Part shown: positions 1-64,000 of the stretch, in pieces | How the letters are laid out: each line of letters starts with the position of its first letter | Numbering within the stretch: the first letter of the stretch is position 1 | From: Burkholderiales bacterium | Lineage (GTDB): Bacteria > Pseudomonadota > Gammaproteobacteria > Burkholderiales > SG8-39 | DNA length: 64,000 bases | Assembly: GCA_017880775.1 (NCBI GenBank) | Contig: JADGRQ010000005.1 | Location: 6,094 to 70,093, forward strand | Reading direction: 5' to 3' | Program-made: the position numbers and the translations under genes | Notes under the pieces: model-generated | Told to the model about the DNA's origin: nothing | What the model saw: only the letters and a program-made list of their open reading frames with translations | Database searches by the model: none

Positions 1-342
1 CGAGCGCCTCGGCCTGGCGGATGTAGATGCAGCGGCAGCCTTTCGGCAGCACCCCTCTCACCGCATCCAGCAGATCGCGCTTGCCTTTTTTCTCCAGCTC
101 GGTCTCCAGCTCCCAGGCGCTGTCGAAATGGTCCTCGATCGCACGCTTGTGGCGGCCGGTGACGAAGATCATGTCCGTGATCCCCGCGGCCGCGGCCTCC
201 TCGACGGCGTACTGGATGAGCGGCTTGTCGACCACCGGCATCATTTCCTTCGGGCTCGCCTTGGTTGCCGGGAGGAAGCGGCTGCCGATGCCGGCCACCG
301 GGAAAACCGCCTTGCGCAGAATCTTCGCTTGGGTTTCGGCCA

Positions 343-343
<1 letters not shown>
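1..343 (-). CDS. galU: UTP--glucose-1-phosphate uridylyltransferase, N-terminal 114 codons (3' end outside the window)
   Basis: Absent from the ORF track because it is open at the window edge. Hand translation from ATG 343..341 gives [74 protein letters not shown], which carries the GalU nucleotide-binding signature. The ATG shares 1 nt with the ligA stop. Confidence 0.85.
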
Positions 344-3478
<3,135 letters not shown>

Positions 3479-3494
3479 GGCCGCCGCCCCGGCC

Positions 3495-6400
3495 TCAGGC
3501 CGCGAGTTCCTCGCGCATGCGCAGCGCCGCGTCGATGTCGACCGCGACGACCCGCGATACGCCGGACTCGGGCATGGTGACCCCGATCAGCTGCTCCGCC
3601 ATCTCCATGGTGATCTTGTTGTGGCTGATGAACAGGAACTGGGTCTGCGTGGACATCTTTTTCACCAGGTCACAGAAACGCACGGTGTTCGAATCGTCGA
3701 GCGGCGCATCGACTTCGTCAAGCATGCAGAATGGCGCCGGGTTGAGCTGGAACAGCGAGAACACCAGCGCGATCGCGGTCAGCGCCTTCTCGCCGCCCGA
3801 GAGCAGATGAATGCTGCTGTTGCGCTTGCCCGGCGGCTGCGCCATCACCTGAACACCGGCGTCGAGGATTTCCTCGCCGGTCATGTTGAGGCGCGCCTCT
3901 CCGCCGCCGAACAGGAGTGGAAACAGCGAACCGAAATGCCGGTTGACGCTGTCGAAGGTCTCACGCAGCAACTCGCGGGTCTCGCGATCGATGCGCTGAA
4001 TGGCATTTTCCAGTGTTTGCATGGCCTCCTCGAGGTCGGCCGATTGCGCGTCGAGGAAGCCTTTGCGCTCCTGGCTCGACTTGAGTTCCTCGAGAGCGGC
4101 GAGGTTGACCGCCCCGAGTTCGGCGATCTCCTGCGCAAGGCGCGTGATGTCAACCTGCAGCGCCGATGGGCGGGGCGCCTGCGGCGCCTGCGCCTGGAGC
4201 GCGGCGTCGTCGGCCCCCGCTTCGCGCAACTGCCCGTCGAACTGGTCATGGTTGATCGCGGCCGCCTGTTCCTTCAGCCGAAGCTCGCCGATGCGCTCGC
4301 GGACCGGATGAACTCCGGCTTCGATCTGCAAACGCTGTTCCTCGAGCGCGCGCAGCGCACCCGCCGCCGCCTCGACCGCGGCACGCGCCTCGGCCAGCAT
4401 CTTTTCGCAACGAATGCGCGACTCGACGGCCGCGGCAAGGGCCTGGCGCACGGCCGGAATCGGATCGACGGCCAGGTCTTCGGACAACTTGCCGATCTCC
4501 GCGTCGGCCCGTTCGATCTGCTGGTCGATCATCTTGACCGAACTGTCGATTTCGGCAATCTTGGAGGCGCATTCACGTTCCCCGTACACGGCGTCCTGCG
4601 CTTCGCGCTCGGCGCCGTGAACGCGTTTGCGCTGCTCGGCCAGCAATTCCTCGGCGCTCACGTGCACCAGCTTGATCTCCTCCAGGCGCTGCTGCAGCGC
4701 GCCGATTGCCTGCCGCGCCTGTTCGAACTCGCTTTCGAGTTGCGCGCGGCGCGCCTGCGCCGCGTCCCGATCGCCGCGGATTTCCGCGAGCTCCGCCTCG
4801 ATCTGCTCGGTGCGCTCGCGGTGGCGCTCGAACTGCTGTTGCAGCTTGAGCAGTTCGATGTGCGCGTCGCGGCTCGCCGACTGCAATGCGCCCGCCGATT
4901 CACGCAATGCGTCGAGCGCAGCTTGCCGTTCCGCGAGCTCCCGGCTCGCGGATTCGAGCGCAGCGCGCGCATCGGCAAGCTGCTTCTCGCGTTCGCTGCA
5001 CCCCGCATCGAGTGCCTCGATCTCGGTCTGTCGCGCGAGCAATCCAGCGTCGGCGGAATCCGGCGCATGCAGGCTAAGCGTATACCGCGTGAACTGATGT
5101 CCCAGCCGATTCACCAGCACGGCGCCCGCCGGCAAGCGGGAGCGCGCCTCGAGCGACGGTGTGCCTTCCACGCCATAGACGCCGGAGAGCCAGTCGGCAA
5201 GCGCACCGCCGACCGACGCTTCCTGCGCGTGGATCCGCGAAGAGAGCGGCTGCACGCCGCCGATCGATTCCTCGCCGACCTCCGCGGCGGCCGTAACGAA
5301 CACGCTGGTCTTGCCCGGCGGGGTTTCCCCGGCCAGGTCATCGAGGCCTATCGCGCTCGATACTTGGTGGGCGCGCAGCCGCTCGCGCAGCACCGCTTCC
5401 ACCGCCGTCTCCCAGCCCGCATCGATGCGCAGCTTTTGCCACAGCCGCGGCATCCGCGCGAGAGAATGCCGCTCAAGCCAGCCGCGCAGCGCGCCATCCT
5501 CGGCGATTCTCTCCTGTACCTGGCGAAGGGTGGAGAGTTGGGCCTCGGCCGCACTATGCTCGCGCAGCGCCGTATTCACGCGCCCCGAAGCACCCTGGCG
5601 CCGTTGTTCGAGGTTCGAGCAGTCCTCCTGCAGCGCAAGCGCATGCTGTTGGGCGGCTTCGATCTGCCGGTCCAATTCCGCGACGCGCGCCTGCGCGGGC
5701 GCAAGCGTCGCGCGGTCGGGCCGCGGTAGCGCACTGCGTTCCGTTTCGAGCCGCTCGGAGCGCAGCGCGATGGCCGCGAGGGTGGCCGCGAGATGCCCGA
5801 GATTCGATTGCGCGATCTGGCAGCGGCTCTCGGCTTGCATCGCGTGGCTGCGCAGCTCCGTCAGGCGCTCCTGGGCGGCGCGGAACGCAGCCTCCGCTCC
5901 GGGCAGGCGCTCGCTCTCGGCGCAAAGTCCGGCCCGGCTGCGTTCGACGCGCGCGCGCGCATCGACCTGCCGCTGTGCCCACATGTGCAGCGCCTGCGTC
6001 AGCTGCGAGCGCTGCGCGCGCCATGCCGCGAGCTGGGTGCGCAGCTCGACGTGCCGGCTCTCGAGCCGTTGGCGCGTTTCCTCCATGTGCCGCATTTCGG
6101 ACTCGTTGCGGGCGACCTCGGCATTAGCCGCATACAGCGCGGCCTGCGCGGCATTCAGCCCGTCGCCGGCGCCGTAATGCTCGCTGCGCGCCGTCTCGAT
6201 GCGGTTCTCCACCGCGCGCAGCTTTGCGGTCTCGGCCTCCAGCAGGTTCGACTGACGCAGGATCTCCTGGGCATGGCGCTCCCGCTCCAGCGCGGCATCG
6301 CGCCGCCGCAGGAACCAAAGCAGCCGTTGCCTGGCCTGCAGCTCGCCGTGCAGTTCGTGATAGCGCGTTGCCACGCGCGCCTGCGCGTCGAGCCTCTCGA

Positions 6401-7013
6401 TCTGCACCCCCAGCTCCAGGCGGATGTCGTTCACCCGCGCGAGGTTCTCGCGCGTATCGGCCAGGCGGTGCTCGGTCTCGCGGCGCCTTTCCTTGTAGCG
6501 CGAGACGCCCGCGGCTTCCTCGAGAAACACCCGCAATTCCTCCGGCCGCGCTTCGATCACGCGTGAGATCATGCCCTGCTCGATGATCGCGTAGGCGCGG
6601 GGCCCGAGGCCGGTGCCAAGAAACATGTCGGTGATGTCGCGCCGGCGCACCTGCAGGTTGTTGATGAAATAGGACGATTCGCCGTCGCGTTGCAGCACCC
6701 GTTTCACCGAGATCTCGGTATATTGCGACCATTGCCCCGCAGCGCGGCCGAGCGAGTTGTCGAACATCAGTTCGACGGCGGAGCGCGCCAGCGGCTTGCG
6801 GTTCACCGAGCCGTTGAAGATCACGTCCTGCATCGAGTCGCCGCGCAGCGCCGACGCGCGCGATTCGCCGAGCACCCAGCGAACCGCGTCGATGACGTTC
6901 GATTTGCCGCAGCCGTTGGGGCCGACGATGCCGACCAGCTGTCCCGGAACGTGGATCGAGGTGGGGTCGACGAAGGACTTGAAGCCTGAGAGCTTGATCT
7001 GGACGAGGCGCAC
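3495..7013 (-). CDS. smc: Chromosome segregation protein SMC
   Basis: 1172 aa. Walker [10 protein letters not shown] at the N-terminus, long heptad-rich coiled coils, and C-terminal signature [10 protein letters not shown] plus Walker [13 protein letters not shown]. Confidence 0.97.
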
Positions 7014-7165
7014 GGAAGCGTATTCGGGTTGGAACTCTGCAGCCGCGGCGCGCTCGAAACAACGCGCAATGCACCGTGAAAAGCGCCGCGAAAAAAGCGC
7101 GCGCTATGATACCATTCCAGCGTTGCTTTCCTCCTCCCGCCGCGAGTGTGCCGCGCGCTGATTCG

Positions 7166-7591
7166 ATGCCATCGAAGCCGAGCCAGGCGCTCGCCACTTT
7201 CGCCAACCCGGACCCCGCGCGCGATTACCGGATCCATATGGAAATTCCGGAGTTCACCTGCCTGTGTCCGGTCACGCGCCAACCGGATTACGCGTGCCTG
7301 CTGCTCGATTACGTGCCGGATCGCAGCTGCGTCGAGCTCAAATCGCTCAAGCTCTACATTTGGTCGTATCGCAGCCGGGGCGCATTCCACGAGGCGGTGA
7401 CCAACCAGATCCTCGATGAACTGGCGCGCGCGACCCGGCCGCGTTACATGCGGCTGGAAGCGCGCTTCAATGTGCGCGGCGGAATTTTCACCATCGTGGT
7501 CGCCGAACACCGAAAGCGCGGGTGGCGTCCGGCAGAGCCGGTCATGCTCGAGGCGCTTCCGGCGGCCATCCCGCGCACCACGCGCGCATGA
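7166..7591 (+). CDS. queF: NADPH-dependent 7-cyano-7-deazaguanine (preQ0) reductase, unimodular type
   Basis: Catalytic Cys context [13 protein letters not shown] and the QueF motif [13 protein letters not shown] prefer the internal ATG at 7166 (MPSKPSQ...) over the track start at 7076, which adds a non-conserved basic leader. The stop overlaps the dapC ATG (ATGA). Confidence 0.88.
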
Positions 7592-8781
7592 ACCCGCGCC
7601 TGGCGCGGCTCCAGCCGTATCCGTTCGAGAAGCTGCGCGCGCTGCTCGCCGGAATCGAGCCGAACCGGGAGCTCTCGCCGATCAACCTGTCGATCGGCGA
7701 GCCCAAGCATCCGACGCCGGCCCTGGTACGCGACGCGCTGGTCGCCGCGCTGGACGGGCTGGCGGTCTATCCGGCGACCGCCGGTCTGCCGGCGCTGCGC
7801 GAAGCAATCGCGGATTGGCTGAAACGCCGCTATGCGCTCGCGGCCGTGGACGCGCTCACCCAGGTCTTGCCGGTGAACGGATCGCGCGAGGCGCTGTTCG
7901 CGTTCGCGCAGACGGTCATCGACGACGCTGCCGGCGATGCACTGGTCGTTTGCCCGAATCCGTTCTACCAGATCTACGAGGGCGCGGCGCTGCTTGCCGG
8001 CGCCAAGCCGGTGTTTCTCAACGCGCAACCGGACCACGGCTTCCGGCTCGATCCGGGCGAACTGCCGGATGCGGCCTGGCGCCGCGTGCAATTGATGTAC
8101 GTCTGCTCGCCCGCCAACCCGACCGGCACCGTGTGCACTCTGGACGACTGGCGCCGCCTGTTCGAACTGTCCGATCGGCATGGCTTTGTCATCGCCTCCG
8201 ACGAGTGCTACTCGGAGATCTACTGCGACGAATCCCGGCCACCGCTTGGCGCATTGCAGGCCGCCCACATGCTCGGCCGCGACGGTTATCCGCGCCTGGT
8301 TGTGTTCTCCAGCCTGTCGAAGCGCTCGAATTCGCCCGGAATGCGCTCGGGCTTCGTCGCCGGCGATGCGGCATTGCTGAAGAGCTTTCTGCTCTACCGC
8401 ACCTATCACGGTGGCGCGATGAGCGGCGCGGTGCAGCGCGCGTCGATCGCCGCCTGGCGCGACGAGGCGCACGTCAGGGAGAACCGCCGGCTGTACGCGG
8501 AGAAGTTCCGCGCTGCGCTGCCGCTGGTACGCAAACCTCTCGAAGCGGGCCTGCCCGGCGGCGGGTTTTATCTGTGGCTGCGCACGCCGATCGACGATTG
8601 CGAGTTCGCGCGCGAGTTGCAGCACCAATATAATGTGCTGGTACTGCCGGGGAGCTACCTTGCGCGCGATGCGCATGGCGCCAATCCCGGCCGCAATTAC
8701 GTGCGCATCGCGCTGGTCGCGCCGCAGGCCGAGTGCCTCGAAGCGATGCAGCGCATCGAGCGCTTTTCCCGACAACTCTGA
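7588..8781 (+). CDS. dapC: Succinyldiaminopimelate transaminase (class I aminotransferase)
   Basis: [20 protein letters not shown]...[13 protein letters not shown]-terminus and the SLSKRSN PLP-lysine region. Lies immediately upstream of dapD. Start taken at ATG 7588 (ATGA overlap with queF). Confidence 0.85.
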
Positions 8782-8788
8782 GCCCATC

Positions 8789-9610
8789 ATGCAAGACGCA
8801 CGACAGACCATTGAACGCGCCTGGGAAGAGCGCGCCGGGCTGAATGCCGCCAACGCGCCGGACGCGCTGCGCGATGCCGTCGATCAGGTCATCGCCGGGC
8901 TGGATGCCGGGCGCCTGCGCGTGGCGGAGAAATCGAACGGCGCGTGGATCACGCATCAGTGGCTCAAGAAAGCGGTGCTGTTGTCATTCCGCCTGGAGGA
9001 TAACCGGCTGCTGCCCGGCGCGTCGACCAACTACTATGACAAGGTCGCCGGAAAATTTGCGAATTACGATGCCGCGGCGTTCGCGGCTGGGGGATATCGC
9101 GTGGTTCCGCCTGCGATGGCGCGCCGCGGCGCCTTCATTGCCCGCAACGTCGTTTTGATGCCCTCTTACGTCAACATCGGGGCCTATCTGGACGAAGGGG
9201 CCATGGTCGATACCTGGGCGACGGTCGGTTCGTGCGCGCACATCGGAAAGAACGTGCACCTTTCCGGCGGCGTCGGCATCGGAGGGGTGCTGGAACCGCT
9301 GCAGGCCAATCCGACCATCATCGAGGACAACTGCTTTGTCGGCGCGCGCTCCGAGATCGTCGAAGGCGTCGTGGTCGAGGAAAACAGCGTGATCTCGATG
9401 GGGGTGTTCATCGGTCAGAGCACCAAGATTTTTGACCGTGCGACCGGAGAGATCATCTACGGCCGCGTGCCGTCGGGTTCTGTCGTGGTACCCGGTACGC
9501 TGCCGGCGGGGGACCGCAGTTGCGCCTTGTATTGTGCAGTCATCGTCAAGCGGGTGGACGCGAAGACCCGCGCCAAGACGAGCCTCAACGAACTGCTGCG
9601 CGGGGATTAG
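8789..9610 (+). CDS. dapD: 2,3,4,5-tetrahydropyridine-2,6-dicarboxylate N-succinyltransferase
   Basis: 273 aa from ATG 8789. Hexapeptide-repeat core ([40 protein letters not shown]) and a typical DapD C-terminus. Confidence 0.93.
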
Positions 9611-9641
9611 ACTAGAATTTCGCACCAATGCAGGGGGCACC

Positions 9642-10817
9642 ATGTCAGCAATGAAGCGGCTGTTCCAGCTGATGGCCGATAAGAAGGCCTCGGACATCTT
9701 CCTTTCAGTCGGCGCGCCGATCAATATCAAGATCAACGGCACGTTGCTGCCGGTGAATCAGAGCGTGTTGAACACCGATGGCGTGAAAACGCTGCTCTAC
9801 GAGGTGCTCACCGAGCGGCAGGTGCGCGAATTCGAGGAGGAGATGGAACTGAACACGGCGCTCACCGTGGAAGGCGTGGGTACGTTCCGGATCAGCGCGT
9901 TCCGGCAGAAGGGCACCCCGGCGGCCGTCGTGCGTTACATCCCGAGCGAAATCCCGAACATCGACTCGCTCGGCGTGCCCGAGGTGCTCAAGGAAGTGAT
10001 CATGCAGAAGCGCGGGCTGATCCTGATGGTCGGCGCGACCGGCTCGGGCAAGACGACTTCCCTCTCGGCGATGCTGGATTTCCGCAACGAGCGGCGCTCG
10101 GGGCATATCCTCACGCTCGAGGATCCGGTGGAATTCGTCTTCAAGAACAGGAAATCCATCGTCAACCAGCGCGAGGTCGGCACCGATACGAAGGCCTTCG
10201 AGCTGGCGCTCAAGAACGCATTGCGCCAGGCGCCGGATTGCATCCTGATCGGCGAGATCCGCGACAAGCAAACCATGGGCATGGCGCTCGCGTACGCGCA
10301 ATCGGGCCACCTCTGCCTGGCGACGCTGCACGCCAACAACAGCTACCACGCGATGAACCGGATCATCAATTTCTATCCGCTGGAAAACCGTCCGAGCCTG
10401 CTGCTCGATCTTTCGGCGGCGCTGCAGGCCGTGATCTCGCAGCGCCTGGTGAGGGCAAAGGCCGGCGGCCGGGTGGCGGCCGTCGAGGTGCTGCTCAATA
10501 CGCGCCACATCCAGGAATTGATCGAAAAAGGCGAGATCGGCGAAATCCGCGAGGCTCTGGAAAAAAGCATGGCACCCGGCTCGCAGACCTTCGAGCAATC
10601 GCTGTTCAAGCTCTTCGTCGAGGGCAAAATCGGCCAGGATGAAGCCATGGCAAACGCCGATTCGTCGAGCAACATGCTGTGGCTGATCAATCAGGCAACG
10701 GCCGGCGAGATCACCGGCGGAGGCGTCTCGATGCGGCCCGCCAGGGAACAACCCCGCAAAGACGAGAAGGCGGAGGATGCCTCGTTCAGCGGTTTCAAGA
10801 TCGACGTTGCCGGCTGA
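9642..10817 (+). CDS. PilT/PilU-family type IVa pilus retraction-type ATPase (PilU-like)
   Basis: 391 aa from ATG 9642. Walker A GATGSGKTTS, an Asp box, and HLCLATLHANN plus VLLNT motifs that match recalled PilU rather than PilT. No other pilus genes are nearby. Confidence 0.8.
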   Translation: MSAMKRLFQLMADKKASDIFLSVGAPINIKINGTLLPVNQSVLNTDGVKTLLYEVLTERQVREFEEEMELNTALTVEGVGTFRISAFRQKGTPAAVVRYIPSEIPNIDSLGVPEVLKEVIMQKRGLILMVGATGSGKTTSLSAMLDFRNERRSGHILTLEDPVEFVFKNRKSIVNQREVGTDTKAFELALKNALRQAPDCILIGEIRDKQTMGMALAYAQSGHLCLATLHANNSYHAMNRIINFYPLENRPSLLLDLSAALQAVISQRLVRAKAGGRVAAVEVLLNTRHIQELIEKGEIGEIREALEKSMAPGSQTFEQSLFKLFVEGKIGQDEAMANADSSSNMLWLINQATAGEITGGGVSMRPAREQPRKDEKAEDASFSGFKIDVAG

Positions 10818-10838
10818 TCTGCGGCGAATGCCGCGCCG

Positions 10839-11987
10839 ATGTCCCGCCAAGGAGTTTCTCTGCTCGATGCGCTCGAACTCGCGTGCGCGCTGATCGCGCG
10901 GCGCTCGGTAACGCCCGAGGATGGCGGCTGCCAGAAACTGCTTGCCGAACGGCTGGCGCGCTCCGGGTTCGCCTGCGAGGAAGTGGTCTGCAACGACGTG
11001 CGCAACCTGTGGGCGCGGCGCGGCACGGCGAGGCCGCTGCTGTGTTTCGCCGGACACACCGACGTGGTCCCGCCGGGACCGCTCGATCAGTGGCATTCCG
11101 ACCCGTTCCTTCCGACCGAGCGCGACGGCAAGCTTTTCGGCCGTGGCGCCGCCGACATGAAATCTTCAATCGCATGCTTCGTGGTGGCGGCCGAGGCCTT
11201 CGTCGCGGAGCGGCCGCAGCATGCGGGCTCGATCGCGCTGCTGCTCACCTCGGACGAGGAAGGCCCGTCGGTCGACGGCACGGTGCGCGTGGTCGAACGC
11301 TTGAAGCAACGCGGGGAAAAGATCGACTACTGCGTCGTCGGGGAGCCTTCTTCGGCAAGCGCCCTTGGCGACGTGATCAGGAACGGCCGGCGCGGTTCGC
11401 TCTCCGGCAGGTTGACCGTGCGCGGCGTCCAGGGCCACGTCGCCTATCCGGAACTGGTCAGGAATCCGATCCATGCAGTCGCGCCCGCGCTCGCGGAGCT
11501 GGCCGCTGAGAAGTGGGACGATGGCGACGAATACTTTCCGCCCACGACGTGGCAGGTCTCCAACCTGCACGCGGGAACCGGCGCCACCAACATCGTGCCC
11601 GGATCCCTCGCAATGGATTTCAACTTCCGTTTCGCCGCGGCCAGTGATGAACGGGAATTGCGCGAGCGGCTCGAGGGCATATTGCGAAAGTACGGTTTGG
11701 ACTGGTCGATCGAGTGGCGGGTGTCCGGGCGGCCATTTCTGACGCGCCCCGGGGAGCTGGTTGAAGCCGTGAAAGCCGCCATCCGCCGCGTCACCGGTCG
11801 CGAGGCCGTGCTTTCGACCGGTGGCGGGACGTCGGATGCCCGCTTCATCGTGGAAATCTGCAAACAGATCGTCGAGATCGGGCCGGTGAACGCCAGCATC
11901 CACAAGCTCGACGAGCACATCGAGCTCGAATCACTCAGGCAACTGCCGCAAATCTACCTCGAAACACTGCGCGGGCTGATACGCTGA
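10839..11987 (+). CDS. dapE: Succinyl-diaminopimelate desuccinylase (M20 family)
   Basis: 382 aa. Metal-binding [20 protein letters not shown] and VVGEPS motifs. Lies in dap cluster context. Confidence 0.92.
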
Positions 11988-12908
11988 ATGGCGGCTGTGG
12001 TGACAGCCGGCGAGCTGTTCCGCAGCGCGGTGGACCGGTTTCGAAAGGCGCGCCTCGTATTCGGACACGGAATGCAGGACGCGCGAGACGAAGCGGCGTA
12101 TCTGGTGTTCCACTGCCTCGGGCTGCCGCCCGGCGATCTGGCTGAGCACCGCGCACGCCGCGTCACGCCGGTTCAACACCGGAAATTCGAGCGTCTGGTG
12201 GAGCGGCGCGTCAGGGAACGCATTCCTGCGGCGTATCTGACCCATGAGGCATGGCTTGGGGATTATTCCTTTTATGTAGACAAGCGGGTGATCGTGCCGC
12301 GCTCGTTCATTGCCGAACTGCTGCGCGACGGGCTTTCCATCTGGCTGAAGCGCCCCGCCCGAACCTTGCTCGACCTGTGCACCGGCTCGGGGTGCCTCGC
12401 GGTGCTCGCGGCGCACGCGTTCCCGCGCGCGATGATCGATGCGTCGGATATTTCTCGCGGCGCGCTTGCAGTAGCGCGCCGCAACCTCGCACGTTACGAC
12501 CTGCAACACCGCGTACGTCCTGTCCGCTCCGACTTGTATGCTGGTCTGCGCGGACGCTGCTACGACCTGATTCTGTCCAACCCGCCCTATGTGACATCGG
12601 CGTCGATGCGTTCGTTGCCGCGCGAGTACCGTCATGAGCCCCAGCTTGCGCTATCGGGCGGAAGCGATGGCCTGGATGCGGTGCGAAGGATCCTGCGCGA
12701 GGCTGCAATGCACCTGAACCCCGGCGGTCTGCTGGTCTGCGAAATCGGACACAACCGCCGCGCCCTCGAGCGCGCCTTCCCGCAACTGGCATTCGTATGG
12801 CTCGAGACCAGCGCCGGTGCAGATCATGTGTTCCTGATCGAGCGCGAAGCACTTACCAGAACCGATCGGCCGCCTTCAACTTCTTCCACTGCGCGTCGAG
12901 CTCGATGA
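11988..12908 (+). CDS. prmB: 50S ribosomal protein L3 glutamine N5-methyltransferase
   Basis: 306 aa. SAM-binding LDLCTGSGCLAV and catalytic NPPY (SNPPYV), with close colinearity to recalled E. coli PrmB. The last 56 nt overlap the convergent CHAD ORF. Confidence 0.9.
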   Translation: MAAVVTAGELFRSAVDRFRKARLVFGHGMQDARDEAAYLVFHCLGLPPGDLAEHRARRVTPVQHRKFERLVERRVRERIPAAYLTHEAWLGDYSFYVDKRVIVPRSFIAELLRDGLSIWLKRPARTLLDLCTGSGCLAVLAAHAFPRAMIDASDISRGALAVARRNLARYDLQHRVRPVRSDLYAGLRGRCYDLILSNPPYVTSASMRSLPREYRHEPQLALSGGSDGLDAVRRILREAAMHLNPGGLLVCEIGHNRRALERAFPQLAFVWLETSAGADHVFLIEREALTRTDRPPSTSSTARRAR

Positions 12909-13641
12909 GCAATCGGCGTTCACGCCGTGCATCGCGCTGATGTATGCGGGCAATTGCGCGTCTCCCGCGCGCAGGCAGCGCCGCGGTGTTGCCGAGCAGG
13001 CGACGGGCGACGGCAATGTCGTTCAACTCTCCGAGGGTGTCCTGCAGCCGCTCCAGCCGCCGGATGAACATCCGCGTTCGCCTGCGCGGATACAGCGCAG
13101 CGAAGAACTCGCATGCGTAGCGCAACCGCTTGATGCGAACGCGCAACTGATGGCGAGCGTCGCCTGGCAGCGTGGCAATGTCTTTGCCACACGCCCGCGC
13201 CTTGCGCTGCAGCCGCTTCAATGCCCGACGGGCGAGCGGTGCTACGGGCGAGCCCAGCACCGCGGCCGGGACGACGCTGCGCCAAGGCCCACGCTCAAGC
13301 CAGCGTTCGGCCCGCTGCAACGCGCCGGCAAGATCGCCGGTGTCGATCGCCTTGCGGGCTCGACGCACCGACGCGGTGCGCCGCAGCAGCACGTGTCGCT
13401 TCAGAGCCTTGAGCGAGTCGCGCTCGGGAAACCGCGTGCGCCCGGCTGCAGCGATTCGCTGGCTCAGTACGTCCCAATCGCGCGTGGTTCCGAGCGCGCG
13501 TGCCGCGTCGCGCAACCCCAACCGGATACGAGCGGTCGCTTCATGCGGCACGGCTGCGCGAAACGCGATCAGGCTCGAGTGAAAACGCCGCATGCCAACC
13601 CGCATCTGATGGACGAATTCCGAGTTGCGCGAGTGGAGCAC
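12853..13641 (-). CDS. CHAD domain-containing protein (start codon unresolved)
   Basis: CHAD hallmark EFVHQMRVGMRRFHS plus a repeated helical pattern through to HQLRVRIKRLRYACEFF. The track ORF (to 13899) runs through tRNA-His and tRNA-Arg. The only in-frame starts below tRNA-His are GTG 13641 and ATG 13605. Confidence 0.6.
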   Translation of the reverse strand: MLHSRNSEFVHQMRVGMRRFHSSLIAFRAAVPHEATARIRLGLRDAARALGTTRDWDVLSQRIAAAGRTRFPERDSLKALKRHVLLRRTASVRRARKAIDTGDLAGALQRAERWLERGPWRSVVPAAVLGSPVAPLARRALKRLQRKARACGKDIATLPGDARHQLRVRIKRLRYACEFFAALYPRRRTRMFIRRLERLQDTLGELNDIAVARRLLGNTAALPARGRRAIARIHQRDARRERRLLIELDAQWKKLKAADRFW

Positions 13642-13775
13642 GCCGGACGCGTTGGCTTCGACCTGCGCCAGCGCCGCGCGTACAACCGTGCGAAACGCGT
13701 CCTCGACCGTCGCGCCGGGCGGGAGCGCGACCGCGGCAGCCTTGACGGGCGCCGCGTCGGCGCGACGCGCAGTGC

Positions 13776-13851
13776 TGGGGTGGCGGACGGGATTCGAACC
13801 CGCAACAACTGGAATCACAATCCAGGACTCTACCGTTGAGCTACCGCCACC
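13776..13851 (-). tRNA. tRNA-His (anticodon GTG), with encoded G-1 and CCA
   Basis: Hand-folded cloverleaf GGTGGCGG/TAGCTCAACGGTAGAG/CTGGA-TTGTGAT-TCCAG/GCGGG-TTCGAAT-CCCGT/CCGCCACC-CCA. Near-identical in architecture to recalled E. coli tRNA-His. Confidence 0.95.
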
Positions 13852-13869
13852 GTTGCTGCACAAAACATC

Positions 13870-13946
13870 TGGCCTGCCCGGCGGGACTCGAACCCACAAC
13901 CCCCAGCTTAGAAGGCTGGTGCTCTATCCGGTTGAGCTACGGGCAG
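13870..13946 (-). tRNA. tRNA-Arg (anticodon TCT), CCA encoded
   Basis: Acceptor CTGCCCG/CGGGCAG, anticodon arm CCAGC-CTTCTAA-GCTGG, T arm GTGGG-TTCGAGT-CCCGC. Confidence 0.93.
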
Positions 13947-13964
13947 TTCCCGTCGCCTCCAGGC

Positions 13965-14041
13965 TGGTCGGGGTGGAGAGATTCGAACTCCCGACATCTT
14001 GCTCCCAAAGCAAGCGCGCTACCGGGCTGCGCTACACCCCG
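13965..14041 (-). tRNA. tRNA-Pro (anticodon TGG), CCA encoded
   Basis: Acceptor CGGGGTG/CACCCCG, anticodon arm CTTGC-TTTGGGA-GCAAG, T arm CGGGA-GTTCGAATC-TCTCC region. Confidence 0.93.
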
Positions 14042-14053
14042 AAATGGGCGCAG

Positions 14054-14082
14054 ATCATACCCCGCGTGGCGGTTTCCGGCAA
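14054..14082 (-). promoter_or_regulatory. Candidate sigma-70 promoter of the tRNA-Pro/Arg/His operon
   Basis: Minus strand reads TTGCCG-N17-TATGAT followed by the GC-rich discriminator CTGCGCCC. The -10 element ends 12 nt before the mature tRNA-Pro 5' end. Confidence 0.45.
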
Positions 14083-14168
14083 CGCGCGCCCCGGTGCGTC
14101 CGACTTGCTTGCGACAGATGGGGATTTCTGCTACAAAGCGCCTTCCTTTTCGCAGGTCGATACAGCAA

Positions 14169-14594
14169 ATGGCAGTGGAACTGTCGCGCAAGACCGTCAC
14201 GCCCTACGTTCCGAAAAAGGGCGAGGACTACATGAGCGCGAAACAGCGCGCCCATTTCCGCAAGATACTCGAGACGCTGAAATCCGAGCTCTCGGTGGAG
14301 ATCGACCGCACGGTGCACACCATGCAGGACGAGGCGACGGTGTTCGCCGATCCGAATGACCGGGCGAGCCAGGAATCGGACATGGCCCTCGAACTGCGCA
14401 ACCGCGACCGCGAGCGCAAACTGATCCGCAAGATCGACGAGACGATAGCCCGCATCGATGCGAATGAGTACGGTTACTGCGACAGCTGCGGAGTCGAGAT
14501 CGGCCTGAAGCGGCTCGAGGCGCGCCCGACCGCCACGCTGTGCATCGACTGCAAAACGCTCGATGAGATGCGCGAGCGCCAGGTCGCGAAGTAG
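14169..14594 (+). CDS. dksA: RNA polymerase-binding transcription factor DksA
   Basis: 141 aa from ATG 14169. Coiled-coil region with the DxxDxA-type acidic tip (FADPNDRASQESD) and a C4 zinc finger CDSCGVEIGLKRLEARPTATLCIDC. Confidence 0.93.
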   Translation: MAVELSRKTVTPYVPKKGEDYMSAKQRAHFRKILETLKSELSVEIDRTVHTMQDEATVFADPNDRASQESDMALELRNRDRERKLIRKIDETIARIDANEYGYCDSCGVEIGLKRLEARPTATLCIDCKTLDEMRERQVAK

Positions 14595-14609
14595 TTCGCC
14601 GGACAACTG

Positions 14610-14635
14610 AAAAAGGGCGCCTGGGCGCCCTTTTT
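14610..14635. terminator. Bidirectional intrinsic terminator between convergent dksA and pnp
   Basis: AAAAA-GGGCGC-CTGG-GCGCCC-TTTTT. A perfect 6-bp GC stem with a 4-nt loop, an A-tract on one side and a T-tract on the other. Confidence 0.7.
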
Positions 14636-14656
14636 CCTGATCCGGAAGGCCGGCGT

Positions 14657-16786
14657 TCAGCTGTGCTGCGCGGGCTGCGGTTTTTCCGTAATCGCCTTCA
14701 TCGACAGCCGCACGCGCCCTTTGTCGTCGGCTTCCAGCACCTTGACCTTCACGACCTGCCCTTCCTTGAGGTGGTCCGAGACGGCGTTGACGCGCTCGTG
14801 GCTGATCTGCGAGATGTGCAGCAGGCCGTCGCGACCCGGCAGCAGGCCGATGATCGCGCCGAAGTCGAGCAGCCTCAGCACCGTGCCCTCGTAGATCCGT
14901 CCGACTTCGACGTCGGCGGTGAGCGCCTGGATTTTCTTCCTCGCGGCCTCGCCCCCCTCGACGCTCACGCAGGCGATGCTGATGGTGCCGTCGTCCTCGA
15001 TCTCGATGGTGGTGCCGGTCTCCTCCTGCAGCCCTCGAATCACGACGCCGCCCTTGCCGATCACGTCGCGGATCTTTTCGGGATTGATCTTGATCTTGAT
15101 GATGCGAGGCGCGAACGCCGAGATGTCGTTGCGCGATCCTTCGATCGACTTGCGCATGTGATCGAGGATCACCATGCGTCCCTCACGCGCCTGACTGAGC
15201 GCCACCAGCATGATTTCCTTGGTGATCGACTCGATTTTCAGGTCCATCTGCAGCGCGGTCAGCCCCTTGTCGGTGCCGGCAACCTTGAAATCCATGTCGC
15301 CCAGATGGTCCTCGTCGCCCAGGATGTCGGTGAGTACCGCAAACCGGCCGCCTTCCTTGATCAGGCCCATGGCGATGCCTGCCACGTGCGCTTTCATCGG
15401 CACGCCGGCGTCCATCAGCGCAAGGCTGCCTGCGCACACCGAGGCCATCGAGGACGATCCGTTCGACTCGGTGATCTCCGATACGACGCGCATCGAGTAA
15501 CCGAACTCCTCTTGTTTGGGGAGCGTCGCCAGCAGCGCGCGCTTGGCAAGCCGCCCATGGCCGATCTCGCGGCGCTTCGGCGACATCATGCGGCCGGTCT
15601 CGCCGGTGGCGTAGGGCGGCATGTTGTAATGCAGCATGAAGCGCTCTTTGTATTCTCCGCCGAGCGCATCGATGATCTGCTCGTCGCGTCCCGTACCCAG
15701 CGTCACCGTGCACAGCGATTGCGTCTCGCCGCGCGTGAACAGCGCCGAACCATGCGTGCGCGGAAGCACACCGACGCGAATGGTGATCGGACGCACGGTG
15801 CGGGTATCGCGGCCGTCGATGCGTGGTTCGCCATCGAGAATCTGGCTGCGCACGATCGTCGACTCGAGTGCAAAACAGAGGTCCTTGACGATATTGGCGG
15901 TGGGGCCCCCTTCCTTGCCGACGCCAAGCGCTTCGAATACGCGCTTCCAGATCGCGTCGATCGCCTCGGAGCGCGCCTTCTTCTGCCTCAGCCGGAAGGC
16001 CGCGCGCAGGTCCGCCTCGGCCAGCTCCTTGATCCGCGCGATCAGCGGCTCGTCTCTTGCCGGCGCCTGCCAGTCCCAGGCCGGCTTGCCGGCCGCCTCG
16101 GCGAGTTCTTCGATCGTACGTATGACGGCCTGCATCTGCTGGTGGCCAAAAACGACGGCACCCAGCATCACGTCCTCGGGCAGTTCCTGCGCTTCGGATT
16201 CGACCATCAGCACGCCCTGCTCCGTGCCGGCGACGACCAGGTTCAACTGCGATTGCTTGAGCTGCGTCAACGTCGGGTTGAGCACGTACTGACCATCGAT
16301 GTAGCCGACACGGGCTGCGCCGATCGGTCCGTTGAAGGGGATACCCGAAATCGTCAGCGCCGCGGACACGCCGATCATCGCGGCGATATCGGCATCGACT
16401 TCCGGGTTGTACGACAACACCGTCGCGACGACCTGGACCTCGTTGTAGAAGCCGTCGGGAAACAGCGGTCGAATCGGCCGGTCGATCAACCGGCAAATGA
16501 GGATTTCCTTTTCGGTCGGACGGCCTTCGCGTTTGAAGAAACCGCCCGGAATCTTGCCTGCGGCATATGTCTTCTCGACGTAATCGACCGTCAGCGGGAA
16601 AAATTCCTGGCCGGGGCGGGCCGATTTCGCCGCCACGACCGTCGCCAGCACGACGGTGTCTTCGATCGTGACCATCACTGCGCCATGCGCCTGGCGTGCG
16701 ATCTCGCCGGTTTCCAGCGTCACCTGGTGCGCGCCGTATTGAAATGTCTTCTTGATCGGGTTCAGGGACAAAGCGGAGTTCCTCAT
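14657..16786 (-). CDS. pnp: Polyribonucleotide nucleotidyltransferase (PNPase)
   Basis: 709-aa ORF with two RNase PH domains, then KH and S1 ([34 protein letters not shown]). The true start may be TTG at 16771, preceded by AGGA at 8-nt spacing (see finding). Confidence 0.97.
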
Positions 16787-16836
16787 GCTGCCGGACGCGA
16801 GGCAGCGCCCGGTCCGGTGGGGGTTAGGCGGACGAC

Positions 16837-17106
16837 TTACTTGCGCAGGCCGAGACGTTCGATCAGCGCGCGATACTTGTCCGCACCGGAGCGCTTCAGA
16901 TAGTCGAGCAGTTTGCGCCGCTGGCTGACCATCTTGAGCAGGCCGCGGCGGGAATGGAAATCCTTCACGTGAGTCTTGAAATGACCGGTCAGGCCATTGA
17001 TGCGCTCCGTCAGAAGCGCGATTTGCACCTCGGGCGAGCCGGTGTCATTCCCGGCGCGCTGGTACTGCTTGACGACCTGCGCTTTCTGCACAGCCAGTAA
17101 AGCCAT
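16837..17106 (-). CDS. rpsO: 30S ribosomal protein S15
   Basis: 89 aa, [72 protein letters not shown]. Confidence 0.97.
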
Positions 17107-17193
17107 GTTTTCTCCTCGAATAAACGAGCATTTTACACTCAGGCTGACTCGGATTTCAAGTTTTTCGATGTATTTCAGCCGGTTGCGCCGCTT

Positions 17194-18093
17194 TCAATCT
17201 TCCTGGACGGAGACCAGCCGTCGTGGCTGCAACCGGCCGCCCGGTTGACCCGCGCCAACACCCAGGAACACCCTCTCGCGCGCGTATACGCGGTAGTCCT
17301 GCCCTTCGGCCACCGCTCGCACCAAGCCCTGTCCCTGCGCAAAACGGCGGGATTCCGCGGGGTCCAGCTCCATCTCTGGCAACCCCGCGAGCAGCGCATC
17401 GACGGGCCGCAGCCATCCGGCCCGAGCGTCGTCATCCAGACGGGCCAAGTGATCGAGCGTGACCGCCTGTTCGATCCCAAAGCGGCCGGCCGCGATGCGC
17501 CGAAGCCCCGCGAGATGCGCGCCACAGCCGAGAACGCGGCCAATGTCCTCGGCAAGGGTGCGGACGTAGGTGCCTTTGCTGCACGCCACCCGGATCTCGA
17601 GTCGCGCGCCGGAAAAAGCAATCCGGTCCAGCCGCTCGATGCGGATCCGTCGCGCCGCCCGCTCGACCGTGAGCCCCTTGCGCGCAAGCTCGTATAACGG
17701 CCGCCCGGCCCGCTTGAGGGCGGAATACATCGGCGGCACCTGTTCGATCTCGCCGCGAAATCGCGCCAATGCATCGTCGATCTGCGCAATCGCGACTTCC
17801 ACCGGGCGGGTTTCCAGCACCTTCCCTTCCGCATCGGCGGTCTCGGTGGTGACGCCCAACTGCACGCTCGCCAGGTAACACTTGTCGGAATCCAGCAGCC
17901 AACCGGAAAAACGCGCCGCCTGACCGAACAGCACCGGCAGCAATCCGGAAGCCAGCGGATCCAGCGTGCCGGCGTGCCCGGCCTTCTCGGCGTTGAACAT
18001 GCGCCGCGCCGCCTGGAGCGCCGCGTTCGAAGACATGCCGGTGGGCTTGTCGAGCGGCAGGATCCCGTCAACGCGGCGCCGGGTACGCGCCAT
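17194..18093 (-). CDS. truB: tRNA pseudouridine(55) synthase
   Basis: 299 aa. GILPLDKPTGMSS and the catalytic-Asp motif HAGTLDPLASG. Lies in rbfA-truB-rpsO synteny. Confidence 0.95.
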   Translation of the reverse strand: MARTRRRVDGILPLDKPTGMSSNAALQAARRMFNAEKAGHAGTLDPLASGLLPVLFGQAARFSGWLLDSDKCYLASVQLGVTTETADAEGKVLETRPVEVAIAQIDDALARFRGEIEQVPPMYSALKRAGRPLYELARKGLTVERAARRIRIERLDRIAFSGARLEIRVACSKGTYVRTLAEDIGRVLGCGAHLAGLRRIAAGRFGIEQAVTLDHLARLDDDARAGWLRPVDALLAGLPEMELDPAESRRFAQGQGLVRAVAEGQDYRVYARERVFLGVGAGQPGGRLQPRRLVSVQED

Positions 18094-18106
18094 CGGGGCG
18101 AATGTC

Positions 18107-18454
18107 CTAGCGCTTGTTCGCCGAATCGATCAGCTGCGACAGGCGCGCGCCCCGCTCGATGGATTCGTCGTACTTGAAGTGCAGCTCGGGGGTGGTGTAC
18201 AGCTTGATGCGCCGGCCCAGCTGGGAGCGGAGAAATCCGGCCGCGCGGCGCAGGCCCGCGCCCGCCTCCTCGACATGCCCGGCATCCAGGCAGGTGAAGA
18301 AAACCGTCGCGTGCGCGCAGTCGGGCGAAACGTCCACCGCGGTCAGCGTGATCATCCCGACGCGCGGATCGCGCAGTTCGCGGTGAATGATCTCGGCAAG
18401 CTCGCGCTGGATCTGGTCGCCCACCTTCTGCGCCCGTCCGGAAGATCGAGCCAT
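18107..18454 (-). CDS. rbfA: Ribosome-binding factor A
   Basis: 115 aa with a KH-like core (RVGDQIQRELAEIIHRELRDPRVGMITLTAVDVSPD). Lies downstream of infB. Confidence 0.93.
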   Translation of the reverse strand: MARSSGRAQKVGDQIQRELAEIIHRELRDPRVGMITLTAVDVSPDCAHATVFFTCLDAGHVEEAGAGLRRAAGFLRSQLGRRIKLYTTPELHFKYDESIERGARLSQLIDSANKR

Positions 18455-18538
18455 TTGTGGGTTCGCTTGCGTGGAAAGGCTTGTTTTGAGAGGTTAGAAC
18501 CATGCGCGGCGGTGCCGCGCGTGGCTCGTCGTGGTTCT

Positions 18539-21085
18539 TTACAACGTTCGCGCGACTTCGAGCACTTCGAACACCTCGAACTGGTCGCCTTCCTTGATTT
18601 CCGAGAAGTTCTTCAGCGACATGCCGCACTCGAAGCCGGCCTTCACCTCGCGTACATCCTCCTTGAAGCGCTTGAGCGAATCGATGTCGCCGGTGTGGAT
18701 CACCACGTTGTCGCGCAGCACCCGTACCTGCGCGCCGCGTTTCACCAATCCGTCGAGCACGTAGCAGCCCGCCACCGCGCCGACCTTGGAGATGCGGAAC
18801 ACTTGGCGCACCTCGACCAGGCCGAGCACTTGCTCGCGCTGCTCCGGCGTGAGCATCCCCGAGAGCGCAGCCTTGATTTCGTCGACCGCCTCGTAAATGA
18901 TGTTGTAGTAGCGGATGTCGATGCCCGCGCCTTCGGCAAGCTTTCGCGTCGCGGCGTCTGCGCGCACGTTGAAACCGATGACGACTGCGCGCGAAGCCAT
19001 CGCAAGGTTGACGTCCGATTCGGTGATGCCGCCCACGCCGGCGTGGACCACGCTAACCTTGACCTCTTCACCCGACAGGCGCGTGAGCGCATGCACCAGG
19101 GCTTCCTGCGAACCCTGCACGTCGGACTTGATGACCAGCGCCAGAGTCTTTTTCTCGCCCTCGCCCATTTTTTCGAAGATGCCCTCGAGGCCGGCCGCCC
19201 GTCGCCTGGCGAGTTTCACGTCGCGGAACTTGCCCTGTCGGAACAGCGCGATCTCGCGCGCCTTGCGTTCGTCGGCCAGCACTGCAAGTTCCTCCCCGGC
19301 ATTCGGTACTTCCGACAACCCCTGGATCTCCACCGGGATCGAGGGACCGGCCGCGGCGACGTTGCGGCCGTTCTCGTCGAGCATTGCGCGCACCCGGCCG
19401 TAGACTGCTCCAATCAGCACCACATCGCCGCGATTGAGGGTGCCGGACTGGACCAGCACGGTGGCCACCGGGCCGCGGCCCTTGTCGAGCCGCGCTTCGA
19501 TCACGACGCCTCGAGCGGGCGCTGCGGCTGGAGCCTTGAGTTCGAGCACCTCGGCCTGCAGCAGTATCTGTTCGAGCAGTTCGTCGACGCCTTGCCCGGT
19601 CTTGGCCGATACCGCGACGAACGGAGCGTCGCCGCCGAACTCCTCCGGCACTACGTTGTGCTGCAGGAGCTCCTGCTTCACTTTTTCCGGGTTGGCTTCG
19701 TGCTTGTCGATCTTGTTGATCGCGACCACCAGCGGTACTTCGGCCGCCTTTGCATGGTTGATTGCCTCGATCGTCTGGGGCATCACACCGTCGTCCGCTG
19801 CGACGACGAGGACCACCAGGTCGGTGATTTTCGCCCCGCGCGCGCGCATCGCCGTGAAGGCTTCGTGGCCAGGGGTATCGAGGAAAGTAATCACGCCACG
19901 CGGCGTTTCAACATGGTAGGCCCCGATGTGCTGGGTGATTCCGCCCGCTTCGCCGGCAGCCACCTTGGTGCGACGAATGTAGTCGAGCAACGAGGTCTTG
20001 CCATGGTCAACGTGGCCCATCACGGTGACCACGGGCGGGCGCGGCTCGCCTGCATTGCTCTCGGGCCCCGACTCCGAAAGGTAAGCCTCGGGATCGGCGA
20101 GCTTCGCGGCCTGGGCATTGTGCCCCATCTCTTGGACGACGATCATTCCGGTCTCCTGGTCGAGTACCTGATTGATCGTGACCATGGTGCCGAGCTTCAT
20201 CATCACCTTGATGACCTCGGCTGCCTTGATCGACATCTTGTGCGCCAGCTCGCCCACCGTGATGGTTTCGGGCACCGCGATCTCGCGCACGATCGGCTCA
20301 TTGGCGGCGGCGGACGCCGCGACCTCTCCCGCCGGCTCGCTCGAGCGGCGATGGTGCGCTCCGCGCGGCCCGTGCCAGCCGCCGGCTCCGCCGGCCGCGT
20401 CGCCGCGCGTCTTGATGGTGCGGCGCTTTGCGCTCTCGTCCTTCCAGACCGTAACCTGTTTTTTCTTCGGTTGCTTGTCGGCTTTTTCCCCCGGCGCAAG
20501 CTTGGGCTTGTGCAGCGTTCCATCGGTGCCGGGAAGCACCGATTGGACAGCCGAAGTCTGGGCCCTGTCGAGCGCCGCCTTCGCTTCCCGCTCGGCCGCC
20601 TTCTGTTCGGCGTCGCGTTTTTCGCGCTCCTGCCGCTCGCGCAGTTCCGCCGCCTGCAGTTCGGCAAGCTGCCGCTGGCGCTGGTCCTCTTCTTCGCGCA
20701 ATGCCGTTTCCCGGGCATTGATGACGGGACCGGGCGCAGGCGCGGGCGCCTCCGGCACCGCGGGCGCATCAGCGGGCCCTTCGGACGGGTCGCGCTTGAC
20801 GAAGACGCGCTTCTTGCGGACCTCGACCTGGATGGTGCGCGCCTTGCCGGTGGAGTCCGATTTCTTGATCTCGCTGGTCTGCTTGCGCGTCAGCGTGATC
20901 TTGGTCTTCACCTCCGCGGACCCGTGCGCGCGGCGCAGGTAATCGAGCAGTCTCGACTTGTCGCTCTCGCTGAGCGGGTCCTCCGGCACGGACTTGTTCA
21001 CGCCGGCCGCGCGCAACTGCTCGAGCAGCATCGCCGGCTGCACCTTGAGCTCACTGGCGAACTGGGCGACGCTCGACTGGGCCAC
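18539..21085 (-). CDS. infB: Translation initiation factor IF-2
   Basis: 848 aa. Low-complexity Ala/Glu/Lys/Arg N-terminal region and a G domain ([26 protein letters not shown]). Confidence 0.97.
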
Positions 21086-21086
21086 G

Positions 21087-22604
21087 TTACTGAGCCTCCT
21101 GCTTTCCAGCCGGCGATTCGCCGGCGGCCTCCGCGGCGAACCAGTGCGCCCGCGCAGCCATGATCAGCACCTTGGCACGTTCCTCATCGATGCCCGACAT
21201 CTCGGACAGCTCATCGAGCGCGAGGTCGGCAAGGTCGTCGCGCGTCTTCACTCCGTGTGCGGCCAGTTTTGCCGCCAGGTCGGTATCCATGCCCTCGAGC
21301 GTGAGCAGGTCCTGGTCGACCGATTCGATCGATTCCTCGCTCGCGATCGCCTGCACCAGCAATGCGTTGCGCGCGCGGCTGCGCAGTTCGTTGACGGTCT
21401 CCTCGTCGAGCGCCTCGATCTCCATCATTTCCTGGAGCGGCACGTAGGCGATCTCTTCCAGCGTCGAAAAGCCTTCCTGGATCAGGATGTCGGCGACTTC
21501 CTGGTCCACGTCGAGACGCTGCATGAATGTTTCGCGGATCTTGCCGCTTTCCTCCTGCTGCTTTTTCTTCGAGTCTTCCTCGGTCATCAGGTTGATCGTC
21601 CAGCCCGTCATCTCCGAGGCCAGCCGCACGTTCTGGCCGCTGCGTCCAATGGCAATGGCGAGGTTCTCCTCGTCGACCACCACGTCCATGCTGTGCTTCT
21701 CCTCATCGACCACGATCGAGCTGACGTCGGCCGGCGCCAGCGCGCCGATCACGAACTGGGCCGGATCTGCGGACCAAAGCACGATGTCTACGCGTTCGCC
21801 CGCCAGTTCCTGCGTCACCGCCTGCACGCGCGAGCCGCGCATGCCGACGCAGGTGCCGATCGGATCGATGCGCCGGTCGTTGGTGTGCACGGCAATCTTC
21901 GCCCGCACGCCCGGATCGCGCGCCGCAGACTTGATCTCGAGCAGCCCTTCCTCTATTTCCGGCACCTCGAGCTCGAACAGCTTCATGATGAACTGCGGCG
22001 CAGTGCGCGACAGGATCAGCTGCGGACCGCGCGCCTGCCGGTCGATCTTCATCACCCAGGCCCGCACGCGGTCGCCGACGCGCAAGTTTTCCTTCGGGAT
22101 CATGTTCTCGCGCGGCAGCAGCGACTCGAGGCGGCCCGATTCGACAATCGCGTTGCCGCGCTCCATGCGTTTCACCGTGCCGGTGACCAGTTCACCGCCG
22201 CGCGACAGGAAATCGTTCAGGATCTGCTCGCGCTCGGCGTCGCGGATTTTCTGCAGGATCACCTGCTTCGCGGTCTGCGCACCGATGCGGCCCCATTCGA
22301 GCGCTTCGAGAGGCTCCTCGATGTAGTCCTCCAGCTTGAGGGCGACGTCGCGCTTGTGCGCCTCGCTCAGCGCAATCTGCGCCGGCGGCAGCTCGACCGC
22401 ATCATCCGGCACGACTTTCCAGCGCCGGAACGAATCGTAATTGCCGGTATTGCGGTCGATCGCGACCCGCACATCGACGTCTTCGGTAAAGCGCTTCTTG
22501 GTCGCCGAGGCGAGCGCCATCTCGAGCGCGCCGAACACCACGTCTCGGTTGACGTTCTTCTCGCGCGCCAGCGCGTCGACGAGCAGCAGAATTTCCCGAC
22601 TCAT
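21087..22604 (-). CDS. nusA: Transcription termination/antitermination factor NusA
   Basis: 505 aa with S1 and two KH domains plus C-terminal acidic repeat domains. The stop lies 1 nt before the infB start. Confidence 0.97.
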
Positions 22605-22625
22605 TGCTCCGCTCCCAAACCCGCG

Positions 22626-23060
22626 TCACTGTTCTGGAACGAGCCGCGCCCGTTCCACGTCATCCAGCGCCAGGACGATTCGCCGACCGTCCACCTCCAG
22701 CGCCACGCTCCCGTCCTGCACGCCCTGCAACACCCCGACAAACCGACGGCGGCCGACTTCGTCCGGCATGCGCATCCGAATCTCGGCCTTGCTGCCGGAG
22801 AAGCGCTCGAAATCGGCCCGCTTCATGAGCGGCCGGTCCAGACCCGGGGACGAAACCTCCATGCGGTCGTAATCCATTCCCTCGACCTCGAACACGCGGC
22901 TCAAGTGCCGGCTCACAGCCGCGCAATCATCGACCGTGATACCACCCGGCTTGTCGATGAAAATACGCAGCAGCCGGCCCCGGTTCGACACTTGTGCGTC
23001 GACCAGTTCGTAGCCCATCCCCGCGAGGGTCGGCTCGATGATTCCGGCCAAAGGGACCAT
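22626..23060 (-). CDS. rimP: Ribosome maturation factor RimP
   Basis: Conserved core IIEPTLAGMGYELVDAQV...LRIFIDKPGGITVDDCAAVSRHLS. I prefer internal ATG 23060 over track start 23111, whose 17 extra residues are Cys/Trp-rich and non-conserved. The start remains uncertain. Confidence 0.85.
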   Translation of the reverse strand: MVPLAGIIEPTLAGMGYELVDAQVSNRGRLLRIFIDKPGGITVDDCAAVSRHLSRVFEVEGMDYDRMEVSSPGLDRPLMKRADFERFSGSKAEIRMRMPDEVGRRRFVGVLQGVQDGSVALEVDGRRIVLALDDVERARLVPEQ

Positions 23061-23182
23061 CTCCACCCGGCCATTTCGACGCCACAAACAAAAAATGGGC
23101 ACGCAGCCCATTTACCCGGTGGACACGGAAAACCCGAAGCTGCGCAACGCGCGGGCCCCGTTCCACATAAAACATTTGAAGT

Positions 23183-24037
23183 TTAACAGATTTGTCTGTC
23201 CCGGACAACCCGTGGCCTGGGCCGGATGCCTGGCTTTGGCGCCTCTCGCAGCAGCGCAATTTCGCGGGCGTTGAGCTCCCTCCAGGCGCCCGCCGCGAGT
23301 TCGCGCGGCAGCGGTATTGGCCCGTATTGAATGCGTATCAGCCGGTTGACACGCCGGTCCACCGTCGCGAACATCCTGCGCACTTCGCGGTTGCGCCCCT
23401 CCCTGAGGCGCACCCGGTACCAGCGGTTCGAACCTTCCCCGCCGCAGGCATCGATGGATTCGAAAGCGGCCGGCCCATCGCCGATTTCCACGCCCTGGCG
23501 CAGGCGTTCGAGCTCCCTCTCGCCGAGGACGCCCTGGATGCGCACCTCGTAGGTCCGCTCGACTGCGTAACGCGGGTGCATCAGACGGTTGGCAAGATCA
23601 CCGGAATTTGTCAGCAGCAGCAACCCGCTGGTGTTGTAATCCAGTCTTCCGACAGCGACCCATTTCCCGTGTGCCAGGCGCGGCAATTGCTCGAAAACGC
23701 TGCTGCGCCCCTGCGGATCATTGCGCGTGACGATCTCGCCAATGGGCTTGTGGTACGCGAGCACCCGCACCGCCATACGCTCGAGCGTGACCGGATTGCC
23801 GTCCAGTCGAATCGAATCGCCGAACGCCGCCCGGTCGCCGAGCTGGGCGATTCTGCCGTTGATCGACAAACGCGCCTGCCCGATCCAGATCTCAATCTGG
23901 CGGCGCGAGCCCAACCCCGCCTCCGCGAGAAGCTTCTGCAGGCGCACGCCTGCCGGTTCAGCCTGCGGTGGCGCCGGATTCGGCCGGCTGGCGCGTCGTT
24001 GCAGCGTCGGCTTCGGGTTGCGGGTCGGGCGGTTCAA
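23183..24037 (-). CDS. rluB: 23S rRNA pseudouridine(2605) synthase RluB
   Basis: S4 domain ([18 protein letters not shown]) and the RsuA/RluB catalytic motif [16 protein letters not shown]. The longest ORF overlaps scpB by 80 nt. An alternative GTG at 23947 begins exactly at the S4 domain and removes the overlap. Confidence 0.85.
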
Positions 24038-24566
24038 GCGGGAGTGTCTTGGCGATTTCCTCGAGCGGCGGCAAATCCTGAAGCGAGCGCAGACCGAGGT
24101 CGTCGAGGAAGCCCCGGGTAGTGGCGTACAAGGCCGGCCGGCCAGGCGTCTCGCGGTGCCCGACCACGTCGATCCAGCCGCGCGCCTCCAGCGTCTGCAG
24201 GATCGGCGCCGATACCACCACGCCGCGAATGTCTTCGATGTCGCCGCGCGTCACCGGTTGGCGGTAGGCGATGATCGCCAGCGTTTCCAGCACGGCGCGC
24301 GAGTAACGCGGCGGCTTCTCGGGATTGAGCCGATCGATGTAGGGCTGAAACTCGGGCCGCGTCTGGAAACGCCAGCCGCTCGCGGAGTTGACCAACTCGA
24401 CTGACCGGCCGCCCCACTGCTCGCGCAATTCACCCAGCAACCGGCGCAACGTGTCGGCGCCGATCTCTTCGGCAAACAGCCGCCGCAGGTCGTTGAGCGA
24501 CAGCGGCTCCTGCGCGGCCAGCAGCGCAGCTTCGATGATGCTCGTGGCTTCAATGGGATTGAGCAT
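23958..24566 (-). CDS. scpB: SMC-Scp complex subunit ScpB
   Basis: 202 aa with tandem winged-helix pattern ([24 protein letters not shown]...[14 protein letters not shown]). Lies downstream of scpA. Confidence 0.9.
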
Positions 24567-25410
24567 CTGTCAATTTTACGTAGATCGGCGCAAAGCATTC
24601 GGCCTGAGTGATGTCGATGAGCAGTTCGCGTGCCAGCTCCAGCAGCGCGAGGAAATTCACCACCAGCACCGCCACGCCGCGCGCGGGATCGAACAGCTCG
24701 GCGAACTCCACGACCCTGTGCTCCTGCAGGCGGCGCAGGATCAGGCTCATGTGCTCGCGCACCGAAAGCTCCTCGCGCGACACGCGATGGTGGGCTGAAA
24801 GCCGCGCGCGGTAAAGCAGCGCCCGCCACGCCTCGGCCAGATCGCGCGGGTCGACGCCGGGCAGCCGCCCGAGCGCCGTGCGCTCGATCCAGACCGACAC
24901 CGCCAGAACGTCGCGACCCATCTGCGGCAGCGCGTCGAGCCGGGCTGCCGCCTGCTTGATGCGCTCGTACTCGAGCAGGCGGCGGACCAGTTCGGCGCGT
25001 GGATCATGCTCGCCGTCATCGAGTACGGGAGGCCGCGGCAGCAGCATGCGCGACTTGATTTCGATCAGTATCGCCGCCATCACCAGGTATTCCGCTGCCA
25101 GCTCGAGGTTCTTCGCCCGCATCGCCTCCACGTACGCAAGGTATTGGCGCGTGAGCGGCGCCATCGCGACGTCGAGGATGTCGAGGTTCTGCTTGCGTAT
25201 CAGGTACAGCAGCAGATCGAGCGGGCCTTCGAAGGACTCGAGGAAAACCTCGAGCGCATCGGGCGGGATATAGAGGTCCAGCGGCAGCTCGATCAGCGGC
25301 TCGCCATAAATGCGCGCAACCCGCACGGAAGCTTCGGGGACGACCGGTGCGCTCACCGGCGGACCCGCGTTTCCCGCGCTCACCTGCGCAACCGTGTTTC
25401 TATTGGACAT
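24550..25410 (-). CDS. scpA: Segregation and condensation protein A (kleisin ScpA)
   Basis: 286 aa, [35 protein letters not shown]. Has a 17-nt overlap with scpB. Confidence 0.9.
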
Positions 25411-26605
25411 GCGACAGGCCCATCGCCTCGCGCACGTCGCGCATCGTTTCGAGCGCGAGCTTGCGGGCCTTTTCGTTGCCGTCGGCGACGATGTTTTTCA
25501 CCAGGGTCGGGTCATCGAGGTAGGCCTGCGCGCGCTTGCGCATCGGCGCGAGTTCCGCCAGCACCGCTTCGATGACCGGTTGCTTGCAATCGAGGCAGCC
25601 GATGCCGGCGGAGGTGCAGCCTGCGACGACCCATTGCTTGCGCGCTTGGTCCGAATACACCTGGTGCAGCGGCCACACCGGACATTTCTCGGGATTGCCG
25701 GGGTCGGTTCGCTTCACCCGCGCCGGATCGGTCGGCATGGTGCGGATCTTCTTTTCGACCGAGCCGGCGTCTTCGCGCAGCGAGATCGAATTGCCGTAGG
25801 ACTTCGACATTTTCTGCCCGTCGAGTCCAACCATGCGCGGTGCTTCCGTGAGCAGCGCCTCCGGTTCGGCCAGGATCTTCTTGCCGCCGCCCTCGAGGTG
25901 GCCGTACAGCCGCTCGCGATCGCCGCGCGACAGGTTCTGCTGCTCATCGAGCATGGCGCGCGCCTTGTCGAGCGCCTGCTGCTCGCCCTTTTCGAGAAAG
26001 CGCGTTCGCAGCTCGTTGAACAGGCGCGCCTTTTTCGAACCCATTTTCTTCACCGCCGCCCTGGCCTTGTCCTCGAACCCCGGCTCGCGGCCGTACAGGT
26101 GGTTGAAACGGCGCGCCACCTCGCGCGTGAATTCCACGTGCGGCACCTGGTCTTCGCCGACCGGCACGAACTTGGCGCGGTACATCAGGATGTCCGCGCT
26201 CTGCAGCAGCGGATAGCCGAGAAAGCCGTAGGTCGATAGGTCCTTGTCGGTGAGTTTTTCCTGCTGATCCTTGTAGGTGGGCACGCGCTCGAGCCAGCCG
26301 ACCGGCACGATCATCGACAGCAGCAGGTGCAGCTCGGCATGCTCCGGGATCTGCGACTGGATGAACAGGATGGCCTGCTGCGGGTCGATGCCGGCCGCCA
26401 GCCAGTCGATCACCATGTCCCAGGTATTTTTCTCGATCGCCTCCGGCGCGCCGTAATCGGTGGTGAGGGCGTGCCAGTCGGCAACGAAGAACAGGCACGG
26501 GTATTCCGACTGCAGGCGCGCCCAGTTCTTCAGCACCCCGTGGTAATGGCCCAGATGCAGGCTGCCCGTGGGGCGCATGCCGGAAAGTACGCGGGTTTCG
26601 AACAT
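25400..26605 (-). CDS. trpS: Tryptophan--tRNA ligase (long, about 400-aa form)
   Basis: Start at ATG 26605 (MFETRVLSGMRPTGSLHLGHYHG, containing the HIGH motif). KMSKS is present (GQKMSKSYGN). The upstream 124 codons of the track ORF are Arg/Ala-rich and overlap the neighbouring gene. Confidence 0.93.
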   Translation of the reverse strand: MFETRVLSGMRPTGSLHLGHYHGVLKNWARLQSEYPCLFFVADWHALTTDYGAPEAIEKNTWDMVIDWLAAGIDPQQAILFIQSQIPEHAELHLLLSMIVPVGWLERVPTYKDQQEKLTDKDLSTYGFLGYPLLQSADILMYRAKFVPVGEDQVPHVEFTREVARRFNHLYGREPGFEDKARAAVKKMGSKKARLFNELRTRFLEKGEQQALDKARAMLDEQQNLSRGDRERLYGHLEGGGKKILAEPEALLTEAPRMVGLDGQKMSKSYGNSISLREDAGSVEKKIRTMPTDPARVKRTDPGNPEKCPVWPLHQVYSDQARKQWVVAGCTSAGIGCLDCKQPVIEAVLAELAPMRKRAQAYLDDPTLVKNIVADGNEKARKLALETMRDVREAMGLSHVQ

Positions 26606-26613
26606 CGCTCGGC

Positions 26614-27267
26614 TCAGAGCAGAACGAAAGCCCGGATCAGCGACGACGACAGGTCGATGAGCGGATTGAGAACCACGCCGAGCAGGTTGGTGACCAGCAG
26701 AATGAGCAGAATCGGCAGGCCCCAGGGCTCGAGCTTCGAGTACTGCCACGCCATGCGGCTGGGCAACAGGCTGGCAGTGATGCGCCCGCCGTCGAGCGGC
26801 AGGATCGGCAGCAGGTTGAGAAACATGAAGACCAGATTCACGAGGATCCCCGCCGTCGCCATCTCGGCCATCGGCGCACTGAAAAAATTGGCTGGCAGCA
26901 GCAGCGCAAGCCTGAGCAATACCGCCCAGCCGAGCGCCATCGCAAGGTTCGAAAGCGGGCCGGCCGCAGCGACCCACATCATGTCGCGCTTGGGCTGCCG
27001 CAGCGCGGAGTAATTGACCGGCACCGGCTTTGCCCAGCCGAACAGGAACCGCCCGCCCGACAGCAGCAATATCACCAGCGGCACCAGGATCGTTCCGACG
27101 GGATCGATGTGGCGCACCGGATTCAGGCTGACGCGACCCTGCGCGAACGCCGTCATGTCACCGAAGTGACGCGCGACGTAGCCGTGTGCCGCCTCGTGAA
27201 GCGTAATTGCGAACAACACGGGAAGTGCATAGACGGCAAAAGTCTGGATCAGGTGGGAAACGTCCAT
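26614..27267 (-). CDS. Site-2 protease family (M50) membrane metalloprotease
   Basis: 217 aa and multi-TM. HExxH as LHEAAHGY and a second metal-ligand region NLLPILPLDGG. Confidence 0.8.
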   Translation of the reverse strand: MDVSHLIQTFAVYALPVLFAITLHEAAHGYVARHFGDMTAFAQGRVSLNPVRHIDPVGTILVPLVILLLSGGRFLFGWAKPVPVNYSALRQPKRDMMWVAAAGPLSNLAMALGWAVLLRLALLLPANFFSAPMAEMATAGILVNLVFMFLNLLPILPLDGGRITASLLPSRMAWQYSKLEPWGLPILLILLVTNLLGVVLNPLIDLSSSLIRAFVLL

Positions 27268-27311
27268 CGCCGCAGTCTGGCAAAGCGCTGAATGTTATCA
27301 GAACGACGCGA

Positions 27312-27950
27312 TCAGCCCGCCGTAACCTCGACCGAAAATGGCGCGAGCGGCCCTTTGCCTTTGCGCAGCACGCGCGGCGCGGCGCCGGAGATGTCGATCA
27401 CCGTCGTCGGCTCGACGCCGCAGACCCCGCCGTCGATCACCAGCTCGACCTGATGCTCGAGGCGAAAACGGATTTCCTGTGCTTCGGACATCGGCGCGGC
27501 ATCGCCGGGCAGCGCCAGCGTGGTGGACAACATCGGCTCGGCGAGTTCCTCGAGCAGCGCGCGCGCGACCGGATGCGAGGTCACTCTCACGCCGATGGTC
27601 CTGCGTCGCGGATGCATCAGCCGGCGCGGGACTTCGCGGGTCGCCCGCAGGATGAACACGTAGCTGCCCGGCGTCGCCGCGCGAAGCAGGCGGTACTGCG
27701 CATTGTCGACGTGAGCATAAACGGAGATCTCCGACAGGTCGCGGCACATCAGCGTCAACTGGTGCTTCTCGTCGATGCCGCGCACGCGCCGCAGGCGTTC
27801 CATCGCCGTCTTGTCGCCGATCCGGCAGCCGAGCGCGTAGCAGGAATCCGTCGGATAGGCGATCAACCCGCCGCCGCGCAGGATCTCCGCCGCCTGGCGG
27901 ACCAGGCGGCGCTGGGGATGCGTCGGATGGATCGCGAAGAATTGCGCCAA
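27312..27950 (-). CDS. yciO: YciO / L-threonylcarbamoyladenylate synthase-like (Sua5/YrdC/YciO family) protein
   Basis: 212 aa, colinear with recalled E. coli YciO (MxQFFxIHPxxPQxRL...YPTDSxYALGC...LMCRDLSE...TPGxYxFIL...EVPRRL). Adjacent to yciV, as in E. coli. Confidence 0.85.
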   Translation of the reverse strand: MAQFFAIHPTHPQRRLVRQAAEILRGGGLIAYPTDSCYALGCRIGDKTAMERLRRVRGIDEKHQLTLMCRDLSEISVYAHVDNAQYRLLRAATPGSYVFILRATREVPRRLMHPRRRTIGVRVTSHPVARALLEELAEPMLSTTLALPGDAAPMSEAQEIRFRLEHQVELVIDGGVCGVEPTTVIDISGAAPRVLRKGKGPLAPFSVEVTAG

Positions 27951-27953
27951 GGT

Positions 27954-28787
27954 CTAGAACGCGAGTCCGCGCCAGACCGGATCGAGTTGCGGCGCCAGTG
28001 CAGGCAGCGCGCCGAGCTCCACGCCACTCTCTTCCGGTGCATGGAAATCCGATCCGCGCGAGGCCAGCAGCCCGTGCTGCCGCGACAGCGCACCGAACAG
28101 CCGGAACTGATCGGTCGAGTGATTTCCCGTCACTACCTCGATCCCGACGCCGCCCGCGGCACGGAACTCCGCGATCAGCTCCGCGAGGGCGGCGGCGGAC
28201 AGGGAATAGCGCCCTGGATGCGCGATCACCGCGGCGCCGCCCGCACCACGGATCCAGCCCACCGCGTTTGCCAGTGTCGTCCAGTCGTAAGGCGAATAAC
28301 CGGGTTTGCCCGGGACCAGGTAGCGGCGAAACGCGGCGCGGCTGTCCTCCACCACGCCCGACTCGACGAGAAAACGCGCGAAGTGCGTGCGGCTGATCAT
28401 GACCGGGTTCTGCGCGAAGCGCATCGCGCCTTCGAAGCTCGCCTCGATCCCGGCCGATTTCAGGCTTGCCGCCATCGCTCGCGCGCGCTCGACACGGCCG
28501 CCGCGCACCGACTCGAGCCCCACATTCAGCTCGCGGTTGGCCGGATCGATTCCCAACCCGACGATATGAACCGTCGCGCCGCGCCAGGTCACCGAAACTT
28601 CGACGCCGTTGATGAACCGGATCCCGGCCTCGTCCGCCGCCGCCCGCGCCTCGGCGAGCCCGCCCAGATTGTCGTGGTCCGTCAACGCCAGCACGTCAAC
28701 GCCCTTTTCGGCCGCGCGCAGAACGAGACTGCGCGGCGCGAGCGCCCCGTCCGACATCGTCGAATGGCAATGCAGATCGATGTTCAT
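27954..28787 (-). CDS. yciV: PHP-domain phosphoesterase (YciV/TrpH family, 3',5'-nucleoside bisphosphate phosphatase/RNase AM-like)
   Basis: 277 aa. The N-terminal IDLHCHSTMSDG and LALTDHD motifs are typical of the PHP fold. Confidence 0.8.
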   Translation of the reverse strand: MNIDLHCHSTMSDGALAPRSLVLRAAEKGVDVLALTDHDNLGGLAEARAAADEAGIRFINGVEVSVTWRGATVHIVGLGIDPANRELNVGLESVRGGRVERARAMAASLKSAGIEASFEGAMRFAQNPVMISRTHFARFLVESGVVEDSRAAFRRYLVPGKPGYSPYDWTTLANAVGWIRGAGGAAVIAHPGRYSLSAAALAELIAEFRAAGGVGIEVVTGNHSTDQFRLFGALSRQHGLLASRGSDFHAPEESGVELGALPALAPQLDPVWRGLAF

Positions 28788-29680
28788 ATCCCGGGACCTT
28801 GCAGAAACTCCTCGATCAACCGCGCCACGCGTTCTGGCTGGTCATGATGCAGCATATGGCCTGCATCCTTCACCGTCACGTAGCGAAGATTGCGATGCGC
28901 ATTGCGCCGGTCTGCGTAATCCTCGGCGCCGAGCTTCATGCGCTTCGGAATCTCCGACCCGTCGGCGTCCACCCATAGCACCGGCGCGGTGATCGATTGC
29001 CAGCACGCGCGCGCCTCCTCATATTGGTAGAGCACCGGATTGATGATCTTGTGGGCCGGATCGCCGCGCAGAACGACCTGCCCGTCGTCGGCCAGCCGGC
29101 CCCAGTGCCGCGCGAGGAACTCCGCACGATCGCGCTGCAGGCGGGGATTGTTCTTCTGCAAGCGGTCCGCCAGCTCTGAAAAACCGGCGTAGGGCTTGAG
29201 CTGCGGCGGACCGCGCAGCTCGTCGAGCCACAACGCATAGCGCTTTGGCGCCTGATCGGGACGCGTACGCTGCATGCCGAACCCCTCGAGATTGACCAGC
29301 CGCGCGATGCGCTCCGGCAGGACCCCGGCGTACAGCGCCGCGACGTTGCCGCCAAGGCTGTGGCCGACGAGATTGACCGGCGCTTCGGGCTGGATGCGAT
29401 CGAGCAATGCGTCGAGATCGGCGACGTAATCCGGAAACCAGTAGCAGTCCGAGCGGCCCCAGTCGGTGAGCCCGTAGCCGCGCCAGTCCGGGGCGAACAC
29501 CTCCCATGCGTCGCCGAGCGCGTCGACCAGAAACTGGAACGACGCCGACACGTCCATCCACCCGTGCAGCAACACCAGCCTGCGCGGCGCAGCGCCGGAG
29601 GCAGCCGTCGCAGCGCTCCAGTGGCGCACGTGGTATTTCAGGCCGCGTATGTCGAAGTACAACGATTCAGCCGGACGCAT
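28784..29680 (-). CDS. Alpha/beta-fold hydrolase
   Basis: 298 aa from ATG 29680. Oxyanion LVLLHGW and nucleophile elbow GHSLGG, with C-terminal DAGHMLHHDQP. The track's 216-codon 5' extension overlaps dadA out of frame. ATGA overlap with yciV. Confidence 0.8.
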   Translation of the reverse strand: MRPAESLYFDIRGLKYHVRHWSAATAASGAAPRRLVLLHGWMDVSASFQFLVDALGDAWEVFAPDWRGYGLTDWGRSDCYWFPDYVADLDALLDRIQPEAPVNLVGHSLGGNVAALYAGVLPERIARLVNLEGFGMQRTRPDQAPKRYALWLDELRGPPQLKPYAGFSELADRLQKNNPRLQRDRAEFLARHWGRLADDGQVVLRGDPAHKIINPVLYQYEEARACWQSITAPVLWVDADGSEIPKRMKLGAEDYADRRNAHRNLRYVTVKDAGHMLHHDQPERVARLIEEFLQGPGI

Positions 29681-29703
29681 CGATCCCCCAATCCGCGAGG
29701 ATA

Positions 29704-30957
29704 TCAGCCCGCAAAGGCGTAACTCACCTGCGGCTCCCGTCCGGAGACCATGTCCGCGAGTGCCTGGGCGGAGCCACAGGCGAGCGTCCAGCCGAGCGTT
29801 CCATGCCCGGTATTCAGATACAGATTGCGATAGCGGGTGCGGCCGATCAGCGGCGCGTTGGTCGGCGTTGCCGGACGCAATCCCGCCCAGTATTGCGCGG
29901 GGCCTGCATGCGCGAGCGCCGGAAACAGTTGCCGCGCGCGCGACAGGATCGCCTCGCAGCGCACCGTATTGATGCTGGTGTCGTATCCGGTGAGTTCCGC
30001 GGTACCGGCGCCCCGCAAGCGATCCCCGAGGCGCGAATAGACCAATTTGGCTGCATCGTCGCTGAGGCTGACGGTTGGCGCTGATTCGCCGGGCTGCAAT
30101 GGAACAGTGATCGAATAGCCCTTGAGCGGGTAGACCGGAATACGCACGCCGATGCGCCCGAGCAGCAACGGGCTCCACGCACCGAGCGAGACGACATACG
30201 CGTCGGCGGTGAAGCGCTCCGCCGGACGCTCCCCCTGCCGCAGCCACAACGCATCGACCTGCCCGCCTGCGGTCTCGATCCGCTCGACCCTGGTGTCCGC
30301 GCGCAACGCCGCTCCCCGCTCGACGCAAAGTTCGGCGAGATGCTGCGTGAATACGTACGCATCACCGGACTCGTCCTCCGGCGCGTAGATTCCGCCGACG
30401 ATACGCACGCTCGCGCCGGCGAGCGCCGGTTCGATCACCAGGCACTCGGCTGCACTCTTGACTTCTCGCAGAATCCCGTACGAGCGCGCCGCATGGGCAT
30501 GTGCAGCCGTCGCCTGGAAATCCTTGTCATTGGTGAAAAACTGCAGGATGCCGCGCGAAAGGCTCTCGTATTCGATGCCGGTTTCAGCCCGCAACACCCT
30601 GTGGCAATCGCGGCTGTAGAGCGCCAGCGCGGCCAGGTTGCGTGCATTGCGCTCGAAGCGGCCGGGAATGCATTCGCGCAGAAAGCGCAGGCCCCATTCC
30701 CACTGGGCCCAGCTTGCGCGCGGTCGGAACAGCAACGGCGCGTCCTCGCGCCCGAGCCACTCGAGCATTTTCGGAATCACCGACGGCTTCGCCCAGGGCT
30801 CGGCGTGCCCCGCCGAGATCTGGCCGCCGTTGGCAAACGAGGTCTCCAGGCCGGGACCCTCGCGGCGCTCGATCAGAACCACCTCATGGCCGGCGCGGAT
30901 GAGATACCACGCGCTGGTCACGCCGACCACTCCGGCGCCGAGAATCGCGATTTTCAT
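29704..30957 (-). CDS. dadA: D-amino acid dehydrogenase (FAD-dependent)
   Basis: 417 aa from ATG 30957. Rossmann motif MKIAILGAGVVGV, colinear with recalled E. coli DadA (YPLKGYS, WTGLRP-like AGLRPATP, NTGHGTLGWT). Confidence 0.78.
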   Translation of the reverse strand: MKIAILGAGVVGVTSAWYLIRAGHEVVLIERREGPGLETSFANGGQISAGHAEPWAKPSVIPKMLEWLGREDAPLLFRPRASWAQWEWGLRFLRECIPGRFERNARNLAALALYSRDCHRVLRAETGIEYESLSRGILQFFTNDKDFQATAAHAHAARSYGILREVKSAAECLVIEPALAGASVRIVGGIYAPEDESGDAYVFTQHLAELCVERGAALRADTRVERIETAGGQVDALWLRQGERPAERFTADAYVVSLGAWSPLLLGRIGVRIPVYPLKGYSITVPLQPGESAPTVSLSDDAAKLVYSRLGDRLRGAGTAELTGYDTSINTVRCEAILSRARQLFPALAHAGPAQYWAGLRPATPTNAPLIGRTRYRNLYLNTGHGTLGWTLACGSAQALADMVSGREPQVSYAFAG

Positions 30958-30980
30958 ACTCGCGTTATGATAACTGTTCA

Positions 30981-31526
30981 ATGCCGCTCTATTCATTGGA
31001 ACATCGCTCGGTCGAATTACGCGGCGAACATCATTTCATTGCGCATAACGCGACGCTCGCCGGCGCAATCGTGCTGGAGGCGAACGTCAGCGTGTGGTTC
31101 AACGTAGTCATCCGCGCCGACGATGACAGCGTGCATATCGGCGAAGCGAGCAACATTCAGGACGGTTCAATATTGCACGTCGATCCTGGTTACCCGATGA
31201 TCCTCGGCCGACAGGTCAGCATCGGCCACAAGGCCATGCTGCACGGCTGCAGCATCGGCGATGGCGCGCTGATCGGCATCAACAGCGTGGTCATGAACGG
31301 CGCAAAAATAGGACCCGGCTCGCTCATCGGCGCGAATGCCCTGATCCCGGAAGGCAAGGAGATCCCGGAAGGGGTGCTGGTGGTTGGCTCTCCGGGCAGG
31401 ATCGTGCGCGACCTGACGCCCGAGGAGCGTGAAAACCTGCTCAGGATTGCGCACGGCTACGTCGAACGCTCGAAGCTGTTCAAGGCGCAACTGCGCGAAC
31501 AGCCTCTGCCGGATTCGGCGTTGTAG
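30981..31526 (+). CDS. Gamma-carbonic-anhydrase-like left-handed beta-helix protein (YrdA/PaaY family)
   Basis: 181 aa. Hexapeptide repeats and the metal-ligand His pattern (IGHKAMLHGCSIG). Confidence 0.85.
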   Translation: MPLYSLEHRSVELRGEHHFIAHNATLAGAIVLEANVSVWFNVVIRADDDSVHIGEASNIQDGSILHVDPGYPMILGRQVSIGHKAMLHGCSIGDGALIGINSVVMNGAKIGPGSLIGANALIPEGKEIPEGVLVVGSPGRIVRDLTPEERENLLRIAHGYVERSKLFKAQLREQPLPDSAL

Positions 31527-31553
31527 CCTTCCCAGCCTTGCTCCCCAAGCGCT

Positions 31554-32321
31554 CTACTTCGGCGCCATCCGAATCGCTCCATCGAGCCGCACCACCTCGC
31601 CGTTGAGCATCTCGTTCTCGATCATCGCCCGCGCGAGATGGGCGTATTCCGCCGGCCGGCCAAGGCGCGGCGGAAACGGCACCATCTTGCCGAGCGACTC
31701 CTGCGCCTCCTTGGGCAGGCCCTTCAGCATCGGCGTCTCGAAGATCCCCGGCGCGATCGTGAGCACGCGGATGCCGTTGCGCGAAAGGTCACGCGCGATC
31801 GGCAACGTCATGCCGACGATGCCGCCCTTCGAGGCGGAATAGGCGGCCTGGCCGATCTGGCCGTCGTAGGCGGCGACCGACGCGGTGTTAATGATCACGC
31901 CACGTTCCCCGGCCGAATTCGGCGCGGCCTTGGCCATCGCCTCCGCGGCGAGCCGGATCATGTTGAACGTGCCGATCAGGTTGATGCTTACGACGCGGGT
32001 GAAGCGCGCCAGATCATGCGGAGCTTCCTTTCCGAGCGTGCGCTCGGCGATCGCGATCCCGGCGCAGTTGATCAGCACCTGCAGGCCGCCGAATTCCTTC
32101 AGCGCCAGTTCGACCGCCGCCTTGCCGTCGGCCTCGGAGGTCACATCGCATCTGATCGAACGCACGCCGGCGCCGAACTCCCTGGCGATCTTCTCGCCCG
32201 CCTCGGCCTGCATGTCGGCGATGACCGCCTTGCCGCCGTTCGCGACCGCCATGCGAACGGTCGCCTCACCGAGACCGGACGCGCCGCCCGTCACAAGAAA
32301 TACGCTGTTCTTGATTTCCAT
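31554..32321 (-). CDS. Short-chain dehydrogenase, 3-hydroxyacyl-CoA dehydrogenase type-2-like
   Basis: 255 aa from ATG 32321. TGGASGLG cofactor motif, catalytic YSASK, and the C-terminus [11 protein letters not shown] typical of HSD10-like enzymes. Confidence 0.88.
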
Positions 32322-32368
32322 GATCGCTCCGCCGGGAAAAAGGGAGCGATTATAATCCGAGGCCCCCG

Positions 32369-35300
32369 ATGCTTGCTCCCGGTTTCGATCTCCGCTTCGA
32401 AGACCTCTACGCACGCGATGGCCTTGCGCGCGCCGATGAGGCGTTCCTGCGCTTTCTCGGCGAAGCGGATCCCGCACTGCGCGAACGACTGGGAGCGGCG
32501 CGCGCGGCGCCGGATGCGCTTTCATCGCTCGCGGAATCCGAGCTGCTGATCGCGCTGGCGCCGCACCTGGACGATTTCCTCGCGCGACTGTTCGGCATCG
32601 AGGGCGAAGTGCATGCGCTGTCGGCGCAACACAATGCGCTGGCGCCGCTGTACTCGGTCAAACGCCTGTTCGTGCAACGGCGCGCGATGCACAAGGTCAA
32701 ACCGGAGGCGCTGGAGGGTTTCGATCCGGTCGCGGCGGAGCGCGAACTCGAGCGCCGCTTCGGCGAAAAATTCGGCGAACTTGCATTCGCCACGCACGTC
32801 ACCGCGTGGTTGAAGGACGAAGCGGCGCATGCCGAAGCGCTCGATCTCGCGCAGCGTTACGCCGCCTGGGCGTTGTCGACGCCGCAGGGGAAGGCGAAAC
32901 ACCGGTCAGGCGTGCTGTTCAAAACCCCGTCGAAACTCGACATGCTGCGCCTGGTTCCGGTGCAGACGCGAACCGACGAGGGCTTCGACCAGCACGCGCT
33001 GGATGCGCATCACCTGCGTCGCCGCGAAGGATTCGGCCTCACCGACGCCGGGACCGACCTCGCCGGCGCGCTCGACCAGGCGAACTACTGCATCTGGTGC
33101 CACGAACAGGGCAAGGACTCCTGCTCCACGGGACTGAAGGAGAAAGCGGCCAAGAGCGCCGACCCTGCGGTGCCGTCCTCGCCACAGAGATTCAAGCGAT
33201 CGCCGTTCGGCGTGCCACTGGCAGGCTGCCCGCTGCAGGAGAAGATCTCGGAGTTTCATCAGCTCAAGAGCCGCGGCCAGGCGCTTGCCGCGCTCGCGGT
33301 CATCTGCGTGGACAACCCGATGGTGGCCGCGACCGGACACCGTATCTGCAACGACTGCATGAAATCCTGCATCTACCAGAAGCAGGAGCCGGTCAACATC
33401 CCCCAGGCCGAGACCCGCACGCTGAAAGACGTGCTCGAACTGCCGTGGGGGTTCGAGATCTACTCGCTGCTCACGCGCTGGAACCCGCTCAACCTGCGCC
33501 GCCCCGTTCCGCTTGCGCCGTCGGGCAAGAAGGTATTGGTCGTAGGCCTCGGCCCGGCCGGATTCACCGTCGCGCACCACCTGATGAACGACGGGCACGC
33601 CGTGGTCGGCATCGACGGTCTGAAGATCGAACCCCTGCCCGCGGAACTGTCGGGCGCCGACGCGCTCGGGCGACGCATGCCGTTCGGCCCGGTTCGCGAT
33701 GTGCGCGAACTGTACGAGTCGCTCGGCACGCGGGTCATGGCCGGATTCGGCGGCGTGGCGGAATACGGCATCACGGTGCGCTGGGACAAGAACTTCCTGA
33801 AGCTGATCCGCCTGCTGCTGGAACGGCGCCGCGAGTTCGCGATGATGGGCGGCGTGCGCTTCGGCGGCACCGTCACGCTCGAGGATGCATGGTCGATGGG
33901 TTTCGACCATGTGGCGGTGTGCGTCGGTGCCGGCAAGCCGACGGTGCTGGAAATCCCGAACGGGCTCGCCCGCGGCGTGCGGGCGGCGTCGGATTTCCTG
34001 ATGGCGCTGCAGCTGACGGGCGCCGCGAAACCCGATTCGATCGCCAACATGCAGCTGCGCCTGCCAGTGGTCGTCATCGGCGGCGGTCTTACCGCGATCG
34101 ACACGGCCACCGAGTCGCTGGCGTATTACGTCGTGCAGGTCGAGAAATTTCTTCTCCGCTACGAAACGCTGGCCGCCGAGATCGGCGAGCACGCGGTGCG
34201 CGAGACCTGGGACGACCAGGAGCGCGAGATCGGCGAGGAATACCTCGCGCATGCCCGCACCATCCGCAAGGCGCGCGATGCGGCCAAGCTCGACGGGCGC
34301 GAGCCGCGCGTGGTCGAACTGCTGCAGGGCTGGGGCGGCGTGACGATCGCCTACCGGCGCCGCCTCGTCGACAGCCCGTCCTACACGCTGAACCATGAAG
34401 AAGTCGAAAAGGCGCTGGAGGAAGGGATCGTCTTCGCCGAAGACCTGACCCCGTCTTCGGTCGATGTCGACAACTACGGCGCGGTGAAGGGAATGCGCTT
34501 TCGGCACCGGAGCGGCGAAAAATGGCTTCCCGCGCATACGGTGTTCGTCGCAGCGGGCACCCAGCCGAATACGGTCCTCGCGCGCGAGGATGCCCCGCAC
34601 TTCACGCTGGACGGAAAATACTTCGCCGCCTGCGACGAGGAAGGCAAGCCGGCCAAGCCGGAGCCATCCACCTCGAAGCCGGAGACGCCGCGGGTACTGC
34701 TCGCGCGGCACGACGACGGGCGTTTCGTCAGCTACTTCGGCGATGTCCATCCGTCGTATTTCGGCAACGTGGTAAAGGCGATGGGCTCGGCGAAGCAGGG
34801 TTATCCGGTGGTGTCCCGCGTGCTCGGCAAGCGGCCTGCGGAGAACGCCGAGTCCACCGGGCAGTTTTTCGCGCGGCTCGCAGACCGGCTGATCGCGACC
34901 GTCGAGCGGGTCGAACGCCTCACGCCGAACATCGTGGAAGTGGTCGTTCGCGCACCTCTTGCGGCGCTAAAATTCCGGCCTGGACAGTTCTACCGGTTGC
35001 AGAACTTCGAATCGCTGGCGCCGCTCGCGGCCGGCACGCGCATGCAGATGGAGGGCCTCGCGCTCACCGGTGCGTGGGTCGACCCGGACAAGGGACTGGT
35101 CTCGACCATCGTGCTGGAGATGGGCGGCTCGTCCGATCTGTGCGCGATGCTGCAGAAGGGCGAGCCGGTGATCCTGATGGGTCCGACCGGCTCACCAACC
35201 GAAATCGAGCCCGGCGAGACGGTCGTACTGTGCGGCGGGGGCTTGGGCAACGCGGTGCTGTTCTCGATCGGCCAGGCGTTTCGCGCCGCCGGATCGAAGG

Positions 35301-35869
35301 TGCTCTACTTCGCCGGTTACAAGAAGGCGATCGACCGCTACAAGGCGGACGAAATCGAGAACGCCGCCGACGTGGTGGTCTGGTGCTGCGACGAGCAGCC
35401 CGGTTTCAAGCCGCGCCGAACCCAGGACCGCTCGTTCGTGGGCAATATCGTGCAGGCGATGGACGCCTACGCGAGCGGCAGGCTCGGCTCGCGCGTGTTG
35501 CGCCTCGAGGACGCAGACCGCCTGATCGCGATCGGCTCCGACCGGATGATGGCGGCGGTGGCGCGCGCGCGGCACGACGTGCTCAAGGCGCACCTCAAAC
35601 CGAAGCACGTCGCGATCGGCTCGATCAACTCGCCGATGCAATGCATGATGAAGGAAATCTGTGCCCAGTGCCTGCAGCCGCACCGGGATCTCGTCACGGG
35701 CGAGACCAGTTGGGTGTTCTCCTGCTTCAACCAGGACCAGTTGCTCGACAGCGTCGATTTCTCCGCATTGAACGAGCGTCTCAAGCAGAACTCGCTGGCC
35801 GAGAAACTCACCGTCAAGTGGATCCGGCATTGCATGCCGGACCTCAGGAGACAACGCGCTTTCGTGTGA
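32369..35869 (+). CDS. Large multidomain Fe-S flavoprotein: unknown N-domain, GltD-like NAD(P)H/FAD oxidoreductase and PyrK/FNR-like electron-transfer module
   Basis: 1166 aa. Cys clusters ([25 protein letters not shown]). Two dinucleotide folds ([24 protein letters not shown]). An FNR-like RPGQFYRL plus [11 protein letters not shown] region. A C-terminal Cys cluster ([13 protein letters not shown]...SCF) like the PyrK 2Fe-2S site. Confidence 0.75.
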
Positions 35870-36430
35870 TCAGGCCTTCACGCGGCTGCGGTACTCCCCG
35901 GTGCGCGTGTCTATCTCGATCATGTCGCCGGTGCCGCAGAACAGGGGCACCTTCACCTCGAAGCCGGTCTTCAGCTTCGCCGGCTTGAGAACCTTGCCCG
36001 AAGTATCGCCGCGCACCGCGGGTTCGGTGTGGACGATCTGGCGCACAACGGACTGTGGGATGTCCACCGAGATCGGCCGCTCCTCGTAGAGCGTCACCTC
36101 GGCCGGCATGCCCTCTTCGAGGTAATTGAGCGCTTCGCCCATGCCTTCCGCATCCACCTCGTACTGGTTGAACTCCTCGTCCATGAACACATACGAAGGC
36201 TCGGCGAAATATGAGTAGGTGACGTCCTTGCGCTCGAGCATCACCAACTCGAACTTTTCGTCCGCGCGGTAGACCGTTTCGGTCGCGGCGCCCGAGAGCA
36301 GGTTCTTGAGTTTCATCTTGACCACGGACGCGTTGCGGCCGGACTTGCTGAATTCGGCCCTCTGCACCACCAGCGGATTCTTGCCGACCATGATCACGTT
36401 GCCCGAGCGAATTTCCTGTGCGATCTTCAT
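35870..36430 (-). CDS. efp: Elongation factor P (Arg32 type)
   Basis: 186 aa. The loop is SKSGRNAS with Arg at position 32 rather than Lys34. Lies immediately downstream of earP. Confidence 0.96.
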
Positions 36431-36462
36431 GTGCGTTCCAATTTCTGCGTGAACAAAACCGC

Positions 36463-37617
36463 TTATTTTAATCTCTCTTCGCAGAAATGCGCCAGATTTG
36501 CGGCAAGATCGCCGGGCAAGGCCAACGTTGCCGCCCAGCCGCGCGCATGCTGGCGAAGCCTGTCCTGGTGCCCGTTCAGGCTCTCCCAGGCTGCGCGCAT
36601 CAGCCCCGCGGGCGCAGCAGGGTCATTCCACCCGTGCCAGAGCGCGCGCAGCGCAGCCTCCGTCGGGGGCTCGAGGCCCTCACAGTAGATCTCGAGGAAG
36701 GCCTCCAGCTTGACCCGATGGGCGCGCTCCTGCTGGGGATAGATATGCCACACGAATGGCCGCAGAGCCCACTGCGCGCGCACGAAAGAATCCTCTCCGC
36801 GAACGAAATTCCAGTCGCAGGCCCATAGCAGCTCGTCGTAGCGCGGCTGCGGCAAGAATGGCACCCAACGGGCTTCGAGGCTGCCTCGCCTCAGCGTCGA
36901 GCCATCATCGGGGTCGGCCACGCCGAAAAACGCGCTTGCCTGGGGCCTCAGGCTGCTCCGGGGCACGGCGGCGACCACCTGCCGAGGGCTGAGCGCCCAT
37001 ACGTGCATGAGTTCTGCCACGGCCGGATTTTCATAGCCGAACAGCGATACGGCGATCGACCCCTGGTCCGGGGGAGCAAACCCGAGATCCCGCCAGAACG
37101 CGGCTTGCCGCCCCCGGTCGCGCTGGAAGGCATCGCGCCGCGGCTCGAGCGACGCTTCCTTCAATACGCCGCCGGTTCCCGGCACCACGCCCGGAAAGAA
37201 GAAATGGCGCGCTATCGGCAGGCGGGGATGCGGAGACGGCAGGCCATGGTGTCCGACGACCCACAGCTCGGCGCTCAAGTACTCGAGGACGATCCACAAA
37301 GACGGCGGGTCGCGCCGCGCCATCGCAGCGACATAAGCATCCGGCAGGCCGCCGCCGAAAGCATCCACTGCAATGTCCGCCGGCAGGCCGATATCGGACG
37401 CAGCGGACCAATGGCGGATGTCAACCCCGGCGACGGATTGCGCCTCTCGGTCGCGAACCACCTCGGGAAACAACGCGTGCAAGGCATCCAGAGCGTCGAT
37501 CCAGAGCCGCACCCGGGCGCCATGTTCTGCGGCAAGTTGCCGCGCCAGCCGCCAGCACACCGCTGCATCGCCGTAGTTGTCGATCACCCTGCAAAACACG
37601 TCCCACGACCGGGACAT
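36463..37617 (-). CDS. earP: EF-P arginine-32 rhamnosyltransferase EarP (DUF2331 family)
   Basis: 384 aa from ATG 37617. The N-terminus [24 protein letters not shown] is characteristic of EarP. Lies adjacent to an R32-type efp. Confidence 0.8.
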
Positions 37618-37624
37618 GGCCGAC

Positions 37625-38983
37625 TTACGGTTCTTCGCCAGGCGTGGCGGCTGCAAGGCGCTGCTGAAGCCTCTCGATCCGCTTCACCAGCAGGCGCAGG
37701 AAGGACTGGTTGTACTGCACCTGGCACGCAGGCGATGCCCGCGCCAGTGCGCTCGCCTTGATCTCCATTAAAAGCACGGCCGTCGTGGCGGAAATGGTGG
37801 TGGTCCGCGGGGTGCTGCGGTCCTCGAAATAGAGGATCTCGCCGAAGCAGTGGCCGGGCAGGAGCGTTTCGATCGGATAGCCCGCGCGGCTGACGAGTAC
37901 TTCGCCCGACGTGAGAACGAAAAAACCGTCGCCGGCGTCTCCTTCGCGAACCACGATCGCGCCCACGGGCAGGCGATGCCATTGTCCGATGCGCAGCGTT
38001 TCCCAGATCTCTACATCGCCGAAACCACGGAAGAACGGCCACGGACGGAGCGCGCTGAACCTCGCCGTATCGGACAGATCCTGGTCCGGAACATGCAAGT
38101 GCTCGAACAACTGCTCGAGATCGCGCGCGAATTCGTACCAATCGGCGTAACGCTCCTCGCGGCTCTTCGCGAGCGCGCGCAGCACGATGCGGTCGAGCCC
38201 GGCGGGCAGGCCTGGCCGGTGCAGCGAGGGCGGCACCGGATCCATGACGAGGATCTGATACAAAAGGCTTTCGCGAGTCGATGCGTGAAACGGCAGCTTC
38301 CCCGTCAGCAGCTGGTACAGAACCACGCCCAGCGAGTAAATGTCGGTCTGGTGGTTGAGCCGCTTGTCCTCCACCTGCTCCGGCGACATGTAGGCGGGAG
38401 AGCCGATCCCCATCAGGTAGGTGTGTGTCGCTGCCGTGTAGTGGGCAGCCCCGAAATCGCTGATCTTCAGTTCGGTTTCCCGGGCGAGCAGCAGGTTGCC
38501 CGGTTTGATGTCGCAGTGGATGACGCCCTGGTGCTGCGCGTAAGCGAGAGCGAGGCCCGCCTTGAACACGAGTTCGACCACGCGATCGATCGGCAGCAGC
38601 GCATCGAAGCTGCAATGCTTCTCGAGCGTCGTGCCGTCGACGTACTCCATGACGAGGTAGCTCTGGTCCGCGTCGCTGACCGCGTCGAGGATCGCCACGA
38701 TGTGGGGATGCTTGAGCTTGCCCGTGAGTGCAGCTTCGTTCAGGAACAGGCTGTGAAAACGCCGGCGCAGCTCCGCATCGCCCGTCGGATCTCTCTGGAT
38801 GACCTTGATCGCCACGTTACGGCCCGAAAACGGGTCCACCGCCAGATACACCCGGCTGGTCGAACCGCGGCCCAAGGCGCGGATCACCGGGTATTTGCCG
38901 ATCCTCTCTGGCAGCACGTCGCTCATCGGTTCAAAGTGTCTCCGAATGTGTAGGATATGCGCAATTCCCGTTTCGTCAGTCAT
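37625..38983 (-). CDS. Hanks-type Ser/Thr protein kinase fused to a C-terminal cyclic-nucleotide-binding (CAP-ED) domain
   Basis: 452 aa from ATG 38983 (alternative ATG 38926). Kinase motifs: GRGSTSRVY, VAIKVI, HCDIKPGNLLL, DFG, SPAYMSPE. cNMP domain: FFVLTSGEV...CFGEILYFEDRSTPRTTTISA. The upstream 714 codons of the track ORF are the antisense shadow of the DUF349 gene. Confidence 0.85.
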   Translation of the reverse strand: MTDETGIAHILHIRRHFEPMSDVLPERIGKYPVIRALGRGSTSRVYLAVDPFSGRNVAIKVIQRDPTGDAELRRRFHSLFLNEAALTGKLKHPHIVAILDAVSDADQSYLVMEYVDGTTLEKHCSFDALLPIDRVVELVFKAGLALAYAQHQGVIHCDIKPGNLLLARETELKISDFGAAHYTAATHTYLMGIGSPAYMSPEQVEDKRLNHQTDIYSLGVVLYQLLTGKLPFHASTRESLLYQILVMDPVPPSLHRPGLPAGLDRIVLRALAKSREERYADWYEFARDLEQLFEHLHVPDQDLSDTARFSALRPWPFFRGFGDVEIWETLRIGQWHRLPVGAIVVREGDAGDGFFVLTSGEVLVSRAGYPIETLLPGHCFGEILYFEDRSTPRTTTISATTAVLLMEIKASALARASPACQVQYNQSFLRLLVKRIERLQQRLAAATPGEEP

Positions 38984-39145
38984 GTGACGATGTTCACAGG
39001 CCGTTGAGCTGGCCCCCGGCTCGTCTTCCGGCGTTGCCGCGCCACACGGCCGTTCGCGCGGCGTCCGCTTCGCGACTGTGCTACGTTTGCGGGGTGCGGG
39101 CTTCGACCTGGAGACCGTGGTTGTGCAATACGGAGTGAAGAATCG

Positions 39146-41467
39146 ATGAGCTGGCTGCGCAACATGCGCGGCAAGGCCGGCAGCGAAGCGCGCGAACACC
39201 AGGCGGCGGCCGCACGGCCGTCCTCCAAGGCCATTTCGATGCCAGCAGTTGATTGGAGCGGGCTGCGGGAGTCTATTCCCGCAGCCCCATCCGCCGGGGA
39301 GCGCGCGCAGCGCGAGCGCGAACTGGGGCGAGCCTGCGCCGCTCATCGGCAATCGCCGTTGCCCGGAGACGCGCCCGGCGTGTGGACGGAGGCGGTGTGC
39401 TACGCCAACGACAAAGCTGCGGCGACGCAATGGGCCGCCCGGCTGGAGGGCGATGCTTCGCTCGCCGAGGCGGCGGCGCGCTGCCGCTTCGCGGAAGTCC
39501 GTCTCGCCGCAGTGCGACGCATCTCCGACCTCGCGGTACTCAAGCAGCTCGCGGATTCGAGCCGCGAGAAAGACAAGCATGTCTATCGGCACTGCACGGA
39601 TGCGCTCCGTGCGCACCGGCAGAGCGGTGAACGCGCGCGCCGCGCGGCGCAACTCGCGCTCGACCTGCGAGCGCTGCTCGACGCACGACCGGTGGCCGTG
39701 TCGCGCCTGCTGCAGATCGAGAAGGAATTCGCGGTCCTTGGCGAAGACAAGCAGGGACTCGCCGAGTGCGCCGATCTCGTCGCGCAGGCGCAGGCCTGCG
39801 TGCTCGCGGAAACGCGCGCCCAGATCGGGCTGCGTGCCCGTCTCGCCGCGGCCGAGGCGCTGCGTTCGGACGTCGCCGGCGCCGAATCGCCGTCGCGCAT
39901 GAATCTCGAGGCCTGGCGGAGGCGGTACACCGACATCGCCGAGGAAGCGGCTGGCGCTCCTGCATGGCTGGCGAAATTTCCGGCAACGCGCGAATTGGCG
40001 CACGCGCTGCGTGATATCGAATCGCGCCTGGCGGCGCTTGTCCAGGACCTCGAGCGGGCGACGGAACGCGAAAAGGTACTCGCAAGCCTGCCTCCGGTCG
40101 AACAACCGGCGCCGAAGACCCCGAAGCCAGCGACGCGGGAGGTCGATCACGCAGGCGTACAGCGCTCGCTCGACGAACTCGAACGGCATCTGGAGGACGG
40201 CAGGCTCGCGGACGCGGACGGCGTCGCGAGCCGCATCGAGCAGGCAATAGACGGCGCCGCACCGAGAGGGCCGCTTGCGCGGCGCTGGCAGCGCGCGCGG
40301 GCGCAACTGATGCGGCTGCACGGCTGGGCGCGCTGGGGGACGGACCAGGCGCGCGAACATCTGATCGCCGACGCGCAAGCGCTGCTGCACAGCGCGCCGG
40401 GCATCGACGAGCGCGCCAGTGCCGTTCCGGCGCTGCACAAGGAATGGAAGCGCCTCGATGCGCATGGTCCGGCTGCAAAGCCCTTGTGGGAGCGCTTCGA
40501 CAAGGCCCTCGAAGAGGCCTATCGGCCGGTGCGGGAACTGCGCACGGCCGAGGCGCTGCGGCACGAGGCGGCACGCGCCGCGAAAGCGGCGCTGTGTGAC
40601 GCCTGGGAAGCGTGGCTTGCAGAGTTTTCCGTGGCACCCCCCGACTACCGGGCGCTGGCGGCGAAACGCGACGAGATCACCGCGAAGTGGCGCGCCGGCG
40701 CGATGGCGGGTTTTCGCGACGAGCGGAAGTTGCGCAAGCGGCTGGACGCGCTGCTCAAGCGTATCGATGTGCAGGTGGAGGAAGCGCAAGCGAAGGAGAT
40801 CGCGCGCCGCGAGCAACTGCTTGCCGCAGCCGAGGGCCTGCGCGATGCCCCGGATATTGCCCGGGCCGTGAACGAGGCCAAGTCCCTGCAGTCGCGCTGG
40901 AAGGACGAGGCCGGCGTCGTGCGGCTGCGCCACGGCGCGGAGCAGACGCTGTGGCAGCGCTTCCGCGCCGCGTGCGATGCGGTCTTTGCCCGCCGCGATG
41001 CGGAGCGAACTGCACAGGCGGCACAGCGCGAGCAGCGCATGCAGGCCCTCCAGGATGAGAAGCGGGCTCGCGATCTCAAGCGGCGGGAAGAGCAGGAAAT
41101 CGAGTTGCTGCGCAAGGCCAGGCACGCAAACCGTTTCGCACTGATGGCCGAGAAGGCGGCGCGCGCCGACCCCTCAGTCAACCCCTCGGTCGCGGCCGTG
41201 GCGCTCGAGCAAGGCCGCGCCAGGCGCGCGGCACTGCTCATCGACCTGGAAATCGCGCTCGAGCTGCCCACGCCTGAGACAGATGCAGCCGCGCGCCGCG
41301 CGCGCTCCCTCGTCCGGCTGCAGGACCGCTTCCGCGGAAACAGCACCGCGCCCCAGGATCCGGAGGCGATGGTCGCGCAGTGGTACGCGGTTGCGGCGAT
41401 GCCCGATGCGGAGCAGACGATGCGCATGGCGGCCATAGTGCAGCGGCTGCTCGAGCGGACGCGCTGA
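39146..41467 (+). CDS. DUF349 domain-containing protein (repetitive helical protein)
   Basis: 773 aa with a GGAG RBS. The DUF349-type motif recurs (HKEWKRLDAHGPAAKPLWERFDKALEEAY; QSRWKDEAGVVRLRHGAEQTLWQRFRAACDAVF). Confidence 0.7.
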   Translation: MSWLRNMRGKAGSEAREHQAAAARPSSKAISMPAVDWSGLRESIPAAPSAGERAQRERELGRACAAHRQSPLPGDAPGVWTEAVCYANDKAAATQWAARLEGDASLAEAAARCRFAEVRLAAVRRISDLAVLKQLADSSREKDKHVYRHCTDALRAHRQSGERARRAAQLALDLRALLDARPVAVSRLLQIEKEFAVLGEDKQGLAECADLVAQAQACVLAETRAQIGLRARLAAAEALRSDVAGAESPSRMNLEAWRRRYTDIAEEAAGAPAWLAKFPATRELAHALRDIESRLAALVQDLERATEREKVLASLPPVEQPAPKTPKPATREVDHAGVQRSLDELERHLEDGRLADADGVASRIEQAIDGAAPRGPLARRWQRARAQLMRLHGWARWGTDQAREHLIADAQALLHSAPGIDERASAVPALHKEWKRLDAHGPAAKPLWERFDKALEEAYRPVRELRTAEALRHEAARAAKAALCDAWEAWLAEFSVAPPDYRALAAKRDEITAKWRAGAMAGFRDERKLRKRLDALLKRIDVQVEEAQAKEIARREQLLAAAEGLRDAPDIARAVNEAKSLQSRWKDEAGVVRLRHGAEQTLWQRFRAACDAVFARRDAERTAQAAQREQRMQALQDEKRARDLKRREEQEIELLRKARHANRFALMAEKAARADPSVNPSVAAVALEQGRARRAALLIDLEIALELPTPETDAAARRARSLVRLQDRFRGNSTAPQDPEAMVAQWYAVAAMPDAEQTMRMAAIVQRLLERTR

Positions 41468-41484
41468 TCGCCTATCATTCCGCT

Positions 41485-42330
41485 ATGTCCATGCCAGCAT
41501 ACGCGCGCCCTGCCCGCCTCGAGGACGCCTTGCAGGTGCTGAAGCGTGGCAATACGACGATCCTCGCCGGTGGCACGGATTACTACCCCGCTCACGCAGA
41601 CAAGCCGCTGCGCGAAGACATCCTCGATATTTCCGCAATCCGCGGCCTGCGCGGCATCTCGGACGGCCGGGACCACTGGCGCATCGGCGCAACCACGACC
41701 TGGACCGACCTGATCGAAGCGAAACTCCCGCCGCTGTTCGACGCGCTCAGGCTCGCGGCACGCGAAGTCGGCGGCGTGCAGATACAGAACCGCGGCACGG
41801 TCGCGGGCAACCTGTGCAATGCCTCGCCCGCGGCCGACGGGATCCCTCCCCTGCTTGCCCTTGACGCGCAAGTGGAGATTGCGAGCGACGCCGGAAGCCG
41901 CCTAATCGCCCTCGAGCAGTTTGTCGTCGGCAACCGGCGCACCGTTCTCGGATCCGGGGAGTTGGCGACCGCCGTGATCGTGCCAAAGCCGAAGTGCAAT
42001 GCCCGCAGCCACTTCCTGAAGCTTGGAACGCGCAAATACCTCGTCATCTCGATCGTGATGGTGGCGGCGACCATCGAGCACGCGGGCGGCAAGGTGCGCG
42101 CCGCACGCATCGCGGTCGGCGCCTGCTCTCCGGTGGCGCGGCGGCTGAAGAAATTGGAGGCCGCTCTCGTCGGCGAACAACTGGATGCCGCTCTCGGTGC
42201 CAAGGCGCTCGCATCGCACCTCCAGCCGCTCTCGCCGATCGACGATGTGCGCGCGAGCCGCGGCTATCGCACCGAAGCCGCGCTCGCACTGGTGAGGCGC
42301 ACCCTCGATCAGCTTGGGGCGATCACGTGA
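41485..42330 (+). CDS. Xanthine dehydrogenase-family FAD-binding (medium, CoxM-like) subunit
   Basis: 281 aa from ATG 41485. ILAGGTDYYP and NRGTVAGNLCNASPAADG FAD-binding motifs. Confidence 0.85.
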   Translation: MSMPAYARPARLEDALQVLKRGNTTILAGGTDYYPAHADKPLREDILDISAIRGLRGISDGRDHWRIGATTTWTDLIEAKLPPLFDALRLAAREVGGVQIQNRGTVAGNLCNASPAADGIPPLLALDAQVEIASDAGSRLIALEQFVVGNRRTVLGSGELATAVIVPKPKCNARSHFLKLGTRKYLVISIVMVAATIEHAGGKVRAARIAVGACSPVARRLKKLEAALVGEQLDAALGAKALASHLQPLSPIDDVRASRGYRTEAALALVRRTLDQLGAIT

Positions 42331-45095
42331 GCCGGCCGCCCGTTGGTTTCAAGGTCAACGGCAAACGCATGCGCTTCAATGGCGCACCCATGGCGCGCCT
42401 GTCCGACGTGTTGCGGGACGAACTCGGGTTGACGGGCACCAAGATCGGTTGCAACGCGGGCGACTGCGGCGCGTGCACGGTGCTGCTCGATGGCCGGCAG
42501 GTCTGCGCCTGCCTCACGCCGGTCGGCCAGGTCGAAGGCCGCGAAGTGCTGACCGTGGAAGGTCTCGCGCGCGACGGCAAACTCTCCGCGCTGCAAGTCT
42601 CGTTTCAGAAGCACGGCGCCGCGCAATGCGGCATCTGCACGCCTGGCGCGCTGATGGCCGCCACTGACCTGCTCGCCCGCGTGCGCCGGCCGAACGCGGA
42701 CCAGGTGAAGGAGGCGCTCGGCGGAGTGCTGTGCCGCTGCACCGGCTACCAGAAGATCATCGAGGCCGTCATGGATGCCGCCGGCTCGCCCGCGATTCCT
42801 CGAGCACCGGCCGCGGAAGGGGCCATCGGTGCGCGCGTTCCGAAGATCGATGGCATCGCCAAGCTCACGGGTGCGGAGCGCTTCGGTGCGGACGCGATTC
42901 CGAAACAGGCGCTGTGGCTGCGCGTCGTGCGCTCCCCTCATCATCGCGCCCGCTTCACGATCGGCGACCTGGACGATGTCCTGCGGCACGCCCCGGGCCT
43001 GGCGCGGATCCTGTCCGCGCGGGACGTGCCCTCCAACGGCTTTGGCATTTATCCGAGCGTCAAGGACCAGCCAGTGCTCGCGGACGGGGAGGCGCGTTTT
43101 CGCGGCGAGGCAGTGCTTGCGCTGGTCGGAACGCGCGAGGCGGTCGAGGGACTTGACGATGCCGGCCTGCGGATCGAATACCAACCGCTGCCGCCGGTGA
43201 TGGGTCTCGATGCCGCAATGGCCCCCGGCGCGCCGCTGGTGCAGCCGGCGAAGCCCGGCAACCTGCTGCAGGACGGCGGCGTGCGCAAAGGCGATGCAGC
43301 GGCGCAGTTCGCGCATTGCGCAGCGCTCGCCGAAGGCTGCTTCGAAACCGCGTTCGTCGAGCACGCCTATGTCGAGCCCGAGGCCGGGTGGGCGGAACGC
43401 AAGGGCGACCGGATCGAAATCCACGTCACCACGCAGACGCCCTACATGGATCGCGACGAAGTGGCCGTGGTGATGAAGCTCGCGCCTGAGCAAGTGCGCA
43501 TCGTGCCGACTGCGTGCGGTGGCGGCTTCGGCGGAAAACTCGATCTGTCGGTGCAGCCGCTCATCGCGCTTGCCGCGTGGCTGACGCATAAACCCGTCGC
43601 CTGCATTTACACGCGCACGGAAAGCATGGCTTCGACCACCAAGCGGCATCCGTCGCGTATCCACGCGAAGTTCGGCTGCGATGCGCTCGGGCGACTCCTC
43701 GCCTGCGAAGTCGACGCGGATTTCGATACTGGCGCGTACGCGAGTTGGGGTCCTACGGTGGCGACGCGCGTTCCGATCCACGCGACCGGGCCCTATTCGG
43801 TGCCGCACGTCCGGACGCGAGGACGCGGATTTTTCACGCATTGCCATCCTTCCGGCGCGTTTCGCGGCTTCGGCGTTCCGCAGGGAGCGATCGCTCATGA
43901 GGCGATGATGGACGAACTCGCCGACCGGCTCGGCATCGACCGGTTGGAAATGCGCCGCCGCAATGCGCTGAAAGCGGGCGACCGGACCGCGACCGGCCAG
44001 TTGCTCGAGCATTCCGCGGGGCTGCTCGACTGCCTCGATGCGCTGCAGCCGCACTGGACGAGGATGAATGCCGAGTGCGCGCGGTTCAACCAGCAGGCAG
44101 CGCGCGCCGGCGACGCCTTGCGCCGAGGCGCGGGCATCGGCTGCATGTGGTACGGCATAGGCAATACATCGCTGTCGAACCCCTCGATCATTCGGGTGGG
44201 GCTTTCGCGTACCGGAAAAATCACGCTCTACAACGGCGCCGTGGACATCGGCCAGGGATCCAATACCATCCTCAGCCAGATCGCCGCCGACGCGCTCGGC
44301 CTGCCGATGAGCGATTTTCTGGTCGTGATGGGCGATACGGACCGGACTGCGGACGCCGGCAAGACATCGGCGTCGCGGCAGACTTTCGTGTCCGGAAATG
44401 CGGCAGAGTTTGCAGGCACGGACCTGCGCAGGAAAATCTTCCTCGCCGCCGGAGCGCCAGAAGGCGAGTGGCGCGACCGGCGCTACCGGCTTTCCGCTGA
44501 GCGCGGCGCGGTGGTGTTCCGCAAGGATGGCATCACCCATCGCCTCGAACTCGGCGCGCTTCCCGGTGACACCGACCGCGACGCGCTCACTGGCACGGGG
44601 ACCTTCGATCCACCGACCACGCCCTCCGATCAAGACGGCCAGGGCGTGCCCTACGCGACCTACGCGTTTGCCGCGCAAGTCGCACAGGTGGAAGTCGATC
44701 TGCAACTGGGCACAACGCGCGTGCTGCGGCTCGTCGCGGCGCATGACGTCGGTCGCGCCATCAACCCGATCCAGGTCGAGGGACAAATCCAGGGCGGCAC
44801 CGTCCAGGGCCTCGGCCTCGCGCTGATGGAAGAATATGTTCCGGGCAGGACCGAAAACCTGCACGATTACCTGATTCCCACCATCGGCGACGTTCCGCAT
44901 ATGGAGTGCATCCTCATCGAAGATGCGGAGCCGCTCGGCCCGTCCGGCGCGAAGGGCGTGGGCGAGCCGGGGTTGATTCCGACTGCGCCGGCGATCCTGG
45001 GCGCGATCCATGCGGCCACCGGCGTGCGCATGCGGCAGGTGCCGGTGCTGCCGCACCGCCTGCTCGCAGAGCTGCGAAAACATGCGCGACCCTGA
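42327..45095 (+). CDS. Fused [2Fe-2S] (CoxS-like) and molybdopterin-binding (CoxL-like) subunit of a xanthine dehydrogenase-family hydroxylase
   Basis: 922 aa from GTG 42327 (GTGA overlap). Ferredoxin CNAGDCGACTV...C and a second cluster CGICTPG...CRCTGY, followed by the a/b-hammerhead and Moco domains (GGGFGGK, GVGEPG). Confidence 0.88.
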   Translation: MSRPPVGFKVNGKRMRFNGAPMARLSDVLRDELGLTGTKIGCNAGDCGACTVLLDGRQVCACLTPVGQVEGREVLTVEGLARDGKLSALQVSFQKHGAAQCGICTPGALMAATDLLARVRRPNADQVKEALGGVLCRCTGYQKIIEAVMDAAGSPAIPRAPAAEGAIGARVPKIDGIAKLTGAERFGADAIPKQALWLRVVRSPHHRARFTIGDLDDVLRHAPGLARILSARDVPSNGFGIYPSVKDQPVLADGEARFRGEAVLALVGTREAVEGLDDAGLRIEYQPLPPVMGLDAAMAPGAPLVQPAKPGNLLQDGGVRKGDAAAQFAHCAALAEGCFETAFVEHAYVEPEAGWAERKGDRIEIHVTTQTPYMDRDEVAVVMKLAPEQVRIVPTACGGGFGGKLDLSVQPLIALAAWLTHKPVACIYTRTESMASTTKRHPSRIHAKFGCDALGRLLACEVDADFDTGAYASWGPTVATRVPIHATGPYSVPHVRTRGRGFFTHCHPSGAFRGFGVPQGAIAHEAMMDELADRLGIDRLEMRRRNALKAGDRTATGQLLEHSAGLLDCLDALQPHWTRMNAECARFNQQAARAGDALRRGAGIGCMWYGIGNTSLSNPSIIRVGLSRTGKITLYNGAVDIGQGSNTILSQIAADALGLPMSDFLVVMGDTDRTADAGKTSASRQTFVSGNAAEFAGTDLRRKIFLAAGAPEGEWRDRRYRLSAERGAVVFRKDGITHRLELGALPGDTDRDALTGTGTFDPPTTPSDQDGQGVPYATYAFAAQVAQVEVDLQLGTTRVLRLVAAHDVGRAINPIQVEGQIQGGTVQGLGLALMEEYVPGRTENLHDYLIPTIGDVPHMECILIEDAEPLGPSGAKGVGEPGLIPTAPAILGAIHAATGVRMRQVPVLPHRLLAELRKHARP

Positions 45096-46530
45096 AGACG
45101 CTCCGGAAAGCACCGATCCGATCAGCGCGGATGTCATCCGCTGCGACGCCTGCCCGGTACTGTGCCGCATCCGCAAGGGACAATCCGGCGCCTGCGACCG
45201 GTACGCCAATGCCGACGGCAGGCTGTTCAGGGTCGATCCGCTGGTGATCCTGCAGCGTACGCTCGATTCGGGCGGAAAGTTCGTGCCATTTCTCGACCCA
45301 AAACCCTGGAACGGTGAAATGATCCCGGCGGCGAATACCTTCGTGACCGGGATCGGCGCGACCACCACCTATCCGGACTACAAGCCTGCGCCTTTCATCG
45401 TTTCCTCGAAATCTGCCGGCGTCGACATGGTCACGGTGGTGACCGAAGGCATCTTCAGCTACTGCGGATTGAAGATCAAGATCGACACCGACCGCTATCT
45501 CGGGCCCGAGCAGGCCGCGGTACGCGTCGACGGCGAGCAGGTCGGGCATGTCACTACGGCCGAGTACGGGTCGCAGATGCTCGCGCTCGGCGGCGTGCGA
45601 CACCTGACCGGCGGCAGCAAGAAGGAAGGCAACGTCACCTGCGAGGCGATGCTCAAGCTCTCCAACAAGCAGGCCGTTGAGCTCGCCATCGACGGCGGCT
45701 CAAAAGTGCGGGTGCAGGCCGGCGCCGCGCCCATCGTCAACGGCGAGCAAGAGGAACGCATGCGCGTGGGCTGCGGCTCCGCGACGATCGGCATCTTTGC
45801 GAAGCAGTGGTTCGGGCACTGCGATGAAGTGATCGTCGTCGACGATCACATCACGGGCGTGCTCACCGAGCATCAGGCCGGGCGCTTTCTCGACATGCGT
45901 CCCGGAGGGATCCGCGTGCGCGGGCGCAAATCCACGCCGGGACGCTACTTCAAGGTCGCCGAGCCCGGCATGGGCTGGGGCGGCACCAACATCACCAAGC
46001 CGCTGTCGATCATCGAAAAGATCGACCCGAAGATCGCGTGGCCAGGCATGCGCCTGCTGATGGTCTCGACCACCGGAGAGGATGCGGCGTGGTTCGTGCT
46101 CGATCGAGACCTCAAGCCGCAGCCCGCCGCAATGCCCGATGCGGTGAAGCGGGTCGTCGAGCGGATCGCGGAGAACTGCGAGCCCGCGTTGTGCAGCGTC
46201 CTCTTCATGGGCGGTGCCGGCGGGTCGCTACGCGCGGGCGTCACCGAAAATCCGGTGCGGCTCACGCGCTCGGTGAAGGATCTTTTCACCCGGGTGACCT
46301 GCGGCGGCGCACCGGTGTATGTCTGGCCCGGCGGCGGCATCACCGTCATGGTCGACGTGCTGCGCATGCCGGACAGGTCCTTCGGCTACGTTCCGACCCC
46401 GGCGCTGGTGCTGCCGATCGAATTCACGATGACGCGCGACGTCTATGCGGAAATGGGCGGCCACGTCGGCAATATCGTGGCGCTGGAGGAAGTTCTGCGC
46501 ACCACCCGGCACGAGGTCCGGAGCGCGTGA
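45082..46530 (+). CDS. Cys-rich 482-aa protein of the family I recall being labelled 6-hydroxynicotinate reductase-like (function uncertain)
   Basis: The ATG at 45082 overlaps the upstream gene by 14 nt. N-terminal C-x2-C-x3-C-x10-C (IRCDACPVLCRIRKGQSGACDRY). Coding-like composition throughout. The family label comes from memory only. Confidence 0.5.
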   Translation: MRDPEDAPESTDPISADVIRCDACPVLCRIRKGQSGACDRYANADGRLFRVDPLVILQRTLDSGGKFVPFLDPKPWNGEMIPAANTFVTGIGATTTYPDYKPAPFIVSSKSAGVDMVTVVTEGIFSYCGLKIKIDTDRYLGPEQAAVRVDGEQVGHVTTAEYGSQMLALGGVRHLTGGSKKEGNVTCEAMLKLSNKQAVELAIDGGSKVRVQAGAAPIVNGEQEERMRVGCGSATIGIFAKQWFGHCDEVIVVDDHITGVLTEHQAGRFLDMRPGGIRVRGRKSTPGRYFKVAEPGMGWGGTNITKPLSIIEKIDPKIAWPGMRLLMVSTTGEDAAWFVLDRDLKPQPAAMPDAVKRVVERIAENCEPALCSVLFMGGAGGSLRAGVTENPVRLTRSVKDLFTRVTCGGAPVYVWPGGGITVMVDVLRMPDRSFGYVPTPALVLPIEFTMTRDVYAEMGGHVGNIVALEEVLRTTRHEVRSA

Positions 46531-47432
46531 ACGGTCCGGTAAGCGCTCGGTTCCCGGACGGACGGCTGCATCTGCAGCACGGGCCGATCGATCTGCTGAT
46601 CGAGGCGTTCGGCAAGCGGGACGAAGTCGAAGCTGCGTACCGGCAGGCGTGGGACCGGTTTCAGGACATTCTGCAGATGCTGGTCGATGAGCTTGCGATG
46701 CTGCGCGCGCGGGTCGGGCCTGCGTATCCGCTCGCGCGCGGGCCGGTGGCGAAGCGGATGGTGGCTGCCGTGTGGCCGCATCGCGACGTGTTCATTACGC
46801 CGATGGCTGCGGTGGCGGGCGCGGTGGCGGAGGAGATGCTTGAAGCGATGTGCGCGGGGCGCAGATTGCGAAAAGCCTATGTCAACAACGGAGGCGATAT
46901 CGCGCTTTGGCTCGGAGAGAGTGAATACTTCCGCGCAGGTGTCGTGGAGAACATCGCAGCTCCCGCGATCGGCGCGAGCGTCCCGATCCATTCGTACGAC
47001 GCGGTACGCGGCATCGCCACCTCTGGCTGGAAAGGTCGGTCGCAATCGCTCGGCATTGCAGATGCGGTGACGGTGCTTGCGCGGACCGCTTCTCAAGCCG
47101 ATGCCGCGGCGACGTTGATCGCCAATGCGGTGAACGTGGAACATCCGGCGATTCGCCGCATGCCGGCTTGCGCCGTGAAGGAGGATTCCGATCTCGGTCA
47201 CTTGCCGGTCACGGTGGAAGTCGGGGAATTGCCGCGGGAGGTTGTGCGCAGTGCGCTCGCCAATGGTTTCGCTGTCGCGCGCCGCATGCAGGCCGCCGGG
47301 CTGATCGATGCGGCCTATCTTGCGCTGCAGGGCCAAGCTCTGGTTGTCGCGTCGCCGACGCTCGTTGGCTACGGCAACGAATCCACCGGACTTCGCACGC
47401 CGCCGCCGCCGACCTTGAGCACGTGGGTGTAA
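46527..47432 (+). CDS. UPF0280 (ApbE-like superfamily) protein
   Basis: 301 aa from GTG 46527 (GTGA overlap). Contains [13 protein letters not shown] and [11 protein letters not shown] segments that I associate with UPF0280. The last 64 nt overlap the 3' end of the intI remnant on the other strand. Confidence 0.55.
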
Positions 47433-48049
47433 GTCACGGCGCGCTGGAAGGTCTGGTCGTACATATGGTGTCTGCGCACTACACCCGAGCGCGGATCGAC
47501 AGAATGATCGGCCTGTGGAAACACCCAGAACCATGTCCACGATGCGCCGGCGCGGGGATACTTGCGATCCAATGCGCCCGGCATCGACACACCGCTGCGC
47601 CCGGCCTCGCCGTCGGCCGACCAAAGAACCCGGGCCCGCGCCAATTGTTCGCGCAAAGCAGGCACCAGCGTCAGAGGCAGCATGACCGAGCGGTCCTTGA
47701 CGCCCTTTCCGGCTCGAATCACGATGGTGCACTGCTCGAAATCAACGTCCTTCACGCGCAACTGCAAGCCTTCGGTAATGCGCATGCCGGTGCGTTGATA
47801 CGGCCACATTACGCTCGTTGGCCAGCCAAGACAGAAACGCCTCCACCTCGGGCCCGCCTATCTCGCCGGGTGCCGGCGACCGTGGAAGAAAATGAACGCC
47901 CGTATCCAGTGGACGTACGCATCCTCGGTACGTATGCTGTAGTGGAGATAGTGGATGCGTTCACGCACTTGGTCCAACAGCCGGGCCGAGCGCAACGGCG
48001 GCAACTGCGCGGTCGGTCGGCCTGGACGAAGTGGGATGCCGGTTTTCAC
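47369..48049 (-). pseudogene. intI: Integron integrase intI, inactivated (premature TAG/frameshift plus two internal deletions)
   Basis: ORFs 47858..48049 (MKTG...[47 protein letters not shown]) and 47369..47809 ([15 protein letters not shown]...[17 protein letters not shown]...[37 protein letters not shown]) are colinear with recalled IntI1. A bridging segment [25 protein letters not shown] lies in a third frame. Confidence 0.85.
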
Positions 48050-48061
48050 GGTTTGTTAGTA

Positions 48062-48077
48062 CTGTATGGATACACAG
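48062..48077. promoter_or_regulatory. LexA (SOS) box, CTGT-N8-ACAG
   Basis: CTGTATGGATACACAG within the 20-mer TACTGTATGGATACACAGTA. It lies 13 nt upstream of the intI GTG start and overlaps the candidate -10 element. Confidence 0.65.
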
Positions 48078-48104
48078 TATATGGCCGGGAAAGCCTGAAA
48101 GCAA
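48076..48104 (-). promoter_or_regulatory. Candidate PintI promoter
   Basis: Minus strand reads TTGCTT-N17-TATACT. The -10 hexamer is overlapped by the LexA box. Confidence 0.4.
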
Positions 48105-48150
48105 GCGGGTTCCGGGCCATCATGGTCGCCAGGATAGGGCGCACACGGCC

Positions 48151-48190
48151 ATGCTACGCAGCAAAGCTGTCGCCCGATATTACGTTAGGT
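48151..48190 (+). other. attI recombination site (simple site), crossover predicted at G48184|T48185
   Basis: ATGCTACGCAGCAAAGCTGTCGCCCGATATTACGTTAGGT compared with recalled attI1 ATGTTACGCAGCAGGGCAGTCGCCCTAAAACAAAGTTAGGC. It ends in a GTTRRRY core (GTTAGGT). Confidence 0.6.
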
Positions 48191-48196
48191 TTTCCG

Positions 48197-48757
48197 GTGA
48201 GCGACGCGCGAGCAATCATAGAGAAGCTAAACGAAGAGGGCTTAGCGGCTCGCGCGCACTTCCAGATTTGGTGGGCTCTTCGAAATCTGGCCCTTCCCGA
48301 TTTCTACGACGCAATGAACGACTATTCCTACGTAAATTTCTTTCACGCCTCAAACGCGGGACACTACAAGCTGTTCTTCTTGGCGCTATCAAAGATCTTT
48401 GATCGCGACGCTCGTACCTCGGGTATCTCAAACCTACGCGAGGCACTCCGTAGCGAAGGACACAATAGCATCGCCGATCAGTTGGAAAAGCGGCTTTCGC
48501 CATTGACGGCAGTAGTTGCTCGGCTCATGGCCATTCGCAATCAGACGATCGTCCACAATGACCGCAGCTTGTCCCGGGAAAAGGTCTACGAGATAAACGG
48601 CATTACACCAGACCAAGTTCGCGATCTAATCAATGACACGTGCGCAACCATCAATGAAGTGGCACGCGGGCTTGGGGTTCCTGAAGGTCTATTCGATGAT
48701 CGATACGACCGGGCGACCATCGCGATGCTTGAGGCACTTCGACGCGGGAAAATCTAA
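48197..48757 (+). CDS. Cassette 1: HEPN-like (AbiU2-like?) protein with Rx5H motif, function unknown
   Basis: 186 aa from GTG 48197, the first start after the attI core (ATG 48122 would lie upstream of the crossover point). The motif RNQTIVH at 48536-48556 fits HEPN R-x4-6-H. AT-richer codon usage than the host. Its stop codon lies inside the attC R'' core. Confidence 0.5.
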   Translation: MSDARAIIEKLNEEGLAARAHFQIWWALRNLALPDFYDAMNDYSYVNFFHASNAGHYKLFFLALSKIFDRDARTSGISNLREALRSEGHNSIADQLEKRLSPLTAVVARLMAIRNQTIVHNDRSLSREKVYEINGITPDQVRDLINDTCATINEVARGLGVPEGLFDDRYDRATIAMLEALRRGKI

Positions 48758-48838
48758 CATGCAGCTGGTGCGGACGGGCCGGATGCGTCGTACAAGTTCA
48801 ACCATTGTGCGGGCCCGCCGCACAGCACAACGTTAGAC
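48752..48838 (+). repeat. attC site 1 (87 bp)
   Basis: R'' ATCTAAC ... R' GTTAGAC. L'' CTGGTGCGGACGGGCC pairs with L' GGGCCCGCCGCACAG, leaving two extrahelical bases (G and A). Confidence 0.85.
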
Positions 48839-48890
48839 GCTCAAGACGCCCCTCCCCAAAAAATACTCCGCCTTTTCCCAGCCGACATCC

Positions 48891-49424
48891 ATGCAGTTCA
48901 AGCACAGAGACGCAATGGACTCCGACCTTCCTCGGGTCGTCGAAATCTACAACTATGCGGTAGCCTCACGCATGTGCAGTTGCGATCTCGAGCCAACGAC
49001 CGTTGAAGCGCGAAGACCCTCGTTCTTATCTCACACTCCAAATCACAGGCCGTTTTGGGTCGCAGAAGACCCTGCGAAGCCCCAACAAGGCGCTATCGGC
49101 TACCTTGGCTTCTTCCACTTTATGAACGAGCGGCCAGGATACTTCATCACAGCTGATATTGCGATCTACTTGCACCCGAAGTACCAGAACAGAGGGTTGG
49201 GCACATATCTTCTTGCCAAGGCAATTGAGCGGTCGCCGTCTCTCGGAATAGAAACACTGACGGCAACGATCTTCGCTAGCAATGGCGCCAGCATTCGTCT
49301 GTTCGAAAAAATGGGCTTTCAGCGCTGGGGCTTAATGCCCCGAGTTGCTCGCCTGGAGGGAACTGAGAAGGACCTTGTTCTTGTCGGCCGCAGGATCACA
49401 GAGCCATTGCCAAGAGCGGCCTAA
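48891..49424 (+). CDS. Cassette 2: GNAT-family N-acetyltransferase (phosphinothricin/MSO acetyltransferase-like)
   Basis: 177 aa. Acetyl-CoA motif HPKYQNRGLGTYLL and the typical N-terminus DLPRVVEIYNYAV. Alternative start at ATG 48915. Confidence 0.85.
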   Translation: MQFKHRDAMDSDLPRVVEIYNYAVASRMCSCDLEPTTVEARRPSFLSHTPNHRPFWVAEDPAKPQQGAIGYLGFFHFMNERPGYFITADIAIYLHPKYQNRGLGTYLLAKAIERSPSLGIETLTATIFASNGASIRLFEKMGFQRWGLMPRVARLEGTEKDLVLVGRRITEPLPRAA

Positions 49425-49496
49425 CCCGCTGGTCAACCGGACCAACTCCAGTCGGCTTCGCCTCCTTCCGTTGGCCGGTTACCAGCAACGTTAGCC
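49419..49496 (+). repeat. attC site 2 (78 bp)
   Basis: R'' GCCTAAC ... R' GTTAGCC. L'' CTGGTCAACCGGACCAAC pairs with L' GTTGGCCGGTTACCAG, leaving two extrahelical bases (C and A). The stop TAA lies inside R''. Confidence 0.85.
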
Positions 49497-49535
49497 GTCA
49501 GATACCGCTCGATCACATTGGCCGTTAGGAACACT

Positions 49536-49961
49536 ATGGACAAGCAATCGTTCTTCTGGAAGATCATGGCCGGTGAGTTGCCTCCGCCCAGAGCTGCCAC
49601 AACACTCGGTATCGTTTTCAAGCACATTGATGCTGCCGCAGGCACGATCGAAGTCGAACTGCAAGGAAGGCCAGAGTTCACGAATCCGGCAGGCAACATC
49701 CAAGGCGGCTTTCTGGCTGCAATGCTCGATGACACGATGGGTCCCGCCCTGGCTGCCACGTTGAAAGAAGGTCAATTCGCACCGACGCTGAACCTCAATC
49801 TATCATTCCATCGGCCAGCGATTGTTGGTTCACTCGTCGGTAAAGGTCGCGTGGTGAAGCGCGGAAAGGATGCCTGTTTCCTCTCAGGTGAGCTGTATCA
49901 AGAGGGCGAGCTTGTTGCTTCGGCCACTGCCACGGCAATCATTCGCGCTATTCCAAAATGA
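49536..49961 (+). CDS. Cassette 3: PaaI-family hotdog-fold thioesterase
   Basis: 141 aa from ATG 49536 (AGGAA RBS). NPAGNIQGGFLAAMLDDTMG motif and a hotdog C-terminal strand pattern. Confidence 0.85.
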   Translation: MDKQSFFWKIMAGELPPPRAATTLGIVFKHIDAAAGTIEVELQGRPEFTNPAGNIQGGFLAAMLDDTMGPALAATLKEGQFAPTLNLNLSFHRPAIVGSLVGKGRVVKRGKDACFLSGELYQEGELVASATATAIIRAIPK

Positions 49962-49962
49962 C

Positions 49963-50037
49963 GGCTAACCATCACTCAACGCGACGCCGCTCATGCTCCG
50001 CTCTCCGTGGTATCACCGCTCGCGGCGCGCGTTAGCT
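49963..50037 (+). repeat. attC site 3 (75 bp, atypical geometry)
   Basis: R'' GGCTAAC is the exact complement of R' GTTAGC(T). GCGACGCCGC pairs with GCGGCGCGC, leaving one extrahelical A. The spacers are very asymmetric (11 nt against 0), so the fold is non-canonical. Confidence 0.55.
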
Positions 50038-50147
50038 CCACGTTGTCCTTATCACGCGAGCGCCGAGAATGCTCAACCGCGGTGTGTTAATCGTCCGTCC
50101 GAAGCAGCCGTATCTCGCCTGATCTGCCGGAATGGAAGATAGTCTTG

Positions 50148-50384
50148 ATGCCGACAATCCTGCGTGACGGGCCGTTCCGATTCTTCTTCTACGCGAGCGA
50201 TCGGGACGAGCCACCGCACATTCACGTCGAACGCGACGATAATGTCGCCAAGTTCTGGCTCGACCCGGTGCGGTTACAAAGCAGCGGCGGATTCTCCAGG
50301 GTGGAGATCAACCAGATTGACGGACTGGTGAATGAGCACCAGCGCGAACTGTTGGAGGCTTGGAATGAGTATTTCCGCGGTTGA
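50148..50384 (+). CDS. DUF4160 domain-containing protein (putative toxin-like partner)
   Basis: 78 aa. The PPHIHV motif and overall pattern are as in DUF4160. Overlaps the next ORF by 20 nt. Confidence 0.75.
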   Translation: MPTILRDGPFRFFFYASDRDEPPHIHVERDDNVAKFWLDPVRLQSSGGFSRVEINQIDGLVNEHQRELLEAWNEYFRG

Positions 50385-50715
50385 ATTTGAAATTCCCCTC
50401 GCCCGGACGGCCAGGGTCACGAGCGACACCCTACAGGTCGATCTATCCGATGGTCGCACCATCTCGGTTCCGCTCGCGTGGTATCCGCGACTGGTTCATG
50501 CCACGGCGGAAGAACGCAAAGGATGGCGGCTGATTGCACGCGGTCGGGGAATTCACTGGGCGTCCATTGACGAAGACATAAGCGTGGAGGGTCTCCTCGC
50601 CGGAAGAGCATCCGGAGAAAGCCAGTCCTCATTCAAGCGATGGCTGAGTTCCCGCTCATCGCGACTGGCACGGTCAACCGCGCTGCGCAAGAACGGCGCG
50701 CGCCGACAACGCTGA
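50365..50715 (+). CDS. DUF2442 domain-containing protein (putative antitoxin-like partner)
   Basis: 116 aa from ATG 50365. VDLSDGRTISVPLAWYPRLVHATAEERKGWRLIARGRGIHWASIDEDISVEGLL matches the DUF2442 pattern. The Ser/Arg-rich C-terminal tail looks like read-through. Confidence 0.7.
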   Translation: MSISAVEFEIPLARTARVTSDTLQVDLSDGRTISVPLAWYPRLVHATAEERKGWRLIARGRGIHWASIDEDISVEGLLAGRASGESQSSFKRWLSSRSSRLARSTALRKNGARRQR

Positions 50716-50839
50716 CGTTACATCGCAAAGCGAAACCTGAGTTCGGCGATCTGATCTGGAGAGGGACACAGCTGAGTCGCAAACTTCGCCGCAGGTGACA
50801 GGCCCCGGCGGGCGACCATGATTCCCAAGGAGGCAGGAC

Positions 50840-51484
50840 ATGTCCAAGCTGCGCTTCAAGATCTCGATGTCGCTCGACGGCTTTGTTGCCGGCCCCAGCC
50901 AGAGCGTGGACAACCCCCTTGGGATCGGCGGCGGGCGCCTTCACGAGTGGGCCTTTCAACTTGCGGTGTTTCGCGCGCTGCTTGGTCTTGAAGGCGGCAA
51001 GGTCAACGAAAGCACCCCGGTCGTCGAGGAGTCGCTCGCCAACATCGGCGCCACGCTGATGGGGCGCAACATGTTCGGCGGCCACCCCGGCCCGTGGGAT
51101 CCCGGGAAACCGTGGAACGGCTGGTGGGGAGTCAACCCGCCGTTCCATCACCCCGTGTTTGTACTCACGCATCACGCGCGCGAACCACTCGAACTCGAAG
51201 GCGGAACGACATTCACGTTCGTCACGGACGGCATCGCGGCGGCGCTCGCACAGGCGCGTCATGCCGCCGGCGGCAAGGATGTATCGCTCGGCGGCGGAGC
51301 GAGAGCCGCACAGCAGCTTCTCGCGACCGGCCTGGTGGACGAGATGGAGATCAATCTCGTGCCGACGCTCCTCGGCAGCGGTGAGCGGCTTTTCGATGGT
51401 GTCGGCGACGATCTGCACGGGCTCGTGCTCGTGCGGACGGTCGCCGCGCCAAAGGTAACGCACCTCAAGTTCGCAAGGCGCTGA
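50840..51484 (+). CDS. Dihydrofolate reductase-family protein (RibD C-terminal domain)
   Basis: 214 aa with a GGAGG RBS. MSLDGFVAGP ... GLVDEMEINLVPTLLGSGERLF pattern. GC is back at host level. Confidence 0.82.
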   Translation: MSKLRFKISMSLDGFVAGPSQSVDNPLGIGGGRLHEWAFQLAVFRALLGLEGGKVNESTPVVEESLANIGATLMGRNMFGGHPGPWDPGKPWNGWWGVNPPFHHPVFVLTHHAREPLELEGGTTFTFVTDGIAAALAQARHAAGGKDVSLGGGARAAQQLLATGLVDEMEINLVPTLLGSGERLFDGVGDDLHGLVLVRTVAAPKVTHLKFARR

Positions 51485-51528
51485 GAGGGCAGTGTAAGAT
51501 TGCGGACGAATCCAGGAGGGAGACCAAG

Positions 51529-52716
51529 ATGAAACTCACGCAGCGCATCGTCGCAGGTGCTGTCATCGCTCTCGCCGCAGGCAGCGCGCACGCCCAGGTC
51601 AAGGTCGGGGAACTGAACAGCTACAAGACCTTCCCCGCCTTCCTCGAACCGTACAAGAAAGGCTGGCAGCTCGCGCTCGACGAAATCAACGCCTCCGGCG
51701 GACTGCTCGGCCAGAAAGTCGAGGTCATCTCGCGCGAGGACGGCGGCACGCCGGGCGATGCGGTGCGCGTCGCCGAGGAACTGCTGGCGCGTGAAAAGGT
51801 GAACCTGATCATGGGCACGTTTGCCTCCAACGTCGGCCTGGCCGTTTCGAACCTCGCGGCACAGCGCAAAGTCCTGTTCATCGCCGCCGAGCCGCTCACC
51901 GACAAGATCGTCTGGGAGAACGGCAACCGCTACACCTTCCGGGTCCGTCCTTCCACCTACATGCAGACTGCAATGCTGATTCCCGACGCGGTGAAACTCA
52001 AGAAACAGCGCTGGGCGATCGTCTATCCCAACTACGAGTACGGCCAGTCGGCCACCCGCTGGTTCAAGGAACTGATGGCGAAGGCCCAGCCCGGCGTGCA
52101 ATTCGTCGGCGAGCAGGCCCCGGCGCTCGGCAAAATCGACGCAGGCGCCGTGGCCCAGGCGCTCGCGGATGCGAAGCCGGACGCAATTTTCAGCTCGCTG
52201 TTCGGTGCCGACCTGCAAAAGTTCGTGCGCGAAGGCAATCTGCGCGGCCTGTTCAAGAACACCGTGGTATTCAACCTGCTCGCCGGCGAACCCGAGTACC
52301 TCGATCCGCTCAAGGAAGAGACGCCCGATGGCTGGTACGTGACGGGGTATCCGTGGAACGAGATCAACACGCCCGCGCACAAGAAGTTCCGCGAGGCCTA
52401 CCAGAAGAAATGGAAGGACTACCCCCGACTCGGCTCGATCGTCGGCTATTCGACCATGCAGACCGTCGCCAACACGATCCGCAAGGCGAAGAGCGCGGAG
52501 ACCGAGAAGATGATCGAGGCACTGCGCGGCATGGAGATGGACACCCCGATCGGCCCGATCGTATGGCGGGCGGTCGACCACCAGTCCACCATGGGCGCCT
52601 ACGTCGGCAGACTCGCCAGGAAAGGCGACAAGGGTGTGATGGTGGACTGGAAGTTCGCACCGGGCGACCAGTACCTGCCCTCGTTCGAGCAGATCAAGGG
52701 ATGGCGCAAGGAATAA
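51529..52716 (+). CDS. ABC transporter substrate-binding protein (LivK/branched-chain amino acid-binding family)
   Basis: 395 aa. Signal peptide MKLTQRIVAGAVIALAAGSAHA and a type I periplasmic binding fold pattern. Confidence 0.85.
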   Translation: MKLTQRIVAGAVIALAAGSAHAQVKVGELNSYKTFPAFLEPYKKGWQLALDEINASGGLLGQKVEVISREDGGTPGDAVRVAEELLAREKVNLIMGTFASNVGLAVSNLAAQRKVLFIAAEPLTDKIVWENGNRYTFRVRPSTYMQTAMLIPDAVKLKKQRWAIVYPNYEYGQSATRWFKELMAKAQPGVQFVGEQAPALGKIDAGAVAQALADAKPDAIFSSLFGADLQKFVREGNLRGLFKNTVVFNLLAGEPEYLDPLKEETPDGWYVTGYPWNEINTPAHKKFREAYQKKWKDYPRLGSIVGYSTMQTVANTIRKAKSAETEKMIEALRGMEMDTPIGPIVWRAVDHQSTMGAYVGRLARKGDKGVMVDWKFAPGDQYLPSFEQIKGWRKE

Positions 52717-52785
52717 GCAGGAAAGGGGGGCTCCAGCAGAACGCTTCTGCCCCCCTTTGACCCCCCGCCCGGGGGCGCCCACACC

Positions 52786-54660
52786 GTGAGCTCCTCCGCG
52801 ATCGCAATTCAGTTCTTGAACGGCCTGGCGAGCGCCTCGTCGCTGTTTCTCGTCGCCGCCGGGCTGTCGCTGATCTTCGGCGTCACGCGCATCGTCAATT
52901 TCGCGCACGGCTCGCTTTACATGCTCGGCGCGTACATGGCCTATAGCCTGGTCGAATACTTCGGCCGCACGCCGCTCGGTTTCTGGGGTGGCGTGATGAT
53001 CGCGGGCCTCGCCGCGGGATTGATCGGAGCCGTTCTGGAAATCGTCCTGCTGAGGCGCCTCTATCAGGCGCCGGAGCTGCTGCAACTGCTCGCGACGTTC
53101 GCGCTGGTGCTGGTGATCAAGGATTTCGCCCTCTGGGTGTGGGGCCCGGAAGACCTGCTCGGCCCGCGTGCGCCCGGGTTCGACCAGGCCGTCGCCATTG
53201 CAGGACGCGCTTTCCCGGAATTCGACCTGCTGCTGATTGCGATCGGGCCGGTCGTGCTCGGGCTGCTGTGGCTGCTGCTCACGCGCACGCGCTGGGGCAC
53301 CCTGGTGCGCGCAGCGACCGAAGACCGCGAGATGGCCGGTGCGCTGGGCGTCAATCAGGCGTGGCTGTTCACCGGCGTGTTCGCGCTCGGGTCGCTGCTC
53401 GCGGGCATCGGGGGCGCGATCAACATCCCGCGCGAACCCGCAACGCTGGGCATGGACCTCTCGATCATCTCCGACGTGTTCGTCGTCGTCGTGGTCGGCG
53501 GGATGGGCTCGATCCCGGGCGCGTTTCTCGCCGCGCTGCTGATCTCGGTGATCAAGGCATTCTGCATCGGCATCGGCGAAGTGCATGCGTTCGGCATCGA
53601 TTTCTCCTTCTCCAAGCTCACGCTGGTGGTCGAATTCATCGTCATGGCGATCGTGCTGGTAATCCGGCCCTGGGGCCTGCTCGGGCGCCCCTCGGCCGTC
53701 GCCCGCGGACCCGGCACGGTCGAAGACCCGCTGCGTGCGCCGCCGCGGCCGCTGCTCGCCTTCGGCGCCGCAATGCTCGCCATCCTGGTGCTGATGCCGC
53801 TGTTGAGCGATGCATATACGCTGGTGCTTCTCGGCGACATTCTCGTGTTCGCGCTGTTTTCAGTGAGCCTGCACTTCATCATCGGTCCGGCAGGAATGCA
53901 CTCGTTCGGCCATGCGGCCTACTTCGGCCTTGGTGCATACGGTGCGGCCCTCGCGCTCAAGCACCTGATGCCGATGGAAGCCGCGCTGTTCGCGGGACCG
54001 CTCGCGGCGGCGTTGGGCGCCCTGCTCTTCGGCTGGTTCTGCGTACGCCTGTCGGGCGTGTACCTCGCGATGCTGACGCTCGCCTTCGCGCAGATCACCT
54101 GGTCGATCGTATTCCAGTGGGACACGTTCACCGGCGGCTCGAACGGCCTGGTCGATGTCTGGCCCGCGGCATGGCTCGGCTCCAAGACCGCCTACTACTA
54201 CCTCACGCTCGCGCTCGCCACGGCGGGGATCCTGCTGCTGTGGCGCATGCTGTACGCACCGTTCGGCTATGCGTTGCGCGCCGGGCGCGATTCGCCATTA
54301 CGCGCCGATGCGATCGGCATCGACGTCCGCCGCACCCAATGGGCGGGATTCGTGCTTGCCGGACTGTTCGCCGGCCTGGCGGGCGCAGTGTATGCATTCT
54401 CCAAGGGCTCGATTTCGCCCGAGGTGGTCGCGATTCCGCGCTCGGTGGACGGCTTGGTGATGGTGCTGCTCGGCGGCATCCAGACGCTGACCGGACCGGT
54501 GGCCGGCGCCGCCGTATTCACCTGGCTGCAGGACACCATCGCGCGCAACACCGACTTCTGGCGCGCGACGCTCGGCATGATCATTCTGGTTCTGGTGCTG
54601 GCCTTCCCGCGGGGGGTGACTGGAATGCTGCGGCGGCGATTCATGCGGGAGCCCGCATGA
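52786..54660 (+). CDS. Fused LivH-like/LivM-like ABC transporter permease
   Basis: 624 aa with a GTG start. The N-terminal half is LivH-like (FLNGLASASSLFLVAAGLSLIFG) and the C-terminal half LivM-like (GHAAYFGLGAY). Polytopic throughout. Confidence 0.85.
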   Translation: MSSSAIAIQFLNGLASASSLFLVAAGLSLIFGVTRIVNFAHGSLYMLGAYMAYSLVEYFGRTPLGFWGGVMIAGLAAGLIGAVLEIVLLRRLYQAPELLQLLATFALVLVIKDFALWVWGPEDLLGPRAPGFDQAVAIAGRAFPEFDLLLIAIGPVVLGLLWLLLTRTRWGTLVRAATEDREMAGALGVNQAWLFTGVFALGSLLAGIGGAINIPREPATLGMDLSIISDVFVVVVVGGMGSIPGAFLAALLISVIKAFCIGIGEVHAFGIDFSFSKLTLVVEFIVMAIVLVIRPWGLLGRPSAVARGPGTVEDPLRAPPRPLLAFGAAMLAILVLMPLLSDAYTLVLLGDILVFALFSVSLHFIIGPAGMHSFGHAAYFGLGAYGAALALKHLMPMEAALFAGPLAAALGALLFGWFCVRLSGVYLAMLTLAFAQITWSIVFQWDTFTGGSNGLVDVWPAAWLGSKTAYYYLTLALATAGILLLWRMLYAPFGYALRAGRDSPLRADAIGIDVRRTQWAGFVLAGLFAGLAGAVYAFSKGSISPEVVAIPRSVDGLVMVLLGGIQTLTGPVAGAAVFTWLQDTIARNTDFWRATLGMIILVLVLAFPRGVTGMLRRRFMREPA

Positions 54661-55403
54661 GCGCGCTAGTGGTGAAGAACCTGTCCAAGGCCTACGGCGG
54701 CGTGCAGGCGGTCGACGATGTCTCGTTCTCGGTCGCGGCCGGCGAGCTACTGGCGATGATCGGGCCGAATGGCGCGGGCAAGACGACCTGCTTCAACATG
54801 CTGAACGGCCAACTCGCACCCGACACCGGATCGGTCGAGTTCGAGGGCCGCCGGCTGACCGGCCTTGCGCCGCGCGCCATCTGGCGGCTGGGCGTCGGCC
54901 GCACCTTCCAGATCACCGCGACCTTCGCTTCGATGACGGTGCGCGAAAACGTGCAGATGGCGCTGCTTTCGCACCGCCGCCGGCTGGGTGCGCTGTTCCC
55001 GGTCGCTGCGCACCAGTACCGCGACGAGGCCGACGCGCTGCTCGGCCGCGTCGGCATGCGCGACCAGGCCGAGCGCGCCTGCGCGGTGCTTGCATACGGC
55101 AACCTCAAACGCGTCGAACTGGCGGTCGCGCTGGCGAACACCCCGCGCCTGCTGCTGATGGATGAGCCGACCGCAGGCATGGCGCCCGGCGAGCGCAACG
55201 AACTGATGCAGCTCGCCGCCGACCTCGCGCGCAGCTCGAACATCGCCGTGCTGTTCACCGAGCACGACATGGACGTGGTATTCACGCACGCCGACCGCAT
55301 CATCGTGCTCGCCCAGGGACGCTTGATCGCGCAAGGCACGCCGGCCGACGTGCGCGCCGACCCGCGCGTGCGCGAGGTCTATCTGGGGTCGCTCCATGCT
55401 TAG
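54657..55403 (+). CDS. ABC transporter ATP-binding protein (LivG-like)
   Basis: 248 aa with an ATGA overlap with the permease. Walker A GPNGAGKTT and Walker B LLLMDEPTAG. Confidence 0.9.
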   Translation: MSALVVKNLSKAYGGVQAVDDVSFSVAAGELLAMIGPNGAGKTTCFNMLNGQLAPDTGSVEFEGRRLTGLAPRAIWRLGVGRTFQITATFASMTVRENVQMALLSHRRRLGALFPVAAHQYRDEADALLGRVGMRDQAERACAVLAYGNLKRVELAVALANTPRLLLMDEPTAGMAPGERNELMQLAADLARSSNIAVLFTEHDMDVVFTHADRIIVLAQGRLIAQGTPADVRADPRVREVYLGSLHA

Positions 55404-56097
55404 CGTCAGGCGTCTCAACGCCGCCTATGGCCGGGCCCAGATCCTGTTCGATCTCGGATTGGAGGCATCGAAAGGCGAAGTGGTGGTCCTGCTGGGGAGG
55501 AACGGTGCCGGCAAGTCCACCACTCTGAAGACGATCATGGGGCTGGTCCGTCCGCTGTCCGGCGAAGTTGCAATGGAAGGCCGCATGCTCACGTCCATGA
55601 AACCGTATCAAATCGCGCGCCTGGGTTTGGGTTATGTTCCGGAGGAGCGGAGAATTTTCACCGACCTGAACGTGATGGAGAACCTCGAAGTCGGCCGCCA
55701 GCCGCGGCGCGAAGGCGCACCGCACTGGACGCCGGAGCGGTTGTTCGAATTGTTTCCCAACCTCGGGCGCATGCAGGACCGGCTTGGCGGCCGGATGTCG
55801 GGTGGCGAGCAGCAGATGCTGACCATCGCGCGCACGCTGATGGGCAATCCTGCGGCGATCCTGCTCGATGAGCCTTCCGAAGGCCTGGCGCCGGTGATCG
55901 TCGAGCAGATGGCGGCGACCATCCGCTCGCTCAAACGCGAAGGATTGACGGTGCTGCTCTCCGAGCAGAACCTGCACTTTGCGCACGTCGTGGCTGACCG
56001 CGCCTACATCATCGAGAAGGGCCAGATCCGCTACACCGGCACGATGGCGGAGCTCGAATCGAATGCGGCCGTGCGCGAGCAGTACCTGTCCGTATGA
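55396..56097 (+). CDS. ABC transporter ATP-binding protein (LivF-like)
   Basis: 233 aa. GRNGAGKSTT, signature MSGGEQQM and Walker B ILLDEPSEG. Confidence 0.9.
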   Translation: MLSVRRLNAAYGRAQILFDLGLEASKGEVVVLLGRNGAGKSTTLKTIMGLVRPLSGEVAMEGRMLTSMKPYQIARLGLGYVPEERRIFTDLNVMENLEVGRQPRREGAPHWTPERLFELFPNLGRMQDRLGGRMSGGEQQMLTIARTLMGNPAAILLDEPSEGLAPVIVEQMAATIRSLKREGLTVLLSEQNLHFAHVVADRAYIIEKGQIRYTGTMAELESNAAVREQYLSV

Positions 56098-58133
56098 GCG
56101 CCGCGCACTGGATCGCAGGCATCGATGTGGGCGGCACGTTCACCGACCTGATCGCGATTAATCTCGCCGACGGCGCAGTACGCCTTTCAAAGGTACCCAC
56201 CACGACGGACAACCAGGCCTACGGAGTGCTCGCGGCGATCGAATCGGCGCGTCTGGATCTCAAGCAGATCGGCCTGATCGTGCACGGCACGACCACCACC
56301 ACCAACGCGCTGCTTGAACGAAAGCTGGCCAAGACCGGATTGATCACCACCCGGGGCTTCCGCGACGTGCTCGAACTGGGCCGACGCACCCGCCCGAAAC
56401 CTTACGGCCTGATCGGCACGTTCACGCCGCTGATTCCTCGTGAACTGCGCCTCGAAGTGGCCGAGCGCATGGACGCCGAAGGCGAGGTGGTCGAACCGCT
56501 CGACGAACCGGCGGTGCGCCATGCGGTGGAAAGGCTCAAGGCGGCCGGTTGCGTATCCCTCGTCATCCATTTTCTGCACAGTTACATCAATCCCGCGCAC
56601 GAGCGGCGTGCGTTGGAAATCGCCTGCGAACTCTGGCCCAACCGCTACGTCACCGCCGGGCATCGCGTATTGTCCGAGTATCGCGAGTACGAGCGCGGCG
56701 TCACCGCCACCGTGAACGCGGCGGTGCAACCCATCCTCGATCTCTACATCGGCCGGCTGCGCGACGAGTTGCGCACGCGCGGCTTCGCCCACGACCTGCT
56801 CGTGATGCAGGGCAACGGCGGCACCGTGTCGGCGGACATCGTCGCCGAGACCGCGGCCAACACGGTCATGTCCGGCCCCGCTTCCGGCATCATTGCCGCC
56901 GCGTACTCCGCGGTGGCGGCCGGGATCCCCAATGTCATCGCCTACGACATGGGGGGCACCTCGACCGACGTAGGCATGATCCAGAACGGCGTGCCGCAGG
57001 TCTCCGCCGAACTCGAACTCGAGTACGCGATGCCGATCCACGTGCCGATGGTGGACGTGCACACCATCGGCGCGGGCGGCGGATCGATCGCGTCGATCGG
57101 CGAAGACGGCCTGCTGCAGGTCGGGCCGAGGAGCGCGGGCGCGATGCCCGGGCCGATCTGCTACGGGCGCGGCGGCAGCGAGCCGACCATCACGGACGCG
57201 AACCTGCTGCTCGGCCGCCTCAATCCGGACAAACTGCTTGGCGTCGAGGGGCGCATCGACCTCGCCGCCATCCGGCGCATTTTCGAGCAACGCCTCGGAA
57301 ACGCGCTCAGCCTCGACGCGACCGGCGTCGCCGCGGCGATCGTACGCATCGCCAACGACAGGATGGCGGGCGCGATCCGCATGGTGTCGCTCGCACGCGG
57401 CCACGATCCGCGCGACTTCGCGCTGTTTCCGTTCGGCGGCGCCGGCCCTTTGCATGCAGCCGCGCTCGCGCGCGAACTCGGTATTCCGCGGCTGCTGGTC
57501 CCGATGCGTCCAGGGATCACCAATGCGCTCGGCTGTGTGGTCGCGGATCTGCGAAATGATTACGTGAACACGGTCAACAAGCCCCTTCCCCAGCTGGACG
57601 ATGCGCTGGTCCGAACTACGCTGGAGTCCCAGATCACTGAAGGCCGTGCATCGCTCGAGCGCCAAGGCGTGCGGATTGAAGGGGTGAGACTGCTGCACTT
57701 CGCCGACATGCAGTTCCAGGGCCAAAGCCACATCCTCACAGTTCCGCTGCCAGACACTGACGTTTCCAGGGACGCATTGCAGAAGCTCTTCGACAAGGCC
57801 TACTGGGACCGCTTCGGCGTCGAGCTGCCCGAGATCCGCGCGGTGCTGGTCAATCTGCACACCGCCGTGATCGGGCTGCGCAAGCGTCTGGATCTGGCCG
57901 TGCTGGCGCAGGGCGCGCCTGCACGCGACTTGGCTGGAGCGAAGACCGGCGAGCGGGAGGTGTGGTTCGAAGGCGGGATTCGCATTGCGCCGATCCTGCG
58001 TCGCGAGAAACTGCCCCTGGGGGCGGCGTTCGACGGACCTGCGATCATCGAACAGCTTGACTGCACTACTGTGGTCGAACCGGGCAATCGTGTTGAAGTT
58101 GATGCTCTGGGAAATCTCGTTGTGACCGTCTGA
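56094..58133 (+). CDS. hyuA: Hydantoinase/oxoprolinase family protein, A (HyuA-like) subunit
   Basis: 679 aa with an ATGA overlap with the upstream ATPase. N-terminus IGIDVGGTFTDL plus a second ASKHA-fold motif AYDMGGTSTDV. Confidence 0.85.
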   Translation: MSAAHWIAGIDVGGTFTDLIAINLADGAVRLSKVPTTTDNQAYGVLAAIESARLDLKQIGLIVHGTTTTTNALLERKLAKTGLITTRGFRDVLELGRRTRPKPYGLIGTFTPLIPRELRLEVAERMDAEGEVVEPLDEPAVRHAVERLKAAGCVSLVIHFLHSYINPAHERRALEIACELWPNRYVTAGHRVLSEYREYERGVTATVNAAVQPILDLYIGRLRDELRTRGFAHDLLVMQGNGGTVSADIVAETAANTVMSGPASGIIAAAYSAVAAGIPNVIAYDMGGTSTDVGMIQNGVPQVSAELELEYAMPIHVPMVDVHTIGAGGGSIASIGEDGLLQVGPRSAGAMPGPICYGRGGSEPTITDANLLLGRLNPDKLLGVEGRIDLAAIRRIFEQRLGNALSLDATGVAAAIVRIANDRMAGAIRMVSLARGHDPRDFALFPFGGAGPLHAAALARELGIPRLLVPMRPGITNALGCVVADLRNDYVNTVNKPLPQLDDALVRTTLESQITEGRASLERQGVRIEGVRLLHFADMQFQGQSHILTVPLPDTDVSRDALQKLFDKAYWDRFGVELPEIRAVLVNLHTAVIGLRKRLDLAVLAQGAPARDLAGAKTGEREVWFEGGIRIAPILRREKLPLGAAFDGPAIIEQLDCTTVVEPGNRVEVDALGNLVVTV

Positions 58134-58259
58134 TGCGGTACTCGTGAATATTCACACTGCCGCGTATGCGGGATAGGCGGCGCTGCGCTGCCTTCCTAGG
58201 ATCGCTCCAGTCCCGGCGCATCGTGCGCCGCGGACCAACAGACGAAGGAGCGATCGACC

Positions 58260-58640
58260 ATGAAACGTCTACTCACCGCCAGCCTGCTCGGTCTCGCCGC
58301 GACGTGTCATGCCGCGGCCGACATCGGGGACGCGATGCTCGCCTACGAGCAAGGGCATTACGCCACCGCCTTCAAGCGCTTCCAAACCGCCGCCCGCGCC
58401 GGCGATGCGCGCGCACAGGAGATCCTCGGCTTCATGCAGGCGTTCGGCACGGACATGTACCCGGGCGTGCCGCGCGATCCGCGCGCCGCAGTCCAGTGGT
58501 TCGATCTCGCCGCGCGCAACGGCCGCCCGGTGAGCCGCTTCATGATGTGCGCAATGCTGCGCCATGCGGACGATGCGCTGCCCAAGGGGTGGCGCTGCTT
58601 CGACTGGGTCGCGGAGACCGGCAAACCCGCGCCGAAGTGA
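58260..58640 (+). CDS. Secreted Sel1-repeat (TPR-like) protein
   Basis: 126 aa with a GGAG RBS. Signal peptide MKRLLTASLLGLAATCHA and Sel1-like repeats (AARAGDARAQEILGFM; AARNGRPVSRFMM). Confidence 0.7.
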   Translation: MKRLLTASLLGLAATCHAAADIGDAMLAYEQGHYATAFKRFQTAARAGDARAQEILGFMQAFGTDMYPGVPRDPRAAVQWFDLAARNGRPVSRFMMCAMLRHADDALPKGWRCFDWVAETGKPAPK

Positions 58641-58653
58641 CCGGAGACAGACC

Positions 58654-59565
58654 ATGGCCATGCAGAACCTCGCCGTGCTTGTCCTGTGCTTCGCGGCCGG
58701 ATTGCTGTTGCGCCGCTCGGCACGCATGCCGGAATCGACGCCGGCCGCGCTGAACGGCTTCATCGTACACGTCGGGCTGCCGGCGCTTACGCTGCACCAC
58801 CTGCGCCACTTCTCGCCGGACGCAGGTATCGCCGCGCCGCTGCTGATGGCGTGGATCCTGTTCGCGCTCGGCGCAGCGTTCTTTCTCGGTGCACAGCGCG
58901 TGTTCCGCTGGCCTGCGGCAACCACCGGCGCGTTGATCCTGACCGGTGCGCTCGGCAACACCGCGTTCATCGGCCTGCCAATGATCGAGTGCTTCTTCGG
59001 CCGCGAGCATCTCCCGCTCGGCATACTCATCGACCAGCTGGGTACCTACGTCGTGCTCTCCACGGTGGGACTGTTCACCGCCGCCATGCTGTCGGCGGGC
59101 TCGCTTTCGCCGCGGGCCGTGCTGCGGCGCGTGTTTTCGTTTCCGCCGTTTCTCGCGGTCATTGCCGCGACCGTGCTCGCGCCGGTACCGTTTCCGGAAT
59201 GGCTGGACGCAGGCTTGGTGCGCCTCGGCGACACGGTCGCGCCCCTGGCGCTCGTGTCGGTGGGTTTCCAGTTGCGCCTGGGCGCGCTGCGCGCGCAATG
59301 GCGCCCGCTCGCCGCGGGGCTCGGCTACAAGCTCGTAGCCGGCCCGCTCGCGATTCTGGCGCTGCTGGCCGCTACGGTGGGACTCGACAGCGACACCGCA
59401 CGCATTACCGTGTTCGAAGCCGCCATGGCGCCGATGATCGGCGGGGCGATCGTCGCGATCGAGCACAAACTCGATCCGGACCTCGTCACGCTGATGGTCG
59501 GGATCGGCATCCCGCTGTCGTTCCTGACGCTGCCGGTGTGGTGGTACGCGCTGACGGGGATTTGA
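58654..59565 (+). CDS. AEC (auxin efflux carrier) family transporter
   Basis: 303 aa from ATG 58654 (GGAG RBS). About 10 hydrophobic segments and GALGNTAFIGLPM, which is typical of AEC proteins. Confidence 0.8.
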   Translation: MAMQNLAVLVLCFAAGLLLRRSARMPESTPAALNGFIVHVGLPALTLHHLRHFSPDAGIAAPLLMAWILFALGAAFFLGAQRVFRWPAATTGALILTGALGNTAFIGLPMIECFFGREHLPLGILIDQLGTYVVLSTVGLFTAAMLSAGSLSPRAVLRRVFSFPPFLAVIAATVLAPVPFPEWLDAGLVRLGDTVAPLALVSVGFQLRLGALRAQWRPLAAGLGYKLVAGPLAILALLAATVGLDSDTARITVFEAAMAPMIGGAIVAIEHKLDPDLVTLMVGIGIPLSFLTLPVWWYALTGI

Positions 59566-59644
59566 ATGTGGATTCGAAATGAGATTTACGTCGCCGGGCC
59601 GCCGGTATAAGGTGGTTCCGAAACCAGCAACTTGAGGAGCTCGC

Positions 59645-60511
59645 ATGCCGTTCGTCCAACCCGGACTCTTTCTTCGCTACGATCCTGCACCTGCCAGCGG
59701 AGAAGTACCGCTCGTCGTCGACGTCTCGCGCAGCGGACGCGAATACCCCAGGGAATTTCGCTCGCCGATCCCGTTCACCGTGCTGCACGACAACGTGTCG
59801 ATGTACGTCGAGGATCTGTGGGCCGCGGCGCCCTCGCTCGGTGCCACGCTGCTGTACTGCTGCTTTCCGAACACCTTCATGGATGTGAACCGCAACGAGC
59901 TCGACCTTGATCCTGCGGTGATCGAGGGCGAGTGGCCGGTGCCGTTGAAACCGAGTCCGGTGGCGATCCGCGGCCTGGGCCTGATCAAGACCAAATCGCG
60001 CTATGGCGAATCCATGCAGGAGAAGAAGCTCACCGTGGCCGAGGTGCGGGAGCGCCTCGACGTCTATTACCGGCCCTACCACCGCGAACTCGCGCGCATC
60101 ATCGACGCACTGCACGCGAAGCACGGCGCCGTGCGGCAACTGTCCTGCCATTGCATGTCGGCGGTCGGCGCGCCTACTCATGCCGACGCCGGCCAGCCGC
60201 GCGCCGATTTCTGCCTCGGCGACGTGGAGGGAACGACGTCATCGCCCGAGTTCGTGGCGTTCGTGAAGAAAACGATCGAAGGCCTGGGCTACAGCGTGAC
60301 CGTGAATACACCCTACATCGGCAACGAGCTGAATACCCGCTATGGCAGGCCCGCGCAGGGAATCGACAGCATCATGGTCGAGATCAACAAGAAGCTGTTC
60401 ATGGACACCAAGACCTTTCGCAAGACGGCGGGATTCGCCAGGCTGAAGGCCGATCTGGACAAGGTTCTCGCGGCCGTCGCGCAGGACACGCGCAAGAGAA
60501 GCAAGGCATGA
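59645..60511 (+). CDS. N-formylglutamate amidohydrolase (FGase/HutG-like) family protein
   Basis: 288 aa. Pattern PLVVDVSRSGREYP ... FMDVNRNE ... YYRPYH ... SCHCM fits the FGase family as I recall it. Confidence 0.6.
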   Translation: MPFVQPGLFLRYDPAPASGEVPLVVDVSRSGREYPREFRSPIPFTVLHDNVSMYVEDLWAAAPSLGATLLYCCFPNTFMDVNRNELDLDPAVIEGEWPVPLKPSPVAIRGLGLIKTKSRYGESMQEKKLTVAEVRERLDVYYRPYHRELARIIDALHAKHGAVRQLSCHCMSAVGAPTHADAGQPRADFCLGDVEGTTSSPEFVAFVKKTIEGLGYSVTVNTPYIGNELNTRYGRPAQGIDSIMVEINKKLFMDTKTFRKTAGFARLKADLDKVLAAVAQDTRKRSKA

Positions 60512-61467
60512 GACGCCTCCTGATCGCGTTCGTTGCATCGCTTGGCGCAGCGACTGGTGCCTTCGCGCAAGAGGCTTATCCGTCGAAACCGGTGCGCATG
60601 ATCGTGCCGTTTCCACCGGGAGGCGCGACCGACCTCGTCGCCCGCATGATCACGCAGAGACTCTCAGAGATACTCGGACGCCAGGTGTACGTAGAGAACC
60701 GCGGCGGCGCGGGGGGTGCGGTTGGATCCGAGGTGGCCGCGAAGGCCGCGCCCGACGGCTATACCCTTGTGATGGGCACGAGCGGCACGCACGCCATCAA
60801 TTTCAGCCTCTATGACAAGCCGACTTACGATCCGGTGAAGGATTTCGCGGCGGTGACGCGCGTCGCCGTGTTGCCCTCGATGATACTGGTGCACCCCTCC
60901 GTGCCCGCGAGCAACATCCGCGAGCTCATTGCGATTGCCAAGGCGCAGCCGGGCAAGCTTGCCTACGCCTCCGGGGGTAACCTGTTGTATCTCTCCGGCG
61001 CGCTGTTCACCAGCATGGCGGGAATCGAGATGCTGCACGTGCCGTTTCGCGGTGCAGGCCCGCAGATGAGCGCGATCGCGAACAACGACGTGCAGGTGGC
61101 GGTCATGCCGGTATTCAGCGCCCTTCCGATCGTCAAATCGGGCAAAGTTCGCGTCATCGCCGTCACCAGCCTGAAACGCACCCCTACCGCGCCCGAGTAT
61201 CCGACGGTGGCCGAGTCCGGCCTGCCGGGTTACGACGCAGTGTCCTGGTACGGCGTGTTTGCGACAGGCGGAACCCCCAAGCCCATCGTCGACCGGCTGA
61301 ACGCGGAGATCCGCCGCATCGTCGCGACGCCCGAGGTGACCGGTTCGCTGCTTGCGCAAGGGGCTGAACCCGCGTCCGACACCCCGGAGGAATTTGCCGC
61401 GATCGTACGCGCCGATGTGGTCAAGTGGGCCAAGATCGTCAAGGAAACCGGCGCCAAGCCCGACTGA
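60508..61467 (+). CDS. Tripartite tricarboxylate transporter substrate-binding protein (Bug/TctC family)
   Basis: 319 aa with an ATGA overlap. Signal peptide followed by YPSKPVRMIVPFPPGGATDLVAR, the Bug-family hallmark. Confidence 0.88.
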   Translation: MRRLLIAFVASLGAATGAFAQEAYPSKPVRMIVPFPPGGATDLVARMITQRLSEILGRQVYVENRGGAGGAVGSEVAAKAAPDGYTLVMGTSGTHAINFSLYDKPTYDPVKDFAAVTRVAVLPSMILVHPSVPASNIRELIAIAKAQPGKLAYASGGNLLYLSGALFTSMAGIEMLHVPFRGAGPQMSAIANNDVQVAVMPVFSALPIVKSGKVRVIAVTSLKRTPTAPEYPTVAESGLPGYDAVSWYGVFATGGTPKPIVDRLNAEIRRIVATPEVTGSLLAQGAEPASDTPEEFAAIVRADVVKWAKIVKETGAKPD

Positions 61468-61479
61468 TTCCTCCCGCCC

Positions 61480-63252
61480 ATGACCGCGCTCGACCCGATC
61501 ACCCTCGTCGTCATCCAGAGCGGCCTGCAGCAGGTCTGCAACGAGATGGACCTCGCCTTCTGCCGCGCTGCATTCAGCCCGGTCATCTCCGAAGCGCAGG
61601 ACCGCTCCGACGGCATCTATGCCGCAGCCGACGGCGCGCTGATCGCGCAGGGCGATCTCGGGCTGCCGGTGTTCGTCGGCACGATGCAGGATTCCAGCCG
61701 CGCGGTGATAGAGCGCGTGCGCGAGAACGGCTGGCAGCTCGAACCGGGCGACGTATTCATCGTCAACGATCCGTATCTCGGCGGCACGCACCTGATGGAC
61801 GTGCGCTTCGTGAAGCCCTTCTTCTACGGTGGAAGAGTTTTTGCGTGGCTTTCGAATACGGGCCACTGGCCGGATATCGGCGGCATGGTTCCGGGCGGTT
61901 TCTCCGCGCACGCGACCGAGGTCGAACAGGAAGGCCTGCGGCTGCCGCCGGTCAAGCTGTTCAAGAAGGGCGTGATGGACCAGGAGATCCTCTCGATCAT
62001 CCTTTCCAACATCCGTATCGCCGACCAGCGGATCGGCGACATCAAGGCGCAGGCCGCCGCGCTCGCCATCGGCGAGAAGCGCCTCGAAGCCCTGCTCGAG
62101 CGCTATGGCGCAGACACCGTCGAAGAAGCGATCCGCGAGTTGCGCCTGCGCGCAGCGCAACAGATGCGTGCCAAGATCGCGAACATCCCGCTGGGAACCT
62201 ACCATGGCCATTCGATGGTGGATTCCGATGGTGTGGTGGATGAGCCGCTGCACATCCGCCTCAAGGTGACGAAGACCGCGGATGACGATCTGCTGTTCGA
62301 TTTCGCCGGTTCATCGCCGCCCTGCCGCGGCCCGATGAACTCGGTGCTCGCGACCACGCGCAGCTCGGTGTACCTGGCGATGAAGCACGTCTTTCCGGAC
62401 GTGCCGATCAACGCCGGCACCTTCGAGCCGCTCAAGGTCACCGATCCGGAAGGTACGTTTCTGTACGCGAAGTATCCACGCCCGGTGTCGGGCTGTGCCG
62501 CGGAGGTCAGCCAGCGCATTGCGGAAGCCGTATTCGACGCTCTGGTGAAGGCGATCCCCGAGCTGTTGTTCGCGGCGCCGGCGGGATCCTCCGGCAATCT
62601 TGCCGTGGGCGGGTATGACCCGAAGCGCGACCGGTCCTACGTGATGTACGTGATTTCGGGAGGCGGCTACGGCGGCAACGCGACGGGCGACGGCATATCG
62701 AACGGCTGCTCGACCATCGGCATCTCCAAGACCACGCCGATCGAGGTGATGGAGCAGTATTACCCGGTGCTGTTCGAGGAATACTCGCTGCACGAAGGCT
62801 CCGGCGGCGCGGGCGAGGCGCGCGGCGGCTTCGGCGTGAACTACGCGATTCGCGTGCTCCGCGGCGACGCGCGCGCCTCGATGGTGATGGACCACGGGCG
62901 CAGCGGGCCGCTCGGCGCGCTCGGCGGGGATGACGGCGGCGTGAACACCGTCGCCATAGAGCGTCGCGGACAGACCTATCGGCCGCAGCACCTGTCGAAG
63001 GACCAGGACATCGAGCTCGCGCCGGGCGACGTGATCCGCATCTCGACGCCCGGCGGCGGCGGCTACGGAAATCCGTTCCGGCGCTCGCCCGACCGGGTCG
63101 CCTCTGACGTGGCCCGCGGCTATTACACCGCGGACGACGCCGAGCGCCTGTACGGCGTGCGGCTTGCGGCCGGCGGCTCGGTCGACTCCTCGGCAACCGC
63201 CCGGCTGCGCAACGAGCGCGCCGGAATCCGGCGCGCTAGCCGGACCGTATAA
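61480..63252 (+). CDS. hyuB: Hydantoinase B/oxoprolinase family protein (HyuB-like subunit)
   Basis: 590 aa. DPITLVVIQSGL N-terminus, NDPYLGGTHLMD and GGGGYGNP motifs. Confidence 0.87.
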   Translation: MTALDPITLVVIQSGLQQVCNEMDLAFCRAAFSPVISEAQDRSDGIYAAADGALIAQGDLGLPVFVGTMQDSSRAVIERVRENGWQLEPGDVFIVNDPYLGGTHLMDVRFVKPFFYGGRVFAWLSNTGHWPDIGGMVPGGFSAHATEVEQEGLRLPPVKLFKKGVMDQEILSIILSNIRIADQRIGDIKAQAAALAIGEKRLEALLERYGADTVEEAIRELRLRAAQQMRAKIANIPLGTYHGHSMVDSDGVVDEPLHIRLKVTKTADDDLLFDFAGSSPPCRGPMNSVLATTRSSVYLAMKHVFPDVPINAGTFEPLKVTDPEGTFLYAKYPRPVSGCAAEVSQRIAEAVFDALVKAIPELLFAAPAGSSGNLAVGGYDPKRDRSYVMYVISGGGYGGNATGDGISNGCSTIGISKTTPIEVMEQYYPVLFEEYSLHEGSGGAGEARGGFGVNYAIRVLRGDARASMVMDHGRSGPLGALGGDDGGVNTVAIERRGQTYRPQHLSKDQDIELAPGDVIRISTPGGGGYGNPFRRSPDRVASDVARGYYTADDAERLYGVRLAAGGSVDSSATARLRNERAGIRRASRTV

Positions 63253-63279
63253 CGGAACGTCACCGGCGCTCGGAGCCGC

Positions 63280-64000
63280 ATGAACGACCCCGCCGCCGAC
63301 AAGGATGCACCGCTGCGCGAGGACGTGCGGCTGCTCGGGAAGATCCTCGGCGATACCCTGCGCGAACGCGATGGCGATGCGACCTTCGATCTGGTCGAAT
63401 CGATCCGGCAGACCGCGATCCGTTTCCGGCGCGAGCACGACCCGCGCATCCGGCGCGACCTCGAGGCGACGCTCGACCGGCTCGATCCGTCCGCGGTGAC
63501 CACGGTGGTGCGCGCGTTCAGTTATTTTTCGCTGCTCGCCAACATCGCCGAGGACCAGCATCACAACCGGCGGCGCCGCGCCCACCAGGCCGGCGGCTCG
63601 CCGCCGCAGGATGGCTCGGTCGCGCTCGCGCTGCAGCGCGCCGCCGCGCACGGAGTGCCTCGCGACGAACTGACCGCGTTTTTCGGTCGCGCGCTGATCT
63701 CGCCGGTGCTCACCGCGCATCCCACCGAGGTGCAGAGGAAGAGCATCCTCGACGCGCAGATGTCGGTGGCGAGCCTGCTAAACGAGCGCAACCGCGTCGC
63801 GCTGAGCGGGGAAGAGCTTGCCGAAAACGAGGAGGCGCTGCGCCGCGTGATACTCACGCTCTGGCAAACGCGCATGCTGCGCGCGGTGCGCCTCACGGTC
63901 GCCGACGAGGTCGAGAACGCCCTTGCCTATTACCGCTATACCTTCCTGCGCGAATTGCCGCAGCTGCACGACGAGCTGGAAGACCGGCTGGGCGCAGGCA
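63280..64000 (+). CDS. ppc: Phosphoenolpyruvate carboxylase, N-terminal 240 codons (3' end outside the window)
   Basis: Absent from the ORF track (no stop within the window). ATG 63280 follows GGAG. Translation reads MNDPAADKDAPLREDVRLLGKILGDTLRE...FSLLANIAEDQHH...SPVLTAHPTEVQRKS, which includes the PEPC signature VLTAHPTE. Confidence 0.9.
   Translation, partial: MNDPAADKDAPLREDVRLLGKILGDTLRERDGDATFDLVESIRQTAIRFRREHDPRIRRDLEATLDRLDPSAVTTVVRAFSYFSLLANIAEDQHHNRRRRAHQAGGSPPQDGSVALALQRAAAHGVPRDELTAFFGRALISPVLTAHPTEVQRKSILDAQMSVASLLNERNRVALSGEELAENEEALRRVILTLWQTRMLRAVRLTVADEVENALAYYRYTFLRELPQLHDELEDRLGAG

Follow-up and report, generated by a model that had tools for sequence, protein, structure and literature searches.

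A probable lineage-specific fusion of a cNMP-domain Ser/Thr kinase gene with earP-efp in one branch of uncultured Burkholderiales

A gene encoding a Ser/Thr protein kinase with a cyclic-nucleotide-binding (cNMP) domain lies immediately upstream of earP and efp in the Burkholderiales DNA that we have analyzed (64,000 nucleotides of contig JADGRQ010000005.1, assembly GCA_017880775.1, referred to below as the window). The most plausible explanation, to which we assign a probability of roughly 0.8, is a lineage-specific operon fusion, the kinase not being a dedicated regulator of EarP or EF-P. We surveyed about 100 other EarP loci (18 from relatives, 79 from the closest species-level genomes, partly overlapping the 18, and 7 from a class-level sample), and a kinase was found beside earP only in this genome and in that of its nearest sibling. 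Because it is confined to two siblings, the adjacency reads as a recent rearrangement and not as a regulatory partnership, and the comparative evidence points to the neighbourhood having arisen recently and by accident, within a single small group of uncultured Burkholderiales. The features of the locus are the following.

32369..35869, plus strand: gene of an Fe-S flavoprotein of 1166 aa, convergent with efp (Pfam Pyr_redox_2, Fer4_20)
35870..36430, minus strand: efp, elongation factor P of the EarP type, 186 aa, with Arg32 (TIGR00038 and NF001810 above their cut-offs)
36431..36462, minus strand: earP-efp spacer of 32 nt with a GGAA ribosome-binding-like element (from the sequence)
36463..37617, minus strand: earP, EF-P arginine-32 rhamnosyltransferase, 384 aa (PF10093, TIGR03837)
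36465..36470, minus strand: candidate -10 hexamer TAAAAT for efp, overlapping the last earP codons and the stop (conservation across 75 loci)
37618..37624, minus strand: spacer of 7 nt between the kinase stop and the earP ATG, without a canonical Shine-Dalgarno sequence (comparison with 13 relatives)
37625..38983, minus strand: gene of the Ser/Thr protein kinase with C-terminal cNMP-binding domain (Pfam Pkinase and cNMP_binding)
37739..37975, minus strand: cyclic-nucleotide-binding (CAP-ED) domain, residues 337-415, with phosphate-binding cassette FGEILYFEDRSTPRTTTISA (PF00027)
38090..38887, minus strand: Hanks-type catalytic domain, about residues 33-298 (Pfam residues 33-243, NCBIfam PknB-like residues 29-298)
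38983..38998, no strand assigned: perfect CRP-type palindrome TGTGA-N6-TCACA touching the ATG at 38983 (genome motif count)
38984..39145, no strand assigned: divergent intergenic region between the kinase and DUF349 genes (blastn, 38967-39131 unmatched in the third species of the genus)
39146..41467, plus strand: gene of a DUF349 protein of 773 aa, divergent from the kinase (Pfam DUF349, 1.4e-14)

The kinase reading frame ends with a TAA at 37627-37625 and has in-frame ATGs at 38983 (452 aa) and 38926 (433 aa). Comparison of the start region with the nearest sibling (G001) and the third species of the genus (G002) speaks both for and against the longer form, two synonymous changes in the FEP codons being set against a fully conserved stretch, CATATCCTACAC, which uses the rare codon CTA. 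The protein belongs to the Pkinase family (PF00069, E=2.9e-49, 168.3 bits against a cut-off of 31.7), and the sequence-only reading had correctly described its catalytic motifs, VAIK, HCDIKPGN, DFG and SPE, which begin at residues 57, 156, 176 and 200 of the 452-aa form. None of the catalytic residues (Lys, Asp, Asn, DFG) is missing, and SPE stands as the APE-like motif. The kinase is of the non-RD type, with HCD replacing HRD in the catalytic loop; HCD is common to the orthologs in G001, G002 and L111, and paralogs on contigs C35 and C38 carry HRD. The fusion to a CAP-ED domain, also claimed before, holds as well (PF00027, 47.2 bits against a cut-off of 27.5, E=2.2e-12), with FGE at residue 380 and PRTTTISA at 392. 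We take these two motifs to match the cassette of PKA and CAP, with its conserved Gly-Glu and the Arg-Thr/Ala contacting the cyclic phosphate, and judged by sequence the phosphate-binding cassette looks intact. The product is a soluble non-RD Hanks kinase, the activity of which is presumably gated by the C-terminal cNMP domain. This genome has 15 Hanks-kinase matches, among them three full-length copies with both domains (the one described here and two paralogs). Nothing in the comparative data points to EarP or EF-P as a substrate of the kinase.

Among solved structures the best match is the kinase domain of Mycobacterium tuberculosis PknB (e.g. 3f61, 1mru; E=1e-47, residues 30-293), with which the catalytic domain aligns and all catalytic residues are kept. 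Unlike PknB, the protein has neither a transmembrane segment nor PASTA repeats, has the HCD loop of a non-RD kinase and carries a C-terminal cNMP sensor. Assignment to the PknB/Stk1 PASTA kinases was rejected, the equivalog model NF033483 giving 261 bits against a cut-off of 450 and matching through the kinase domain only (model positions 7-274 of 563). The combination of a Ser/Thr kinase with a cNMP-binding domain recalls the eukaryotic cyclic-nucleotide-dependent kinases (PKG and the PKA holoenzyme), and apicomplexan PKG kinase domains appear among the PDB matches with E values of about 1e-31. However, the order is reversed, with a single C-terminal cNMP domain here and tandem N-terminal domains in PKG, and we found no sign of orthology with PKG or PKA.

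The two downstream genes form an EarP module. EarP, read from the ATG at 37617 to the TAA at 36465-36463, is a member of both PF10093 (E=1.9e-135, 452 bits) and the equivalog family TIGR03837 (456.7 bits against a cut-off of 347). The invariant residues of the enzyme are D13, D17 and E273 in Pseudomonas putida numbering (PMC5615199); the two Asp are found at identical positions, and the motif RGEDS starting at residue 273 places the equivalent of E273 at Glu275. EF-P, with its ATG at 36430 and its stop at 35872-35870, scores 212.7 bits with TIGR00038 (cut-off 185.8) and has all three Pfam domains (KOW, OB and C-terminal), and its Arg32 sits in the beta3-beta4 loop, SKSGRNA. A search for RmlC and RmlD of the dTDP-rhamnose pathway gave an RmlC homolog at C69:68352 and RmlD-type homologs on contig C68. 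In the full length of EarP, these residues, the adjacent efp with Arg32 and the RmlC and RmlD-type genes, the module is like those of Shewanella oneidensis, P. putida, P. aeruginosa and Neisseria (GT104). What sets this genome and its sibling apart is that earP, placed 7 nt behind a kinase gene, is without a 5' region and ribosome-binding site of its own.

In the minus-strand order kinase, earP, efp, both gaps noted from the sequence could be confirmed, 7 nt from the kinase TAA to the earP ATG and 32 nt between earP and efp. The efp stop directly abuts that of the convergent flavoprotein gene, with 0 bases between. The sibling metagenome-assembled genome (MAG) has, on its contig JBGOTT010000121, the same gene order and the same 7-nt gap, and a kinase 96% identical to this one. 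Between the two genomes kinase, earP and efp are all intact and under purifying selection, with dN/dS of 0.24, 0.24 and 0.16, respectively.

Beyond this pair, no locus that we examined has the arrangement. The other EarP loci of the family and order (the third species of the genus and 17 relatives) gave 0/18 with a kinase beside earP. Of the 80 closest EarP loci from species-level genomes, L031, which is the sibling itself, was the only one with a kinase within 6 kb; the 72 others for which 1.5 kb or more of upstream sequence was available had none. A class-level sample of 300 genomes contained only 7 further EarP loci, with no kinase in any (0/7), and of 80 metagenome contigs encoding relatives of the kinase (the closest 62% identical) none carried earP or efp. 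Among 41 relatives, full-length homologs with kinase and cNMP domains occur in 32 and EarP in 23, both together in 14, the kinase family alone in 18 and EarP alone in 9, that is, without positive co-occurrence. The synteny survey across EarP-bearing relatives thus limits the adjacency to two genomes, and kinase-earP-efp is not a conserved operon. The sequence-only reading had allowed that a link between kinase and EarP would fall if the adjacency were unique to this genome and earP had an internal promoter; such a restriction of the adjacency is essentially what we find, the nearest sibling being the one addition. As a separate observation, one of the 18 family and order loci (G014) has a kinase fragment 13 kb from earP on the opposite strand, the only other kinase match in that set.

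A way to understand how the genes came together is provided by the third species of the genus, where an ortholog of the kinase lies in the same neighbourhood and earP-efp on another contig. The window is collinear with contig C59 of that genome from 15 to 58 kb, except for 35870-37618, which has its counterpart on contig C60, the match being bounded exactly by the efp stop and the earP ATG. In that genome, the gene immediately after the flavoprotein ortholog is the one for DUF349 and not efp; the kinase and DUF349 genes, which are neighbours in all three genomes, stand there in the opposite order. Between genera only the earP-efp block is conserved. The gene upstream of earP is in many loci that of an HI0933-like flavoprotein and in the third species that of a periplasmic binding protein, both divergent; in L042, L051 and L053 it is a same-strand ABC permease gene about 30-36 nt away, and in L048 (an unassigned ORF) and L058 (HMGL-like) a same-strand gene that overlaps earP. 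Thus, the upstream neighbour of EarP modules varies and earP-efp behaves as a mobile two-gene unit with flanks changing between genera; horizontal transfer of earP together with efp has been described (PMC12931083). In the search for outgroups that could polarize the rearrangement, a DUF349 ortholog was found only in the genus and in G012, and the flavoprotein neighbourhood was not conserved outside the genus. Since the flanking neighbourhoods are not conserved in outgroups, the argument for the direction of the event is one of parsimony, together with the loss of the ribosome-binding site.

On this basis, we propose that the earP-efp module was relocated in the ancestor shared by this species and its nearest sibling, as a segment reaching from the start codon of earP to the stop codon of efp and no further, and that it came to lie between the flavoprotein gene and one of several genes for cNMP-domain kinases, the kinase and DUF349 genes being reshuffled locally. 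The earP gene lost its own upstream region together with its ribosome-binding site. Its transcription now most likely starts at the promoter region of the kinase (38984-39145), and its translation most likely proceeds by termination-reinitiation coupling to the kinase reading frame. As for efp, it keeps the conserved -10-like element and probably its own transcription start about 25 nt before the ATG, and would also receive any read-through from upstream.

The kinase-earP junction agrees with these proposals. In 13 close relatives with the same MSRSW start, GGAG or GAGG is found 5-8 nt before the earP ATG; this ribosome-binding site is lost here, so translational coupling of earP to the kinase reading frame is likely. 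Co-transcription of the two genes is plausible because the 7-nt gap has no convincing terminator: a scan of 35500-39500 gave 3 terminator-like matches against 2.9 expected from shuffled sequence, none convincing in the gap. An Rfam scan of 35400-39400 gave no match at E<=1. The intergenic region upstream of the kinase (38984-39145) presumably holds a candidate promoter for kinase and earP.

The tight packing might also hide three independent units and no operon at all, with a promoter of earP inside the 3' part of the kinase gene and another of efp, an arrangement that we consider unlikely. Promoters within coding sequences are common, and efp carries such a candidate inside earP. A scan for consensus sigma-70 sites in 35500-39500 found none, not even upstream of the kinase, and is uninformative in this GC-rich genome; with that region blank too, the scan is silent on an internal promoter. 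Against separate units, the absence from earP of the ribosome-binding site of its relatives is what would be expected if ribosomes terminate 7 nt upstream, and there is no terminator between the genes. Moreover, the kinase C-terminus aligns to its very end with the ortholog of the third species, so no former upstream sequence of earP survives at the junction.

If the kinase and earP do share expression, as in the fusion that we favor, the question is whether this has a regulatory meaning. The sequence-only reading saw in the spacing a link from second-messenger sensing to EF-P rhamnosylation. In its strong form, there would be a genuine lineage-specific regulation in which the cNMP-sensing kinase acts on EF-P or EarP by phosphorylation, or controls the amount of EarP through a shared transcript, and the translation of polyproline would follow a second messenger. 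The 7-nt junction and the lost ribosome-binding site would tie EarP synthesis to the kinase reading frame, the cNMP-binding cassette looks intact, and two species keep the arrangement with the three genes under purifying selection. There is also one described case, the only kinase-EF-P link found in our literature search, of a Hanks kinase acting on EF-P: in Streptococcus suis an STK-dependent phosphorylation of EF-P at Ser148 and Thr176 was reported in 2025 (PMC12595652). It makes outdated the earlier statement that no described connection between eukaryotic-like kinases and EF-P was known to the reader, and might be counted as a precedent against a mere chance fusion. However, the S. suis enzyme is a PASTA-type STK of a Gram-positive, its EF-P is not of the EarP type, the genes are not reported as adjacent and no cNMP is involved, and the search found no described link of Hanks kinases to EarP or of cNMP signalling to EF-P. 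Regulation of this kind appears to us distinctly improbable. Conservation ends with the two siblings, the third species having its kinase ortholog apart from earP-efp; the kinase family has multiple copies and also occurs in 18 relatives that have no EarP; other lineages have earP-efp fused behind unrelated genes; and efp keeps a promoter-like element of its own. Genomic adjacency is in general a weak predictor of Hanks-kinase substrates. With no positive co-occurrence of kinase and EarP and no metagenome case either, the functional link that the spacing had suggested is not borne out.

A fusion of accidental origin might still have been put to use. The arrangement has persisted in two species at a synonymous divergence of 0.09-0.23 with the three genes intact, so it is at least tolerated and could be advantageous, and the loss of the ribosome-binding site would make the output of EarP depend on the expression of the kinase gene, a real regulatory consequence even if accidental. 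In the full version, the promoter and translation of the cNMP-gated kinase gene would set EarP and hence rhamnosylated EF-P, the kinase might phosphorylate EF-P, and a second messenger would tune the translation of polyproline; by analogy with the case above this can be imagined, and we give it very little credence. The palindrome at the kinase start would fit a cAMP-responsive transcription of the unit. The 4.3-Mb genome contains this one perfect copy, against a chance expectation of 1.4, and the site is kept in the sibling and not in the third species; such a candidate site is a lead and not evidence. Were the kinase to control EarP or EF-P, this would be the first link of cyclic nucleotides to the activation of a translation elongation factor in Gram-negatives. 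As a fusion, the locus offers a clean case of a gene of an essential pathway, earP, that loses its own expression signals and comes to depend on a captured upstream gene, here a signalling kinase, as against the ABC permease or HMGL-like genes at other earP loci.

That the adjacency is an artefact of assembly or binning, for example a chimeric contig, can be rejected in spite of the fragmentation of the MAG (88 contigs) and its unusually tight junctions (0 nt after efp, 7 nt before earP), because an independently assembled sibling MAG carries the same order and the same 7-nt junction (94.6% DNA identity over 8.7 kb) and both flanks are collinear with the third species.

The promoter-like element of efp is strongly conserved across EarP loci. 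One of the hexamers TAAAAT, TATAAT or TAGAAT lies over the earP stop in 66/75 loci, compared to 0/75 at the efp stop and 0.9% in random windows. It occurs in three different registers relative to the earP stop codon and is therefore independent of the reading frame, and from its end to the efp ATG the median distance across loci is 36 nt. Probably, efp has its own promoter at this hexamer and the 32-nt spacer is its 5' leader. Since the conserved element is kept in this genome, the supply of EF-P is probably not tied to the promoter of the kinase. The hexamer might also answer how a high expression of efp is possible downstream of the gene of a low-abundance enzyme.

The kinase gene, earP and efp follow one another on the minus strand of the window, which is C74:6094-70093 in a 4.3-Mb MAG of 88 contigs (G000). 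The layout claimed in the sequence-only reading, a kinase with a cNMP-binding domain 7 nt before earP and efp 32 nt after it, was confirmed in every detail by coordinates, profiles and motifs:

37625-38983, minus strand: kinase gene (stop codon TAA, 37627-37625), for a soluble Ser/Thr kinase of Hanks type (Pfam Pkinase, E=2.9e-49) that has a cyclic-nucleotide-binding domain at its C-terminus (PF00027; score 47.2 bits, cut-off 27.5)
37617-36463, minus strand: earP, 7 nt downstream of the kinase gene, above the TIGR03837 equivalog cut-off
36470-36465, minus strand: -10-like hexamer overlapping the earP stop codon
36430-35870, minus strand: efp, 32 nt beyond earP, encoding an EF-P with Arg32

Among solved structures, the kinase is closest to the kinase domain of M. 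tuberculosis PknB (E=1e-47). The catalytic motifs VAIK, HCDIKPGN, DFG and SPE are all found, as is the phosphate-binding cassette FGE...PRTTTISA of the cNMP domain (FGK in place of FGE in the ortholog of G002, the third species of the genus). A survey of domain architectures among Planctomycetota kinases notes cNMP-binding domains joined to bacterial Ser/Thr kinases (PMC11032199). Since its catalytic loop (38510-38520, minus strand) reads HCD and not HRD, the earP-adjacent enzyme is a non-RD kinase; HCD is common to the orthologs in G002, in the nearest sibling MAG (G001) and on a metagenome contig (L111), and HRD is found in both other full-length kinase+cNMP paralogs of G000 (C35:55785-57056 and C38:79829-81076). 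Two candidate starts, ATG 38983 (452 aa) and ATG 38926 (433 aa), are both compatible with the comparative data. The former is touched by a perfect CRP-type palindrome, TGTGA-N6-TCACA (38983-38998), the sole perfect copy in the genome (chance expectation 1.4), which is kept in G001 and of which a single half-site is left in G002. The earP product has the invariant D13 and D17 and the equivalent of E273 (residues as defined in PMC5615199), and RmlC- and RmlD-type genes are located elsewhere in the same genome.

We have compared the coordinates of kinase homologs and EarP in 41 relatives and searched the DNA around each EarP gene by tblastn. Synteny of the trio among EarP loci, proposed as a check in the sequence-only reading, did not extend beyond two siblings: the order was found only in G000 and G001, whose kinases are 96% identical and whose 7-nt kinase-earP junctions are the same. 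G002, whose kinase is 74% identical, carries earP-efp on contig C60 and the kinase ortholog on C59. None of the 17 other EarP loci of the relatives has a kinase beside earP; at one, a fragment of a kinase occurs on the opposite strand at a distance of 13 kb. Among the closest 80 EarP loci of species-level genomes, only that of G001 (L031) lies within 6 kb of a kinase; no kinase was detected at the 72 others having at least 1.5 kb of upstream sequence, nor at 7 class-level EarP loci, and none of 80 metagenome contigs encoding kinase relatives carried earP or efp.

The adjacency, confined to these two sibling species, appears to have arisen recently, when a mobile earP-efp module was rearranged. 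By blastn, the window is collinear with contig C59 of G002 from 15 to 58 kb with two exceptions. The segment 35870-37618 matches contig C60 instead, its ends falling exactly on the efp stop codon and the earP start codon, and the kinase and DUF349 genes are swapped in order. G002 thus reads flavoprotein, DUF349, kinase (reverse strand), XDH-like operon, and the window flavoprotein, efp, earP, kinase (these three reverse), DUF349, XDH-like operon. For 165 nt upstream of the kinase gene (38967-39131), blastn gives no match in G002. The convergent flavoprotein gene (1166 aa; stop TGA 35867-35869) and efp (stop 35872-35870) end on directly adjacent bases, leaving no room for a terminator between them. 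The flanks of the trio are not conserved outside the genus, so that outgroups do not fix the direction of the event; as earP-efp adjoins either flank in no other genome, we read the G000/G001 arrangement as derived. Synonymous divergence between G000 and G001 (35870-38926 against L011/L031) is 0.085 for the kinase gene, 0.16 for efp and 0.23 for earP, and 0.12 and 0.14 for the SDR and DUF349 genes, an unevenness that may reflect recombination or differing codon constraints.

Across genera, conservation is limited to the earP-efp block and the flanks vary; joint horizontal transfer of both genes has been discussed (PMC12931083). Upstream of earP lies a divergent HI0933-like flavoprotein gene at many loci, a divergent periplasmic binding-protein gene in G002, and on the same strand an ABC-permease gene at a gap of ~30-36 nt (L042, L051 and L053), an overlapping ORF of no assigned family (L048) or an overlapping HMGL-like gene (L058). 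Such varied, tight neighbours make the packing of earP behind unrelated genes a recurrent fate and not a signal of shared function. At six loci with the divergent flavoprotein gene (L033, L036, L039, L040, L041 and L044), earP is preceded at ~45 nt by a conserved stretch, tcacgatgacgtcgaagcgcaagcgg.cattctactGGAG, which the window lacks and which in that group probably represents the ancestral promoter and leader of earP.

A single transcript for the trio had also been suggested, and for its first part this is reasonable. GGAG or GAGG precedes the earP ATG by 5-8 nt in 13 close relatives whose EarP begins MSRSW, and is missing in G000 and G001 (37618-37640, minus strand: ...GGCGAAGAACCGTAAGTCGGCC-ATG). 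This loss and the short gap of 7 nt, with no credible terminator between the two genes, favour a shared kinase-earP transcript, on which earP translation would begin by termination-reinitiation at the junction. For efp the suggestion is qualified, as efp appears to keep its own promoter. We have surveyed 75 earP-efp loci from the set of 80 (L031-L110), in genomes of 60-70% GC, and in 66 the last codons of earP and its stop form TAAAAT, TATAAT or TAGAAT (median 36 nt from hexamer end to efp ATG); the same search gave 0/75 at the efp stop and a rate of 0.9% in windows drawn at random from these loci. The hexamer is found in three registers with respect to the stop codon, and in G000 is built on AAA and TTA, a rare codon (2 of 310 Leu codons), which argues that the constraint lies on the DNA rather than the protein. 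The hexamer probably serves as a conserved -10 element for an efp promoter within earP, in which case the kinase promoter is probably not the sole, nor even the main, control of EF-P expression.

The proposed tie between cNMP/kinase signalling and EF-P rhamnosylation found no support, given an adjacency restricted to two siblings, a probable separate efp promoter, a multi-copy kinase family and its phyletic independence from EarP. G000 has three full-length kinase+cNMP copies (C74, C35 and C38) among 15 Hanks-kinase matches, making the family multi-copy, and tandem pairs (G034:C69:27559-30146, G012:C12:294974-297566, G022:C106:60930-63483 and L112) show its active duplication in these Burkholderiales. 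We found no literature report in which Hanks kinases or cNMP signalling are tied to EarP or to rhamnosylation; in Streptococcus suis, STK phosphorylates EF-P itself, at Ser148 and Thr176 (PMC12595652). Between G000 and G001, dN/dS is 0.24 for both the kinase gene and earP, and 0.16 for efp; to judge from these sequences, each gene of the trio is functional and their arrangement at least tolerated. A lineage-specific use of the kinase-earP-efp fusion is improbable. Full-length kinase+cNMP homologs are present in 32 of the 41 genomes and EarP in 23; both occur in 14, the kinase family without EarP in 18 and EarP without the family in 9, so the family has no phyletic tie to EarP. Within family f1, EarP is patchy (11/25 genomes), and EF-P activation must therefore differ between close genera.

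Follow-up and report, generated by a model that had tools for sequence, protein, structure and literature searches.

A very probable class 1-related chromosomal integron with an intI pseudogene and strain-variable cassettes in an uncultured Burkholderiales-type bacterium

Inactivation of the integrase is known among chromosomal integrons: many integrases are inactivated in Xanthomonas (review PMC8618304), and 15 of 279 CALINs have a recognisable intI pseudogene nearby (Cury et al. 2016, PMC4889954). Sedentary integrons have been characterised in the latter study by more than 19 attC sites or a prevalence of 100% in the species, with attC sites more alike than in mobile integrons. The sequences closest to the locus reported here are two metagenomic relatives, L047 (CXWL01005656.1) and L048 (Ga0209342_10027302), with 85-96% nucleotide identity over the platform, between the stop codon of intI and the attI crossover. 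We analysed a stretch of DNA of 64 kb, hereafter the window, in which one region is, with high confidence, a chromosomal integron of the class 1-related lineage, carried by an uncultured Burkholderiales-type ('Betaproteobacteria') bacterium. Its platform comprises the following features.

47369..48049, minus strand: integron integrase pseudogene (intI), from the GTG start at 48049 to the TAG stop at 47371-47369
47436..47437, minus strand: lesion 3, junction of an in-frame 135-bp deletion, IntI1-equivalent residues 261-311 lost (alignment)
47785..47786, minus strand: lesion 2, junction of a 191-bp deletion, IntI1-equivalent residues 81-144 lost (alignment)
47870..47871, minus strand: lesion 1, 1-bp deletion, frameshift after about codon 60 (alignment with L047/L048 and three-frame translation)
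47910..47938, plus strand: Pc-like candidate cassette promoter TGGACG-N17-TATGCT, within the intI coding region and pointing into the array
48060..48079, no strand assigned: LexA (SOS) box TACTGTATGGATACACAGTA, 11 nt upstream of the start codon of intI
48150..48190, plus strand: attI core CATGCTACGCAGCAAAGCTGTCGCCCGATATTACGTTAGGT, crossover G48184/T48185, aligning with attI1 (GATGTTACGCAGCAGGGCAGTCGCCCTAAAACAAAGTTA)

The intI gene reads leftward from Pint and the LexA box, and Pc reads rightward through attI into the cassettes, an order and orientation with base-for-base homology in the class 1 platform and in the two intact relatives. In alignment, the Pc-like site and the PcW (TGGACA-N17-TAAGCT) of L080 and L092, both class 1 loci, correspond column for column, and the site is kept in L047/L048; a generic sigma-70 scan reported no promoter at this site, which has 8 of 12 matches by our own count against a 9-of-12 rule. 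Transcription of the cassettes would be driven from this Pc. The LexA box is perfect, lies over the integrase promoter region, is kept in L047/L048 and is the positional homologue of the class 1 box. Even with up to two mismatches allowed, it is the sole match in 64 kb (0.15 expected). The attI terminus is GTTAGGT (48184-48190), and the homology with L047/L048 ends at the attI crossover (alignment end 48189/48190). A LexA box in the divergent promoter region and an attI ending in GTTAGGT had both been proposed by a sequence-only reading of this DNA, and both were recovered here. Besides intI, the platform is intact as far as its sequence can tell.

The intI gene originally had about 338 codons, of which 222 are retained. 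Its C fragment scored 215 bits with NF011946 and 174 bits with TIGR02249, and its N fragment 82 and 41 bits, respectively, with these NCBIfam integron-integrase models; Pfam matches were obtained too, and Xer models gave just 24-34 bits. The retained codons show protein identities of 93% to L048, 91% to L047 and 75% to IntI1, and the IntI-specific insertion of 20 residues, the additional-domain signature, is kept. The lesions were defined by alignment to the intact relatives L047/L048, with residues numbered on the IntI1 of locus L080. Lesions 1 and 2 combined restore the reading frame, and in the intact relatives the near-repeats GCATCGGC and GCACGGGC flank the stretch deleted in lesion 2. 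At another locus, L043, an IS110-family element adjoins intI at most 3 nt from the point of lesion 2. The residues H277, R280, H303, R146, K171 and Y312 are catalytic in tyrosine recombinases and IntI1; with lesion 3 the equivalents of the first three are gone, while those of R146, K171 and Y312 remain. Considering that the frameshift and the two deletions cost about one third of the protein, three of the six catalytic-pocket residues included, the present intI gene cannot encode an active recombinase. The minus-strand intI pseudogene proposed earlier is therefore upheld, by the integron-specific model scores and by the three lesions.

The attC sites were searched with a covariance model, R1, trained on 28 attC sites, all from other loci, which were harvested by a self-chosen consensus pattern; the R1 E-values are rough. 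With the strict pattern, 46 candidates were harvested from the cassette side of intI and 3 from the opposite side. The R1 structure is 93.8% paired, with a covariation of 0.424 versus 0.155 in shuffles. The array begins as follows.

48185..48832, plus strand: cassette 1 (648 bp), ORF 48197-48757, HEPN_AbiU2-family protein (Pfam PF18734, 54 bits)
48752..48838, plus strand: attC1 (87 nt), R'' ATCTAAC, R' GTTAGAC; R1 34.9 bits, E 1e-5
48833..49490, plus strand: cassette 2 (658 bp), ORF 48891-49424, GNAT acetyltransferase, distantly ArsN1/PAT-like (Pfam PF00583, 59 bits)
49419..49496, plus strand: attC2 (78 nt), R'' GCCTAAC, R' GTTAGCC; R1 46.4 bits, E 3e-8
49491..50042, plus strand: cassette 3 (552 bp), ORF 49536-49961, hotdog-fold (4HBT/PaaI-like) thioesterase (Pfam PF03061, TIGR00369)
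49963..50048, plus strand: attC3 (86 nt), R'' GGCTAAC, L' with GTTAGCT (50031-50037), R' GTTGTCC (50042-50048); R1 34.3 bits at full length

Over the 128 kb of strand of the window, R1 found these three matches, all on the correct strand, with the next at 11.6 bits and no attC detectable past 50048. The pattern CTAAC-N50-80-GTTAG also matched three times in 64 kb, every time in the integron region, against 0.06 expected. The stop codons of the first two ORFs lie within R'' (TAA at 48755-48757 in attC1 and at 49422-49424 in attC2), as had been noticed before. The fold z-scores were -4.7 (top strand) and -3.0 (bottom strand) for attC1 and -4.7 and -5.2 for attC2, which carries two single-base bulges at the consensus extrahelical positions. 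The fold of attC3 was not significant versus shuffles (z -0.8 to -1.8), and the MFE structure leaves its R boxes unpaired. Without R', the R1 score of attC3 drops to 18.6 bits with the L-box alignment unchanged, and the site is 79.5% identical to the second attC of locus L131, which reads ...GCGCGTTAGCTTCAC/GTTGAGC. Each of the three attC sites is structurally sound, and their mutual similarity is 55-60%. The sequence-only reading had offered two ways to overturn itself, one through integron-specific integrase models with the additional-domain signature and one through an attC covariance model; equivalent forms of both were run, the second with R1 trained on other integrons, and the integrase fragments and all three palindromes scored as integron components.

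The three cassettes are co-oriented, with one ORF each, and their G+C of 0.54-0.56 against 0.66 in the flanks agrees with the AT-richness read from the sequence. The earlier sizes of 648 and 658 bp stand for the first two; the third had been given as 541 bp and is 552 bp, since the attC3 crossover lies 11 bp rightward, at G50042/T50043 and not at 50031/50032, a right edge set by the covariance model together with the break of homology with L131 and L133. Cassette 1 had no PADLOC match and no plasmid homologue. Cassette 2 scored 76.7 bits with the NCBIfam ArsN1a model, under the cutoff of 170, and none of its plasmid homologues exceeds 39% identity. As had been stated, the cassettes hold no classical resistance genes, and the plasmid search gave no close homologues.

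Distal to attC3, the following features were found.

50043..50723, plus strand: unit 4, fossil cassette, with a 105-nt leader (50043-50147), DUF4160, DUF2442 and a decayed attC
50148-50384, plus strand: DUF4160 (DhiT-like predicted toxin), part of unit 4
50365-50715, plus strand: DUF2442 (antitoxin partner), part of unit 4
50663-50723, plus strand: decayed attC of unit 4, GACTGGC at the R'' position, R'-like GTTACAT; R1 below 2 bits
50840..51484, plus strand: RibD_C ('dihydrofolate reductase family') gene, linked to the distal array end, with no attC after it

The two proteins of unit 4 match Pfam PF13711 (69 bits) and PF10387 (74 bits). The 5' end of the unit is a true cassette junction, common to the window, L131 and L133, and in L127 a homologous DUF4160/DUF2442 pair lies inside an attC array, bounded by attC matches of 24.1 and 27.1 bits, the latter overlying the 3' end of DUF2442. 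From this homology and the common junction, unit 4 is read as a fourth, fossil cassette, locked in place because its attC has decayed. The three cassettes with sound attC sites described before are retained, and this unit had been omitted. The toxin-antitoxin pair may aid the retention of the array. The RibD_C gene, the DHFR-family flank of the earlier reading, is missing at the homologous locus in 42 of 42 related genome loci and is accessory, not core. The integron occupies a variable spot, with a UPF0280 gene on one side and a branched-chain-type ABC transporter gene on the other, and the whole 4.1-kb insert is accessory.

The comparison with related genomes, which had been suggested as a check, revealed that the array content varies. 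An independent assembly, L130, is 100% identical across 47441-52505. To the right, from 50041 on, the window is matched by L131 (99.0%) and L133 (97.6%), and leftward these two carry other cassettes and attC sites; the divergence point is exactly the attC3 crossover base. Considering that near-identical strains have different cassettes proximal to the toxin-antitoxin pair, with the switch exactly at this crossover, integrase-mediated cassette exchange must have worked here recently. As cassette content still differs between such strains, the inactivation of intI would be recent or strain-specific, and the array of the present strain would be frozen, barring an integrase in trans.

The earlier label 'sedentary' was not established. 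Long residence, with vertical inheritance at the locus and decay in situ, is doubtful but is the alternative that we take most seriously. The window and L130-L133, five contigs that come from five sequencing samples, are 97.6-100% identical in the distal array and flank. The platform is flanked by no transposon or plasmid features, and the more distant relative L129 (89% nucleotide identity) has this same toxin-antitoxin pair, and the same decayed attC with it, adjoining UPF0280. However, the array is small, with just three detectable attC sites of 55-60% mutual identity, L001 and L002, the nearest genome representatives, have neither intI nor attC at the locus, and in L047 and L048 the same platform (90-95% nucleotide identity) has unrelated genes of the chromosome beside it. 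Another alternative is that the array is still being remodelled although its own integrase is dead, a different integron integrase of the cell or community acting in trans. The intact attC1-3, the absence of a second intI within the 64-kb window and the different proximal cassettes of strains 98-99% identical downstream, joined at the crossover base, would fit; yet the strains with other arrays may have an intact intI, the three lesions then being recent and strain-specific, and a contig joining the dead intI to an alternative array was looked for and none was found. We regard this as improbable.

Since the pair in L129 directly follows UPF0280 without an integron, it might be part of the spot, not of the integron. 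Pair and RibD_C gene would then be residents of a genomic hotspot, beside which an integron running from intI to attC3 had landed; L001 carries a different 5.5-kb insert in the same spot, R1 detects nothing past attC3, and the G+C of the RibD_C gene (0.657) is at host level. Against this, the left end of unit 4 (TTGTCC at 50043) is the exact joining point for three different arrays, as a cassette boundary predicts, the L127 pair lies between attC matches, the window and L129 have identical derived changes at the R'' position, and the first cassette of L048, a bona fide one, is a RibD_C homologue, 51% identical, followed by a 43-bit attC. We consider the hotspot account unlikely, though less so than remodelling in trans. 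Chance palindromes or REP-like repeats beside a degraded phage or Xer-type recombinase were also considered: hairpins are plentiful in high-GC genomes, and a relaxed search for them returned about 20 candidates on each strand of the window. This was rejected as having almost no probability, because the fragments of the recombinase are specific to integrons (174-215 bits versus about 30 for Xer), the platform, attI included, is homologous to class 1, R1 puts more than 22 bits between the three attC sites and all other hairpins, and the breakpoints among strains coincide with crossover bases.

Compared with class 1 integrons, the integron of the window has the same, alignable layout, with Pc at the same intI codons, the start of intI preceded by a CTGT-N8-ACAG box, and an alignable attI core (...TACGCAGCA..GTCGCCC...GTTA). 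In contrast, its integrase is dead and, at 75% identity to IntI1, is not intI1; Tn402 or 3'-conserved-segment genes are absent among the ORFs of 45000-53000, and its cassettes are not resistance genes and lack close plasmid homologues. L047 and L048 carry matching kinds of cassettes (GNAT in L047, RibD_C and PIN in L048) and share no cassette with the window; unlike it, they have complete intI reading frames and adjoin other chromosomal genes (AMP-binding ligase; hydantoinase B). The toxin-antitoxin pair has the same domain pair as dhiTA of Dickeya dadantii (DUF4160/DUF2442), in the same order, toxin gene ahead, and with overlapping genes (PMC8198452), but the DhiT equivalog model is matched weakly (26.7 bits, cutoff 100), and here the pair, with its predicted toxin, forms the immobilised last unit of an integron array. 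As in chromosomal integrons with inactivated integrases, such as those of Xanthomonas, and in CALINs with an intI pseudogene, the array outlives the integrase function; it differs from them in being very short, with heterogeneous attC sites and a cassette content that varies among near-identical strains.

The region comprises two minus-strand ORFs, at 47858-48049 and 47369-47809, followed by five plus-strand ORFs in the sequence and ORF map. The two minus-strand ORFs matched the Pfam families Phage_int_SAM_4 and Phage_integrase. Against NCBIfam, the fragments scored 82 and 215 bits with NF011946 and 41 and 174 bits with TIGR02249, while the XerC, XerD and XerA models reached merely 24-34 bits. 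The IntI-specific additional-domain insertion (20-aa motif) is retained in the remnant, and the integron integrase recognised by the sequence-only reading was thus upheld by the specific models.

A metagenome scan yielded 80 loci related to the intI remnant, two of which, L048 (Ga0209342_10027302) and L047 (CXWL01005656.1), present full-length intI frames with 90-95% nucleotide identity to it. The lesions of the window gene were defined from the three-way alignment of the window, L047 and L048.

Lesions of the intI remnant
47870/47871: lesion 1, 1-bp deletion, frameshift
47786/47785: lesion 2, 191-bp deletion, flanked in the intact genes by the near-repeats GCATCGGC / GCACGGGC
47437/47436: lesion 3, 135-bp deletion, in-frame

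The 191-bp deletion combined with the 1-bp loss restores the frame, leaving 222 codons, with identities of 93% to L048, 91% to L047 and 75% to IntI1; the parts lost are equivalent to residues 81-144 and 261-311 of IntI1. The catalytic pocket is formed by R146, K171, H277, R280, H303 and Y312, as numbered in the IntI1 of the class 1 locus L080. As the equivalents of H277, R280 and H303 fall within the 135-bp deletion, no active recombinase can be encoded and the gene is a pseudogene, as had been proposed. Judged by these lesions, the integrase of the window integron is dead. No second integrase copy was found in the 64-kb window by tblastn with IntI1, and an exact-protein look-up of the 146-aa intI fragment gave no match.

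Lesions are also present in relatives of this integrase. The L048 intI (2017-3033), the closest full-length frame, has an Asn in place of the box II histidine (LLGNSDV vs LLGHSDV) and a 12-bp gap (FKRAV vs FQRAFKRAV) that is also present in the window; given both, the L048 integrase may also not be fully active. In L043 (ena:ERZ27254842:k141_1052968; 1300-1500, 1900-2000), a 5'-truncated intI with 95% nucleotide identity to that of the window is immediately preceded by an IS110-family transposase gene. This homology begins at GGC/ATGCGCATT, at most 3 nt from the right edge of the window's 191-bp deletion; the L043 gene retains the region of the 135-bp deletion but lacks 2 nt at the codon of the catalytic Tyr. 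Many database relatives (P0004, P0014, P0033, P0044, P0118) carry independent lesions around the catalytic region: in P0014, HMYD is fused to a frame-shifted IYTHVL region, and P0118, P0033 and P0044 diverge immediately past H(S/T)LRH. Two of these last three run into a common sequence, YAA(Y/F)RTMPSK..ACGLGGASR, which looks like a common inserted element. A second decayed integron is found in L044-L046 (Logan SRR21821671 and related, about 8150-8948), where the chromosomal surroundings are unrelated and intI is broken into 66-aa and 165-aa ORFs; in L044, one attC match (6634-6710, 27.8 bits) lies on the cassette side of intI.

The homology of the window with L047 and L048 extends from the intI stop codon (47369-47371) across the intergenic region to 48189/48190. 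Within it, three features match the class 1 integrons L080 and L092 in the alignment.

Platform features
47910-47938: Pc-like site, TGGACG-N17-TATGCT, exactly at the position of the class 1 PcW (TGGACA-N17-TAAGCT)
48060-48079: LexA box TACTGTATGGATACACAGTA, CTGT-N8-ACAG, at the class 1 LexA-box position
48184-48189: GTTAGG of attI, core CATGCTACGCAGCAAAGCTGTCGCCCGATATTACGTTAGGT, aligned against attI1 (L080, L092)

The LexA box is the sole match in the window even at two mismatches (expected 0.15), and the attI proposed at GTTAGG aligns with attI1 and is the point where the L047/L048 homology stops, at the GTT crossover where the cassette content changes. Both elements of the sequence-only reading therefore stand. 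A generic promoter scan made no call at the Pc-like site, which is too weak for it, as the weak PcW variant presumably is too. Cassettes 1-3, whose ORFs are all co-oriented with the Pc-like site, would be transcribed from this putative promoter, and the LexA box would now control nothing but a pseudogene.

attC sites are not represented in Rfam, and scanning 46000-52000 permissively returned two chance matches only; we therefore built an attC model. Strict RYYYAAC...GTTRRRY hairpins were harvested from the 80 metagenomic intI loci, with 46 on the cassette side of intI vs 3 on the other side. After removal of duplicates and weak folds, 28 training sites remained, none of them from the window; these were aligned and the R-box and L-box structure was imposed to give the covariance model R1. 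The R1 structure is 93.8% paired, with a covariation of 0.424 vs 0.155 in shuffles and at most 0.093 with the partners slid. The entire window was searched with R1 on both strands with the filters off.

R1 matches in the window
48752-48838, plus: attC1, 34.9 bits, E 1e-5
49419-49496, plus: attC2, 46.4 bits, E 3e-8
49963-50048, plus: attC3, 34.3 bits, E 1.5e-5
31461-31519, minus: next-best match, 11.6 bits, E 1.4

The three palindromes previously read as attC sites are thus recovered in one orientation and score well above the next match. The pattern CTAAC-N50-80-GTTAG gave three matches in 64 kb, all within the integron region, for an expected 0.06, and the stop codons of cassettes 1 and 2 do lie inside R''. 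In the model alignment, the first unpaired consensus position is C in attC2 and attC3 and the second is A in all three sites; on the recombinogenic bottom strand, both positions are those of the extrahelical G and T. attC1 and attC2 fold far better than shuffles (z -3.0 to -5.2); the fold of attC3 is not significantly better than shuffles (z -0.8 to -1.8). The strict RYYYAAC/GTTRRRY pattern recovered attC1 alone, since attC2 and attC3 have deviating R' boxes. A relaxed hairpin finder (YAAC...GTTR, R boxes paired in the MFE fold) was dropped for R1: it gave about 20 matches per strand in this GC-rich window and missed attC3.

The attC3 crossover, previously placed at GTTAGCT (50031), had to be moved. 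R1 takes GTTAGCT (50031-50037) as part of L' and GTTGTCC (50042-50048) as R'. When the sequence was cut at 50038, only an 18.6-bit partial match was left, with the L-box alignment unchanged, and the population contigs L131 and L133 diverge from the window at 50041-50042; a crossover at 50031 was rejected on both counts. From the revised R' and these contigs, cassette 3 spans 49491-50042 (552 bp).

The population contigs were retrieved by a search with the protein of the RibD_C gene (50840-51484, plus).

Same-species contigs
L130: 100% identical to 47441-52505; same strain, assembled independently
L131: 99.0% identical, 50041 to 51909; leftward, an MtlR/HEPN-like protein, a 170-aa protein with no Pfam match and a ParE/Phd pair
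L133: 97.6% identical, 50041 to 52397; leftward, yet another attC of 29.9 bits

The alternative array of L131 has R1 attC matches of 49.9, 41.7 and 10.7 bits. All three arrays (window, L131, L133) join the common sequence at G/TTGTCC, which fixes the attC3 crossover and makes the start of unit 4 (50043-50723, plus) a true cassette junction. Consequently, cassette content differs among near-identical strains at one chromosomal locus. The comparison with related genomes hence bears out a variable array: L131 and L133 differ left of G50042/T50043 and are 98-99% identical to the window right of the crossover. As read from these assemblies, a recent exchange of cassettes in the population is documented, and the contigs present cassette turnover at single-base resolution in uncultured bacteria.

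In the window strain, the array would change only with an integrase supplied in trans. One reading is that cassette replacement is ongoing at this dead-integrase array, a foreign integrase acting in trans on the intact attI and attC to replace the proximal cassettes of strains that are 98-99% identical; we regard this as rather improbable. If true, 'decayed' integrons and CALIN-like arrays would be live substrates and not fossils. A second and milder reading is that the class 1 platform has a close chromosomal sister in the lineage of the window, L047 and L048, which would be informative on the origin of that platform.

The G+C content is about 0.66 in the flanks, drops to 0.54-0.56 over 48185-50147, and then rises to 0.60 in the toxin-antitoxin pair and 0.657 in the RibD_C gene, in agreement with the AT-richer integron region noticed before.

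Cassette products
Cassette 1: HEPN_AbiU2 (PF18734, 54 bits)
Cassette 2: GNAT acetyltransferase; best NCBIfam likeness to ArsN1/PAT-type models, far under their cutoffs
Cassette 3: hotdog-fold thioesterase (TIGR00369 / 4HBT)

None of the 6 insert proteins matched PADLOC, and no close homologues of the cassette proteins were found among 72,556 plasmids. By blastn, the cassette DNA had no match in 126 comparison loci; among further loci, the sole matches were those to the same strain (L130) and to an attC3-like site (L131). In exact-protein look-ups, the GNAT cassette protein was on record in L130 only, and those of the UPF0280 protein and the ABC binding protein were empty. The abortive-infection-type HEPN protein of cassette 1 fits recent reports of anti-phage functions stored in integron cassettes (bioRxiv 10.1101/2024.07.02.601686).

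A stop-free 529-aa plus-strand ORF (47168-48757) starts inside the UPF0280 gene, crosses intI in antisense and then attI, and ends in cassette 1. This ORF is adopted by gene callers, so that the intI pseudogene and the true cassette ORF, of 186 aa and encoding HEPN/AbiU2, are both masked in automatic annotation; in the identical contig L130 the readthrough ORF is the first gene called, at 438 aa and cut by the contig end.

Distal to the three cassettes, unit 4 carries two overlapping genes.

Genes of unit 4
50148-50384, plus: DUF4160, first gene of a DhiTA-type pair, toxin position
50365-50715, plus: DUF2442, overlapping DUF4160, antitoxin position

The pair shares with dhiTA (PMC8198452) the same domains, the toxin gene in first place and the overlap of the genes. 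With the DhiT equivalog model it scores 26.7 bits vs a cutoff of 100, and the function of this type II family, growth inhibition relieved by the antitoxin, is predicted from the domains; the DUF2442 family is very large. R1 stays at or below 4 bits throughout 50050-51600, with no attC after the DUF2442 gene or the RibD_C gene. In L127, a homologous pair lies inside an attC array with R1 matches of 20, 24.1 and 27.1 bits, the last one over the 3' end of DUF2442. Relative to L127 and to L128, another locus with this pair, three spacer bases and the R'' TAAC are missing from both the window and L129, and pairing of the L box is lost in the window. On this alignment, 50663-50723 is a fossil attC, invisible to R1. 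Unit 4 is thereby immobilised at the distal end of the array, and a toxin-antitoxin unit would disfavour loss of the region; toxin-antitoxin cassettes have been reported to be linked to array dynamics (PMC13108822).

In L129 (logan:SRR19430217_205118, 1-1489), the pair is 89% identical in nucleotides, has the same decayed attC and follows UPF0280 immediately, neither intI nor cassettes intervening; its 84-nt upstream spacer and the 105-nt leader of the window are unrelated. This arrangement may reflect either loss of the integron or an independent arrival of the pair. The 105-nt leader (50043-50147, from the attC3 crossover to the DUF4160 start) has no likeness upstream of the pairs in L127, L128 and L129 and no blastn match in the 126 comparison loci, and recurs solely in L130-L133, the same-species contigs; a promoter specific to the pair may lie within it. 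In L131 (2132-2341), the DUF4160 ORF is shorter (69 vs 79 aa, ending ...NEHQRELL*), and the toxin may be inactivated in this strain with the alternative array.

A RibD_C homologue with 51% protein identity is the first cassette of L048, where it is followed by an attC of 43 bits; the window gene has none. The RibD_C protein is unusually conserved: full-length identities are 86-100% for the best 120 of 7997 matches (E <= 1e-30). Rhodoferax ferrireducens and an Acidobacteria MAG are named among these 120, which suggests a frequent horizontal spread of the gene.

The nearest genome representatives are uncultured Betaproteobacteria/Burkholderiales-type MAGs, and an alphaproteobacterial host was rejected on this basis. 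The protein identity over the neighbouring genes is 83-91% in L001; in L002 it is 69% for UPF0280 and 90-98% for the others. The gap between UPF0280 and the ABC binding-protein gene is at most about 0.55 kb in about ten relatives vs 4.1 kb in the window, and therefore the intI remnant, the cassettes, the toxin-antitoxin pair and the RibD_C gene are all accessory. The RibD_C gene, called DHFR-family in the sequence-only reading, is thus no core flank and lies within the 4.1-kb insert that has no counterpart in these relatives. The same spot is filled otherwise in L001, with a different 5.5-kb insert, and in L002, with 0.8 kb, and R1 found no attC in either insert; the gap is a variable spot. 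The L001 insert (10846-16366) consists of about 5.5 kb of unrelated ORFs and that of L002 (7330-8130) of one ORF. A small ORF adjoining the transporter gene, M..FVEQ.VTYAL.MNGK.F.IEHV...VCVETGEQLFSPDTVE.L.RTIW, is common to L001 and L129 (1322-1489). The last 21 or so codons of the window UPF0280 ORF are the antisense of the intI 3' end, and C-terminal tails are naturally variable in this family. In L047 and L048, the same platform adjoins unrelated metabolic genes.

Inactivated integrases are well known in Xanthomonas (PMC8618304), and recognisable intI pseudogenes lie beside 15 of 279 CALINs (PMC4889954). A CALIN is a cluster of two or more attCs near which IntegronFinder calls no integrase; the 146-aa intI fragment of the window might still pass the two-profile test of that program, which would then class the locus as a complete integron. 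The window adds a well-resolved example of chromosomal integron death, a clean decay intermediate, and does not overturn current understanding. In the order of decay that we propose, the integrase would be lost first, via microhomology deletions removing the catalytic pocket, attI, the Pc-like site, the LexA box and the three attC sites are still intact, and the toxin-antitoxin unit with its dead attC would anchor the distal end of the array.

About 10% of betaproteobacterial genomes contain integrons (PMC8618304). Sedentary integrons have been defined by more than 19 attC sites or 100% species prevalence, with attCs more alike than in mobile integrons (Cury et al. 2016, PMC4889954). The window has three attCs with pairwise identities of 55-60%, and L001 and L002 have no integron, so we do not retain the 'sedentary' label of the sequence-only reading; the distal array is present in 5 of 5 same-species contigs.

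Class 1 integrons carry near-identical intI1 genes, usually with Tn402 remnants and a 3'-conserved segment. The window integrase, 75% identical to IntI1, is not intI1, and no tni-, qacE- or sul1-like genes were found among the ORFs classified in 45000-53000; on both counts, the locus falls outside class 1. A Burkholderiales chromosome is the presumed source of the clinically important class 1 integrons (PMC8618304), of which the window platform is a fairly close relative. The class-1-like Pc, SOS box and attI, together with the IntI identity and the Burkholderiales host, therefore make the locus a useful comparison for class 1 ancestry.

Follow-up and report, generated by a model that had tools for sequence, protein, structure and literature searches.

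Does the first gene of the integron cassette array in this Burkholderiales DNA encode a phage-defence RNase, and how would such a protein be held in check if its cassette carries nothing else? An earlier note on the window (the whole 64-kb stretch of DNA analysed here) had read the gene as that of an AbiU2-type HEPN protein and as a candidate defence or RNase cassette, and had raised the possibility that it is a lone effector of a new type.

The gene and its protein family

Translation of 48197-48757 on the plus strand led to a protein of 186 aa plus stop codon with a GTG start and confirmed the motif RNQTIVH at 48536-48556 (plus strand), the codons of R114 and H120 lying at 48536-48538 and 48554-48556. 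The GTG start column was common to 38 of 40 aligned homologues, and a homologue of 82% identity also starts with GTG at the same position. A mechanically called open reading frame of 529 aa (47168-48757) was ruled out as the gene, as the homologues place the start at 48197; it reaches upstream to 47168 because the antisense of the integrase gene intI is free of stop codons. In the 12-nt leader before the start codon, at most a weak AGG ribosome-binding element could be recognized.

Pfam analysis assigned residues 3-159 to PF18734 (HEPN_AbiU2) at E=1.8e-14; the score of 54.1 bits exceeds the gathering threshold of 26.8 bits, in agreement with the AbiU2-type HEPN reading. Among 5.8 billion proteins, 144 homologues were detected, nearly all of about 187 aa and nearly all with PF18734. 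Across 40 homologues with 48-97% identity to the window protein, R114 and H120 were invariant, and likewise E14, H21, W25, W26, K66, D69 and Y131. When 1.84 billion cluster representatives were searched with a profile, 634 clusters reached E<=0.001, and 240 reached E<=1e-10; as 139 of the 150 best family representatives have a length of 250 aa or less, most family members are stand-alone proteins. When the comparison was extended to a broad set of 69 full-length family representatives, which share only 18-56% identity with the window protein, no columns other than R114 and H120 stayed invariant. All 69 matched PF18734 and have a spacer of five residues between R and H, and the residue after R, already pointed out as a typical Asn, is N, H, S or D in 65 of them. 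The HEPN motif has been described as Rx4-6H, and the pattern found for AbiU2 fits that description (PMC3710099). The R/H pair, conserved throughout the family, may thus be regarded as the predicted catalytic signature, as had been suggested before.

Single family members gave sub-threshold cross-matches to RiboL-PSP (5.7e-5), Csm6_HEPN (6.8e-4) and Abi_C (7.2e-3), the last of these coming from one distant AbiU2-family member and not from the window protein. Searches of NCBIfam and PHROGs with the window protein gave no match or only noise, PADLOC gave no match for it, and tblastn against plasmid and phage collections found nothing. From the Pfam match and the conservation of the R/H pair among homologues, both of which had been proposed as checks, the window protein almost certainly belongs to the AbiU2 family of HEPN proteins, as a stand-alone member.

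Predicted structure

The AlphaFold2 model (pLDDT 87, pTM 0.85) consists of long helices at residues 3-31, 46-67, 90-118 and 138-159, helices 2 and 3 being separated by a short helical insert (77-86). The long helix 3 ends with R114, and H120 belongs to the loop behind it. According to the 2013 survey of HEPN proteins, the motif occurs at the end of helix 3 or in the loop after it, and an insert between helices 2 and 3 is typical (PMC3710099), so that the predicted secondary-structure topology agrees with the canonical HEPN description. When the model was compared with PDB and BFVD by Foldseek, no match at E<=0.001 was obtained and only insignificant helical-bundle matches appeared, the best HEPN toxin being 7ae8 with E of about 3 and a TM score of about 0.3. 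Sequence-profile searches of the PDB, run with the close as well as with the broad alignment, gave nothing but designed or coiled-coil proteins; no solved structure and no demonstrated RNase activity is known for any member of the AbiU2 family. The expected HEPN four-helix core is therefore backed by the modelled helix topology, while a significant structural or sequence match to a HEPN protein in the PDB was not obtained, and the support for the fold is one of topology only.

The integron around the gene

Divergent from the gene lies an intI pseudogene of a class-1-like integron integrase (47369..48049, minus strand), two fragments of which match Phage_int_SAM_4 and Phage_integrase. Three-frame translation located a frameshift near 47858. 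The remnant is about 70.6% identical to intI1 at the nucleotide level and retains the integron-specific segment ending in ...WFWVF; BLASTP against IntI1 indicated that much of the N-terminal region and the counterpart of IntI1 residues 261-309 are missing. This last segment contains the catalytic H277, R280 and H303 (IntI1 numbering), and its loss means that the integrase is dead.

Alignment of 47840-48200 with a class 1 integron allowed the regulatory sites to be assigned. Inside the intI remnant, TGGACG-N17-TATGCT (47910..47938, plus strand) aligns column for column with class 1 TGGACA-N17-TAAGCT, which is known as the weak PcW variant, and is a candidate homologue of the cassette promoter Pc. 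It was also found by a relaxed hexamer scan; a stringent scan for sigma-70 consensus promoters found none and did not report this candidate. Upstream of intI, a LexA-box-like palindrome at 48062..48077 (no strand assigned), CTGTATGGATACACAG, aligns with class 1 CTGTTTTTTTGTACAG and is the sole CTGT-N8-ACAG match in the window. The attI site (48150..48190, plus strand) aligns with attI1 (ACGCAGCAnnGCnGTCGCCC...GTTAG) and ends in the core GTTAGGT (48184-48190), which sits 7 nt upstream of the start codon, with the recombination point between G48184 and T48185. From the alignment of attI and Pc to class 1, the AbiU2-type gene is attI-proximal and downstream of a Pc-homologous site; its cassette directly follows the attI core, as the earlier note had placed it. 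The 'most highly expressed position' claimed there would be a prediction, as the Pc homologue survives but resembles a weak class 1 variant, the consensus scan found no promoter and the integrase is dead. Overall, we may be looking at a relative of the class 1 integron that has decayed in the chromosome of an uncultured, betaproteobacterium-like host. It has Pc hexamers, a LexA box and an attI site that can be aligned with those of class 1; unlike the class 1 platform, it is chromosomal, its integrase is inactivated and its cassettes are not resistance genes.

Cassette 1 (48185..48832, plus strand) comprises 648 bp with the 12-nt leader, the AbiU2-type ORF and an attC site at 48752..48838 (plus strand). 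This site, with the stop codon contained in its R'' box ATCTAAC and with GTTAGAC as its R' box, is an imperfect palindrome of 87 nt with a fold energy of -40.2 kcal/mol, in which the two ends are paired. GTTRRRY core sites, the 3' attC palindrome and the adjacent divergent intI with attI identify the unit as an integron cassette. Three further cassettes follow on the plus strand, namely a GNAT acetyltransferase (48891..49424; Acetyltransf_1, E=5.4e-16; attC at 49419-49496), a 4HBT-type thioesterase (49518..49961; 4HBT, E=8.9e-11; attC at 49963-50037) and a DUF4160/DUF2442 pair (50145..50715; E=3e-19 and E=1.1e-20, respectively), for which a possible degenerate attC near 50672-50722 was recognized by eye only. 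The DUF4160 and DUF2442 genes overlap, an arrangement like that of a toxin-antitoxin module. The GC content falls from about 65% in the flanking genes to 53-55% across the array, with 53-57% in the first cassette genes. Right after the array, a RibD_C (dihydrofolate-reductase-like) gene at 50840-51484 has a host-like GC content of 65.7% and no detectable attC behind it, and may either belong to the host or represent an old cassette with an ameliorated composition.

Since cassette 1 holds only one ORF, no partner is encoded within it, as had been noted; besides this ORF there are only the leader and the attC. There is room for no second ORF, and no AbiUi partner was found. Pfam analysis of the neighbours (GNAT, 4HBT, DUF4160, DUF2442, RibD_C) revealed neither an MNT nor another antitoxin-like gene.

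On the other side of the integron, the flanking host genes at 41994-47432 resemble a nicotinate-catabolism cluster, with molybdopterin oxidoreductase, 6-hydroxynicotinate-reductase-like and UPF0280-like genes. Their best matches in the plasmid database, from Rhizobium and Sulfitobacter replicons, are about 67% identical, and the best named match of a flanking substrate-binding protein is a 'MAG Betaproteobacteria bacterium' protein with 88% identity. Farther away, three tandem tRNA genes (His-GTG, Arg-TCT, Pro-TGG) are located at 13776-14041 on the minus strand.

Relatives, mobility and selection

A search of metagenomes for homologues, as the note had proposed, led to 96.6%-identical copies of the cassette on two groundwater contigs (L016 and L017). 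They are homologous to the window over 48187-48781, so the homology begins 3 nt from the attI crossover and stops inside attC. On L016 (3001-5440, identical to L071 6001-8440) the AbiU2 cassette is part of an attC array without adjacent integrase, together with a small unknown cassette and a cassette for a protein of 417 aa, which matches the PADLOC defence candidate PDC-S54 with E=5.6e-127. PDC-S54 was the match of one of ten neighbours tested, the others being mobile-element genes. A RelE-like ORF and a PhdYeFM-like gene are also present in this related array. The R' cores that flank the AbiU2 cassette in L016 look mutated (ACGGAGG, AATAAGG). Another homologue (P0001, 98% identical) belongs to a 90%-identity cluster that includes the betaproteobacterial MAG protein MDH5578258.1.

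Two more loci deserve mention. L048 (136-423) carries a truncated copy of the cassette with 89.6% identity, which ends at about residue 93 and is preceded by ACGTTTGG instead of attI; an upstream motif, GAACGGAG, is common to this copy and L016. The 82%-identical homologue (L015, 7492-8561) has no recognizable attC and follows a low-GC gene for a predicted membrane protein of 153 aa, in an otherwise housekeeping region of a 142-kb contig.

For a broader view, homologue loci were examined for R''...R' boxes at the stop codon combined with an arm-pairing score, a home-made heuristic and not IntegronFinder. An attC-like site at the stop codon was detected in 21 of 52 loci (about 40%), with a threshold that was passed by 5% of shuffled and 5.8% of real-sequence controls. 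An alternative detector, which required paired ends in the MFE fold, missed obvious sites and was dropped. Mobile elements of other kinds are indicated for further homologues, whose neighbours include genes for TniQ, MobA/MobL, HNH, KilA-N and polyvalent proteins.

All-against-all BLASTP of the ORFs within 2.5 kb revealed no conserved neighbour or partner across 16 loci. The only neighbour shared by any two loci was a 4HBT thioesterase, encoded in the window (49518-49961) and in a Methylibium MAG locus (L002, 2493-2921), in both cases downstream of the AbiU2-like gene; the two proteins are 33% identical and are probably coincidental cassette cargo.

This result bears on the question whether the protein might be a non-toxic accessory factor. 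In Lactococcus, AbiUi alone confers phage resistance, and added AbiUii (AbiU2) lowers it (PMC13064643), so the family name AbiU2 does not imply a defence effector. By analogy, the cassette protein might bind or process a specific RNA, or might tune a system encoded elsewhere as AbiUii attenuates AbiUi, and the 2013 survey indeed lists AbiU2 in operons with Sel1-repeat, R-M and Bxe_C0808-type HEPN genes (PMC3710099). We nevertheless regard such a modulator as quite unlikely. No conserved neighbour accompanies this subfamily in the 16 loci, a gene that travels as a one-gene cassette must work independently of its genomic context, and the strictly invariant R and H argue for catalysis over binding alone. 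The family PF18734, which is typified by AbiUii of Lactococcus lactis and with which the window protein was compared via the Pfam profile, shares with it the match over residues 3-159 and the R-x5-H motif with a polar residue after R; in contrast to lactococcal AbiU, no AbiUi-like partner occurs here and the protein is one of the stand-alone cassette proteins of about 187 aa in Proteobacteria. Lactococcal AbiUii dampens the activity of its partner and is not itself the effector.

With regard to selection, a dN/dS of 0.11 was calculated against the 82%-identical homologue at a dS of 0.96, which is near saturation. The window protein carries the consensus residue in each of the 44 columns whose conservation among relatives is at least 90%. 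The gene is under purifying selection, and from its sequence it looks functional and mobile. A very unlikely alternative would be that the gene, though intact in appearance, has been left behind in a dead integron and is expressed too weakly in this genome to be of use. The intI pseudogene without the counterpart of IntI1 residues 261-309, the lack of a promoter in the consensus scan and the short leader with at most a weak AGG would be in line with such a silent relic. Against it stand the low dN/dS and the absence of any deviation at the 44 conserved columns, the retention of the Pc-homologous hexamers and attI, and the persistence of near-identical copies in other metagenomes.

Relation to known systems

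AbiU2 was classified as a HEPN family in 2013, and the same survey reported that integron cassettes also carry another HEPN family (PDB 3jrt), for which an RNase role was proposed (PMC3710099). More recently, a preprint on a Vibrio mimicus library described cassette HNPBCG_15845 of strain MB461, which encodes a HEPN AbiU2 domain and was carried by 94% of the phage survivors. Its presence went along with resistance to T4/T7, attempts to clone it by itself failed, and its product is predicted to form a dimer; it was tested only together with two other cassettes (bioRxiv 10.64898/2026.03.17.712381). The failure to clone it alone hints at a dose-dependent toxicity. A marine subgroup of 194-aa proteins led to no named Vibrio homologue. 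As AbiU2 was already catalogued and HEPN cassettes were described in 2013, and as an AbiU2-domain cassette was reported in 2026, the cassette protein does not represent a new type; the idea of an undescribed type of solitary effector is not supported for a family whose members mostly stand alone. Integron cassettes as reservoirs of phage-defence genes, to which the earlier note had pointed, are by now established (Darracq 2025 and Kieffer 2025, summarized in PMC13434031).

The window protein resembles HNPBCG_15845, by domain description, as an AbiU2-domain protein encoded in a cassette of a chromosomal integron; the Vibrio gene belongs to a large chromosomal integron, in contrast to the short class-1-like array with a dead integrase described here. 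The 'Integron cassette HEPN' family of 3jrt is similar in that it combines an Rx4-6H HEPN domain, integron cassettes and a proposed RNase function. It is nevertheless a different HEPN family, from Gammaproteobacteria, and the PDB sequence-profile searches found no connection between the two. In HEPN-MNT modules the toxin is also a small HEPN RNase with R-x4-6-H, a role that is predicted here as well, but neither cassette 1 nor the neighbouring cassettes encode an MNT nucleotidyltransferase. AbiD/AbiF, AbiJ and AbiV likewise consist of one gene with a HEPN effector, for which a logic of abortive infection has been proposed. ApeA, a defence gene for a single HEPN protein, follows the same architecture and proposed logic. 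All of these belong to different HEPN families, and, unlike for the protein described here, experimental phage phenotypes exist for several of them.

Proposed mechanism

By analogy to other HEPN proteins with an intact motif, the AbiU2-type protein is most likely a metal-independent endoribonuclease (PMC3710099), and as in other HEPN RNases a homodimer would bring two R-x5-H motifs together. Having no promoter of its own, the cassette gene would depend for its transcription on the Pc-like promoter within the intI remnant. Upon phage infection the protein might then cut host or phage RNA, and the resulting growth stop or cell death would block the spread of the phage, as expected for abortive infection. 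Without an antitoxin, control would have to be intrinsic and/or dose-based: an auto-inhibited resting state or substrate specificity on the one hand, and the weak Pc together with the cassette position on the other, may keep the protein in check. The HEPN_AbiU2 match, the invariant R/H pair and the lack of a partner in the cassette or of a conserved neighbour support the candidate RNase or defence cassette, consisting of a lone gene, that had been suggested for this locus. For the predicted combination of RNase activity and phage defence by abortive infection, which is drawn from analogy and is the best supported of the readings, we consider the chances of being right or wrong to be about equal.

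Toxicity might also serve a purpose other than defence. As a stress or dormancy toxin or an array-retention gene, the protein would need no phage trigger and would lower translation under stress or penalize loss or rearrangement of the array, a role that was proposed for the HEPN domains of integron cassettes in the 2013 survey (PMC3710099). Toxin-like cassettes are common in arrays, as illustrated by DUF4160/DUF2442 here and by the RelE-like and PhdYeFM-like genes in the related array, and the uncloneable AbiU2 cassette of the preprint suggests toxicity. We still judge this reading to be unlikely, as a post-segregational or stabilizing role normally needs a labile antitoxin, which is neither present nor conserved, and as phage resistance is what the sole functional report on an AbiU2-domain cassette deals with.

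If the abortive-infection mechanism is extended from this locus to the family, the stand-alone AbiU2-like proteins of about 187 aa could be widespread, partner-less and integron-borne abortive-infection RNases that are missed by defence-finding models. Their toxicity would be checked by the expression level, as set by cassette position and Pc strength, and by an intrinsic auto-inhibited state instead of an antitoxin. We put this generalization forward tentatively and consider it doubtful as a whole.

Significance

As the family, its association with cassettes and the phage phenotype of a relative have already been reported, the conceptual advance would be modest. The locus adds a well-delimited environmental example to the emerging view that integron cassettes store small phage-defence functions consisting of a single gene. 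Proteins of the AbiU2 type are repeatedly carried by cassettes, with an attC-like site at the stop codon in about 40% of the sampled homologue loci, and PADLOC misses the window protein. Because the family is without biochemical or structural characterization, the compact protein of 186 aa, of which just two residues are invariant across the family, would lend itself to studying how a HEPN toxin can be restrained without an antitoxin.
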